From the NCBI GenBank assembly GCA_038087875.1, contig JAXLNO010005343.1, forward strand, positions 124,001 to 188,000: a stretch of DNA of 64,000 nt, given 5' to 3'. The stretch's first letter is position 1. The number at the start of each line of letters is the position of its first letter. Position numbers and translations under genes: made by a program. Source of the DNA: Malacoraja senta (Eukaryota). Of this stretch, positions 1 to 64,000 are shown in pieces. The notes beneath the pieces were generated by a model that saw only the letters and a list, made by a program, of their open reading frames with translations, was not told the DNA's origin and ran no database searches.

Positions 1-1798
1 AATATTTGGGAATTGAAATTACTAGAAAATATAAATCTTTATTTAATGCAAACTATATGCCCTTACTCCATAAACTAAACATACTGATTAAATTTTGGAA
101 AACTCTCCCGATGTCTCTAATAGGCCGAATTAATGCTTTAAAAATGATTTTTTTTTACCACAAATTTTATATCTAATATAATATTTTTACCAAATAAAAA
201 AATAATAAAAACTGGATGCTGATATTACAAATTTTATATGGGACTATAAATCCCATAGAATTCAAAGAAGACATTTGTGCAAACCTAAAGAATTTGGCGG
301 ATTATCACTCCCTAATTTTTTGTATTATTACTGGGCTGCAAATGTCAAAAATATGATTCACCTGTTGGACAACTCAGCCCAGCAGGTGGATTGGATAGTA
401 ATGGAGAGAGATGATTGTTCCCCTTTTAATATAGGAGCGATCCTTCTCTCACCAACAAAATTGAAGAATCCAATTATCCATAGTACAATTAGAATTTGGA
501 AAACAAATAAAATTAACTTTAAAATTAAGAAATCTATCGCTTCTTTCACCTATAATGAATAATCCTTCGTTTAAACCTTCTACGATAGATAAATCGTTTA
601 CATACTGGGATAGATTAGGAATTAAAACGTTTGGAGATATGTATGATAATGGAAGTTTTTTTAACATTTCACCAACTACAACTTAAATACAATTTGATTA
701 GTAATCAATATTTTAAATATTTTCAAATACGTGACTATTTGAAAAAAATATACAAAATATGTCTCCAGATTTATTAGACGAGACAATTAATATAAAAGCA
801 GAATCAACTAATTTAATATCATACCTGTATAATACCATCCTAAATATAGAAATACCATCATCTGATAGGATTAGAAGAGATTGGGAACAAGAACTAGCTA
901 TAAAAATCTCGAAAGAGAGTTAGGATAAACACTTGTTATATGTACATAAATGCTCGATTAACGTAAGACACATTCTAATTCAATTTAAAATCTTACATAG
1001 ATTATACTACTCAAAAGCTAAAATAAGTAAATTTTACCCAAATGGCTCTTCTATCTGTGATAAATGTCTAACCCAAGAAGCAAATATAGCACACTCTTTT
1101 GTTTTTTGTATAAAAATTCAAAAATTTTGGAATGAAATCTTTGACATTTTCACGAAATTATTAAAAATAAAACCGAAACCGAATGCAGAACTGATCATTT
1201 TTGGAACAATCGAAGCCAGTTTGGAGCTGTCTTCGTTTCAAAGGGGCTTTCTTAATTATGGCTTAATAACGGCAAAAAAACGTATACTGAAATTTTGGAA
1301 AAATGCTCCCACGCCAAAGACAAAAATGTGGATTTCTAATATGTCAGAACTGTTACACCTAGAAGATATGAGATTCCTCTTAGCAGGTAAACCAGACCAT
1401 TTCCAAAAGATTTGGTCTCCATTTATCGACATTACAAATATAGGGTGCAACAAAATGTTGATAATAAATGGTTTCAGGACCTGGTGAGGGGTGAGTAAAG
1501 ATATGAAGTAGGTACATCCCTTTTATCTTGTCTTATCTTATCTTACTTTTTTTTTTTTTTTAATGTTCCTTCTTTTGGTTTTTCTCTTTTGTTTAACTCT
1601 TTCTTGTGATTTAGGTCCCTATGGGTATTCCTAGACCACTCTTTCACTCACTCACTTACTATCTCTGCTAGCTCTCTCTATCCTTTTTCTTATTAAAGTT
1701 TAAAATAAGAAGTGGTACAAGAAATGTCTAATTTTATGTTTGTTTGAGATCACTGTATTGTACAATACTTCTAATTTTAAAAAAATTTAAAAAATGTT
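1..1798 (+). mobile_element. 3' part of an L1-clade LINE (ORF2 C-terminus plus 3' UTR), degenerate
   Basis: ORF fragments 275-562 (KEFGGLSLPNFLYYYWA) and 933-1487 (CDKCLTQEANIAHSFVFC, L1-type Cys-rich C-terminal motif), followed by a T-rich 3' UTR and an A-rich end near 1780-1798. Confidence 0.8.
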
Positions 1799-1874
1799 TA
1801 AAGCTTCATTAGCTATCCCTCAATCCATGTGCCCAACTGATCAAGATCCTGCTGTAATTTTTGATGACCGTCTT

Positions 1875-4800
1875 ACATAGATACATAGATACATAGAAAA
1901 TAGGTGCAGGAGTAGGCCATTCGGCCCTTCGAGCCTGCACCGCCATTCAATATGATCATGGCTGATCATCCAACTCAGTATCCCGTACCTGCCCTCTCTC
2001 CATACCCCCTGATCCCTTTAGCCACAAGGGCCACATCTAACTCCCTCTTAAATATAGCCAATGAACTGGCCTCAACTACCCTCTGTGGCAGAGAGTTCCA
2101 GAGATTCACCACTCTCTGTGTGACAAAGTTTTCCCTCATCTCGGTCTTAAAGGATTTCCACCTTATCCTTAAGCTGTGACCCCTTGTCCTGGACTTCCCC
2201 AACATCGGGAACAATCTTCCTGCATCTAGCCTGTCCAACCCCATAAGAATTTTGTACGTTTCTATAAGATCCCCTCTCAATCTCCTAAATTCTAGCGAGT
2301 ATAAGCCAAGTCTATCCAGTCTTTCTTCATATGAAAGTCCTGACATCCCTGGAATCAGTCTGGTGAACCTTCTCTGCACTCCTTCTATGGCTATAATGTC
2401 CTTCCTCAGATTTGGAGACCAAAACTGTACACAATACTCCAGGTGTGGTCTCACCAAGACCCTGTACAACTGCAGTAGAACCTCCCTGCTCCTATACTCA
2501 AATCCTCCTGCTATGAAGGCCAACATACCATTCGCTTTCTTCACTGCCTGCTGCACCTGCATGCCTACTTTCAATGACTGGTGTACCATGACACCCAGGT
2601 CTCGCTGCATCTCCCCATTTCCTAATCGGCCACCATTTAGATAATAGTCTGCCTTCCAGTTTTTTGCCACCAAAGTGGATAACCTCACATTTATCCACAT
2701 TATACTGCATCTGCCAAACATTTGCCCACTCACCCAGCCTATCCAAGTCACCTTGCAGTCTCCTAGCATCCTCCTCACAGCTAACACTGCCCCCCAACTT
2801 AGTGTCATCCGCAAACTTGGAGATGTTGCTTTCAATTCCCTCGTCCAGATCATTAATATAAATTGTAAATAGCTGGGGTCCCAGCACTGAGCCTTGCGGT
2901 ACCCCACTAGTCACTGCCTGCCATTGTGAAAAGGACCCGTTTACTCCTACTCTTTGCTTCCTGTTTGCCAGCCAGTTCTCTATCCACATCAATACTGAAC
3001 CCCCAATACCGTGTGATTTAAGTTTGTATCCTAATGTCTTATGTGGTACCTTGTCGAAAGCCTTCTGAAAGTCCAGATACAACACATCCACTGGTTCTCC
3101 CCTATCCACTCTACTAGTTACATCCTCGAAAAATTCTATAAGATTCGTCAGACACGATTTACCTTTCGTAAATCCATGCTGACTTTGTCCAATGATTTCA
3201 CCACTTTCCAAATGTGCTGCTATCCCATCTTTAATAACTGACTAGCAGTTTCCCCACTACCGATGTTAGACTAACTGGTCTGTAATTCCCCGTTTTCTCT
3301 CTCCCTCCCTTCTTAAAAAGTGGGGTTACGTTTGCTACCCTCCAATCCTCAGGAACTACTCCAGAATCTAAAGAGTTTTGAAAAATTATCACTAATGCAT
3401 CCACTATTTCTGGAGCTACTTCCTTAAGTACTCTGGGATGCAGCCTATCTGGCCCTGGTGATTTATCGGCCTTTAATCCATTCAATTTACCCAACACCAC
3501 TTCCCGACTAACCTGGATTTCACTCAGTTCCTCCATCTCCTTTGACACGCGGCCCCCTGCTATTTCCGGCAGATTATTTATGTCTTCCTAAGTGAAGACG
3601 GAACCAAAGTAGTTATTCAATTGGTCCGCCATATCCTTGTTCCCCATGATCAATTCACCTGTTTCTGACTGCAAGGGACCTACATTTGTTTTAACTAATC
3701 TCTTTCTCTTCACATATCTATAAAAACTTTTGCAGTCAGTTTTTATGTTCCCTGACAGTTTCCTTTCATAATCTATTTTCCCTTTCCTAATTAAGCCCTT
3801 TGTTTTCCTCTGCTGGTCTCTGAATTTCTCCCAGTCCTCTGGTATGCTGCTCTTTCTGGCTAATTTGTACGCATCATCTTTTGCTTTGATACTATCCCTG
3901 ATTTCCCTTGTTATCCACGGATGCACTACCTTCTCTGATTTATTCTTTTGCCAAACTGGGATGAACAATTTTTGTAGTTCATCCATGCAGTCTTTAAATG
4001 CCTTCCATTGCATATCCACCGTCAACCCTTTTAGAACTAATTGCCAGTCAATCTTGGCCAATTCACGTCTCATACCCTCAAAGTTACATTTCTTTAAGTT
4101 CAGAACCGTTGTTTCTGAATTAACAATGTCACTCTCCATCCTAATGAAGAACTCAACCATATTATGGTCACTCTTGCCCAAGGGGGCACGCACAACAAGT
4201 CTGCTAACTAACCCTTCCTCATTACTCAATACCCAGTCTAGAATAGCCTGCTCTCTCCTTGGTTCCTCTACATGTTGGTTTAGATAACTATCCCTCATAC
4301 ATTCCAAGAAATCCTCTTCCTCAGCACCCCTGCCAATTTGATTCACCCAATCTATATGTAAATTGAAGTCACCCATTATAACTGTTTTGCCTTTGTTGCA
4401 CGCATTTCAAATTTCCTGTTTGATGCCATCCCCAACTTCACTACTACTGCTAGGTGGCCTGTACACAACACCCACCAGCGTTTTCTGCCCCTTAGTGTTT
4501 CGCAGCTCTACCCATACCGATTCCACATCCTCCAAGCTAATGTCCTTCCTTTCCACTGCGTTAATCTCCTCTCTAACCAGCAACGCTGCCCCACCTCCTT
4601 TTCCTTTCTCTCTAACCCTCCTGAATATTGAATATCCTTGGATGTTCAGCTCCCCGCCTTGGTCACCCTGGAGCCATGTCTCCGTGATCCCAACTATATC
4701 ATAATCATTAATTGCTATCTGCACGTTCAACTCATCCACCTTATTACGAATGCTCCTTGCATTGAGACACAAAGCCTTCAGGCTTGTTTTTACAACGCTC

Positions 4801-5369
4801 TTACCCCTTATACAATTATGTTGAAAAGTGGCTCTTGATGATTTTTGCCGTGGATTTGTCTGCCTGCCACTTTTACTTTTCACCTTGCTACCTATTGCTT
4901 CCGCCCGCATTTTACACCCCTCTGTTTCTCTGCTCACCCATTTAAGAACCCCACCACCTCTTATTCTCTGTTTATTATTGTTTTCTTCTTTCTCCCCTAC
5001 ATGTTGGGTCTGAGTGCTTTCCTTCTCTGCCTCCTGCCTCACACACTGTCTAATAGCATTCTCTATTTGAGTCCCTCCCCCCAACCATTCTAGTTTAAAG
5101 TCTCCCCAGTAGCCTTTGCAGATCTCCCCGCCAGGATATCGGTCCCCCTCAGGTTCAAGTGCAACCCATCCTTTTTGTACAGGTCGAACCTTCCACAAAA
5201 GAGGTCCCAATGATCCAGAAATTTGAATCCCTGCCTTCTGCACCAGTCCTTCAGCCACGCATTTATCCTCCACCTCGCTCCATTCCTACTCTCATTGTCG
5301 CGTGGCACAGGCAGTAATCCCGAGATTGTTACCTTTGCTGTCCTTTTCTTTAACTCCCCTCCTAACGCC
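1875..5369 (-). mobile_element. CR1 LINE, 5'-truncated within ORF1; ORF2 (APE endonuclease + RT) frameshifted
   Basis: RT motifs YLDFQKAFDKVPH, GVPQGSVLGP and FADD (2498-3211). Endonuclease motifs VGITETW, GDFN and SDH (3588-4790). ORF1 C-terminus at 5090-5308. (ACATAGAT)n tail at 1875. The uninterrupted site is seen in the paralog at 39061-39070. Confidence 0.95.
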
Positions 5370-5387
5370 CTTCACTGATTAGTCTTT

Positions 5388-5674
5388 TTAGTTTCGAGCT
5401 ACAGCGTGGAAACAGACCCTTTTGCTCACTCAGTCTGCACAAACCAGCAATCCCAATACATTAATACTGTCGTACACACACTAAGGACAATTTACATTTA
5501 GACCTAGCCAATTAACCTACAAACCTTGGATTGGATTGTGGGAGGAAACCAAAGATCTCGAAAAAATTCACGTGGTCACAGGGAGAAATTCTTTACCGAC
5601 AGCACCCATAGTCAGGATTGAACCCGTGTCTTTAGCGCTGTAAGCAACTCCACCACTGCGCTACTGTGTCGCCC
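5388..5674 (-). mobile_element. HE1/V-SINE-like tRNA-derived SINE
   Basis: Reverse complement of the SINE seen at 28468 (tRNA-like head, central V-SINE-like block, CR1-like tail). Paralogous copy at about 39085-39380. Confidence 0.7.
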
Positions 5675-6612
5675 CTGTCGACGATACCACCTCCATTAAT
5701 GGCATCTGCAGACATTGTAATCATGGCTTGCATCTTCTCATCCAAATTGCTGATATAAAACACAAACAGCAATGGACCCAGCCCCGATCCATGAACACAG
5801 CAAGAGTCACAGCCTTCAGTCTGAAAAAAAAAAGTTTTAACTGCTTCCTTCCATAAATCAGATTCTCTACCCATTAAGCTAGTTCTCATGCCATCTAGCT
5901 TTCCAGGGCAAATTGGCATGCAGAACCTTCCATATAAACATTATCTATGGCCTTGCCATCTTCAACCTTCTAAGTTACTTCTTCAAAACTCTTGATCACA
6001 TACGTGAGGCTATATCACATGTGTAACTACACCAGGTTCAATATCACTGATCAGCAATGGTTCATAAACCTGCATATCTCAGAATACTCTCCAGTAACAT
6101 ATCTGCCATAGATGTCAGGCTCACAAATCTATAGTTCCTAGGCTTTTCCAGACAATACTCTGAAGGATAATTTATAGATGTATTTGAATAGACAAGGCTG
6201 ATTAGGGTTACCCAGCATGGTTTTGCATGTGGAACAGCGTGCCTCACGAATCTGATCGAATTTTTCAAGATGTGACCAAAAAAGTTGATGGCGGCAGAGC
6301 TGTAGATGTGTAACTGGATTTCAGCAAGCTGTCTGACAAGGTAGGTGCTCTGGACGGCGAGATCACATGGGATCCAGGAACATAGACACAAAATGATAAA
6401 CAGCATCTCTGGAGTGAAGGAATGAGTGACATTTCGGGTCGAGACCCTTCTTCAGAAGATTGTTTTTTTGGAATGGAGGGCGAGTGGTGTTCCTCCAGGA
6501 TCGGTACTAGGCCCATTGCTGTTTGTGGCTTACTGTATATCAATGATTTGGATGAGAACATACAAGGCCGGATTAGTAAGATTGCAGATGACTGATAATT
6601 GGGTGGTATTGT
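5675..6612. mobile_element. Old decayed CR1 RT fragments in both orientations, with a Penelope-like piece
   Basis: Minus-strand GLGPLLFVFYISNLD and plus-strand GVPPGSVLGPLLFVAY remnants. The plus-strand piece resumes at 10050-10545 after the younger CR1 insertion. Confidence 0.7.
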
Positions 6613-6613
6613 A

Positions 6614-9600
6614 ACCATATAACCATATAACCATATAACCATAACAGCACGGAAACAGGCCATCTCGGCCCTTCAAGTCCGTGCCGAACATTTAATTTTT
6701 TTTTTTTTTTTTTTTTTTTTAATTAAAAATAAAATTCTTCCCCCTAGTCCCATCTACCTGCACTCAGACCATAACCCTCCATTCCTTTCCCGTCCATATA
6801 CCCATCCAATCTATTTTTAAAGGATAACATCGAACCTGCCTCCACCACTTCCACTGGAAGCTCATTCCACACAGCTACCACTCTCTGAGTAAAGAAGTTC
6901 CCCCTAATGTTCCCCCTAAACTTCTGTCCCTTAATTCTCAAGTCATGTCCCCTTGTTTGAATCTTCCCTACTCTCAATGGGAAAAGCTTATCCACGTCCA
7001 CTCTGTCTAACCCGCTCATAATTTTAAAGACCTCTATCAAGTCCCCTCTTAACCTTCTGCGCTCCAAAGAATAAAGACCTAACTTGTTCAACCTTTCTCT
7101 GTAACTTAGTTGCTGAAATCCAGGCAAACATTCTAGTAAATCTCCTCTGTACTCTCTCTATTTTGTTGACATCCTTCCTATAATTAGGCGACCAAAATTG
7201 TACTCCATACGCCAGAATTGGCCTCACCAATGCCTTGCACAATTTTAACATTACATCCCAACTTCTATATTCAATGCTCTGATTTATAAAGGCCAGCACA
7301 CCAAAAGCTTTCTTTACCACCCTATCTACATGAGATTCCACCTTCAGGGAACTATGCACAGTTATTCCTAGATCCCTCTGTTCAACTGCATTCCTCAATT
7401 GGCTACCATTTACCGTGTACGTCCTATTTTGATTTGTCCTGCCGAGATGTAGCACCTCACATTTGTCAGCATTAAACTCCATCTGCCATCTTTCAGCCCA
7501 CTCTTCCAAATGGCCTAAATCTCTCTGTAGACTTTGAAAATCTACTTCATTATCCACAACACCACCTATCTTAATATCATCTGCATACTTACTAATCCAA
7601 TTTTCCATACCATCATCCAGATCATTGATGTACATGACAAGCAACAGTGGACCCAACACAGACCCCTGATGCACCCCACTAGTCACCGGCCTCCAACCTG
7701 ACAAACAGCATCCACCATTACTCTCTGGCATCTCCCATTCAGCCACTGTTGAATCCATCTTGCTACTCCACCATTAATACCCAACAATTGAATCTTCTTA
7801 ACCAACCTTCCATGAGGAACCTTGTCAAAGGCCTTACTGAAGTCCATATAGACAACATCCACTGCTTTACCCTAATCAATTTTCCTAGTAACCTCTTCGA
7901 AAAATTCAAGAAGATTAGTCAAGCATGACCTCCCAGGCACAAATCCATGTTGACTGTTCCTAATCAGACCCTGCTTATCCAGATGCTTATATATATTATC
8001 TTTAAGTATCCTTTCCATTAATTTGCCCACCACTGACGTCAAACCAACAGGTCTATTAATTGCTAGGTTTACTCTTCGAACCCTTTTTAAACAACGGAAC
8101 AACATGCGCAGTACGCCAATCCTCCGGCACTATTCCGGTTTCTAATGACATTTGAAATATTTCATTCATAGCCCCTGCTATTTCTACACTTACTTCCCTC
8201 AATGTCCTAGGGAATATCCTGTCAGGACCTGGAGACTTATCCGTTTTCATATTTTTCAAAAGTGTCCGCACCTCCTCTTCTTTGAATCTCACAGTTTCCA
8301 TTGCTACTCTGCTTGTTTCCCTTACCTCACATAATTCCATATCCTTCTCCTTCGTGAATACCGAAGAAAAGAAATTGTTCAATATCTCCCCCATCTCTTT
8401 TGGCTCTGCAGATAGCTGTCCACTCTGACTCTCTAATGGACCAATTTTATTCCTTGTTATCCTTTTGCTATTAATATAGCTGTAGAAACCCTTTGGATTT
8501 ACTTTCACCTTACTTGCCAAAGCAACCTCATATCTTCTTTTAGCTTTTCTAATTTCTTTCTTAATATTCTTTTTACATTCTTTATACTCCTCAAGCACCT
8601 CATTTACTCCATGCTGCCTATAATTATTGTAGATCTCTCTCTTTTTCCGAACCGTGTCCAATTTCCCTTGAAAACCATGGCTCTTTCCATTTTTTACTAT
8701 TTCCTTTCAACCGAACAGGGACATAAAGATTCTGTACTCTTAATATTTCACCCTTAAATGTCCTCCATTTTTCTTCTACATCCTTCCCATAAAACAACAT
8801 GTCCCAATTCACTCCTTTTAAATCCTTTCGCATCTCCTCAAAGTTAGCCTTTCTCCAAACAAAAATCTCAACCCTAGGTCCAGTTCTGACCCTCTCCATA
8901 ATTATATTGAAACTAATGGTATTGTGATCACTGGCCCGAAGTGCTCCCCGACGCATACCTCCACCACCTGCCCTGTCTCATTTCCTAACAGGAGGTCCAG
9001 CACTGCCCCTTCTCTAGTAGGTACCTCTATGTATTGCTGCAAACAACTATCTTGCACACATTTTACAAACTCCAAACCATCCAGCCCTTTTACAGAATGT
9101 GTTTCCAAGTCTATGTGTGGAAAATTGAAATCTCCCACAATCACTACGTTGTGCTCACTACTAATATCTGCTATCTCCTTACATATTTGCTCTTCCAATT
9201 CTCGCTCCCCATTTGGCGGTCTATAATACACCCCTATAAGTGTTGCTACACCTTTCCAATTACTCAGTTCCACCCAAATAGCCTCCCTAGACGAGCCCTG
9301 TAATCTATCCTGCCAAAGCACTGCTGTAATATCTTCCTTGACAAGCAATGCAACACCCCCACCTCTTGCCCCTCCAATTCTATCACCCCTGAAGCAACGA
9401 AATCCTGGAATATTTATTTGCCAATCACAGCCCCCCTGCAACCATGTTTCACTGATCGCCACAACATCATACTTCCAGGTGTCAATTCAGGCTCTAAGCT
9501 CATCCACCTTTCTTACAATGCTCCTAGCATTAAAATATACACATTTAAGAAACCCACCACCACTTATTCTCTGTTTATTATCTTTTTCTTCTTTCTCCCC

Positions 9601-10049
9601 TACATTTTGGGTCCGAGTGCTTCCCTTCTCTGCCTCCTGCCTCCCACATTTTCCACTAGCTTTCTCTATTTGAGTCCCTCCCCACAACCGTTCTAGTTTA
9701 AAGTCTCCCCAGTAGCCTTTGCAAATCTCCCCGCCAGGATATTGGTCCCCCTCGGGTTCAAGTGCAACCCGTCCTTTCTGTACAGGTCACACCTTCACCA
9801 AAAGAGGTCCCAATGATCCAGAAATTTGAATCCCTGCCCGCTGCACCAGTTCCTCAGCCACGCATTTATCCTCCACCTCACTCCATTCCTACTCTCACCG
9901 TCGCGTGGCACAGGTAGTAATCCTGAGATCGTTACCTTTGTAGTCCTTCTCCTTAACTCTCCTCCCAACTCCCTAAGTTCTCCTTTCAAGACCTCTTCTC
10001 TTTTTCTACCTATGTCATTGGTACCTATATGTACCACAACCTCAGGCTC
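6614..10049 (-). mobile_element. CR1 LINE, 5'-truncated, flanked by a 6-bp ATTGTA duplication
   Basis: RT (7024-8105) and endonuclease (8902-9687) fragments, ORF1 piece VVVHIGTNDIG (9795-10049), (AACCATAT)n tail. ATTGTA at 6608-6613 and 10050-10055. Confidence 0.95.
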
Positions 10050-10774
10050 ATTGTAGATAGCGAAATTGGTTATCAAATGTTACAGCAGGATCTTGATCAG
10101 TGGACAAGTGGGCTAATGAATGGTCAATGGAGTTTAATGCAGATAGGTGTGAGGTTTTGCATTTTGGGAAGTCATTTGTGGGCAGGACCATAATAGTGAA
10201 CGGCAGGGCTCTTGGGAGTTTGTAAAGCAGAGGGGTGAAGGTGTGCTGGTACGGTACATAGTTCCTTGAGAGTGGTGTCACAGGTAGACAAGGAGGTTAA
10301 GAAGGCTTTCGGTACACAGGCCTTCATCAGTCAGGGTACTGAGTATATAATTTGGGATGTTTTGTTACAGCTGTGTAAGGAGCCGAGGAACCGTTTTCCA
10401 CATAGTGGGGATATGAAATGAACTGCCAGATGAGATTATTGAGGCAGAAACTACAACAACATTTAAAGAACATTTGAACAGCACATGGATGGGTTAGGAG
10501 ACCAAACGCGGCCAGGTGGGACGAGTGCAGATGGAGCACCATGGTCACCATGGACGCCGGTAGGCCCGCCACTCCGGGCAGGCAGCCGCCCTCCTGGTCC
10601 CAGAATCCCCCGCCTCGCCCTCCGTCACTGGGAGCAATGAAAGCTCCGTGGAGGCAAGGGAGGCTGGCTTTGACCAGGCTCCCTCTCCCTCCTTTAAATA
10701 CAGCGCCTTCTAAACAAAACTACGACTATATTATTACCTCCATTTATTAACAATGGCGATAGATGTGACACCCT

Positions 10775-10830
10775 ATCCCTCACAGACATGGGTCCTGGCC
10801 CCGTGGCAGAACAAGGTTGCCGACCCCTGA
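10775..10830 (-). mobile_element. One end of a hAT-type MITE (TIR CAGGGGTCGGCAACC)
   Basis: GGTTGCCGACCCCTG at 10816-10830, followed by ATTTAGAG, which resembles a hAT 8-bp target site. The other end was not located. Confidence 0.5.
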
Positions 10831-11900
10831 TTTAGAGGTTCAAGCTCAGTTAAAGCTTTTCTTACAGAATCTAAATGTTGTACAATAGGTTTAACACCGT
10901 CGATACGTGCAGACCGTCTAGTATTGGACATTCCATGCAGAGAAACAAGAAGATGTCGGATTAGAATTTCCCACCTTTGTGGACTGCTGCTGAACAATTT
11001 GTACATTTGTTGAATCTTCCAAAGTAAGTAACTGCTTCCTTGCTTGACTAGGCGCAGTCAACACCGACAAGGTTTAGTGTATGATTTCTACGGCTAGAGA
11101 AAATGCAGTTTGAATTAAGCTCTCGTACAACTGCTTGTACATCATTATACCTTCCTAACACATTTGATCCATTATCATAAGCTTCTCCAATGGAGACTTG
11201 AAAATCCAACTTAAAACGTCGCCACATTGCCGCGCTACAGTCACGGAAGGAGTGACGTGCTTCATCGTCTGACAATCCAACCTTCAAAAACGGTTCACGC
11301 CCTGTGATCACTTGCTGCAGAAATGTTGACCAGCACCGCACTTCGCTGTTTCCCTTTTTGGGGGATAATTTTCACAGGTACTTGACAGTCCATAAATCTT
11401 TTATACACTCTAAAACCTACATCTATTCAAGATTTCGTTAATACGTGTCTTTATTTTCATTTGCAATTAGCCCTGCTCCTGCGTTTTGCTTTCTGAGGTG
11501 AAATATTACTAAATCGGTCGTGTGTTTTTTTTCCTTCACGGTCTGGTGAAACTTCAGAAAAAGTAACTCAATTCCATTAAGTAGTGAAAGTCCCGAAGGG
11601 CCAACATCCTTATTTTCACTCCTCTCATTCCTTCTTTCGGGAAGGGCCCCGCGTAAGCATACATTGGTGGAAACAGGATGAAAATAGTTGTTTTTCATCC
11701 ATTGCCCCGGGAGAAAGGTTTCGGGCATTATTCCTTAATCCAGTGGCTTACTGAAAATAGTCAATATGCGTCGACGGGATGCAGGAGTGTATTATTGTAC
11801 CATTACCCGCTGGGGCACTTTAGTTGGCAACGGTACCGGGACGACTTTAGTATGTTTAAACGTTTAACGAATGCGATTTCGCGACTGTGAGATTACCCCG
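10831..11900 (-). pseudogene. Decayed hAT transposase (Tip100/ZMYM1-like)
   Basis: GEAYDNGSNVLGRYNDVQAVVRELNSNCIFSSRRNHTLNLVGVDCA (11048-11341; catalytic D region and an eroded CxxH motif) and LFSSSPQRWEIL...SLHGMSNTRRSARIDGVK (10831-11006). Multiple stops and frameshifts. Confidence 0.8.
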
Positions 11901-14130
11901 CAAGTAATGTCGTTGTTCAGATTTGAATCATTCATGCAGCCATATGAATATCATAAATATTTCAAATTGTAAATCATACCATAGATGGTCTGCATGCTGA
12001 TATGTATAAAGAAGATGTATCGGAAGATGTATCGGAAGTTTATTTCCAAAGTACAGCATAACACATTTCATTGTAAAATTGTAGTGCCCGTTGTGAATAC
12101 GGAAAAGACAATGCAACTATCGTAGTGGGTGACCCCCTATGATGTACCAGTTCCCCTGTCAATTCCCCCTCTATGAAATGACACCACAGTACGACTAACC
12201 TTCCCACTATCTCCAAAACCCAGATGATATCTGTTATCCACAGGCTATCTACTTCGTTTAGTTAAGCCATATGCCTTCTGAAGAGGATTTGAGAGCCCCG
12301 TTGTGACATTGGGGATGAATGAATGGGGAGATCCGATCGCGTTATCAATTTTTTCTTGTTCATTCTTGTCGGCGGCGTGAATGTCATTGGAAAAAAACAC
12401 ACACGCATATTGAGGAATGACTCGTTTTCATCAAGTTTCAATTGAAACATTTGCATGTGGTTAAAGGGAAGAATTTGTCCAACTGTTTAATGTGTTTCAT
12501 CAATCAATGAACTTGATCAGACTAACTGACCTGAGGGGAAATGTCCGATTCGGCTCACAGCAATCCAAGAAAAGGAAACGCGGTATTTAATCATTTAATA
12601 TGTCTGCAATATGTCGAGGCAATGCGTTTCCATGGAATATTTAATTGAAAAATACGGCAGCCAAACGTGTCACTCTCCCGAGTATTTTGCACTCACTGGC
12701 ATGCATTTTCCAAAACGGATTGACAGAAGCAGAAGTACTTGCTGATATCTATTAAATTGCTTACTCCCATTGCAATCAACTGTATCTTCTGTGAACCTGA
12801 CATCAGTTAACACAAAAACGAATGCTGATTAAGCGGCCCTTTCCGAACAATTCAGTTGTCATCTTCTGTAGTAGTATTTATGTTGAAATGTAAGAATAAA
12901 TTCCAAGAATTTATGAATCAATCAAAAATAAAACCCAAGTTGATCCCGCCATAAAAACACGTATTTTTGTGCGATTCGTATTGTGGCAATTTGAGAATTA
13001 GAATTACACAGCCGTCCTCGGCTTCTGAGTTACAAATAACTTTTACAGCTCTGAACTTTCAGGATCGTATTCTTTCAACAACCGGAACAGTCCGCATTCA
13101 ACATTCGCAGCGTCAGTGGAGAGATAAATGAAAATAAAAAAGCTTCCGGTCTAATTCTCAATAGCAAAATGACAAAGAGGGAAAGGAGTTTAGTTTCAAG
13201 TTGCAGAAAATGTGGGACGGCTAGAACGGCAAAGGGAACATTTCGAATAGGACTGGAGCGCATAAGTGCTGGAAAACATGCCACAGAAATGCAGGGAATG
13301 TTCAGTAAATTTGACAGTGTGATTTCAGAATTAACAATACAGAGCAGATCTGTTCTGCTGCGGGCAAGGAAATCGAAGACTACAGTGTAGTCTTGGAACA
13401 TGGAAGAAGAGGTATTATTTCATGTCAGCAGAATGGCGGATTTCGCCGCAGAATGATAGGGTCGGTATGATTTCCTTGGAGAAAAAAGGTGACTAAACTA
13501 AACTGACAGTTCTGCTTTCTCCAGTGCCCCAGTTGTTGTCTCAGTTCTGACCAAAGGCGCTGTCTGCTCTGCTCAATTGAAGATACTAATTTCAAGAAAA
13601 GAGGACAGCTATTTGAAATCGAGTCGCATCGGAATTGCTTTTAACGGAAGGAGCTGAATCTCCTTTCCCTATGGAGTTATGAAGGTCGATTATTGAAAAC
13701 ATTTAATTGAATTACCGATATTTGATTTGAAACATCAGGGGATGGAAGGCTATGGGGAAATGGCATAGAAGGAGAATTGGAGGCAAGGGTGGATTAAGCA
13801 CTTGCTGAATGGCGGGGCAGCCTTGAGTGTTCAGATGGCATATTCCCTGTTCCTAACGTTTAAGTTTTGCGGAAGATAGATACAAATAACTGGCGTAACT
13901 CAGCGGGACAAGCAGCATCTCTGGAGAAAAGGGAAAGGTGACGCATTAGGTCGAGACCTTTCTTCAGACAGTTTTACTTCTTCAAACGAGACATACCTTG
14001 AGGAGATTTCGCAGTGGAGCGGGCAAAATGTGTCAAAAAGTACTGCAGATGATAGTTTAAATCGAAGGTGTGCACAACATGCTGGAGTAACTCAGTGGGC
14101 TAGGCAACATCTCTGGAGAGAAGGAATTGT

Positions 14131-14158
14131 GACGTTTCAGGTCGAGACCCTTCTTCAG
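14131..14158 (-). ncRNA. Minimal hammerhead-ribozyme motif within a Penelope-like repeat
   Basis: Minus strand reads CTGAAGA-A-GGGTC-TC-GACCT-GAAA-C-GTC: CUGANGA core, stem II hairpin, GAAA, palindromic ACGU stem III and a GUC site. Confidence 0.55.
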
Positions 14159-15109
14159 TCTCGACCCGAAACGTCACCCATTCCTTCTCCCTAGAGATGT
14201 TGCCTGTCCCGCTGAGTTATTCCAGCATTTTGTGTGTATCTTCAGTTGTATTTCTTGTTCTTTTGACTCCTACCGTTTTTACCGAATCGAAAGCGATCAT
14301 TTTTTAAAATCCTGTGACAACGGAGAAATGGGGATGGTGTTAAATTGGTCCCATCATTCAGGCGAATTTATGATCGACACCCCACTCCTGCCTCAGCTCG
14401 GATGTACGCGGACCATCGCAGAACTGCAAATTCTTGCCGATCTGAGGTCTGTTTGGATGACAGAAATACTCTCTTATGTACATCCTCGATTAATTGCCAG
14501 TTTTGACCATGGTGTGAACCGCTCGCCTTTAAATTCGCCAATGAACTCAACAATGTGAACCTCTGGCGCTTTGCATGTCATACGGCAGTAAAATGTAGCA
14601 AAGGCTGGGCAAGGGGTGGAGGAGGAGGTGGCTGAACTGTTTCGAGAAAGGCTCCATGTACTTGCTTGATACTCCATGATGACTTAGCTTGCTTAGCATC
14701 ATGGCGTGTTGAATGGAAAGTATTGGCGCAATGAAAGCAGGGCGCATCTGCGACACGTCACTGTATTGTCACAAAGGTCGACCTTGGACAGCATATTCGC
14801 GACCATCAGTACGAGGACATTGCTTAATAGATCGCACGGGCTAAAGCGCAATGGCAGCAATTTCTACCTGCATTGAATTTCTGTAGTTGTTCAGCAAATG
14901 CTTTGTGAAGTTTTCGGAAATGTGTGAGCAGCCACTAACTTGACCTTTGATCCGCGTCAATGCGCAGAGAGGCATCTCATGCATGAGATGAGCATGAGCA
15001 GACTCACTTTCCGGCACACCCACTGAACCCAAGCATACTCGCGGTATTCCTCTCTCACTATTTATTCGACACTTGTTTCATTCGACTGTTCTCTGCAGTT
15101 TTGCCGTGA

Positions 15110-15161
15110 ATGATGACACGTGTCTTACTGCAATTGATTGTTCTTCACGGCAGCTGCGCCG
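15110..15161 (+). CDS. NCR3: Gene 1 exon 1: signal peptide MMTRVLLQLIVLHGSCA
   Basis: ATG at 15110, 17 hydrophobic codons + G, then GT donor (G|GTATAT). Phase 1 matches the VJ exon acceptor 167 nt downstream. The symbol is a family-level assignment only. Confidence 0.8.
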
Positions 15162-15328
15162 GTATATTTTACTCTTACTATAGACAGTCAACCCGAAACT
15201 TAATTATTAATTTATAAGTTTGCTGACCCTTTATCTTTATTTTTTGTTCTCGTTACGTACAATTCTCAATTAATTTGGTCATTAGTTTAATCCTAAGCCT
15301 TATAGTTTCATTTTTCGTTTCCCGACAG

Positions 15329-15640
15329 CTGGTGACGATGGCCCGTTGACCGTAACACAAGTTCCAGAAGCTGTTTTGATGCGGGGTGACTCGGCAGTGC
15401 TTTACTGCATTTATCCAATCTTCTCAGACAACAGGCCGTACAAAGTGCATTGGTGGAGAGATGGGGATAATGGATTCCTGGATGAAAGTGCAGATAAAAG
15501 AATCCAGTTTTATTTCCTGAGAGGGGGAAGCGCTGTCTTACGGCTGGAGGACGTGACAGCGAAGGACGCCGGGCTCTATTTTTGCAGCTTGACACGTACC
15601 AAAGTTTTAAACGGGACTGGTACAAAGCTGGTAGTTTACG
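15329..15640 (+). CDS. NCR3: Gene 1 exon 2: germline-joined VJ-type Ig domain (NKp30/NCR3-like)
   Basis: Acceptor TTTCCCGACAG|, 312-nt open phase 1-1 exon. Motifs LYC, VHW, DAGLYFC and J-like NGTGTKLVV. Donor G|GTGCGT. No RSS. The symbol is a family-level assignment only. Confidence 0.9.
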
Positions 15641-18501
15641 GTGCGTTTCGGGGAGAGGAGCAAGCTAGATCGGTTAACTTCACCAACTCAAAGCGATAAG
15701 CTCAATCACGTTGAAGAAATTGCGCTTTATTCATCTGTGTCCTTTGAAATAATATGATTTGTGTGATTGGTTAGATAGTATTTTTGACGCAATTACCAAA
15801 GAATCCGAATAGACTGATGGAGAGAGTAAATTACGCCTTCCACATCTGCTTTACAGAATTATAGAACCTTTCGCATATATTTTAGAATTGCTTCAACGCA
15901 GAGGGAATGGTGTTACTGAAACCAACGACACACGGCACAGGTAGTTGAGATTGAAAGTATGTAGGGTTCCGAATGTGGTACTGATCAAGGAGATTATTTT
16001 TTTTATTGATTTATTTGGAGCTGCCATCTTTTTTTAATCTAAAGTGTAAGGAATTACAAGTGTAAGGAATTACAGAATCATAGAATCATACAACACAACA
16101 ACTGGCCCGTTCTGCCCACGTCGCCTCTGCCGACGGTGCTAATTGTGTATGTTGATGCTGTTTGCCTGCATTAGGCCCATATCGCTCTATAACGCTTCTG
16201 CGCAATTACTGGTCTAGCGCAATTTAAATGTTATTATTGTACTGCACCCTCTCCGGTGGTAGATGTTCCAGGTATGCAAAACTTCCTCTTCTCCTTTACA
16301 TTTTCCCCCTTTTACCTAAAAACCGTGCCACATAGTTCTTAATTCCACTATTCTGAGGAAAAGACCCCGTCTATGCTATGAGTGGCCCCGATATTTAAAA
16401 CAAAAACGTTTATTAAGTTACTACTCTGCTTCCTTCCTTCCATTGAGAATAAACGCAGTTTACCAAATGTCTCGTTATAAAAAGGCCCTCTATTTCAGTC
16501 AACATTCTGGTGAACCTCTTTTGCACTTGCTCAATTGGTACCATGTTTAACCGCAGTATAAGTTTGGTCACACTTCTGATTGTCCCGGATTACTTGAAAT
16601 TATATAGGAGCCGTGAAGCGAGTCAATCATTGAGGTATGCAAAATTCAAGATCTATATTGTTACATTTAGTCTGCAGAAGGGTCACGACCCGAAACGTCA
16701 CCTATTCCTTTTATCCTGAGTTGCTCCAGTTGTTTGTGTCTATCTTCGGTTTAACCCAGCATCTACAGTTCCTTCCTACACATTGTTGCATTAACGTGTA
16801 TTCTCCGCTCACCTTCCAAGCGATGGAAATGGCATTAAGATCAATAGATATTGAAAACGGCTTGTTTATAAATGGTGTAAATGTACTTGTAGTTTGTATC
16901 TCAAGCCTACATTTTGGGCGGCGTACGCAGAAGCTGATCACTGTTTGAGCTGTTGTAAATGGAAAGGGTTGGTGACTTTTCCATGAATGAATGTCATTGA
17001 TATCGTGTCGGAGGCCTTAACATACCATCCAAATTCTTAAGGGAATGTGTTCGTGCTGGGATAATTGCTCTCGAAGTAATGCAACTACTTTCTTCTGTGC
17101 TTAACGGAATTCTAAATAGCAAGCTGTTCCCTCTGGTCCAAGTTTACAATATTTTTTCACACAAGGACACACATTTTTCTGACCTTCTAACTCAAACATA
17201 TTTTTGACCTCAAGTTACTGCTGAATAAATCTTCTGCACGATTTATTTATTTCAACAACGATAAAGAATATATGTGTAACTTTTTGATAGTCGAGCTGTT
17301 ATTATGGGTTACATTTTGTACAATTATATCACCAAATTATAATATAAATCGTGAAGACGTTTAGAAAATTCAAGTTAATGCTTTGGCTCTTAATGTCTGT
17401 GCATGGAACAGAACGCATCATTTACTTGCGCTACGAGTAGAAACAGAAACGATATGATGTTTATGATGTTTATGAAGTAAGGTAACTGCTGTATAATAGA
17501 CGCAAACTGTAAAATCAGGGCATACAATAAAAAGGTTTAAAAGGAATGAAATTAGACGTTAGTTTATACCACAAGGAACAAATTTAGCAGTTTTAAATCG
17601 CTGAAAAAAAATATGGTTCAATGAAGATTATTTTCGAGGCTACAATGAAATTTGATTCAAGTCACGAAAATCACCGGACTCGTGAAATTTAATAATCATT
17701 TTATTTTCCAGAAACTCCAACTCCTCTGAGCTTGACCACCATGGTGCCAGTTATAGGGTGGGGATTGGACTGGCTGGGCCTTTTTTCGCTTGTGTAGCGG
17801 AGGCTGAACAAAAATCATACCAAGTAAAACACTGGCATACATTCGGCCCGCAATGTTTGTGCACAACACGATGCCAAGTTAAACTGATCTCATCTGCCTG
17901 TACTTAATCCATATTACTCTAGTCCCCGCACTTCCATGCGCCAGTCGACAAGCTAGTTAAACGCCACTACCGTATCTGCTTCCACCACTATCCCTGGCAA
18001 TCCGTCCCAGGATCTCAATACTCTCAGTAAAAAAACTTGCCCCGCACATCTCCATGGAACTTTGCCACTCTCGGCTTATAGCTATGCCCTCTAGTATTGA
18101 CGCTTTCCACCCTTGGAAAATTACCGCACCTACGCATCATAAAGATATTAAGATCAACCTCGTGTATTTTTAAAAGCTTCTTAAATATCACTATTGTACC
18201 TTTGTATCTTTGTATATTTCTACACTACCACGTCTAGCAGCACGCTTCAGACACCGACCACGCTCTGTGCTAAGCACTTGCTCGGCATATCTCATTTAAA
18301 CTTTGCCCCTCCAACGTAAACCCACGTCCTCTGGTCTTTAACCTTTACAACATGAGAAACGGGATCTGACATATGATGCCACAATTACATGTACTTCCAT
18401 CCGGAATGCATTCAGCCTCCATCGTTCGGGAGGAGACAACCTCTGTTCCAACCTCTCCTTATGCCCATTACCCTCTAATCCAGAGAGCATCGTGGTTAAA
18501 T

Positions 18502-18790
18502 GCAGCAATGTGGATTAGCTGGTAGAGGTGCGGCATCATAACGCTGGAAACCTTGGTTCAATCCTGACCTCGGGTGTTGTTTGTATGGAGGTTGCACTTT
18601 CTCCCAATGATCGCGTGGGCTTCATTCCGGTGCTGCGGTTTCCTCCGACATTACAAAGATGTACGGGTGTATAGATTAATTGGTCTCTGTAAAATTGTCC
18701 GCAATGTGCAGAGAATGTATGAGAAAATGGGATAATCTAGAATGTGTAAACAAGTGATCGTTGGTCACCCTTGACACGTTGGTCCGAATG
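18502..18790 (+). mobile_element. HE1/V-SINE-like SINE, decayed
   Basis: tRNA-like head (GGTTCAATCCTGACC) followed by the GGAGGTTGCACTTTCTCCC...GGTTTCCTCC V-SINE-like block. Confidence 0.7.
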
Positions 18791-21194
18791 CATCTAATAA
18801 CATTGGCAGTCTTCCTGGCTGTCCGTAACGTCGCCCATTTTGGTGTCGTCTGCAAACATAATCACCAACTCATTTACAATTACATCTACGTCATTCATAT
18901 AGAAATCACAGACATTGATCTCTGTGGAACTCCAATTGTCACAGACCTCCATCCAGAATAATACCCTTCTATCCGAACCCTCTGTCTTCTATGAATAAGC
19001 CAGTTCTGAATCCATACGACCAACTCGGACCAATTCACCCTGAATCCCATGCATCCTAATTTTCTCGATCAATCTGACTTGCCGTGGACATGCTGACCGT
19101 CCGTAATTAATCCACTTTCTTCCAAATGCCAAGAAAATCTATCCCAAATTATTATCTTCAATAACTTCCCTTTCACTGACGTGAGGCTCATTAATTGTCA
19201 TCCCTTTGCGTAATTGAAGCAAACACACGCATTTAGCGGATAGTAGCCAGCCTGTTTCAGTGACAGCGCTCCTTTCAGCACATCTTCAGCACGCGCACCA
19301 AAATACCACGATTCCCAACCAGCCTTGTCTATTTCGCAAAGCCGTCTGCTGTGGAGTTACTAGTTTACCACTCAACGAGTTTCGAACATAGCTTAGTGCA
19401 TGGACAATAATTATTGATTAGCTAAAGCAATTACGACAACAAAATTGATCGTATTTGAAGAGCTGGCTTTGTCTGGCAGGTTCCGCACCTGGGGAGTCAT
19501 GAATACCGTTAAATGAATTAAGGTTATATTTTAGAAATCTCAGTTTTAACGCGGACGGTTCATGCATCAGGAACACACACTTGCTAAAGTTATTGTCTCC
19601 CGTCCGCCTGTGAACGAATGTAGAAGCAAGACATAAATGCTAGCAATGAGAGGAACACATTGACATAGAAGTCCTACGAGCAATAAACCGATGTAAAATG
19701 CTTCTTCCATCATGAATGATTGATTTACAATCTTCTTCAGCTAGAGATGTCAAACAGGACGATTCACCTCGGCATACGAACGAATGTTCGCTTGTGCAAA
19801 AGTCACACTTTCTGCATATGGCCTCACCTATCATGCAAATATACTCCTGCCATATTACGTTAGCTTCGCCCGGCATGTGTTTTACTCTTCCCTCAACATG
19901 TTTCTCCAGATTTGAACTGGACGTATTCTCCTTTGCACCAATCCACTCACAACCAGTGAGATTCTTTAAACTTTACAAGGGATTTGCTCATTCGTGTTTC
20001 ACGATTTCTAAACCTGTCGAGGCGGGGAAGACAACATTCCACAAAGTAATTCTGCGTGTTTTTCATTTATTTACCATTACCCTTGAACTTTATGCTCTCC
20101 ATAAATTACTTTTTGCGCCGGGGCCTTATCCTTCGCTTGCAGATTTCACACGATCGGTTATAATTGCCATTTTTCAAATGAATTGCGTTACATAATTCCA
20201 GGTTCACTTACTTTACTTGTTAGAATTCAATTTCCAATGAATTCCAATGTACTTCTTTGCTAAAAGTAGGCAGCGTCCGCCCATGATTAAACAAATCTAA
20301 CAGATGGTTTCAATGTAATTAAATTAGAGACATTTGAAAATTTCATCATGGTTACATGATCTGCCAGCATCATCATTGAAGTTAAATAACTGCATTAGAA
20401 AACCTACGCCAGAATTTCGGTAAATATAATGAGGGCATGCTGTTTCATGCCCGAATAAGGACCATTGCTTGTACATTAAAGACATTTGTACATAATGGAG
20501 AAAGTCTAACGAGCAAATTATACAATTAATTCCCGTGTGTCTATATATTGGAGAAATGGTTTTTTGATGAAGTAACAAGACAATTTGATGAATAATTGAT
20601 GTAGATGACGTCAATAAGAATTTTTGAGAAAAGGATTCGACAAAGCTTCAAACAAAATGTTGGTTATTAAAGTTGTCGCTCATAGGAATAAAGCAAGCAA
20701 CTAATAAATAAACGAGCTTTCAGGGAGGCATACGAAGGAAAGTGATGGAGAGAGTAATCAAGAAAAAGCGGGGAATAGGACGTTGCTCTTCGATTATCCG
20801 GGTTCGAAAGGATGGAAGTAATAAGGTCCACTAAGTAATCAGTTCACGGTTCTTACAAAACTTGCAATCAACGATAAAAGCTGACCGATGTCTGTTGTTA
20901 TTTGATGCATTTGAAATAAGATCACGAGACAGGACGGAAATTGTTATGTGTGCATCCTTTCAATAAAGATGCGCGGGTATGCCGTTCCAAATCATTGCAT
21001 ATTTAATGCAATTTAATAGTACTGCTGATAGGTTGATATTAATTAATTACCTCAAATTAATAACAATATTCTGTGTTTAGAGGGGATAATGTGAAGCTGC
21101 CGCAATATCTAAACCCTCCAGGTAGTTCATTGATATTCTGCAGGAAAGGCGCATTGTCGACTGTGCATTTTGACTGTATCGATTTTCAACAGAC

Positions 21195-21390
21195 AATAGA
21201 CAATAGGTGCAGGAGTAGGCCATTCGGCCCTTCGAGCCAGCACTGCCATTCAATGTGATTATGGCTGATCATCCCCAATCAGTACCCCGTTCTTGCCTTC
21301 TCCCCACATCCCCTGACTCCGCTATCTTTAAGAGCCCTATCTAGATCTCTCTTGAAAGTATCCAAAGAACTGGCCTCCACCGCCCTCTGA
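21195..21390 (-). mobile_element. CR1 3'-end fragment
   Basis: (AGACAAT)n tail followed by AGGTGCAGGAGTAGGCCATTCGGCCCTTCGAGCC, nearly identical to the 3' end of the CR1 at 1875. Confidence 0.8.
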
Positions 21391-22219
21391 AGCAGATGGT
21401 CACCGTGCCACCCTGAACACAGAGAACATCAATCCACCTTTGGAAGTGAACTACTAAGTCATGCACATCTATATAATGATGGGTCCAAAAGACAGATTGT
21501 CTATCGGCACCCTGGATTAAAAAAATATACAAAATAAAGGAATATGTATTTCTGTGTTGTACGATACCTCGTTTGTAACTGCTCAGTCACAGCGAGCGAA
21601 ATCTACCTTGGATTATACACCCACTCTCTTGAATTTAATTTAAAAGATTTCTGTCGATTTGGGATCGTAATTCACAGCAAAATTCAATTTCCATAATTAC
21701 ATTCCCAATATTCTACGAATATTGCATCGTCTGGAACTCAGCTTTGGGCACATCAGGGCCGTCATAAACGTAATGACGGCGTGGAATATTGTCCAGCCTC
21801 ACTGTATAATCACACGATGAAGAGTAAATAAGTGTTTTTATAATTTCCCATTTCTGGATATTCCACAAGATGGCCTGTTGTACCGTCACAGCTATACATC
21901 ACTACATGTTACGCTCTGCAACATGGCTACATACACACTTCGAAATGATTAGTATTGGTTGTAGCCAAATATTTGGGGGGTTCTGCACCTTAATGATGCT
22001 TTCATTGTATGAGTCATATGCATACAACTGGGATTGGACAGAAATGGAAACAGCAACTGCGCTCATGGGCAATGTTCATATCTGTTTATTTCGCGTCGAA
22101 AAGTCAAATCGATATTTTAAAAAAAGAGACAGAATGACGCTGTTGAACTGATTGCCAGTCCTATTATATAATACTGCACATATGTTAAAATTGACCACTA
22201 TTTCTTTTATTGTTTACAG

Positions 22220-22312
22220 TTTTTGTTAATCCACTTCATAATACGCTTTTTGGTTACATAAGAGCAGGATTGATACCTATCATAATCGTTACTTTCATTG
22301 TGATATATAAAG
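22220..22312 (+). CDS. NCR3: Gene 1 exon 3: stalk and transmembrane segment containing Arg (VFVNPLHNTLFGYIRAGLIPIIIVTFIVIYK)
   Basis: Pyrimidine-rich acceptor TTTACAG|, 93-nt phase 1-1 exon, strong donor G|GTAAGA. The IRAG motif parallels LRAG in the NKp30 TM. Linkage to the VJ exon across 6.6 kb is inferred. Confidence 0.8.
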
Positions 22313-25300
22313 GTAAGACTCCGAAGCTATTTGATCTCTAGATTGTTGTAAAATTAACCAATCGGAATTCAGCAATACTTTAGTTTAGAGATACAGCGCG
22401 GAAACAAGCCCTTCGGCTCACCAAGTCGGCGCCGAACAGCGATCCCCGCAACCTACACACACTAACGACAATTTATAATTATATCAAGCCAATTAACCTA
22501 CAAACCTGTAAATCTCTGGGGGGAAACCAGATATACTGGAGAAAATAATGTTTGAGAGTTTTATTGGATCGGGCACAGCGCGGTTAGCTGATCTACAAAT
22601 ACACCCGCCGCATCTCATTAGGTACATGGTTTCTCGGAAGCTGACCTTTGAGCTAGTCACCGATTTGTACATGAAGGATTGATGTCCCTTGATCCCAGAT
22701 ATGTGTTGTGGGCCAGGTTGTGGAATAAGGGGTGGAGTCTGAGAAAATGGGTCGGTGATGCAAAAACTCATTTTGCAATTGATTCTGCTTCGATTCGACA
22801 ACTTGAAGAGGACTCATATTCTATAGATTTTTAACTATTGATATCGTGATATTAGTTTCACTGCATATATGTATACAATACACAAAAGTAATCAGAAAAA
22901 ATATAACGTTTTATATGCTGCTAGATGTACTGGCTACTACGCTTTGTCTAGGCCAAGAGTGATTTTTTTTCTCTAAATTACCTCCCTATAGGGACGTGCA
23001 GAACATCGAAAGAAAGTGCCGATCAGAAAACGAAGGCAAGACGAATGAATGAATGAATTAATTAATAGACACGTGTAATACTGCAGATACATTCGAACGA
23101 CACTCGGACTTTCTCCCAATTATTACCTTCGTTTGGCTTTCAAATGTTACTGCAAGTCAAATTGCGTGGAGAAATTAGAACAAAATAAATGTCCTCGGCA
23201 AACATAACTGTTGTAGGCTCAATTATGTACCTGATGATATTTATGGAAGCACTGAGATAGGAACGAAGAATTTAGAGAAGGGATAGGCCATATGATCCTT
23301 CGAACCTGCTTGGTCGTTCACTATGATCATGGATCAACTTGCAAATTCAATGTCCTGCTCCTGTTTTCTCCCAATGTCCCTTGATCCCAGATATGTGTTT
23401 ACTGCTGTAGGTCTCTATCATGTTATAACAATATGTACTCCATTGTTAATGTATTTAATCATTTGGATTCGAGTGATTTATGATATAGAGAAATATGTAG
23501 ATTTTTCTCATCTCCTAGAGAAGAACGCGGTCCTCATCACAGTCTGAAGTGGATTTTCCCTTATTCTTTGATAATGATCCCTGGTACTGATTTTCCCATC
23601 AATCGGGAACAAACTTATTCCATCATATCTTTCCTAGACCGTGGATATTTAAGCATTCTGTGGGCTACCTTCTTAGGCTTCCATATTTTAAACTAAGTAC
23701 CCCAATTGAATCCAATGCATACGTCAGTCTTGACGCAGTCTACCAGCCTGTTGAAATCTCACTGACTCACACCATCACATGAAGATCTGTTCACAGTCAA
23801 ATATACAAAAATACACTCAACTCTCAAGGAGAGCAATCAACGATGTCTATACAACTGCATTGAGACAATGCTTCTTCTATCGTGGAATCCTCATGATATG
23901 AAGAACATTCTATAATTTGCCTCCTTCGTTGCTTTGCTGCGTTTCATAATCTATCGGGATTCAGACAATGATCGTCCTTCTTGTCATTATCACCGAAGTT
24001 GAAACCCTCGCATTTATTAAGATTGCACTCCATCCGCCGTGAGTCTGTCCTTTCTCTCAAAACGAAGCTCCTCAGCATCCACCAGAGTGCTCATCCTCTC
24101 ACGCAGTTTGATGCTGTCGATAAACAGCTATACAATAAATTTAATTCCATGATCTAATTATCAATATATATCGTGACTAGCTGAAATCCCAGCAATGTCA
24201 ATGCCTGCTACTAGGGGGAAAATACCTGTTTATTTCCACTCTTTCTTTTCTGTTGGCCAACTAATTGCTGATCACTCTCAACATGCTAACCTTTAATTTG
24301 TTCTAGTCTGTTCGGTAAGATTTTACCGAAATGCTTCAGGGCGTATAAATACACTAAAACGACGGACTCCCCCGCACATATTCTGCTTGTTACTTCCTCA
24401 AAAATACGATAGACTTGTCAAGCATGATCGCCGTTTCACAAATTGACGTTTGCTTTGAGCGGTCGCTTTCCCCCCATTCTATTTTTAACTCCCTTTGCTC
24501 AATTACTTCCAAAGCTATTTTGTTAAGTTTTACTTTGGTGGAGCCTTTTGGGTCCTCGAGATTTATTGGTGCCAGTCACCTTCATTCTACAGACATCGTT
24601 TATCCACTAGTATTGGTTTCACTTAGTTCCTCCCCTCGACTCGACAAGGTGTTTCTCACAGAGATCCAAGGCCATTTTAAATCCCCCATTCAAGCTAATC
24701 AAATGGCATATTTAATTGTCCTGCTATTTCTTTGTTTTATTAATTTATAATTCAAATTCTGTATAAATGATACCGTTCCTGACTGTAGGTGCTTAAGATT
24801 TCCATCATCTATCTTCCCTCTTCACACACACGCACACATTCACATACAGACACTTATACATATAAGCTTTTGCAGTCAGTGGTTAAATATCCGTAAGCTT
24901 CATCTTATATTCTACATCTACCCTTCTAACTACCCTTAACCTCGTAGCTGAAGCGTAAAGTTCTCATAATCCCCAACTTTGCTACGTTTTCCAGACATAT
25001 TTTATTACTGCTCTGTGGATGTCTTTGTAGACTATGTGGGCTATATTGTAGACTTCCTCGCTACTAGCGGAATAGAGAGGAACTGATATAGGCGTTTCCG
25101 TAAATACAGCACTCAGTAGTGAAACCTCCAGATTATGTTCCAAACTTCCAGATTATGTCCTTGATTTTATTAATGTAATTTTCCCATTGTTTCATACCCT
25201 GTATTTTAAGTAGTATAAATCATGGAGTATAACCAAAATAATGAGATGAAGCAAAAATAAATAAACCTGTTTTTACAAAGAAAAATATCTGATATGTCCC

Positions 25301-28300
25301 TGTGTTCTTGCCATTTTTTTGTGACATTTTTCAAGCAGGATTTCATCAAATCCTAAGGCTAATTTATACCAGAAAGATTACATTAAATTTGCAATTAAAT
25401 AAGTCAAATTCTGATTATGCTTATGATTTTTTTATCATTTATCACCCGATAAGGATTTTCTGATGCCCCAGGTTTTTGCAACAGGACGTGAGTAGCAGTG
25501 TCAATTTGGTCACGTGTTAAATGTGTTAATTAAAAGCAGAGTAACCGTTTATATATATAGCGATGTTTAATTCTGTATGTTGTCTCCCCCCCCCCCCCCC
25601 TCCGTCCCCCCGTCCCCCGTTGAGTAACGTCGTGAATATTATATATTGCGCTATAACGGGGGGGTGCATTCGTCGGGTTTTTTAAATTCAAACAACGTGA
25701 TTGTAATGACTCTGGCGTAAACTTCGGGTCTCGTGGTGGGTTAGGTACCGACATTTTGAAATGGGAGCTTCAAAATCAGAAAGTGGCCCATATGTTTGCC
25801 GTAAAGCCTATTTAATTGAACTATAGACAGACTTATTTTGGAAAGATAACTGCAGTCGATAGGATTCATTTATCAACACGAGATCAGAAGTATTCTGAGT
25901 TGTGATATATCTCTGAGAGGGTTTGGCGAACCAATCATTGATTCACCATCGAAATGTTACACGTGCACTATCCCAGCTTTCAAAATGGTTTGAACAATAT
26001 AGACGTTAGTCACGTTATACCATCCCGAGAAAGTGACACTCTGGATCCACTCCTGGCACATCTTCGCAGTTAGTAAATCTGCTGTTTCACATCTGCAGAG
26101 ACCCTGGATCAATTCTAGCCTCCAGTGTTCTCTGGAGTTTTTATATCCCCACGGTGATCACGTGACTTTCTTAGGGTACTCTAACATCTTCCCAAATCTC
26201 AACGACTTGCAAGATTGTTGGTTAATTGGCCATTATACATAGTCATTAAGTTTGAAGAATGGTCTCGACCCGAAACGTCACCCATTCCTTCTCTCCAATG
26301 ATGCTGCCTATCCCGTTCAGCTACTCCAGTATTTTGAGTCTATATTCGTCATTAATGTGAAAATCATTTTGTGGGGAGTTGATGGGACTGTGTAGGGAAT
26401 GAATTGGGACGACTGTAGATTTCGTACAATTAGGGACTAGCAGAACCCAAGGACCTGTTTTCTTCATTTAACCACATAAAACACTCGAACCGTTGGTTTT
26501 GGGTCTGGAGAAAAGTATACAGTCTCCGTAGCTGCGATTGAGCTTATTATTCATAATAGCGGGGAAGTGGAAAATTGATATTCAACGTTTGTACCTTATG
26601 AACCCCCAAACGATGAAGAGACTACCAAGAATAAACGATTGCATTTATAAAAACAAAATAACAAAATATACAATGGGGGGTACCTATCGAGAGTATTTCA
26701 TAATGGTAACTAAAGTTAAGGCAGGCACATCGTTAATTGCATCCTTATTATTTATCAAGAAAGAACTAACGTAAAAGCAAGGAGATTGTGCCATTGCGTT
26801 TGGATAGGAAGTACGTCCAGTGCAAGATTGGGCAAATACGTTTCGACCAATCTTTACAATCCTCTCTCTACATTAGCTTTCCATTTTGCAAACTCAAATT
26901 TTCCACACTCATCTGGGGGGGGGGGTGGTGGGGGGGTAGGGGGGTGCTATTAATCCCTATAAAAACCCCGCGTACCCCCACAGTTATCTCCAGCCCATTT
27001 CCTCCGACTCAGCCAGGTGAACGGCCTCCATTATCTATATGTGTTTTCTGAGACATTGTTTGACATTTTCTGATAATCGCACATTCTGTATTGCTGTTTC
27101 TATCAGCACCCTTTACCTCAAAATATTTGCCTCCATCCTAGTTTGGTCCTCAACCATGCATGCTCAATTTATCAGTCTGCTGCTCTGAAATCTTGTTCCG
27201 ACACCCACCTTGAACAAGAAGAGCTTTCTTCTTGTCCATAAGGTCATTCGGTCATAAGTAATAGTAGAATTAAGCCATTCGGTCCATCAAGTCTACTCCG
27301 CCATTCAACCATGGCTGAACTATCTCTCCCTCCGAACCCCATTCTCCTTCCTATTCTCCTTAACCTCTGTCACCTGTATTAATCGAAAATCTATTTATCT
27401 CTGCCTTTAAAATAGCCACTGGCGGCCTCCACAGCCTTCTGTAGCAAATAATCCCACAGATTCACCGATATTCTGTAAGTAATCTTAAGTAATTTTAAGT
27501 GTTGCAAGCATTAGTAATGAGTTCGAAAAAAATCCCATTATTTCAATTGTTAACCTGAAACTCTCAGACCAATAAAACAATGAGTGCCATTTAGCAAGTC
27601 CGAGGCAGACAAACATTCAGTAGGATGATTTAACAGGCCTTGTGTTCATTGAGAAGGGCAATCACCAACTTGGGCTCAACAGCGACACATCTAGTAGAGC
27701 TACTGTTTCACAACACCAGATATACAGGTTCAATTCTAACTTGAGACTACAGGATAGGATTAGAATTAGCCCATTCGACCTATCATAATTACCCGCCATT
27801 CAATCGTGGCTGATCTATCTCTCCCTTCTAACCCCATACTACTGCCTTCTCCTCATAGCGTCTGACACCTGTACCAACCAAGAATCTATCTATCTCTGCC
27901 TAAAAAATATCCACTGACGGCCTCCACGGACTTTTTTTTAATTTATTTCTGAACCTATGACCTCTAGTCCTATACTCTCCCGCTGGTGGAAACATCCTCT
28001 CCACGTGCACTCACGACCCTTTCACTATTTTGTATGCTTCAATGAGTCCCCCCTTCATTCTTCTCAACTCCAGCGATCAAACGCTCATCATAGGTTAACC
28101 TACTCATTCCTGGGATTATTCTTGTAATCTTCCATCCTACTACCCTCTATTCTCACGGAATCATGCTATGTATTTTAAGCGACCATCGGGGTTATGGCAC
28201 CAGCTGACAACTGTTCTCCCTCTACTTTCTTTTTATCGCAAAGGCATTATTTCATCACAAACCACCTTCACTCTCCTGTGCACCTAGTTGCCTTCTCACC

Positions 28301-28467
28301 ATACCTTCGCATTCAGCGATAGATAATATAATGTTTGCCCTTTCAAAACTTCCATTTACACCATCCGGGGACCTGCGCACTCCCGCCAGAGTTGGCGATT
28401 TCCGATTTCAATTACTATATTCGGTGAGGTCTATTTTACTAGGGAAATACCAAATGCAAACGAGAGC

Positions 28468-28790
28468 TGCGGCAGCACAGTGGTGCAGCGGTAGAGCTGC
28501 TGCCTCACAACGCGAGAGACACGGGTTTGAACCTAACCAGGGATGCTGTCTGTGCGGAATTTGTACGATCTCAATGTGACCCCGTTGGTATTCTTCGAGT
28601 GATATGGTCTCCTCGCACATCCATTGGATGTGAAGGTTTGTAGGCTAATTGGCTTCTGTAAATTGCCGCCAGTGTAGGAAGTGAAAGAAAAAGTGTTCTA
28701 ACAGAGAACTATATACCGGTGATCGATGATCACCGTCGACTCGGTGGGCTGAAGGCTCCGTTTGCACGCGATATCTCCAAAACTAAAACT
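28468..28790 (+). mobile_element. HE1/V-SINE-like SINE
   Basis: Head GCACAGTGGTGCAGCGGTAGAGCTGCTGCCTCAC...GGGTTTGAACC with pol III box-like motifs, then a V-SINE-like body and CR1-like tail. Confidence 0.75.
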
Positions 28791-29064
28791 GTCAATATGA
28801 AGATGTTAATTCAATTTCCAGTTCCCAGTCACCTCAAATCCTAATCCATCTTAGATTTTCAATTTACTTTCTTTCGAATCTCGACCTAGCTCAACAAAGT
28901 CACACAAAAACGTTAAGAAATATCTTCCAAATGCATGCACTAAAACTTTAGACCTGAACAACGAATTCACTAATTTCAGAAAATTGGATGAAAACTGGCA
29001 GTTCAATGAATGAAGATAATGGGATAAATTCCAGATGCTGGGCGCATAAAATTAACAATACATT

Positions 29065-31128
29065 AGAAACATAGAAACATAGAATCATAGAAAATAAGTG
29101 CAGGAGGAGGCCATTCGGCCCTTCGAGCCAGCACCGCCATTCATTGTCATCATGGCTGATCGTCCCCAATCAATAACCCGTGCCTGCCTTCTCCCCATAC
29201 CCCTTGATTCCACCAGCCCGTAGAGCTCTATCTAACTCTCTCTTAAATCCATCCAGTGATTTGGCCTCCACTGCTCTCTGTGGCAGGGAATTCCACAAAT
29301 TCACAACTCTCTGGGTGAAAACGTTTTTTTCTCTCCTCAATCTTAAATGGCCTCCCCTTTATTCTAAGACTGTGGCCCCTGGTTCTGGACTCGTCCAACA
29401 TTGGGAATATTTTGCCTGCATCTAGCTTGTCCAGTCTTTTTTTAAATAATTTTATATGTTTTTATAAGATCCCCCTCATCCTTCTAAACTCCAGGGAATA
29501 GAAGCCTAGTCTTTTCAATCTTTCCTCATATGACAGTCCCGCCATCCCAGCGATCAATCTCGTGAACCTACGCTGCACTGCCTCAATCACAAGGATGTCC
29601 TTCCTCAAATTAGGAGACCAAAACTGTACAGAATACTCCAGATGTGGTCTTACCAGAGCCCTATACAACTGCAGAAGAACCTCTCTACACCTCTACTGAA
29701 ATCCTCTTGGTATGAAGGACAATATTCCATTAGTTTTCTTCACTGCCTGCTGTACCTGCACGCCAACTTTCAGTGACCAGTGTACAAGGACACCCAGGTC
29801 TCGCTGTACCTCCCCCTTACCTAACCTAACCCCATTGAGATAATGATCTGTCCCCTTGTTTTTGCCACAAAGTGGGTAACCTCACATTTATCTATATTAT
29901 ACTGCATCTGTCACGCATCTGCCCACACACCCAACCTGTCCAGGTCAGCCTGCAACGTCCTAACATCCTCTTCACAGTTCACACTGCCACACAGCTTTGT
30001 GTCATCTGCAAACCTGCTAGTGTTGCTCCTAATTCCCTCTTCCAAATCATTAATATATTGTAAACAGTTGCGGCCCCAACACCGAGCATTGCGGCACTCC
30101 ACTCGCCACTGCTTGCCATTCTGAAAAGGACCCGTTCACTCCGACACTTTGCTTCCTGTCTGCCAACCAATGTTCTATCCACGTCAACACCCTACCCCCA
30201 ATAGCATGTGCTCCAATTTTAGTCACCAGTCTCCCGTGCGGGACCTTATCAAAGGCGTTCTGAAAGTCTAGATACACTACATCCACTGGCTCCCCTTCAT
30301 CCATTATGCTTGTCACATGCTCAAAAAATTCCAGCATGATTTTCCTTTCATAAATCCATGCTGACTTGGACTGATCCTTCTACTGCTATACAAATGCCCC
30401 ATTATTACCGCTTTAATGATTGACTCCAGCATCTTTCCCACTACCGAAGTCTGCTTACTGGTCTGTAATTCCACGTTTTCTCTCTCGCTCCGTTCTTGAA
30501 AATTGGGATAACATTAGCTATCCTCTAATCCACAGGAACTGATCCTGAATCTATTGAACATTGGAAAATGATCACCAGTGCGTCCACTATTTCTAGAGCC
30601 ACTTCCCTGAGGATCCTTGGATGCAGACCATCGGGCCCAGGGGATTTATTATCCTTCAGTCCCATTAGCCTACCCAATACTATTTCTCACCTAATGATAA
30701 TTTCTTTCAGTTCCTCTACCCCCTTTGATCCCCTGTCCTCCAGAATTTCCGGGAGATTGTTTGTGTCTTCCTTAGTGAAGACAGATCCAAAGTACCTGTT
30801 CAACCCCTCTGCCATTTTCTTGTTCCCCATAATAATTTCGCCCGTGACTGCCTTCAAGGGATCTACATCTGATTTTGCTACTCTTTTTCCATTAACATAT
30901 CTAAAGAAGCTTTTACTGTCCTTCTTTATATTCCTGGCCAGCTTCCCCTCGTACTTTATCTTTTCAGCCCGTATTGCCCGTTTTGTTTCCTTCTGTTGTC
31001 CTATGAAAGTTTCCCAATCCTCTGGCTTCCGACTACTCTTTGCTGTGTTATACATCTTTTCTTTTAATGTTATTATATCCCTAACTTCTCTTGTCAGCCA
31101 CGGTTGCCTCCTACTCATCTTAGAATCT
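29065..31128 (-). mobile_element. CR1 LINE, 5'-truncated in ORF2
   Basis: RT fragments [14 protein letters not shown] and YLDFQNAFDKVPH (29462-30337) and tether region (30687-31118). (AGAAACAT)n tail. Confidence 0.92.
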
Positions 31129-31286
31129 GTCTTGATATGTCTGGGAGCACAGAACAGATCAGACCGTTCAGAGGAACGCCCATCCGCCTGAATTATCGTT
31201 TATCCGTATTGTGTGTATGACCGTTCGAACATGTTCTTATTTCTCCTTTCTTTTCATTTTCCTCTTTTGTTTGAATCTCATCACAG

Positions 31287-31300
31287 ATCAGCAACGATGA
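31287..31300 (+). CDS. Candidate terminal exon of gene 1 (short tail DQQR-stop)
   Basis: Long polypyrimidine tract (about 31240-31272) ending in CAG|. Phase-1 reading GAT CAG CAA CGA TGA. AATAAA at 31304 and 31328. Not proven. Confidence 0.35.
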
Positions 31301-32276
31301 GAAAATAAATCATCTGAGTTAATGAAAAATAAATCATCTGTGTTAATGCCATAAAATCTCCCTTGGTCTCTGTATTGTTGTTTTGGTCCCTTGGAACTTG
31401 TAATATGTTGGATTACAACCCCTCTCCAGTCTCCAATGTTACAGCGATTAGACTGAAGATTAATTTACATATAAACAGAAACCAGTGCCCTTATTATGCA
31501 GGGAAACAGCTTTACAAGTATTTGCTGAGACGACTCGTTGGTGTTCTCTGTGCAGTCCTGGTCATCCTGCTATACGTAGCATGTCATTATTTTGGAAAGG
31601 TGCAGAAAGGATTCACCAAGGTATTGTCTGGAATTCATGGCTGGAGTTATCCGGTGATGCTGAATAGGTTGTGACCTCTTCCCATGAGGCATAGGAAGTT
31701 TACCTAATTCAAGTATATATAATTATAAAGGGCGTAGAGAAAGTGAATGCTTACAGTCGTTTTTGCCAGGGTAATGGATTCTTAACATGGAAGGTTACGA
31801 GGGTCCCAAGGGGCAATTTCTCTCCGAGGAAGCTTCGGAAGCGTATACATTTGCGGATTTTCAAATGATATTTGGTTAGATATTTGGATAGGAAAGATTT
31901 AGAGGGGAAATGGTCAAATGCGGAGAGATGGGTCTAGGCCAGAATGGCAATTTGCTTGACGTGGACGGGGCGGGCCGAAGGGCCTTGCTTCCATTCTGTA
32001 GAGATCTATATGATCGGTGATAAACAGCGAGTTCCAGCGTCCGCTATTATACAAACATGCAAATACAACTGTCATCTTTGCGCGATATCTCTTACTAACC
32101 AGTATCTAATTTCATAGACTGGCATACTTTTCCATTTCAACAAAGGCATGCCCACAATCTCCATTCAAATACTTAAAAACGGTCTGGCGTAAGTTTTGGG
32201 TGGGAATTCATGAAATTCCTTGACATAAAAAACAGTGATATATCTCGGGACGTTATTGAAGGTATAAACCTCATAC

Positions 32277-32556
32277 CGATTCCAGGAAATCTGTGAGTTT
32301 CAATGGTCCGAAACAGGAGGGTGACGTGAGATACGTGGCAACTATAAACCGATCGGCTATCCACTACATGCAGGAAGCTGGAAGCAAGGTATAAGCCCTC
32401 ATCGTTCCGTATTTTAGTGGTACTTATTCCAGAAGTGATTTCATGGTCATCTTTATACCAGGTAAGTTCACAGTCCTCCGGGAAAAACGGAGCAGTTGTA
32501 CAGTTTAGGGCCAGGGAAGGTGTCCATCTGTTTAATCTTCAAAGGCGTCGGTGACA
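32277..32556 (-). pseudogene. C1-set Ig constant exon downstream of the gene 2 VJ exon, with a 1-nt frameshift near its 5' end
   Basis: Acceptor TTGTTTACAG| starts VSPTPLKIKQMD. The +1 frame then reads PSLALNCTTAPFFPEDCELTWYKDDHEITSGISTTKIRNDEGLYLASSFLHVVDSRSVYSCHVSHVTL...FPGI, ending at donor G|GTATGA. C1 hallmarks are C..FFP..W and YxCxVxH. Length is 280 nt (3n+1). Confidence 0.85.
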
Positions 32557-35500
32557 CTGTAAACAATTTAAGACAAAGGAGTTAGTACCCCTATATGTTT
32601 ATTTAGAAGACAACAGAATCGCTTTCGAAATGGATAATACCATACCTTCTTGGGCGTTCCTTAAATAGTAAAGTATTTCAGCTAGGTACACAAAAATGCT
32701 AGAGAAACTCAGCGGGTGCAGCAGCATCTATGGAGCGAAGGAAATAGGCAACGTTACGGGCCGAACCCCTTCTTCAGACAGACAGTATGTCAGCTACGTT
32801 GTTGGAAATATATAGTACAGTAAACACTTGTTATAACGCAGTTGGACAGAACCACTATATCTGAGCGCTATGTGAGGCAGGTGTGACCACCTATCACTTT
32901 CCCCAACGCCTTCATTCAGTCCATGCGACGAATGGAGAAACTATCCGCATGGACGGCTGGGGAGTCTGGGTGAGTCTGGGGAGGATGGGTGAGCCAAGTC
33001 TCTGTGAAATAGAGCACAGAGTATACGGTCATCTCTCTTTGATAAAGCTACCTTGCCTCCGAGATTTCCTTGTCATGGGCGATTCTATTTTTTTTGTGCT
33101 ACACAGTTTCAGTTTATTATCACGTGTACCGAGCCACGGTGAAATGTTTTTTGTTGTGTGTTATTCAATCAGCGAAAATACTACACATGATTACGATCAA
33201 GCCGTCCACATTGTACAGATTCAATATTACCGGAGTGCGTTTAGTTCAAGATAAGGTCCAGTAAAGTCCGATAAAAAGATAGTTTGATAATCTCCTGTAT
33301 GGTAGATGGTAGGACTTGACTTCTCTCTAGTTGGTGATAGGACGATTTTGGTTACCTACAACGTTGCAACGTTGCTACACCAGACAAAGCAGAGTTCAAG
33401 GTGGTCCAATCAAACGGAAAATTGCGTTAATTAAATCGTAAATTTAGTTATTTTTGTATTATATGTAAAATATGCCTGGGAACTGTAAACCAGTCTGTGG
33501 TAGGAAGGCCACTGGAAAGGATTTAGAGGGATAAAATATGTATGCATTTGATTAAAAAGGGGCTGATCGAGGAGGGGGGGTGTGTGATTTAATAGAATGA
33601 AATGTTTAGCAACAGCCATTACTTAACACCAAATAGGACACCATCTATAAAGGCAAAGGAGCGTCATCATTTTGCTCCCGTCCACGTAACAAAAGCATTA
33701 TCTCCACATCGGTGGGTAAATCTTTGATCTCCATCCCAAACTGATCTATGCAAGTGCTCTCACCAGAGAATTTCCGGGGATGTTTCACAAGTAGTGATCG
33801 GAAATGTGCTGGAAGCAGAGCCAATCAAACCGTGAGAAATAAATTAATTAAACACCTGGTGGAAAGCAATTTAAGCGTTCCAAGAAAGAAAGGGTGCATG
33901 GGACTGACAATTTCGCTTTCCTGGTGGCGGGCACATAATTGATCTCTCAATTGCAACGCAAACTTCTTTTCCTCGGTTATTGGAATTTAATGCGGTGAAA
34001 TGTTTCGTTTACAAGGACTTGATTCCACTACTCCGGGTAAAAGGCTTTGCATATTACCGATTTATTCCGGTCATGATCAGATAGCTCCTGCGCTGCAATA
34101 GAATAAAGCCCTGGCCTGCTTCGGCTCTCCCTATAGCTCAGACCCTCGCGTGGTGGCAACATCCTCGTAAATCTGCTCTATACCCGTTCCAGCTTAACTA
34201 CATCATGCGTAGTTGCAGAGGCAGATGCGATAGGGGCATCGTAGATATTTTTAAATAGGTACATACAGGGAATGAAAGGATATGTCTCACACAGAGCGGA
34301 GATTTATTTAGTTTGGCACCATATTCCGCACTGGAATTGTGGGCCGAAGGGCCTATTCATGTTCTATGTTTAGGAGTTGTTGATTGTTTTTTGAGCAGTT
34401 ATAACTTTCGAAAATGATGGGGTGCTTTAGGTATTTGTCGTGTTCGCAATGCATGTCACGGCACTTAAACTGGACAAGGTATGGTAGCGTGACTGTGTGT
34501 ATTCAGTAGTTGTTCATGTGGGATTGAAATGTGCGTGGGAAGACCGTACTCAGTTGGGTGAAGCTTTCTGGCATATTTCCACCCAGAAATCGAGTATGAC
34601 ACTGACGTGTAATTGCCATTCGTATTGAAGCTTCTGTTCTCCCACTCGACGCTCTGCTGGGTTCCAATGAAACTCAACGTAAATTGACGGATAACGTTTT
34701 GATTAATATTCTCAATTTGCAATTTAATCATTTGATTTATGGTACTACATTTATCTCCTTTGTTTACTTATTTTGTGACTTGTTGCATTATTCTCAGATT
34801 TTCCCCCGTTTATCATGTCATGTTTTTTGTCTTCCACCCACATTAATGCGCCACCACGCACCCCACCTATTCTACCTTGCTATACGTCTGAATTTCTTGA
34901 ACAATTTTCATCATGAACTTTTGGTACTTCCGCTATAACGTTCTCGGCAGAAACTAATTTCTGTAGTCGCAGATATGTTGTGACTCGTATTTTATCATTG
35001 ATTTTCTTTGAAACTATGAATTCCTAAAATCACGGTGGAATAGTCTTACACAAGATTGCGGTTAGAATATATCACGCTCACTATTCACCAAATGTTTCTT
35101 CTAACAACACACGTTTTGTTAACATTTACTAGTTGGACTAGAAATAGCTATATAAATGGTCAAACATGGATATTCTGCAAAATAACTCAATTCGTGATCT
35201 GCCAAGAACGTTCAATCATCTGGATATCACAGGTCTCGACCTGAATGCAATGTTTTTTTGACTAAACGACTGCAGCTACAATACTCGCCAACATATGATG
35301 GTTTCCATTTCATTGACAACCATCTGCAATCTTAATCTATACTCCTTTCGCTGGATGCAGTTGAGGTCCCGCCTAGAAAATTATCTCCAGACATAAAAAT
35401 GATAACTAAATGATATGAAATTAAAGAATAATGATTGTCCAAAGATCTCATGGTCCAACAATCACGAAAAACCAAACACTTAATTGGAGCAAAACCTCTA

Positions 35501-35598
35501 GTTCAGACTGAGCAAAGGTTCGTTTATTGCTACTTTATAACTCTGTTGCACACCATATTTCTGTGTTTCTATTGGGATACGAAACATCAAGTAAGACC

Positions 35599-35922
35599 CG
35601 TGTACAATAATCCTCGTGCCATTGCCTTTGGAACTGTTTCCTTTCCCGTCTCTCACATTGCAATAATAGATCCCGGAGTCACGGAAGCCCACGTCGAACA
35701 GATGTAATTCAGCAAATCGCTTCAGGACATTGTTCATTGTCATCCTCCTGTTTGGGGTGTGAGCCAAAGCCTCTTCTTGACCCTCTTTCTTCCAATATAC
35801 ACCCAGCAGTGCTTTCTGACCGACGTTTTGCCAAGCACAGTATAAGGATACATTTTCACCTTTCATCTTCGTTACCTTATCGGGAATCTGACGCACACTG
35901 AACGAGAAGGGCCGGTCAGTTA
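35599..35922 (-). CDS. Gene 2 VJ-type Ig domain exon (open frame, splice donor disrupted)
   Basis: Acceptor TTCTGACAG|, 324 nt, motifs SLYC, VYW, DSGIYYC and GNGTRIIV. The paralogs' G|GTGAGT donor is here G|GGTCTT (3-nt loss). Confidence 0.9.
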
Positions 35923-36117
35923 CTGTCAGAATTAAAAAACAAACGTTAAACTTGTGAAATGACAAAGAACTGATAGATAAAAATCCAAATGGCTGAAATA
36001 GATCGACCGAAAGGTAAGAGTAAAGTAGGGTAGAAGTTTGAAAGTTGTACGTCTTATAATTTTCGCGGATTGACATTTTCGATACCATTTGCATTTAATA
36101 GAGAGAAATATATTAAC

Positions 36118-36172
36118 CTGTGTAACTCATGTGGAGGATCGAAAGACACAGCAGCACGGCAAACTTAAACAT
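36118..36172 (-). CDS. Gene 2 leader exon MFKFAVLLCLSILHMSYT
   Basis: ATG, 18 codons + G, donor G|GTTAAT, phase 1. Conserved in the two paralogs. Confidence 0.85.
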
Positions 36173-36282
36173 TCTGAACAAAGACAGTGAAATTCAACGA
36201 TGTTTCCTCTCTGACAGCGAGTCAAGCAGTGAAGCTTGTTGGCGACCGTCTTGCAGCAATACCGCGTGGCCCGAATGGTTCT

Positions 36283-36299
36283 GTTTCACTTTGACGTCA
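36283..36299. promoter_or_regulatory. Adjacent ISRE/IRF-like element and perfect CRE upstream of the gene 2 leader
   Basis: GTTTCACTTT (AAAGTGAAAC on minus) abutting TGACGTCA, about 110-127 nt upstream of the ATG. Function not shown. Confidence 0.4.
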
Positions 36300-36779
36300 T
36301 AGCGCTGAGAAGCACACTTAATGTCACGGAGAACACAGACGTTGCAGATATTATCTAGAGAATATGGCACATTTTGTGTATCATGGAAAGTTTTGATTTG
36401 ATGCAGCTTCGCGAATGTCACAAACCCGATTAACTCTTACAGGTGCTTTAAATGATATGTCCAATGAAAAGTAGAATATCAAAGTAACGCAACGAGAAAT
36501 ACATAAATAGAATTCGTGGAATGTGTCGAAAGGAAATGTCTCGCCAGTTAAATCTAAGCGCTTTACAGATACTGCAGCAATTAGAATGGCGAAAACTTTA
36601 CGCGTAGAACAAATAATAATATACTGTACATTATCTCTCGCTTGGGGAAAAAGACAAATAAGGCTTATGGATATGCCGGTGAATAAAGGACGGGCGCAGA
36701 GGATACGCGAAAATAAATACTTTCAAAACCTAAATGTTACTAAAGAGTTTAGAATTTAGAGAATATAGAAACAGTCCCA

Positions 36780-37040
36780 TCGGAGCATCGATTCCACGCC
36801 AACCATCGATTACCCCTTGCTACCAATTCCATGTTATCCCACTTTCTCACCCACTACCTGCACGTTAAGGGCAATTTACAGCAGCCAACAAACCAGCATG
36901 TCTTTGGGATGTAGGAAGAAATCAGAGCACACGTAGAAAACCTATGTGGTTACAAGGTGAACTTGCAAATTCCACACAGACAGCACCGAAGGACGTTAGG
37001 ATCGAACGAGGATCTCCGGCAATGTGAGGCAGCATCTCTA
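36780..37040 (-). mobile_element. HE1/V-SINE-like SINE; paralogous copies at about 47190-47430 and 56660-56900
   Basis: Reverse complement of the SINE body (TGTAGGAAGAAATCAGAGCAC...GAACTTGCAAATTCCACACAGACAGCACC). Confidence 0.7.
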
Positions 37041-37989
37041 CCAGTTACCAACATTGAAGAGATTTATGCGCCCAAGCATTGATGAATTCCAATCAGCTGG
37101 ACTTCTATATTCACAGATTTGTAGAATTTTGAAATATATATATTGGATATTAGCCTCCGAGGTTCTATAGATTCAGTAATTATTCCTGGATAGTTCTGAA
37201 TAGCAAACGTGAAAAACATTGTTTCAGTCACTTATCTCGACGGAGATGCGATTTGCTCCGTGTCGCAATACGCCCCCCCCCCCCACCCCCCTCCCCCTTT
37301 GCGGCCTAACAACCTGGAATGGTGCGCCTTTCGAAGGGCCGAATGGCCTACTCCTGCACCTAATTTCTATGTTTCTATGTTTCTATGTTTTCCTGGATAC
37401 CGGCCCGAAACTTCAGCCGCGGGTGCGGGGCGGATTTACCATCGCGAAGCCGGAGATCCTTTACCGAGGATCGCCAGAAAAAGTGCTCCGACCGCTGTGG
37501 CTGCTGCTTATTTGGGGTTTCCGCAGACTTTCAATCTTCCGAATGCTTTTCAAAATCGGAGCTCGGTGAAAAGAGCACATAGAATAGGGATCAGCAGAGA
37601 CGTGTGAATTGTGACTTGATTGATGATTCGAAAGCGATGAATCGGAATAAACAGACACTTCTCAATGTGGAAGCTCGTGCCCAATGAAAATTAAATGATC
37701 CTTTATTGAAGTATCAATGGATTCGGCAAAGTGGCCAGGTTTAGCGTTGCCTTAAAAATACGCGGTGAGTAATATGTCACGACAGATGAAATACAATGAG
37801 GAAATGCCGTGGCAGATGTACCATGAGGAGAAATTGAAATTATGCACAGACAGTGCACAGGTGCCGATTATTATTTTTTAGGGTAAGATATGCGGAAATG
37901 TTGATATTCAAGGTACCTGCAAGTCACCGAAGTCTATTCATTATTCATTTCCACCAAACAGTGAGGTTCGACAAGCAAGTCGTTAATGT

Positions 37990-38520
37990 TAGATACACAC
38001 AAAAAGCTGGTAGGCAGCATCTATGGAGCGAAGGAATAAGGGTCTCGACCCGAAACGTTACCTATTCCTTCGCTCCATTAATACTGTCTCACTCGCTGAG
38101 TTTCTCCAGCATTTTTGTCTACCTTCGATTTTTCCAGCATCTGCAGTTCTTTCTTAAACACAAAAGCTGGAGTAACTCAGCGGGACGGACAACATCTCTG
38201 GAGAGAAGGAATAGGTGCCGTTTCGGGTCGAGGCCCTTCTGCAGACAGGTTAGGGAAAAGGTAAACGAGAGATATGGACGGTGATGTGGAGAGATAAAGA
38301 ACAATTAATGAAAGTTCTGCAAAACATGTAACGATGATAAAAGAAACAGGCCATTGTAAGCTGTCGGGTGGAAATGAGAAGCTGGTGCGACCTGGGTGGG
38401 GGAGGGATAGAGAGAGAGGGAAGGCCCGGGCTACCCGAAGTGAGAGAAATCAATATTCATACCACCGGGTTGCAAGTTTCCCAAGCGAAATATGAGATGC
38501 TGTTCCTCCAATTTGTTATT
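37990..38520 (-). mobile_element. Penelope-like element 3' fragment; paralog at about 63350-63905
   Basis: Minus strand encodes LEEQHLIFRLGNLQPGGMNIDF (GIY-YIG C-terminal region). Eroded CTGAAGAAGGGTCTCGACCCGAAACGTC-type motifs are present. Confidence 0.65.
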
Positions 38521-41500
38521 GCTATAGAATTTCAGTACCAGAATACACTTGTCATCTTACAGCAACATACGGCCAAGTTGAGACCACATCCGGCCTAATT
38601 TGTTACGGTTTAGCTTATTTACTCCAAAAGTGAACAATTCCATTAATTGGACTACGAGGAAGATTCGCCAGACCATCGTGAGATTGCGGGGATATCATGG
38701 TAGGAGAAATGTGGTTGGAAGTATTGCTTTCTGTAGGATTTTGGTAGGTTCACAGAGTCGTGCAGCACGAGAACAGCCCTTCGTGGCATAGACTCATAGA
38801 GCACGGGAAATGGGCCCTTCACGGGAAAATGTGCCAACAGCTTTCGTTACTAACCCATCTACATGTGACGTCATACACATGTAACCATGTATGCGTATGC
38901 CTAGTTCCCTCTGCTCTATAACTTTCCCCAGGCTTCACTGTAAATGTCCTGCCCTGGTGTGAACTCCCAAAATGCAACACCTCGCAATTGTTTGCATTAA
39001 GCTTAATTAGCTTTCCCTCAATCCATGTGCGCAACTGACCCTGCTGTAATTTTTGATGACCGTCTTCACTGATTAGTCTTTTTAGTTTAGAGGTACAGCG
39101 TGGAAACAGACTCTTTAGCTCACTCAGTCTGCACCAACCAGCAGCCCCCATATATTAACACTGTCGTGCACATACTAAGGACCATTTACATTTAGACCAA
39201 GCCAATTAACCTACAAACCTGTACTACTTTGGAGTGTGGGAGGAAACTAAGATCTCGGAGAAAATTCACGTGGTCACAGGGAGAACGTACAAATTCCATA
39301 CAGACAGCAGCCGTATTCAGATTCGAACCAGAGTCTCTGGCGCTGTAAGGCAGTAACTCTACCATTGCGCTGTCGTGCCGACCCTGTCTACGATACCACC
39401 TTCATTAATGGCATCTGCAGACTTTGTAATCATGCCTTGTTTCTTCTCATCCAAATTGTTAATATAAAACACAAACAGCAATGGACCCAGCCCCGATCCA
39501 GCAAGAGTCACAGCCTTCAATCTGAATTTTTTTAAACTACTTCCGTCCATAACTCAGATTTTCTACCCATTATGCTAGCTCATCTAGCTTTCCAGGGTAA
39601 CTTGGCATGCAGAACATGCTTCCACATAAACATTATCTTCAACCTTCTAAGTTGCTTCTTCAAAACTCTTGGTCATACGTGAGGCTATATCACCTTCGTA
39701 AACACGCCAGGTTCAATTTCACTGATCAGCTATTGCTCATAAAGCTGCATATATACCTTATCTCAGAATACTCTCCAGTAACGTATCTGCCATAGATGTC
39801 AGGCACAGATCTATAGTTCCTAGGCTTTTCCTTGCATGAAAAACATGAAGATCTGGGAACTTGGGGGCAATCAATGAAAGTGTCTTGAGTGCAATCGGTA
39901 TTACGATAGAGGTGCTCAACGTCCTAACGTGTAAAAGGTAGAGAAATCCTCCAGGCCTGATCAGATTTATCCGAGGGCACTGCGGGAAGCTAGAGAACAA
40001 ATTGCAGGTGACCTGGCTGAGATATATGAGTCATCATTAACTATGGGTGAGGTGTCGGAAGATTGCAGGGTGACAATTGTGTACGTAGGAACTGGAGCTG
40101 CTGATTTAAAGCAAAGATGGACACAAAATGCTGAAGTAATTCAGCGGGGCAGACAGCATCTCTAGAGAGAAGGAAAGAGTGACGTTTTGGGTCGAGACCC
40201 TTCTTCAGATGGTTTGGAGTGGAGGGCTCTGAATAGTGGTGTGCTTCCAGGATCGGTGCTGGGCCTATTGTTGTTTGTGGCTTACTGTACATCAACGATT
40301 TGGATGAGAACATACAAGGCCAGATTAGTAAGATTGCAGACGACTTAATTGGGTAATATGTAGATAGCGAAAATGGTTATCAAAGGTTACAGCAGGATTT
40401 GTTCAGTTGGGCAAGTAGGCTGGTCAATGGTTAATGAGTTTAATGCAGATAAGTGTGAGGTTTTGTATTTTGGGGAAGTCAAATGTGGGCAGGACTTGTA
40501 TAGTAAACGGCAAAACGCCACGGGAGTATGCTGGTACAGTACATGGTTCCTTGAGAGTGGTGTCACAGGTAGACAATGTGGTTAAGAAGGCTTTCGGCAC
40601 ACAGGCCTTCATCAGTCAGGGTAATGAGTATAGAATTTGGGATGTTGTTACAGCTGTATCAGGAGCTGGGGAGCCGTTTTCCACATGATAGTGGGGATAT
40701 GAAATGAACTGCCAGATGAGATTATTGAGGCTGAAACTACAACAACATTTAAAGGACATTTGAACAGGACATGGATGGTTTTGGAGACCAAACGCCGGCA
40801 GATGGTACTAATGCAGATGGGACACCGTGATCGGCATGATGCATTCCAACCCCTCTGCCAACATATCTCTGTGTAAAGAGCTTGCCCCATACATCAATAT
40901 TAAACTTCCCCCACTCAGTTTATATCTATGCCCTCTAAAGTTGGACATTCCCCACCCTAAGATAACATTTGTGACAGACTACCCTATCTATGCCCGTCAT
41001 ATTTTAATTTTTTTTAAATCTATTGTCCACTCAGCCTCTGACGTTCCAGAGAAAATAATCCAGGTTTATCCAACCTCTCCATGTAGCTGAAACTCCCTAA
41101 TCCAGGCAACGTTCTGGTAAACCTCCTCTGCATCCTCTCCGATGCATCCACATCATTCCTGTAATGGGGCAACCGGAACTGTACGCAAAACTAACTGCAG
41201 CTAATCAATCCAAAGTAACAAATCACCATGTCTCCCACAAATTAAAATCTTCTCGATTAGCATTCAATTACGGAATTTCTCGAAATGGTTTGATAGAATC
41301 CATGCAGAAAAATATCACTGCCCCATCCACATAAATCATCTTCATCATTACATTAAATTCAATCAGACGTGAGCTCCAATAGATTCCCGATGGCTGACAT
41401 GAACCTCAACAGCTTATGATTTCCTTGATTACTTCTTTCCCTCAGAAAGTAAAGCGCAACATTCGCTACTCTTCAGTCATCCGGGAACTCGATTGTGGCT

Positions 41501-42355
41501 TAAGTGGATACGAAAGTCCTCATCAAAGGCGCTGCAATCGCAACTCCTCCTTTGCCTCCCTCAATAAAAAGGGGCAGATTCCACCGGACCCTCGGATATT
41601 ATGCACCTTAAGGCTTTTGAAGTGAACCAACACCTCTTTCTTCTTCTCAAAGTGCACCAGCATATTGTCCCCTAATTTACAATAGATCATCCAATCATTC
41701 CTCGCCTATACAACCTCATTCCTCCTCCTTACTGGCGTATACTGGTCCTGATTTCTGATCAGTTGGCCTTTAATCGACCACCATGTCCAATGTAAACGTA
41801 CCCAACAACATCTGCTCACCATTTCATCTCCCCCAATATCTAGATGGATCCTTATTCGCAGCTATCTTAAAACTTATGGATTTATGATCAGGGATCCCAA
41901 AATACACTTCTACTGAAACATCAAGCTCATTTCCCAAAGCAAGGTGTAACATGGTCCGGCGTCGAGTTGCAATATCCACAGACTATTTCAAGAAACTACT
42001 TTCGATACACCAAGCTTGCTCTTTTTAGATTTTCTGCATGAAGGCAGTCACAGTCAATAATGGGGATTTGTCACCGATACCAGAAACTTGATGTTTTGAC
42101 ATCTTTCTCTAATCTCCCCACATATCTGTTTCTCTCTCATTCACCGGCTATAGGGAGGCCGATGGTATAATCCCATTAGAGTTGTTACACATCTCTTTAT
42201 ATTGTGTTCCACTCCCATTGCCTCAGTAGATGAGTATGTGAGTGCCGCTGACATTTTCCTGATTAGTAATGCAATTCCTGTATCTCTTGTACCCCTATAA
42301 TGCCTATAATGTATGAAACATCAAAACTCATAAATTTTGAGTTAGCAGTCATCGA

Positions 42356-42672
42356 TCAAGTCAAGTCAAGTCAAGAGAGTTCATTGTCATGTCCCAGATA
42401 GGACAATGAAATTCTTGCTTGCTGCAGCACAACAGAATATTGTAAGCAAAAATACAGAACAGTTCAGTTCAATATACACATAAATAAGCAGATAAAGTGC
42501 AATAGGCTGTTACAGTTCAGAGTCTGTTTGTTGACGAGTTTCATAGCCTGATGGCTGTGGGGAAGTAGCTGTTCCTGATCCTGGATGTAACAGATCTCAG
42601 ACTCCTGTACCTTCTGCCCGGTGGTAGCGGAGAGATGAGTGCGTGGCCAGGATGGTGTGGGTCCTTGATGAT
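42356..42672 (-). mobile_element. Rex1/Babar-type LINE 3' fragment; duplicate at about 51808-52122
   Basis: Minus strand encodes IIKDPHHPGHALISPLPPGRRYRSLRSVTSRIRNSYFP. (CTTGA)n tail. Confidence 0.7.
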
Positions 42673-42949
42673 CATCCACTTTACCTGTAATGCTCCTTGG
42701 AATAAACACATCTCAACCGATCTGTTTCAACGTGTTATTTAGCCTCACTCAAAACACACTTCAGAAAATCCATCTTAACATTTTTTTATTAACCTTTTCC
42801 TGTCTCACCTCCATTTCAGACTAATGGGTCATAACCCCGATCTTGCCACTGGGCCATAACTGGGTCATAACACCTATCTCGCGTCTATCACATAGTTCCA
42901 TGGGCTGACCTGCTGCTTCCACACACCGCCCGCCCCCCCCCCTCCGTGC

Positions 42950-43400
42950 TCAGTCCACGCCACCGCTCGTGCATATATCCTCCCAAGTAACTGCAAGGAC
43001 ACCGCCTCTACCTCCCAGTTCAATTGCAGCCCATTCGTTTTATATAGGTCCTATTTGTCCTGTAAGAATACCCAATGACCCATATATTTTATGCCAGGGC
43101 CTTAGCCACGTAGTAACTTGGATTATTCTGCTATTCCTTTCGATACCGTTTTGTATTCCCGAGATAGCAATACAGGAGGTCTTGTTTTTTCACCGAATAC
43201 CGAACTCCCTAAATTCTCTTTGCAGACCCTCGTGTCCCTTTCTACATATGACATTGATGCTAATATGGACCACGAGATATGGCTTCTCACCCTCCCGTCT
43301 CACAATATTCCGTGTTTGCCACGTGACATCCGTAACATCAGACAACAGAGTGAGGACAGAGCATTCTTGAGTATCTCTTGCTGCCAGTGAAACCATTGAC
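42950..43400 (-). mobile_element. Decayed CR1 ORF1 (esterase-like) fragment; duplicate at about 52400-52855
   Basis: VVHISINVICRKGHEGLQREFREFG resembles CR1 ORF1 VVVHIGTNDIGRK...LxxEFRELG. Confidence 0.65.
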
Positions 43401-43621
43401 TGGAGGCGACTGTCACTATTTCCTTTGAACTAATTTAACAGTGACGTTCAGAAGACTTAGATAAACAAGATGTTTTCATACTTTTTATTTATTCTCTGAG
43501 TCACAAATATTTGATCAGAAATACGCTGAATGAGTTAACATTGAGCTTTTCTCTGCCTGGCGGAACTAATTTCAGACGTTCAAAGATAGCTCCCGTCTAT
43601 CACGTAGTCATCAACTGCTGT

Positions 43622-43869
43622 CAGGGCCGGATTTAGATGAAGAGAGGTCCTAGGCTGTTCCACTTGTGAGGCTGCTCCCAATCCCCCACCCCCACGACTA
43701 GAGGAAGATGGTACACCAGATTGACACCGATTTGCAGCCGAGCATGGCCAGGGACGGATTTTGATGAAGAGAGGCTGTTCCACTTGTGAGGCCCCTCCCA
43801 ATCTCCCACCCCACGACTAGAGGAAGATGGTCCACCAGATTGACACCGATTTGCAGCCGAGCGTGGCCA
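43622..43869 (+). repeat. Two tandem copies of a ~125-bp unit starting CAGGGCCGGATT (hAT-like terminus)
   Basis: 43622-43748 and 43749-43869 align directly. Duplicated again at about 53077-53325. Confidence 0.75.
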
Positions 43870-45111
43870 ATTAGATAAGGGGCTGGAAAGCTGCGGTTTT
43901 ATTTATTTATTTATTTATTTATTGCCAGTGTCGCGTTATCGGCTTAAAACACTATTATTCTGAAATGGAGGGCAAGGAAAATTACTGAAGGGTTGTTTAG
44001 AGACTACAGTGCGTTGTGACAGGATATGTAAAAAAGGCCTATGACAGTGTCAAAAATATTATACACCTTGCAGTGCTCTCACTTAATTTTTTCTCTGTTG
44101 TCAGGGCAACCTTGGCAGCTTTTTAAGTTGCCAAATGACACTTTAGGTTGTCATTTAAGACGGCTTGCATGACGCGTGCGATAATGTGCTCGGACCACGT
44201 CCGTAGTTTACCAGTCAGAATTATGCTCAATGAAGCATTCACATATTATTTCTGCTTCAAATAAAGTCACTAAACATATTCACCAATTAAGACAAGACGT
44301 GATATATACCACAATGACATGCAGCAAAATTATAATACAGTATCTCAACTCTTTATACACGTTGCAATGAATGCAATCTATATACTTTAAAATTGTGTGT
44401 GTGTGTGTGTGTGTGTGTGGGGGGGGGGGGGTGTATTGTCATATTTTTTGCCTTTGATTCGTTACTCCGCCAAAACCAGACTAAAACACGCCGAGATTTT
44501 TACCATTTCGCTAGCGATTTCACTTTACATTCGCTCATCCACTCCTCATTAAATTTAGTCATTTTTCTGTACACATTTTTAATAAAATCCTCCCCCCCCC
44601 CCTCCCCCCCCCCCCCACCCCCCCCCACTCACTCATTTTTTCGCCTCACGCTGGCTACCTTCTCTTCGCGTGCCCCGCGCGACCATAACGGCTGCTGCCG
44701 CCCGGCTCTACTCCACCATCCCCCCCCCCCCCGGCCCGGCTCTGTCACGCTGGTGGAAGCCAAAGATCGGCTGTTCCCTCGCTGCTTTTCGCCGTCCTCG
44801 CTGGCGGCCCGCACGCTTGCACTGTCCGAAAATCCCGCGCGTCAACGGCCTGTCGCCCCGCAGGCGCATTGAGGGACGTACGCAGCGTCTCGACGGGCGT
44901 ACGCAGCGTCTTGACGTCGTACGCAGCGTCCTGACGTCGTACGCCTGGCCCGCAGGCTCACTCGGGATCACGCCCGCCGCCCACTCCACCCCCCCCTCCC
45001 CGTACTCGGGGTCTGAAGCGCCGATGATGCAAGGCCATGGAGCTGAGGTTCACTCTGAGGCCGACGGCTGCTGGGCGGCCCTACCCCTCTCCTCCCTCCC
45101 TTCTTAATTTA

Positions 45112-45160
45112 ATATCAATGGGGGTGGTTAGTGTGTGTTGTGTGTTGTGTGTGTGTGTGT

Positions 45161-45205
<45 letters not shown>
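45112..45205. repeat. (GT)n microsatellite
   Basis: Visible directly. The corresponding position in copy B is the N gap. Confidence 0.95.
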
Positions 45206-45206
<1 letters not shown>

Positions 45207-45340
45207 CGCCTCAGGCCAGCCCTCCCTCGCAACCGCGCGTTGCGGGAACAGACCGAACGGGTCTGCACTTGGTCTAGTTTCTATTATTTCTTTCCACTTC
45301 CAAACAAAAATGTGGTTGGATTATTCAGCGTATGATCAAC

Positions 45341-45400
45341 CTCGGTGAGACCAAGCGCAGGCTTGGCGATCGCTTCGCACAACACCTCCACTCAGTTCGA
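45341..45400 (+). mobile_element. Penelope-like GIY-YIG fragment
   Basis: Encodes LGETKRRLGDRFAQHLHSVR. Confidence 0.65.
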
Positions 45401-46386
45401 AGTTGAGAGCAGTTAATACTCACTTTGTTGCATCCAGTTATCATTACAATTTGAAGAATAGCCGGGCAACCAATATGAGCTCGTAATCGAATTAGTTGTG
45501 AAGCTTTCATCAAAATACCTCATAGCATTAACCACACGACGTTCGTCAACCTGGAACATGAATTTGAAGATAAATATGAACAATGCAGTTATTGCTTTAC
45601 ATTTACTAACTATAATATAATCTTGCCCGTGAATCTGTGAGCATGTGGCCCTTTTAGCATCTAAATATAAGCCTTCCTAAAATGAGGAAAAATTGTACTC
45701 CGGATGTCCACTTCCGTTCAAGTAAGGTCTGGTGATTAGATTATATACAACCGGTAATGAAGACCTGTTAGTTTAATCGTTTCAGACGGAGTATAAAAAT
45801 AAGGACATTTGAATGAGTGAATGATTACGCTGCCACACTTCTATTACTTTCGTGCGGTCTAATTATTGCCTGACCTGTTCCGGATTGAGCCACGCCTTTA
45901 GTTTCCATTCTTCAGTCCCTGCAAGTAAGCGCGTAAATGTTCTGTGATTGCACATAAAGGAGACCATTCTAGCAGATTTAGAGTCGTATGATTGACGCAT
46001 TCTTTCCTTTCTGATCAGAAAATTCATTGTCGATTTCTTTCAACTCATCTCACCTTTAGGCGTGTTTCCTCTGCGGATTTTGTATGCAGGTACAGCTTTT
46101 TTTACAAAACATAGTTTCATTTTGTGTTCATGAGTAGCTCACCCCAATTACGAGTATGTTTAATTAACCCTACGCATAAAAATGATAACTAAATGATATG
46201 AAATTAAAGAATAATGATTGTCCAAAGATCTCATGGTCCAACAATCACGAAAAAAACAATTACTTAAATCTTTAGAGCAAACCTTCTAGTACAGACTGAG
46301 AAAGGGTCCGTTATTGCTACTTTATAACTCTGTAGCACACCATATTTGTTTTTGTATTGTGATTCGAAACATCATTATAGACTCAC

Positions 46387-46709
46387 CGTGTACAATAATC
46401 CTCGTGCCATTGCTTTTGGAACTCTTCCTTCTCCGCCTCTCACACTGCAATAATAGATCCCGGAGTCACGGAAGCTCACGTCCAACAGATGTAATTCGGC
46501 AGATCCCTTCAGGACATTGTTCATTTTCATGCTCCTGTATGCGGTGGGATTCAAAGTCTCTCTCTTGACCGTCTCTCTTCCAGTATACATCCACCAGTGC
46601 ATTCTGACCAAAGATTGGGAAAGTACAGTACAGGATACATTTTCACCTGTCACCTTCGTTACCTTATCGGGAATCTGACGCACCCTGAACGAGGAGGCCC
46701 CGTCAGTAA
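46387..46709 (-). pseudogene. VJ exon copy 3; identical to copy 4 apart from three 1-nt indels (net -1)
   Basis: 323 nt versus 324 nt. The indels fall in a G run, a TC tract and a T run. Splice sites are intact (CAG| and G|GTGAGT). May be sequencing error. Confidence 0.8.
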
Positions 46710-46878
46710 CTGTCAGAATTAAAAACAAACGTTAAACATGTGAAATGACATTGAATGGATCGATAAAATTCCAAATGACTGAGATAGATAGACCGAAAAG
46801 TAAGAGTTGTACATCTTATACTTTTCGCGGATTGACTTTTTCCTGATATTTTCATTTAATAGAGAGAAATATATTAAC

Positions 46879-46933
46879 CTGTGTAACTCATGTGCAGGAT
46901 CGAGAGACACAGCAGCACGGCAAACATAAACAT
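46879..46933 (-). CDS. Leader exon copy 3, MFMFAVLLCLSILHMSYT
   Basis: ATG, 55 nt, donor G|GTTAAT. Confidence 0.8.
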
Positions 46934-49900
46934 TCTGAACAAAGGGGGTGAAATTCAACGATGTTTCCTCTTTGACAGCGAGTCAAGCAGTGAAGCTTGT
47001 TGGCGACCGTCTTGCAGCAATACCGCGTGGCCCGATACTGTACATTATCTCTGCCTTGGGAAAAGGACAAATGAGGCTTATGGATATGCCGTTGAATAAA
47101 GGACGGGCGCAGGGATAAAGGAAAATATAATACTTTCAAAACCTAAATGTTACTAAAGAATTTAGAATCTAGAGAATATAGAAACAGTCCCAACGGAGCA
47201 TCTAATCCACACCAACCATCGATCACCCCTTCACACCAGTTCCATGTTATCCCACTTTCTCACCCACTACCTGCATGTTAAGGGCAAATTACAGCAGCCA
47301 ACAAAGCAGCAAGTCTTTGGGATGTAGGAAGAAATCACACGTAGAAAATCCATGTAGTTACAAGGAGAAATTGCAAATTCCACACAGTCAGCACCGAACG
47401 AGGTTAGGATCGAACGAGGATCTCCGCCAATGTGAGGCAGCATCTCGACCAGTTACCACCATTGAAGAGGTTTATGCGCCCAAGCATTGATGAATTACAA
47501 TCAGCTGGTCTTCTATGTTGTTTAAGGAGGAACTGCAGATGCTGGAAAATCGAAGGTAGACAAAAGTGCTGGAGAAACTCAGCGCGTGCAGCAGCGTCTA
47601 TGGAGCGAAGGAAATAGGCAACGTTTCGGGCCGCAACGCTTCTTCAGTCTTCAATGTTCACAGATTTGTAGAATTTGAAATATATATATTATATATTATC
47701 CTCCGTGGTTCTATAGATTCAGTAATTATTCCAGGATAATTCTAAGTAGCAAATGTGAAACTTCCCTTTGGTTTCCAATGTGTTTTGGTTAGTTTATGTG
47801 GGGTTGAGGGGGGGGGGTTTGGGGAAACATTGTTTCGGTCACTTACTTCGACGGAGATGCGATTTGCTCCTTGTCGCATCTCCCCCGCCCCTCTCCCCTC
47901 CTTTTGCGGCGTAACATCCTGGAGTGGTGCGCCTTTCCTGGGTACCGGGCACGGAGCTTCAGCCGCGAGCGCGGCGCGGAACCTGGGATCCTTTACCGAC
48001 GATCGCCAGAAGAAGAGCTCCGACCATATAACCATATAACCTTTACAGCACGGAAACAGGCCATCTCGGCCTTCAAGTCCTTGCCGAACACTTTTTTCCC
48101 CCTTCTTTCTTCTTTCTTCCCCCTAGTTCCATCTACCTGCACTCAGACCATAACCCTCCATTCCTTTGATTTGATTTGATTTCTTGTCATTTGAACCTCA
48201 AAGAGGCTCAAAACGAAACTCCGTTTCCACAGCCATACAAAACAAAACAATTCCTACTCGACACACAAACAATTCAATTTACAGAAAAACATCCATCGCA
48301 GCGAATCTCCTCCTCACTGTGATGGAAGGCAAAGTCATTTCTCTCCCTTCTACCATTTTTCTCTCCGGTGTTGAAGCCCCAGGCGGGCAATGTTAAGTCC
48401 CACGGCCGTTGAGGCAGCGCCGGGCGGTATACAGCTTCGCTCCGGGCCCAAAGTCACAAGTTGGAGCCCCGGCGGCCGCTGGAATTTCCCGCGGCTTTAA
48501 CATTAAAGCCGACCGGAGCGATTTACGGCCCCGCTCCGGGTCGTTCCAACCCCGCGACTCGAGCTGGAGAAGTTGCGTTGCGGGAGCTCCGGAAAGCGGT
48601 CTCTCACCCGGACCCGCGAGCTCCCGATGTCCCAGTCCACGGGTCTGCAGCTGCAGCTGCAGCTCCGGAGTGAGCAGCAACGAGTCACCACCGCTCCCCG
48701 CGCTCCGAGGCCGGCCAGCCCCACGATGGTAAGTCCGCAGCTCCACGGTCGTCCCGGTCGGAGGCCGTATTCAGATTCGAACCAGAGTCTCTGGCGCTGT
48801 ATAGGCAGTAACTCTACCATTGCGCTGTCGTGCCGACCCTGTCTACGATACCACCTTCATTAATGGCATCTGCAGACTTTGTAATCATGCCTTGTTTCTT
48901 CTCATCCAAATTGTTAATATAAAACACAAACAGCAATGGACCCAGCCCCGATCCAGCAAGAGTCACAGCCTTCAATCTGAATTTTTTTAAACTACTTCCG
49001 TCCATAACTCAGATTTTCTACCCATTATGCTAGCTCATCTAGCTTTCCAGGGTAACTTGGCATGCAGAACATGCTTCCACATAAACATTATCTTCAACCT
49101 TCTAAGTTGCTTCTTCAAAACTCTTGGTCATACGTGAGGCTATATCACCTTCGTAAACACGCCAGGTTCAATTTCACTGATCAGCTATTGCTCATAAAGC
49201 TGCATATATACCTTATCTCAGAATACTCTCCAGTAACGTATCTGCCATAGATGTCAGGCACAGATCTATAGTTCCTAGGCTTTTCCTTGCATGAAAAACA
49301 TGAAGATCTGGGAACTTGGGGCAATCAATGAAAGTGTCTTGAGTGCAATCGGTATTACGATAGAGGTGCTCAACGTCCTAACGTGTAAAAGGTAGAGAAA
49401 TCCTCCAGGCCTGATCAGATTTATCCGAGGGCACTGCGGGAAGCTAGAGAACAAATTGCAGGTGACCTGGCTGAGATATATGAGTCATCATTAACTATGG
49501 TGAGGTGTCGGAAGATTGCAGGGTGACAATTGTGTACGTAGGAACTGGAGCTGCTGATTTAAAGCAAAGATGGACACAAAATGCTGAAGTAATTCAGCGG
49601 GGCAGACAGCATCTCTAGAGAGAAGGAAAGAGTGACGTTTGGGTCGAGACCCTTCTTCAGATGGTTTGGAGTGGAGGGCTCTGAATAGTGGTGTGCTTCC
49701 AGGATCGGTGCTGGGCCTATTGTTGTTTGTGGCTTACTGTACATCAACGATTTGGATGAGAACATACAAGGCCAGATTAGTAAGATTGCAGACGACTTAA
49801 TTGGGTAATATTGTAGATAGCGAAAATGGTTATCAAAGGTTACAGCAGGATTTTGTTCAGTTGGGCAAGTAGGCTGGTCAATGGTTAATGAGTTTAATGC

Positions 49901-52900
49901 AGATAAGTGTGAGGTTTTTGTATTTTTGGGAAGTCAAATGTGGGCAGGACTTGTATAGTAAACGGCAAAACGCCATGGAGTATGCTGGTACAGTACATGG
50001 TTCCTTGAGAGTGGTGTCACAGGTAGACAATGTGGTTAAGAAGGCTTTCGGCACACAGGCCTTCATCAGTCAGGGTAATGAGTATAGAATTTGGGATGTT
50101 GTTACAGCTGTATCAGGAGCTGGGGAGGCCGTTTTCCACATGATAGTGGGGATATGAAATGAACTGCCAGATGAGATTATTGAGCTGAAACTACAACAAC
50201 ATTTAAAGGACATTTGAACAGGACATGGATGGTTTTGGAGACCAAACGCCGGCAGATGGTACTAATGCAGATGGGACACCGTGATCGGCATGATGCATTC
50301 CAACCCCCTCTGCCAACATATCTCTGTGTAAAGAGCTTGCCCCATACATCAATATTAAACTTCCCCCACTCAGTTTATATCTATGCCCTCTAAAGTTGGA
50401 CATTCCCCACCCTAAGATAACATTTGTGACAGACTACCCTATCTATGCCCGTCATATTTTAATTTTTTTTAAATCTATTGTCCACTCAGCCTCTGACGTT
50501 CCAGAGAAAATAATCCAGGTTATCCAACCTCTCCATGTAGCTGAAACTCCCTAATCCAGGCAACGTTCTGGTAAACCTCCTCTGCATCCTCTCCGATGCA
50601 TCCACATCATTCCTGTAATGGGGCAACCGGAACTGTACGCAAAACTAACTGCAGCTAATCAATCCAAAGTAACAAATCACCATGTCTCCCACAAATTAAA
50701 ATCTTCTCGATTAGCATTCAATTACGGAATTTCTCGAAATGGTTTGATAGAATCATGCAGAAAAATATCACTGCCCCATCCACATAAATCATCTTCATCA
50801 TTACATTAAATTCAATCAGACGTGAGCTCCAATAGATTCCCGATGGCTGACATGAACCTCAACAGCTTATGATTTCCTTGATTACTTCTTTCCCTCAGAA
50901 AGAAAAGCGCAACATTCGCTACTCTTCAGTCATCCGGGAACTCGATTGTGGCTTAAGTGGATACGAAAGTCCTCATCAAAGGCGCTGCAATCGCAACTCC
51001 TCCTTTGCCTCCCTCAATAAAAAGGGGCAGATTCCACCGGACCCTCGGATATTATGCACCTTAAGGCTTTTGAAGTGAACCAACACCTCTTTCTTCTTCT
51101 CAAAGTGCACCAGCATATTGTCCCCTAATTTACAATAGATCATCCAATCATCATTCCTCGCCTATACAACCTCATTCCTCCTCCTTACTGGCGTATACTG
51201 GTCCTGATTTCTGATCAGTTGGCCTTTAATCGACCACCATGTCCAATGTAAACGTACCCAACAACATCTGCTCACCATTTCATCTCCCCCAATATCTAGA
51301 TGGATCCTTATTCGCAGCTATCTTAAAACTTATGGATTTATGATCAGGGATCCAAAATACACTTCTACTGAAACATCAAGCTCATTTCCCAAAGCAAGGT
51401 GTAACATGGTCCGGCGTCGAGTTGCAATATCCACAGACTATTTCAAGAAACTACTTTCGATACACCAAGCTTGCTCTTTTAGATTTTCTGCATGAAGGCA
51501 GTCACAGTCAATAATGGGGATTTGTCACCGATACCAGAAACTTGATGTTTTGACATCTTTCTCTAATCTCCCCACATATCTGTTTCTCTCTCATTCACCG
51601 GCTATAGGGAGGCCGATGGTATAATCCCATTAGAGTTGTTACACATCTCTTTATATTGTGTTCCACTCCCATTGCCTCAGTAGATGAGTATGTGAGTGCC
51701 GCTGACATTTTCCTGATTAGTAATGCAATTCCTGTATCTCTTGTACCCCTATAATCTATAATGTATGAAACATCAAAACTCATAAATTTTGAGTTAGCAG
51801 TCATCGATCAAGTCAAGTCAAGTCAAGAGAGTTCATTGTCATGTCCCAGATAGGACAATGAAATTCTTGCTTGCTGCAGCACAACAGAATATTGTAAGCA
51901 AAAATACAGAACAGTTCAGTTCAATATACACATAAATAAGCAGATAAAGTGCAATAGGCTGTTACAGTTCAGAGTCTGTTTGTTGACGAGTTTCATAGCC
52001 TGATGGCTGTGGGGAAGTAGCTGTTCCTGATCCTGGATGTAACAGATCTCAGACTCCTGTACCTTCTGCCCGGTGGTAGCGGAGAGATGAGTGCGTGGCC
52101 AGGATGGTGTGGGTCCTTGATGATCATCCACTTTACCTGTAATGCTCCTTGGAATAAACACATCTCAACCGATCTGTTTCAACGTGTTATTTAGCCTCAC
52201 TCAAAACACACTTCAGAAAATCCATCTTAACATTTTTTTATTAACCTTTCCTGTCTCACCTCCATTTCAGACTAATGGGTCATAACCCCGATCTTGCCAC
52301 TGGGCCATAACTGGGTCATAACACCTATCTCGCGTCTATCACATAGTTCCATGGGCTGACCTGCTGCTTCCACACACCGCCCGCCCCCCCCCCCCCCTCC
52401 GTGCTCAGTCCACGCCACCGCTCGTGCGTATATCCTCCCAAGTAACTGCAAGGACACCGCCTCTACCTCCCAGTTCAATTGCAGCCCATTCGTTTTATAT
52501 AGGTCCTATTTGTCCTGTAAGAATACCCAATGACCCATATATTTTATGCCAGGGCCTTAGCCACGTAGTAACTTGGATTATTCTGCTATTCCTTTCGATA
52601 CCGTTTTGTATTCCCGAGATAGCAATACAGGAGGTCTTGTTTTTTCACCGAATACCGAACTCCCTAAATTCTCTTTGCAGACCCTCGTGTCCCTTTCTAC
52701 ATATGGCATTGATGCTAATATGGACCACGAGATATGGCTTCTCACCCTCCCGTCTCACAATATTCCGTGTTTGCCACGTGACATCCGTAACATCAGACAA
52801 CAGAGTGAGGACAGAGCATTCTTGAGTATCTCTTGCTGCCAGTGAAACCATTGACTGGAGGCGACTGTCACTATTTCCTTTGAACTAATTTAACAGTGAC

Positions 52901-54558
52901 GTTCAGAAGACTTAGATAAACAAGATGTTTTCATACTTTTTATTTATTCTCTGAGTCACAAATATTTGATCAGAAATACGCTGAATGAGTTAACATTGAG
53001 CTTTTCTCTGCCTGGCGGAACTAATTTCAGACGTTCAAAGATAGCTCCCGTCTATCACGTAGTCATCAACTGCTGTCAGGGCCGGATTTAGATGAAGAGA
53101 GGTCCTAGGCTGTTCCACTTGTGAGGCTGCTCCCAATCCCCCACCCCCACGACTAGAGGAAGATGGTACACCAGATTGACACCGATTTGCAGCCGAGCAT
53201 GGCCAGGGACGGATTTTGATGAAGAGAGGCTGTTCACTTGTGAGGCCCCTCCCAATCTCCCACCCCCACGACTAGAGGAAGATGGTCCACCAGATTGACA
53301 CCGATTTGCAGCCGAGCGTGGCCAATTAGATAAGGGGCTGGAAAGCTGCGGTTTTATTTATTTATTTATTTATTTATTGCCAGTGTCGCGTTATCGGCTT
53401 AAAACACTATTATTCTGAAATGGAGGGCAAGGAAAATTACTGAAGGGTTGTTTAGAGACTACAGTGCGTTGTGACAGGATATGTAAAAAAGGCCTATGAC
53501 AGTGTCAAAAATATTATACACCTTGCAGTGCTCTCACTTAATTTTTTCTCTGTTGTCAGCCGGGCAACCTTGGCAGCTTTTTAAGTTGCCAAATGACACT
53601 TTAGGTTGTCATTAAGACGGCTTGCATGACGCGTGCGATAATGTGCTCGGACCACGTCCGTAGTTACCAGTCAGAATTATGCTCAATGAAGCATTCACAT
53701 ATTATTTCTGCTTCAAATAAAGTCACTAAACATATTCACCAATTAAGACAAGACGTGATATATACCACAATGACATGCAGCAAAATTATAATACAGTATC
53801 TCAACTCTTTATACACGTTGCAATGAATGCAATCTATATACTTTAAAATTGTGTGTGTGTGTGTGTGTGTGGGGGGGGGGTGTATGTCATATTTTTGGCC
53901 TTTGATTCGTTACTCCGCCAAAACCAGACTAAAACACGCCGAGATTTTTACCATTTCGCTAGCGATTTCACTTTTACATTCGCTCATCCACTCCTCATTA
54001 AATTTAGTCATTTTTCTGTACACATTTTTAATAAAATCCTCCCCCCCCCTCCCCCTCCCCCCCCCCCCCCACTCACTCATTTTTTCGCCTCACGCTGGCT
54101 ACCTTCTCTTCGCGTGCCCCGCGCGACCATAACGGCTGCTGCCGCCCGGCTCTACTCCACCACCCCCCCCCCCCCCCGGCCCGGCTCTGTCACGCTGGTG
54201 GAAGCCAAAGATCGGCTGTTCCCCGCTGCTTTTCGCCGTCCTCGCTGGCGGCCCGCACGCTTGCACTGTCCGAAAATCCCGCGCGTCAACGGCCTGTCGC
54301 CCCGCAGGCGCATTGAGGACGTACGCAGCGTCTCGACGGGCGTACGCAGCGTCTTGACGTCGTACGCAGCGTCCTGACGTCGTACGCCTGGCCCGCAGGC
54401 TCACTCGGGATCACGCCCGCCCGCCCACTCCACCCCCCCCCCCCTCCCCGTACTCGGGTCTGAAGCGCCGATGATGCAAGGCCATGGAGCTGAGGTTCAC
54501 TCTGAGGCCGACGGCTGCTGGGCGGCCCTACCCCTCTCCTCCCTCCCTTCTTAATTTA

Positions 54559-54693
54559 NNNNNNNNNNNNNNNNNNNNNNNNNNNNNNNNNNNNNNNNNN
54601 NNNNNNNNNNNNNNNNNNNNNNNNNNNNNNNNNNNNNNNNNNNNNNNNNNNNNNNNNNNNNNNNNNNNNNNNNNNNNNNNNNNNNNNNNNNNN
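54559..54693. other. Assembly gap (135 N)
   Basis: N run replacing the (GT)n region seen in copy A. Confidence 1.
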
Positions 54694-55859
54694 CTCCCCT
54701 CGCAACCGCGCGTTGCGGGAACAGACCCAACGGGTCTGCACTTGGTCTAGTTTCTATTATTTCTTTCCACTTCCAAACAAAAATGTGGTTGGATTATTCA
54801 GCGTATGATCAACCTCGGTGAGACCAAGCGCAGGCTTGGCGATCGCTTCGCACAACACCTCCACTCAGTTCGAAGTTGAGAGCAGTTAATACTCACTTTG
54901 TTGCATCCAGTTATCATTACAATTTGAAGAATAGCCGGGCAACCAATATGAGCTCGTAATCGAATTAGTTGTGAAGCTTTCATCAAAATACCTCATAGCA
55001 TTAACCACACGACGTTCGTCAACCTGGAACATGAATTTGAAGATAAATATGAACAATGCAGTTATTGCTTTACATTTACTAACTATAATATAATCTTGCC
55101 GTGAATCTGTGAGCATGTGGCCCTTTTAGCATCTTAAATATAAGCCTTCCTAAAATGAGGAAAAATTGTACTCCGGATGTCCACTTCCGTTCAAGTAAGG
55201 TCTGGTAATTAGATTATATACAACCGGTAATGAAGACCTGTTAGTTTAATCGTTTCAGACGGAGTATAAAAATAAGGACATTTGAATGAGTGAATGATTA
55301 CGCTGCCCACATTCTATTACTTTCGTGCGGTCTAATTATTGCCTGACCTGTTCCGGATTGAGCCACGCCTTTAGTTTCCATTCTTCAGTCCCTGCAAGTA
55401 AGCGCGTAAATGTTCTGTGATTGCACATAAAGGAGACCATTCTAGCAGATTTAGAGTCGTATGGTTGACGCATTCTTTCCTTTCTGATCAGAAAATTCAT
55501 TGTCGATTTCTTTCAACTCATCTCACCTTTAGGCGTGTTTCCTCTGCGGATTTTGTATGCAAGTACAGCTTTTTTTACAAAACATAGTTTCATTTTGTGT
55601 TCATGAGTAGCTCACCCCAATTACGAGTATGTTTAATTAACCCTACGCATAAAAATGATAACTAAATGATATGAAATTAAAGAATAATGATTGTCCAAAG
55701 ATCTCATGGTCCAACAATCACGAAAAAACAATTACTTAAATCTTTAGAGCAAACCTTCTAGTACAGACTGAGAAAGGGTCCGTTTATTGCTACTTTATAA
55801 CTCTGTAGCACACCATATTTGTTTTTGTATTGTGATTCGAAACATCATTATAGACTCAC

Positions 55860-56183
55860 CGTGTACAATAATCCTCGTGCCATTGCTTTTGGAACTCTTT
55901 CCTTCTCCGCCTCTCACACTGCAATAATAGATCCCGGAGTCACGGAAGCTCACGTCCAACAGATGTAATTCGGCAGATCCCTTCAGGACATTGTTCATTT
56001 TCATGCTCCTGTATGCGGTGGGATTCAAAGTCTCTTCTTGACCGTCTCTCTTCCAGTATACATCCACCAGTGCATTCTGACCAAAGATTGGGAAAGTACA
56101 GTACAGGGATACATTTTCACCTGTCACCTTCGTTACCTTATCGGGAATCTGACGCACCCTGAACGAGGAGGCCCCGTCAGTAA
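55860..56183 (-). CDS. VJ-type Ig domain exon copy 4, intact
   Basis: 324-nt open phase 1-1 exon, motifs SLYC, VYW, DSGIYYC and SNGTRIIV. Acceptor TTCTGACAG|, donor G|GTGAGT. Confidence 0.9.
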
Positions 56184-56353
56184 CTGTCAGAATTAAAAAC
56201 AAACGTTAAACATGTGAAATGACATTGAATGGATCGATAAAATTCCAAATGACTGAGATAGATAGACCGAAAAGTAAGAGTTGTACATCTTATACTTTTC
56301 GCGGATTGACTTTTTCCCTGATATTTTCATTTAATAGAGAGAAATATATTAAC

Positions 56354-56408
56354 CTGTGTAACTCATGTGCAGGATCGAGAGACACAGCAGCACGGCAAAC
56401 ATAAACAT
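56354..56408 (-). CDS. Leader exon copy 4, MFMFAVLLCLSILHMSYT
   Basis: ATG, 55 nt, donor G|GTTAAT. Joins the VJ exon in frame. Confidence 0.85.
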
Positions 56409-57497
56409 TCTGAACAAAGGGGGTGAAATTCAACGATGTTTCCTCTTTGACAGCGAGTCAAGCAGTGAAGCTTGTTGGCGACCGTCTTGCAGCAATACCG
56501 CGTGGCCCGATACTGTACATTATCTCTGCCTTGGGAAAAGGACAAATGAGGCTTATGGATATGCCGTTGAATAAAGGACGGGCGCAGGGGATAAAGGAAA
56601 ATAAATACTTTCAAAACCTAAATGTTACTAAAGAATTTAGAATCTAGAGAATATAGAAACAGTCCCAACGGAGCATCTAATCCACACCAACCATCGATCA
56701 CCCCTTCACACCAGTTCCATGTTATCCCACTTTCTCACCCACTACCTGCATGTTAAGGGCAAATTACAGCAGCCAACAAAGCAGCAAGTCTTTGGGATGT
56801 AGGAAGAAATCACACGTAGAAAATCCATGTAGTTACAAGGAGAAATTGCAAATTCCACACAGTCAGCACCGAACGAGGTTAGGATCGAACGAGGATCTCC
56901 GCCAATGTGAGGCAGCATCTCGACCAGTTACCACCATTGAAGAGGTTTATGCGCCCAAGCATTGATGAATTACAATCAGCTGGTCTTCTATGTTGTTTAA
57001 GGAGGAACTGCAGATGCTGGAAAATCGAAGGTAGACAAAAGTGCTGGAGAAACTCAGCGGGTGCAGCAGCGTCTATGGAGCGAAGGAAATAGGCAACGTT
57101 TCGGGCCGCAACGCTTCTTCAGTCTTCAATGTTCACAGATTTGTAGAATTTTGAAATATATATATTATATATTATCCTCCGTGGTTCTATAGATTCAGTA
57201 ATTATTCCAGGATAATTCTAAGTAGCAAATGTGAAACTTCCCTTTGGTTTCCAATGTGTTTTGGTTAGTTTATGTGGGGTTGAGGGGGGGGGTTTGGGGA
57301 AACATTGTTTCGGTCACTTACTTCGACGGAGATGCGATTTGCTCCTTGTCGCATCTCCCCCGCCCCTCTCCCCTCCTTTTGCGGCGTAACATCCTGGAGT
57401 GGTGCGCCTTTCCTGGGTACCGGGCACGGAGCTTCAGCCGCGAGCGCGGCGCGGAACCTGGGATCCTTTACCGACGATCGCCAGAAGAAGAGCTCCG

Positions 57498-60400
57498 ACC
57501 ATATAACCATATAACCTTTACAGCACGGAAACAGGCCATCTCGGCCCTTCAAGTCCTTGCCGAACACTTTTTCCCCCCTTCTTTCTTCTTTCTTCCCCCT
57601 AGTTCCATCTACCTGCACTCAGACCATAACCCTCCATTCCTTTGATTTGATTTGATTTCTTGTCATTTGAACCTCAAAGAGGCTCAAAACGAAACTCCGT
57701 TTCCACAGCCATACAAACAAAACAATTCCTACTCGACACACAAACAATTCAATTTACAGAAAAACATCCATCACAGCGAATCTCCTCCTCACTGTGATGG
57801 AAGGCAAAGTCATTTCTCTCCCTTCTACCATTTTTCTCCCGGTGTTGAAGCCCCAGGCGGGCAATGTTAAGTCCCACGGCCGTTGAGGCAGCGCCGGGCG
57901 GTATACAGCTTCGCTCCGGGCCCAAAGTCACAAGTTGGAGCCCCGGCGGGCGCTGGAATTTCCCGCGGCTTTAACATTAAAGCCGACCGGGCGATTTACG
58001 GCCCCGCTCCGGGTCGTTCCAACCCCGCGACTCGAGCTGGAGAAGTTGCGTTGCGGGAGCTCCGGAAAGCGGTCTCTCACCCGGACCCGCGAGCTCCCGA
58101 TGTCCCAGTCCACGGGTCTGCAGCTGCAGCTGCAGCTCCGGAGTGAGCAGCAACGAGTCACCACCGCTCCCCGCGCTCCGAGGCCGGCCAGCCCCACGAT
58201 GGTAAGTCCGCAGCTCCACGGTCGTCCCGGTCGGAGGCCGCTCCACGGAGGTAGGCCCCAACGACAACGGAGACCCGACAGGGAAAAGGTCGGGTCTCCC
58301 GTGCAGGGAAGAGAATTTTTTTAAGTTTCCCCCCTCCCCCCCCCCCGCCCCCCACATATACACAATCAAAGCAGTACAAAAAAAACCCCAACAACTACAT
58401 TTAACTAGAAAAAAAAAAGACAGACGGGCTGTAGGGGCCGCTGCAGTAATCCGCGCCGCCGCAATCCCGTCAATATACCCATCCAATCTATTTTTAAAGG
58501 ATAAAATCGAACCTACCTCCACCACTTCCACTGGAAGCTCATTCCACACAGCTACCTCTCTCTCAGTAAAGAAATTCCCCCTAATGTTACCCCTAAACTT
58601 CTGTCCCTTAATTCTCAAGTCATGTCCCCTTGTTTGAATCTTCCCTATTCTCAATGGGAAAAGCTTATCCACGTCAACTCTGTCTAACCCGCTCATAATT
58701 TTAAAGACCTCTATCAAGTCCCCACTTAATCTTCTGTGCTCCAAAGAATAAAGACCTAACTTGTTCAACCTTTCTCTGTAACTTAGTTGTTGAAACCCAG
58801 GCAACATTCTAGTAAATCTCCTCTGTACTCTCTCTATTTTGTTGATATCCTTCCTATAATTGGGCGACCAAAATTGTACTCCATACTCCAGAATTGGCCT
58901 CACCAATGCCTTGTACAATTTTATCATTACATCCCAACTTCTATATTCAATGCTCTGATTTCTAAAGGCCAGCACACCAAAAGCTTTCTTTACCACCCTA
59001 TCTACATGAGATTCCACCTTCAGGGAACTATGCACAGTTATTCCTAGATCCCTCTGTTCAACTGCATTCCTCAATTCGCTACCATTTACCATGTACGTCC
59101 TATTTGATTTGTCCTGCCAAGATGTAGCACATCACATTTATCACCATTAAACTCCATCTGCCATCTATCAGCCCACTCTTCCAAATGGCCTAAATCTCTC
59201 TGTAGACTTTGAAAATCTACTTCATTATCCACAACACCACCTATCTTAGTATCATCTGCATACTTACTAATCCAATTTTCCACACCATCATCCAGATCAT
59301 TGATGTACATTACAAACAACAGTGGACCCAACACGGACCCCTGAGGCACCCCACTAGTCACCGGCCTGCAACCTGACAAACAACCATCCATCATTATTCT
59401 CTGGCATCTCCCATTCAGCCACTGTTGAATCCATCTTGCTACTCCACCATTAATACCCAACAATTGAATCTTCTTAACCAACCTTCCATGAGGAACCTTG
59501 TCAAAGGCCTTACTGAAGTCCATATAGACAACATCCACTGCTTTACCCTCATCAATTTCCCTAGTAACCTCTTCGAAAAATTCAAGATTAGTCAAACATG
59601 ACCTTCCAGGCACAAATCCATGTTGACTGTTCCTAATCAGACCCTGCTTATGCAGATGCTTATATATATTATCTCTAAGTATCCTTTCCATTAATTTGCC
59701 GACCACTGACGTCAAACTAACAGGTCTATAATTGCTAGGCTTACTCTTAGAACCCTTTTTAAACAACGGAACAACATGCGCAGTACGCCAATCCTCCGGC
59801 GCTATTCCCGTTTCTAATGACATTTGAAATATTTCTGTCATAGCCCCTGCTATTTCTACACTAACTTCCCTCAATGTGCGAGGGAATATCCTGTCAGGAC
59901 CTGGAGACATCTGTTTTCATATTTTTCAAAAGTGTCCACACCTCCTCTTCTTTGAATCTCATAGTTTCCATTGCTACTCTGCTTGTTTCCCTTGCCTCAC
60001 ATAATTCAATATCCTTCTCCTTGGTGAATACCGAAGAAAAGAAATTGTTCAATATCTCCCCCATCTCTTTTGGCTCTGCAGATAGCTGTCCATTCTGACT
60101 CTCTAATGGAACAATTTTATTCCTTGTTATCCTTTTGCTATTAATATAGCTGTAGAAACCCTTTGGATTTACTTTCACCTTCCTTGCCAAAGCAACCTCA
60201 TATCTTATTTTAACTTTTCTAATTTCTTTCTTAATATTCTTTTTACATTCTTTATACTCCTCAAGCACCTCATTTACTCCATACTGCCTATAATTATTGT
60301 AGATCTCTCTCTTTTTCCGAACCGTGTCCAATTTCCCTTGAAAACCATGCCTCTTTCCAATTTTTACTATTTCCTTTCAACCGAACAGGGACATAAAGAT

Positions 60401-62330
60401 TCTGTACTCTTAAAATTTCACCTTTAAATGTCCTCCATTTCTCTTCAACATCCTTCCCATAAAAACAACATGTCCCAATTCACTCCTTTAAAATCCTTTC
60501 TCATCTCCTCAAAGTTAGCCTTTCTCCAATCAAAAATCTCAACCCTAGGTCCAGTTCTGACCCTCTCCATAAATATATTGTAACTAATGGTATTGTGATC
60601 ACTGGACCCGAAGTGCTCCCCAACGCATACCTCCGCCACCTGCCCTGTCTCATTTCCTAACAGGAGGTCCAGCACTGCCCCTTCTCTAGTAGGTACCTCT
60701 ATGTATTGCTGCAAAAAACTATCCTGCACACATTTTACAAACTCCAAACCATCCAGCCCTTTTACAGAATGTGTTTCCCAGTCTATGTGTGGAAAATTGA
60801 AATCTCCCACAATTACTACCTTGTGCTTACTACTAATATCTGCTATCTCCTTACATATTTGCTCTTCCAATTCTCGCTCCCCATTAGGCGGTCTATAATA
60901 CACCCCTATAAGTGTTGCTACACCTTTCCCATTTCTCAGTTCCACCCAAATAGCCTCCCTAGCCGACCCCTCTAATCTATCCTGCCAAAGCACTGCTGTA
61001 ATATCTTCCTTGACAAGCAATGCAACACCCCCACCTCTTGCCCCTCCAATTCTATCACCCCTGAAGCAACGAAATCCTGGAATATTTTGTTTCCAATCAC
61101 ACCGCTCCTGCAACCATGTTTCACTGATCGCCAGAACATCATACTTCCAGGTGTCAATCCAGGCTCTAAGCTCACCCACCTTTCTTACAATGCTCCTAGC
61201 ATTAAAATATACACATTTAAGAAACCCACCACCACTTATTCTCTGTTTATTATCTTTTTCTTCTTTCTCCCCTACATTTTGGGTCCGAATGCTTCCCTTC
61301 TCTGCCTCCTGCCTCCCACATTGTCTACTAGCTTTCTCTATTTGAGTCCCTCCCCCGAACCGTTCCAGTTGAAAGTCTCCCCAGTAGCCTTTGCAAATCT
61401 CCCCGCCAGGATATTGGTTCCCCTCCGGTTCAAGTGCAACTCGTCCTTTCTGTACAGGTCACACCTTCCCCAAAAGAGGTCCCAATGATCCAGAATTTTG
61501 AATCCCTGACCCGCTGCACCAGTTCCTTAGCCACGCATTTATTCTCCACCTCATTCCATTCCTACTCTCACTGTTGCGTGGCACAGGTAGTAATCCTGAG
61601 ATTGTTACCTTTGCGGTCCTTCTCCTTAACTCTCCTCCCAACTCCCTAAATTCTCCTTTCAGGACCTCTTCTCTTTTTCTGCCTATGTCATTGGTACCTT
61701 ATATGTACCATGACCTCTGCTCCTCTCCTCCGATTTCAGGATATCTTGGATGCGTTCAGACACATCCCTGACCCTTGCACCAGGGAGGAAAACTACCATC
61801 CGGGTCTTATGACTGCGTCCACAGAATCGCCTATCCGACCCCCTAACTATAGAGTCCCCTATTACTATTGCCCTCCTCTTCTTTTCCCTACCCTTCTGAG
61901 CAATAGGGCCGGTCTCTGTGCCGGAGGCCCGGCCGCTGTCGCTACCCCCAGGAAGGCTGTCCCCCCCAACAGTACTCAAACAGGAGTACTTATTTTCAAG
62001 GTGTACAGCCACCGGGATACTCACTAGTCCCTGCCTCTACCCCTTGCCCTTCCTAACCGTGACCCACGTGTCTGCCTCCCGTGGTCTTGGAGTGCCCACC
62101 TCCCTATAACTCCTTTCTATGACCTCCTCACTCTCCCTGATCAGACAGAGGTCATCGAGCTGCTGCACCAGGTTCCTAACACGGTCCCTTAATAGCCCCA
62201 TCTCGACGCACCTGGCACAGATGTGGACGTCTGGAGGGGTATCAGACTCCATGAACTCCCACATCTGACATCCAGAACAGTAAACTGCCCTGGCCCTCAT
62301 ACTCCCCCCTTACCCTGGATACAATACAAA
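57498..62330 (-). mobile_element. Near full-length CR1 LINE (ORF1 zinc-finger/coiled coil/esterase; ORF2 APE-RT), frameshifted, with a nested insertion in its 3' end
   Basis: ORF1 CSGC...CARC (62037-62300) and IVIGDSIVRG (61683-62024). Endonuclease 60445-61179, RT 59086-59910. (AACCATAT)n tail at 57498. Same family as 6614-10049. Confidence 0.95.
57641..58464 (-). mobile_element. Unclassified GC-rich interspersed element with a (TTTGA)n end, nested in the CR1 3' region
   Basis: Interrupts CCATTCCTT|TCCCGTC of the CR1 (compare 6779-6796). Its first ~600 bp is also at 48165-48767. Confidence 0.7.
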
Positions 62331-62339
62331 GACCGCGGG

Positions 62340-62718
62340 GCTTGTGGACTTGAACACCGTGTAGCGAGCGGTCTCCGGTTAGAAGAGGCCGACTCTGGAA
62401 CTCCATGCCGCGGAGTGTTCCAATCCGACCCGACGCCGGAGTTTTAATCATCCCGACGAGAGGGCCTGGACATCGGACCGTCGGCAGCGGCGAACTGCGA
62501 GTGTTCAAGACCCCGATTACCACGGGTGAACAAAGGAGGAAGATGACTGAACTTTATTGACTTCCATCAGTGGAATGTTGATTCCACTGTGGTGCAAGTT
62601 CATGTTAAATTTAGTTTATCTTTGCACTGTGCTCTTTTCACTTAGTATGGCTGTGTGGTAACTCAAATTCCACTGGACCTTAGTTGGTTAATTGACAATA
62701 AACGCGAACTTGAACTTG
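62340..62718 (+). mobile_element. Unclassified GC-rich retroposon-like element ending in AATAAA...(AACTTG)n
   Basis: CpG-rich body with terminal GACAATAAACGCGAACTTGAACTTG, resembling Rex1/L2-type tails. Confidence 0.45.
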
Positions 62719-64000
62719 GACAGCGAGAGAAAGAGAGGGACAGGATCGCCGCGAAACGGGAAGGTTAGATCAAGTGTCATAGCAAACATGTGCTGCCTTG
62801 TAATTCTTGGAGTGCACATCGTGGTGCGTCTGCAAGTGGCTGCAGCTTATTTTCGGTTTCCGCAGACATTCAATCTTCCGACAGCTTTTCAAAATCGGAG
62901 CTCGGTGAAAAGAGCACATAGAATAGGGATCAGCAGAGACGTGTGAATTGTGACACGGTTAATGATTCGAAAGCAAAGAATCGGAATAAACAGACACTTC
63001 TCAATGTGGCAGCTCGTGACCAATCAAAATGAAATGATCCTTTATTGATGGATCAATGGATTCGGCAAAGTGGTCAGGTTTAGCGTTGCCTTAAAAATAC
63101 GTGGTGAGTAAGATGTCCCGACAGATGAAATACAATGAGGAAATGCCGTGGCAGATGGTGTACCATGGGGGGAAATTGAAATTATGCACACCCGTAGACA
63201 GACAGTGCACAGGTGCCGATTATATGTTTTAGGGTGAGATATGCGGAAATGTTGATATTCAAAGGTACCTGCAAGTCACCGAAGTCTATTCATTATTCAT
63301 TTCCACCAAACAGTGAGGTTCGACAAGCAAATGGTAAGTTAATGTTAGATACACACAAAAAGCTGGTAGACAAAAATGCCGGAGAAACTCAGCGGGTGAC
63401 GCAGCATCTATGCAGCGAAGGAATAAGGGTCTCGACCCGAAACGTTGCCTGTTCCTTCTCTCCATAGATGCTGCCTCACCCGCTGAGTTTGTCCAGCATT
63501 TTTGTCTACCTTCGATTTTTCCAGCATCAGCAGTTGTTTCTTAAACACAAAAAGCTGGAGTAACTCAGCGGGACGGGCAGCACCTCTGAAGAGAAGGAAT
63601 AGGTGACGTTTCGGGTCGAGACCTTTCTGCAGACTGGTTAGGGATAAGGGAAACGAGAGATATAGACGGTGATGTGGAGAGGTAAAGAACAATGAATGAA
63701 AGCTCTGCAAAACAAGTAACGATGATAAAGGAAACAGGCCATTGTAAGCAGTTTGTAGGGTGTAAATGAGAAGCTGTTGCGACTTGGGTGGGAGAGGGAT
63801 AGAGAGAGAGGGAATGCCGGGGCTACCCGAAGTGAGTTAAATTAATATTCATACCACTGGGGTGCAAGCTGCCCAAGCGAAATATCAGATGCTGTTCCTC
63901 CAATTTGTTATTGCTATAGAATTTCACTACCAGAATGCACTTGTCATCTTACAACAACCTACGGCCTAGTTGAGACCACATCCGGCCTAATTTGTTACAG

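Follow-up and report, generated by a model that had tools for sequence, protein, structure and literature searches.

The minus strand of the 64-kb stretch of DNA analysed here (the window) contains, between 36172 and 32277, a leader exon, a V exon that incorporates a J motif, and a C1-set exon. Together they form a decayed or truncated copy from a family of cartilaginous-fish V-C1 proteins that has been predicted, yet not described. The copy (denoted the 36k copy) is most likely a gene relic, probably derived from a gene for a non-rearranging surface receptor of this family whose 3' part is lost and whose remainder has decayed.

The leader exon (36172-36118) starts with an ATG at 36172 and comprises 18 codons and one additional base, ending in phase 1 at a GT donor (36117-36116). 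Its product shares 94% protein identity with the leaders of two cassettes located further upstream. Behind this split leader, a single open V exon (35922-35599, acceptor AG at 35924-35923) encodes both a V-set domain and the J-like strand GNGTRIIV, and retains the two cysteines, the tryptophan and the DSGxYYC motif, i.e. every canonical V-set residue. The exon scored 35.8 bits against the Pfam V-set model (cut-off 26), and 151 bits against a profile of the V domains of the family. It is germline-joined, with V and J in one exon. No heptamer-spacer-nonamer signals were found near any V exon in a scan of the 64-kb window; the only match of this type, a weak one at 18708, is located away from the V exons, and 0.8 matches are expected from shuffling. 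The arrangement that defines a rearranging Ig light chain or TCR gene, in which recombination signals border distinct V and J segments, is thus missing from the locus. The original prediction of a leader, a V exon with J motif and a C1 exon, all on the minus strand and in phase 1 and free of recombination signals, was in this respect borne out by the window scan and by reading of the exon junctions, which are all phase 1.

The C1 exon is located at 32556-32277 (acceptor AG at 32558-32557, donor GT at 32276-32275), and is 280 bases long as assembled. Its portion downstream of the assembled frameshift scored 47.3 bits against the Pfam C1-set model (cut-off 21) as compared to 22.3 bits for C2-set_2, with I-set unlisted, and the C1 hallmarks FFP after the first cysteine, TW and YSCHVSH are readily discernible in the exon. 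In combination, the profile search and the hallmark residues verify the proposed assignment of the second domain as C1-set. Against a profile of the C1 domains of the family the exon reached 122 bits (E 1e-36).

The C1 frame had also been proposed to carry a lesion of one additional nucleotide. A frame break is present in the assembly, at 32519..32524, albeit of a different size, as both the reads and the relatives reveal a deletion of two bases, accompanied by a C instead of a T at 32524. All covering contigs of four public runs, X1, X2, X4 and X25 (two of one organism, probably Malacoraja senta, and two of other organisms), contain the two extra bases as well as the T at 32524. With the two bases restored the exon reads open, spanning 282 bases or 94 codons with phase 1 at both ends. 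The contigs of these runs extend over introns and exons alike, none of them joining V to C1, and consequently the runs behave as DNA. A search of public sequencing runs returned no RNA run containing the stretch. The assembled frameshift, which none of the four runs contains, represents either an infrequent allele or an error of the assembly and should be treated with caution, as the reads do not support it.

Conversely, the loss of the V splice donor (35594..35599), likewise part of the original prediction, was confirmed and could be traced to a deletion of three bases. Alignment with two paralogous V exons shows that these end CACG/GTGAGT (exon/intron), and that the TGA is missing from the 36k copy. 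Use of the sole remaining GT at this end of the exon would shift the junction to phase 2 and bring a stop codon into the following exon. Since the donor is lost, in-frame splicing of the V exon to C1 is precluded. Independent support for the deletion comes from a run X1 contig, which spans 35442-35672 with one mismatch and no gap. Contigs with an intact donor and 91-94% similarity to the 36k V exon are also present in X1, X2 and X4. They differ from it at 10 of 170 bases and have the indels of the paralogs in common, and judging from these sequence features they appear to stem from paralogs and not from alleles.

The minus strand of the window was searched for transmembrane and cytoplasmic exons by tblastn with 14 relatives as queries, a second, relaxed tblastn, profile searches and hydropathy scans at two thresholds. 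None was detected, keeping in mind that such short and fast-evolving exons may elude similarity searches. The best match of the tail profile in all six frames (E 1.7) was inspected and dismissed. Similarly, a lysine-containing hydrophobic stretch at 31490-31416 was rejected as a membrane exon, as it is located among repeats and has no usable acceptor.

The window holds three leader-V cassettes on the minus strand, and only one C1 exon. The most upstream cassette (55860..56408; leader 56408-56354, V exon about 56183-55860) is intact, with the donor GTGAGT and a V profile score of 163 bits, and the middle cassette (46387..46933) is a 99% copy of it in which three one-base indels break the V frame. 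The duplicated units hold leader and V only, and the 36k unit has just 1.7 kb in common with the others. A 9.46 kb tandem repeat, 99% identical, spans an N gap, rendering the quality of the assembly near the cassettes doubtful. The V-C1 intron and the stretch beyond C1 are rich in repeats and reverse-transcriptase fragments, and no Rfam match was obtained in 32000-36500; the content of the window is limited to Ig-type exons and repeats. On the plus strand, a broken V is found at 11.5-11.9 kb, and the V exon of an NKp30-like gene, convergent with the V-C1 copy, at 15340-15642, in agreement with the NCR3-like neighbour originally proposed. A complete V-C1 gene, on the other hand, did not emerge, considering that a single C1 exon serves three leader-V cassettes and that the membrane and cytoplasmic exons were not found.

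The proteins nearest to the 36k V exon are from cartilaginous fish and consist of 260-450 residues, combining V and C1 domains with a transmembrane segment and tyrosine motifs. In an intact member, a split leader precedes a V domain whose last strand is J-like and a single C1 domain, and the protein continues through a transmembrane segment into a cytoplasmic tail containing three or four inhibitory-type tyrosine motifs, as exemplified by the RefSeq models XP_072135199 (Mobula birostris), XP_067905922 (Heterodontus francisci) and XP_038661939 (Scyliorhinus canicula). The family occurs in sharks, rays and chimaeras. All matches with E < 1e-47 (50 out of 50) belong to cartilaginous fish, with the next matches appearing at about 1e-12, and one C1 domain of this type is found in 74 of the 87 proteins carrying this type of V domain. 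The 36k copy displays the same leader, V domain with J motif, C1 domain and phase-1 junctions, with 45-54% (V) and 43-58% (C1) identity to its relatives; the closest proteins to both exons are the same ray proteins, from Mobula (V about 50%, C1 54-58%). However, it differs from intact members in that the transmembrane exon and tyrosine tail are missing, the V donor is lost, and the C1 exon is common to two extra V cassettes. The uninterrupted, spliceable frame of the intact genes is not retained either, due to the lost donor, the C1 frameshift being a feature of the assembly only.

Phylogenetic analysis placed the two V exons of the window with intact frames together with ray V-C1 proteins in a clade with support 100/98, nested within a larger clade (100/100) whose members are V-C1 proteins with a tyrosine-motif tail. 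Together with the 151 and 122 bit profile scores this substantiates the suggested membership of the copy in a V-C1 family of cartilaginous fish that has been poorly described. Within the tree the 36k V exon is sister to that of the intact upstream cassette at 56 kb, albeit on a branch three times longer, and the comparison of the two exons yields a dN/dS of 1.64, from 34 non-synonymous and 6 synonymous changes. The possibility that V-C1 cassettes share membrane exons, raised by two manta genes with identical tails, was rejected, as the membrane exons start with E and D, respectively, and hence are separate exons.

The automatic names given to family members include tyrosine-protein phosphatase non-receptor type substrate 1-like, tapasin-related protein-like and NCR3 ligand 1-like, and the labels in gene sets are similarly inconsistent (SIRP-alpha-like, tapasin-related-like, B7H6-like), with five or more contradictory. 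We found no publication describing the family, although Kinlein et al. 2021, on shark NCR3 genes, may cover part of it. Accessions of nurse shark NCR3 sequences (MT914154-MT914161) are given in PMC12227049. In view of the contradictory labels, this large family of sharks, rays and chimaeras merits a description and a name. The 36k copy itself, broken and tail-less, adds little to an account of the family. Rather, its value is as a record of turnover in the cluster, in which leader-V units are duplicated in tandem, 3' exons are lost and the V domain changes rapidly.

In the window, tandem duplication has led to three leader-V cassettes ahead of only one C1 exon. The cassette nearest to this exon has lost its splice donor and thereby in-frame joining to C1, and the membrane and tail exons, which would have preceded the convergent NKp30-like gene, have presumably disappeared. 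With the donor lost and no membrane or tail exons remaining, the 36k copy most likely makes no working receptor. Some observations run counter to decay. The 36k V frame is still open with its canonical residues kept, and an open C1 exon is seen both in the two samples of what is probably the species of the window and in two other organisms. As the C1 exon is open in the reads it may still serve, e.g. the intact cassette at 56 kb.

The latter notion can be extended to a locus that is a working gene in the population, in which either the 56 kb cassette or an allele of the 36k V exon with a good donor is spliced to an intact C1 exon, giving a product that is secreted or anchored by membrane exons that were missed, and in which the assembled lesions reflect a rare haplotype or consensus errors. 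The open C1 exon in all four runs, its good acceptor and donor sites, the consensus donor of the intact 56 kb cassette and the intact-donor contigs of X1, X2 and X4 are all consistent with such a gene. Still, splicing of a transcript from the 56 kb promoter to C1 would have to bypass two more V acceptors within 23 kb, the donor deletion recurs in an independent contig, the intact-donor contigs have the appearance of paralogs, and four methods failed to reveal a membrane exon on the minus strand. We consider a working gene possible, but clearly less probable than a relic. It is far less likely that the V cassettes and the C1 exon never were part of one gene here, with C1 an orphan of a deleted family member and the leader-V units solitary duplicates. 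The restriction of the duplicated units to leader and V, the mere 1.7 kb that the 36k unit shares with them, and the broken plus-strand V at 11.5-11.9 kb, which shows that the cluster sheds exons, would fit such a history, but the order, strand, phase and 3 kb spacing of the 36k V and C1 exons conform to the gene plan of the family, and the closest relatives of both exons are the same Mobula proteins. A decayed, truncated family member remains the preferred reading of the 36k copy. A more speculative, and unlikely, idea is that the leader-V cassettes of the window, three in number, may act as alternative first exons before one C1 exon, providing a germline choice of V without recombination.

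The relation of the family to known receptors was further evaluated by structural comparison. An AlphaFold model of the ectodomain of the closest relative (pLDDT 88) aligned over both domains to antibody light chains in Foldseek, and VIA-align matched both domains to B7-H6, butyrophilins (BTN2A1/3A1) and PD-L2 with Z 15.8-16.4. The C1 half of the model superimposed on the membrane-proximal domains of HLA class II with an rmsd of 1.2-1.6 Å (Z 14.4-14.8). Light chains, B7-H6 and butyrophilins likewise have a two-domain V-C1 ectodomain, at about 20% identity to the family. Antibody light chains, however, rearrange, and the V domains of the B7 family are not known to contain a J-like motif.

The SIRP family, including SIRP-alpha, similarly combines a non-rearranging V domain with J-like strand and C1-set domains, and the tail of intact V-C1 relatives contains four tyrosines. 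By analogy with SIRP-alpha, an intact member would bind its ligand via the tip of the V domain and recruit phosphatases via the tail. However, SIRPs have two C1 domains, as compared to one in the V-C1 family and a single C1 exon in the window, and with 35 bits between SIRP-gamma and the C1 piece the likeness to SIRP is at the level of domain class only. NKp30 (NCR3), a relative of which adjoins the 36k locus, likewise has a germline-joined V domain with a GxGT motif. In contrast to the 36k locus, where the V exon is followed by a C1 exon, NKp30 lacks a C domain and signals via a charged membrane residue, and the similarity of the V domains is weak (24 bits for the 36k exon, 39 bits for the family profile). 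Still, annotated isoforms of the relatives skip the C1 exon, giving an NKp30-like V-anchor protein, and in a sawfish gene one isoform is named NCR3-like and another SIRP-like. An unlikely hypothesis is that the family represents an ancestral NKp30 in its long form, i.e. a receptor of VJ-C1 type with a skippable, phase-symmetric cassette exon of 282 bases encoding C1. If so, the V-only NKp30 of bony vertebrates would have arisen by fixing the C1-skipped form, and NKp30, SIRP-type and antigen receptors would trace to one VJ-C1 plan, intact only in cartilaginous fish.

Non-rearranging VJ-C1 genes are thought to be the source material of antibodies and T-cell receptors, and a link to the ancestor preceding RAG had been suggested for genes of this kind; on this point our analysis adds nothing beyond the arguments already made for NKp30, SIRP and UrIg (PMC12227049, PMC10751288). 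UrIg, which is secreted and has three C1-type domains, and UrIg2, with nine or more C domains, also feature a single-exon VJ, a split leader, subsequent C1-type domains and no recombination signals (PMC12227049). Conversely, they lack the tyrosine-motif tail of the V-C1 family, and the 36k locus has a single C1 exon rather than at least three. The best matches of the C1 piece to solved structures include UrIg2, in a ranking that is dominated by multi-domain proteins and does not single out a nearest family. The antigen-receptor-like architecture originally claimed thus holds for the VJ-C1 layout, but does not extend to function, as the intact relatives resemble surface receptors of the SIRP or B7/butyrophilin type, equipped with inhibitory tyrosine motifs, rather than antigen receptors.

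The leader, V and C1 exons of the minus-strand receptor gene were found where the original prediction had placed them. The leader exon (36172–36118) begins with an ATG at 36172, encodes a hydrophobic stretch of 18 codons plus one base and is directly followed by GT. After an intron of 194 bases, an AG at 35924–35923 opens a V exon of 324 bases (35922–35599) encoding a full V-set domain (35.8 bits in Pfam, where the cut-off is 26), with both cysteines, the tryptophan and DSGIYYC. The last strand of this domain, GNGTRIIV, is encoded within the same exon; J-like motifs of this kind are typical of antigen-receptor V domains. The C1 exon (32556–32277) lies three kilobases downstream, preceded by an AG at 32558–32557 and directly followed by GTATGA. 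As assembled, its reading frame changes after the first 16 codons, and the larger piece, in which FFP, TW and YSCHVSH are present, scores 47.3 bits as C1-set versus 22.3 bits as C2-set_2 (Pfam). All junctions are phase 1, and a heptamer-spacer-nonamer scan of the 64 kb gave a single chance-level match, distant from every V exon. The exons, domains and phases, as well as the claimed absence of recombination signals, thus read as described, and the observation is confirmed at these coordinates.

An AlphaFold model of the ectodomain of the closest relative was confident (pLDDT 88) and aligned to antibody light chains across both domains (Foldseek), and a search of representative chains returned B7-H6, butyrophilins, PD-L2 and nectin-type pairs at Z 15–17. 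Taken alone, the C1 half of the model fits the membrane-proximal domains of MHC class II with an rmsd of 1.2–1.6 Å. Based on these light-chain, B7-type and MHC class II matches, the predicted fold is that of a V-C1 surface protein. In combination with the Pfam scores and hallmark residues, the MHC class II superposition supports the earlier assignment of the second domain as C1.

The closest single-V proteins to the V exon in an exhaustive HMMER search are predicted proteins, 44–51% identical, from manta ray, horn shark, catshark, smooth-hound, white shark, basking shark and elephant fish. Their shared plan is a leader, a V domain bearing the motifs seen in the window's exon, a C1 domain starting VPPTPLKI and a transmembrane segment, then a tail containing 3 or 4 tyrosine motifs, several of which match the inhibitory consensus (e.g. 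LTYASL, VEYSEI). A family profile search retrieved 50 members at E below 1e-47, from cartilaginous fish only, followed by salmonid TCR-beta-like proteins at E about 1e-12. One C1 of the family type is present in 74 of the 87 fetched proteins carrying the family V type, and several V-only relatives are annotated isoforms without the C1 exon, V and tail being unchanged; such skipping accords with a phase-symmetric exon of 282 bases. C1-skipping isoforms are annotated in several species; the relatives compared included Mobula birostris, Heterodontus francisci and Pristis pectinata. The automatic names of the family are contradictory (SIRP-alpha-like, tapasin-related-like, NCR3 ligand 1-like, CD276 homolog, lambda light chain-like, MHC-like), and in the sawfish P. 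pectinata isoforms of a single gene are named NCR3-like and SIRP-like. Two M. birostris genes are 15% apart in leader, V and C1 and identical in membrane segment and tail over about 136 residues, a sequence pattern that suggests gene conversion or very recent partial duplication. The family is already predicted by public gene sets; no description of it was found in the literature searched, although a study of the NCR3 gene family in sharks (Kinlein et al. 2021) may treat part of it.

Five V exons of this kind occur in the window, three on the minus strand with leaders and two on the plus strand, together with a single C1 exon. The minus-strand leader-V copies are the one adjoining the C1 exon (36k, 36172–35599), which has lost its donor, the 46k copy (46387–46933), where three one-base indels break the frame, and the 56k copy (55860–56408), which is undamaged and keeps a consensus donor. 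The 36k and 56k exons come out as sisters (support 100/97) in a maximum-likelihood V-domain tree; they group with ray V-C1 proteins (100/98) inside a clade of 23 V-C1 proteins whose tails carry tyrosine motifs (100/100). Search, profile and tree consequently place the 36k copy in a poorly described chondrichthyan family, as had been proposed. Its branch is three times as long as that of 56k, and the two exons differ by 34 non-synonymous and 6 synonymous changes; the dN/dS of 1.64 reveals no purifying selection and is compatible with decay as well as with diversifying change, between which it does not discriminate.

The 46k and 56k cassettes are each borne on a 9.46 kb tandem repeat unit (39310–48767 and 48764–58240; 98.9–99.3% identical). 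The repeat crosses an N gap (54559–54693) and may have arisen by duplication in the very recent past or from tandem assembly of two haplotypes. The 36k unit has only 1.7 kb in common with these units, at 86–91% identity. On the plus strand, the anticipated NCR3-like neighbour was recovered at 15.3 kb as an NKp30-like gene (15286–15696 and 22195–22341), convergent with the 36k V-C1 copy, with an open V exon that carries the J motif GTGTKLVV and with a hydrophobic exon whose membrane segment contains an arginine, as in the activating type. The other plus-strand V exon (11542–11852; J motif GNGTGTTLV) contains in-frame stops and a frame change and is an additional relic in the cluster. Around and within the receptor cluster lie dispersed repeats and open frames resembling reverse transcriptase (6788–10043 and 58465–61717, 96% identical; 1875–3751 and 29069–30934, 77% identical; 30568–31191). 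The V-C1 intron contains very high-copy repeats (32608–32879, also 33150–33290 and 34100–34375) with summed contig depths of millions in three species' runs and no Rfam match; at 32737–32779 numerous contigs are broken off or turn back on themselves.

The two lesions originally ascribed to the gene differ in kind. Aligning the three leader-V copies shows that the 46k and 56k V exons end in CACG/GTGAGT and that the 36k exon lacks TGA, so the donor is indeed lost; the sole GT left would put the exon end in phase 2, and translation would meet a stop in the exon that follows. A contig from the public sequencing run X1 spans 35442–35672 with one mismatch and no gaps and hence carries the deletion, which is therefore no assembly slip. 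Contigs with an intact donor also map here. However, with differences at 10 of 170 bases and the same indels as the paralogs, they look like paralogs, though matching neither window copy exactly. Conversely, the C1 frameshift is present in the assembly but was not, as had been thought, a one-nucleotide insertion. At 32519–32524, all covering contigs have T at 32524 and are two bases longer than the assembly; they derive from four runs, two of a single organism that is probably the window's species and one from each of two further organisms. With these bases restored the exon is open throughout (282 bases, 94 codons, phase 1 at both ends), and its start-to-first-cysteine distance equals that of the relatives. 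The C1 lesion is thus a 2-base deletion confined to the assembly and represents a rare allele or else an error in the consensus.

Searches for a transmembrane or cytoplasmic exon, 3′ of the C1 exon and elsewhere on the minus strand of the window, came back empty; they comprised tblastn with 14 relatives and again under relaxed settings, a tail profile run on all six frames, and hydropathy scans at two thresholds. Repeats and reverse-transcriptase fragments occupy the interval separating the C1 exon from the convergent NKp30-like gene's 3′ end. The 36k object is a broken copy of the V-C1 family, and both the original observation and the family reading were right. On balance it is probably a decayed, 3′-truncated member, in which the V cassette adjoining the C1 exon would no longer be spliceable in frame and neither anchor nor tail would remain. 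Since all reads show an open C1 exon and the 56k cassette is undamaged, its donor matching the consensus, the locus could conceivably yield a V56k–C1 product, secreted or with overlooked exons, and would then still be used in the population. Such a transcript must, however, bypass two V acceptors across 23 kb, and no anchor-coding sequence was found; we regard this as rather unlikely. That the C1 exon is an orphan from another, deleted gene is more improbable still.

As a broken, probably decayed copy in a family that public gene sets predict, the 36k gene is of modest interest. The concept of non-rearranging VJ and VJ-C1 relatives of the antigen-receptor ancestor is itself established, NKp30, SIRP, tapasin and shark UrIg and UrIg2 having been discussed in these terms (PMC12227049; PMC10751288). 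The V-C1 family has one C1 domain, whereas SIRP has two and NKp30 has no C domain; UrIg differs in having three C domains and being secreted, and light chains and TCR chains, in contrast to this family, rearrange.
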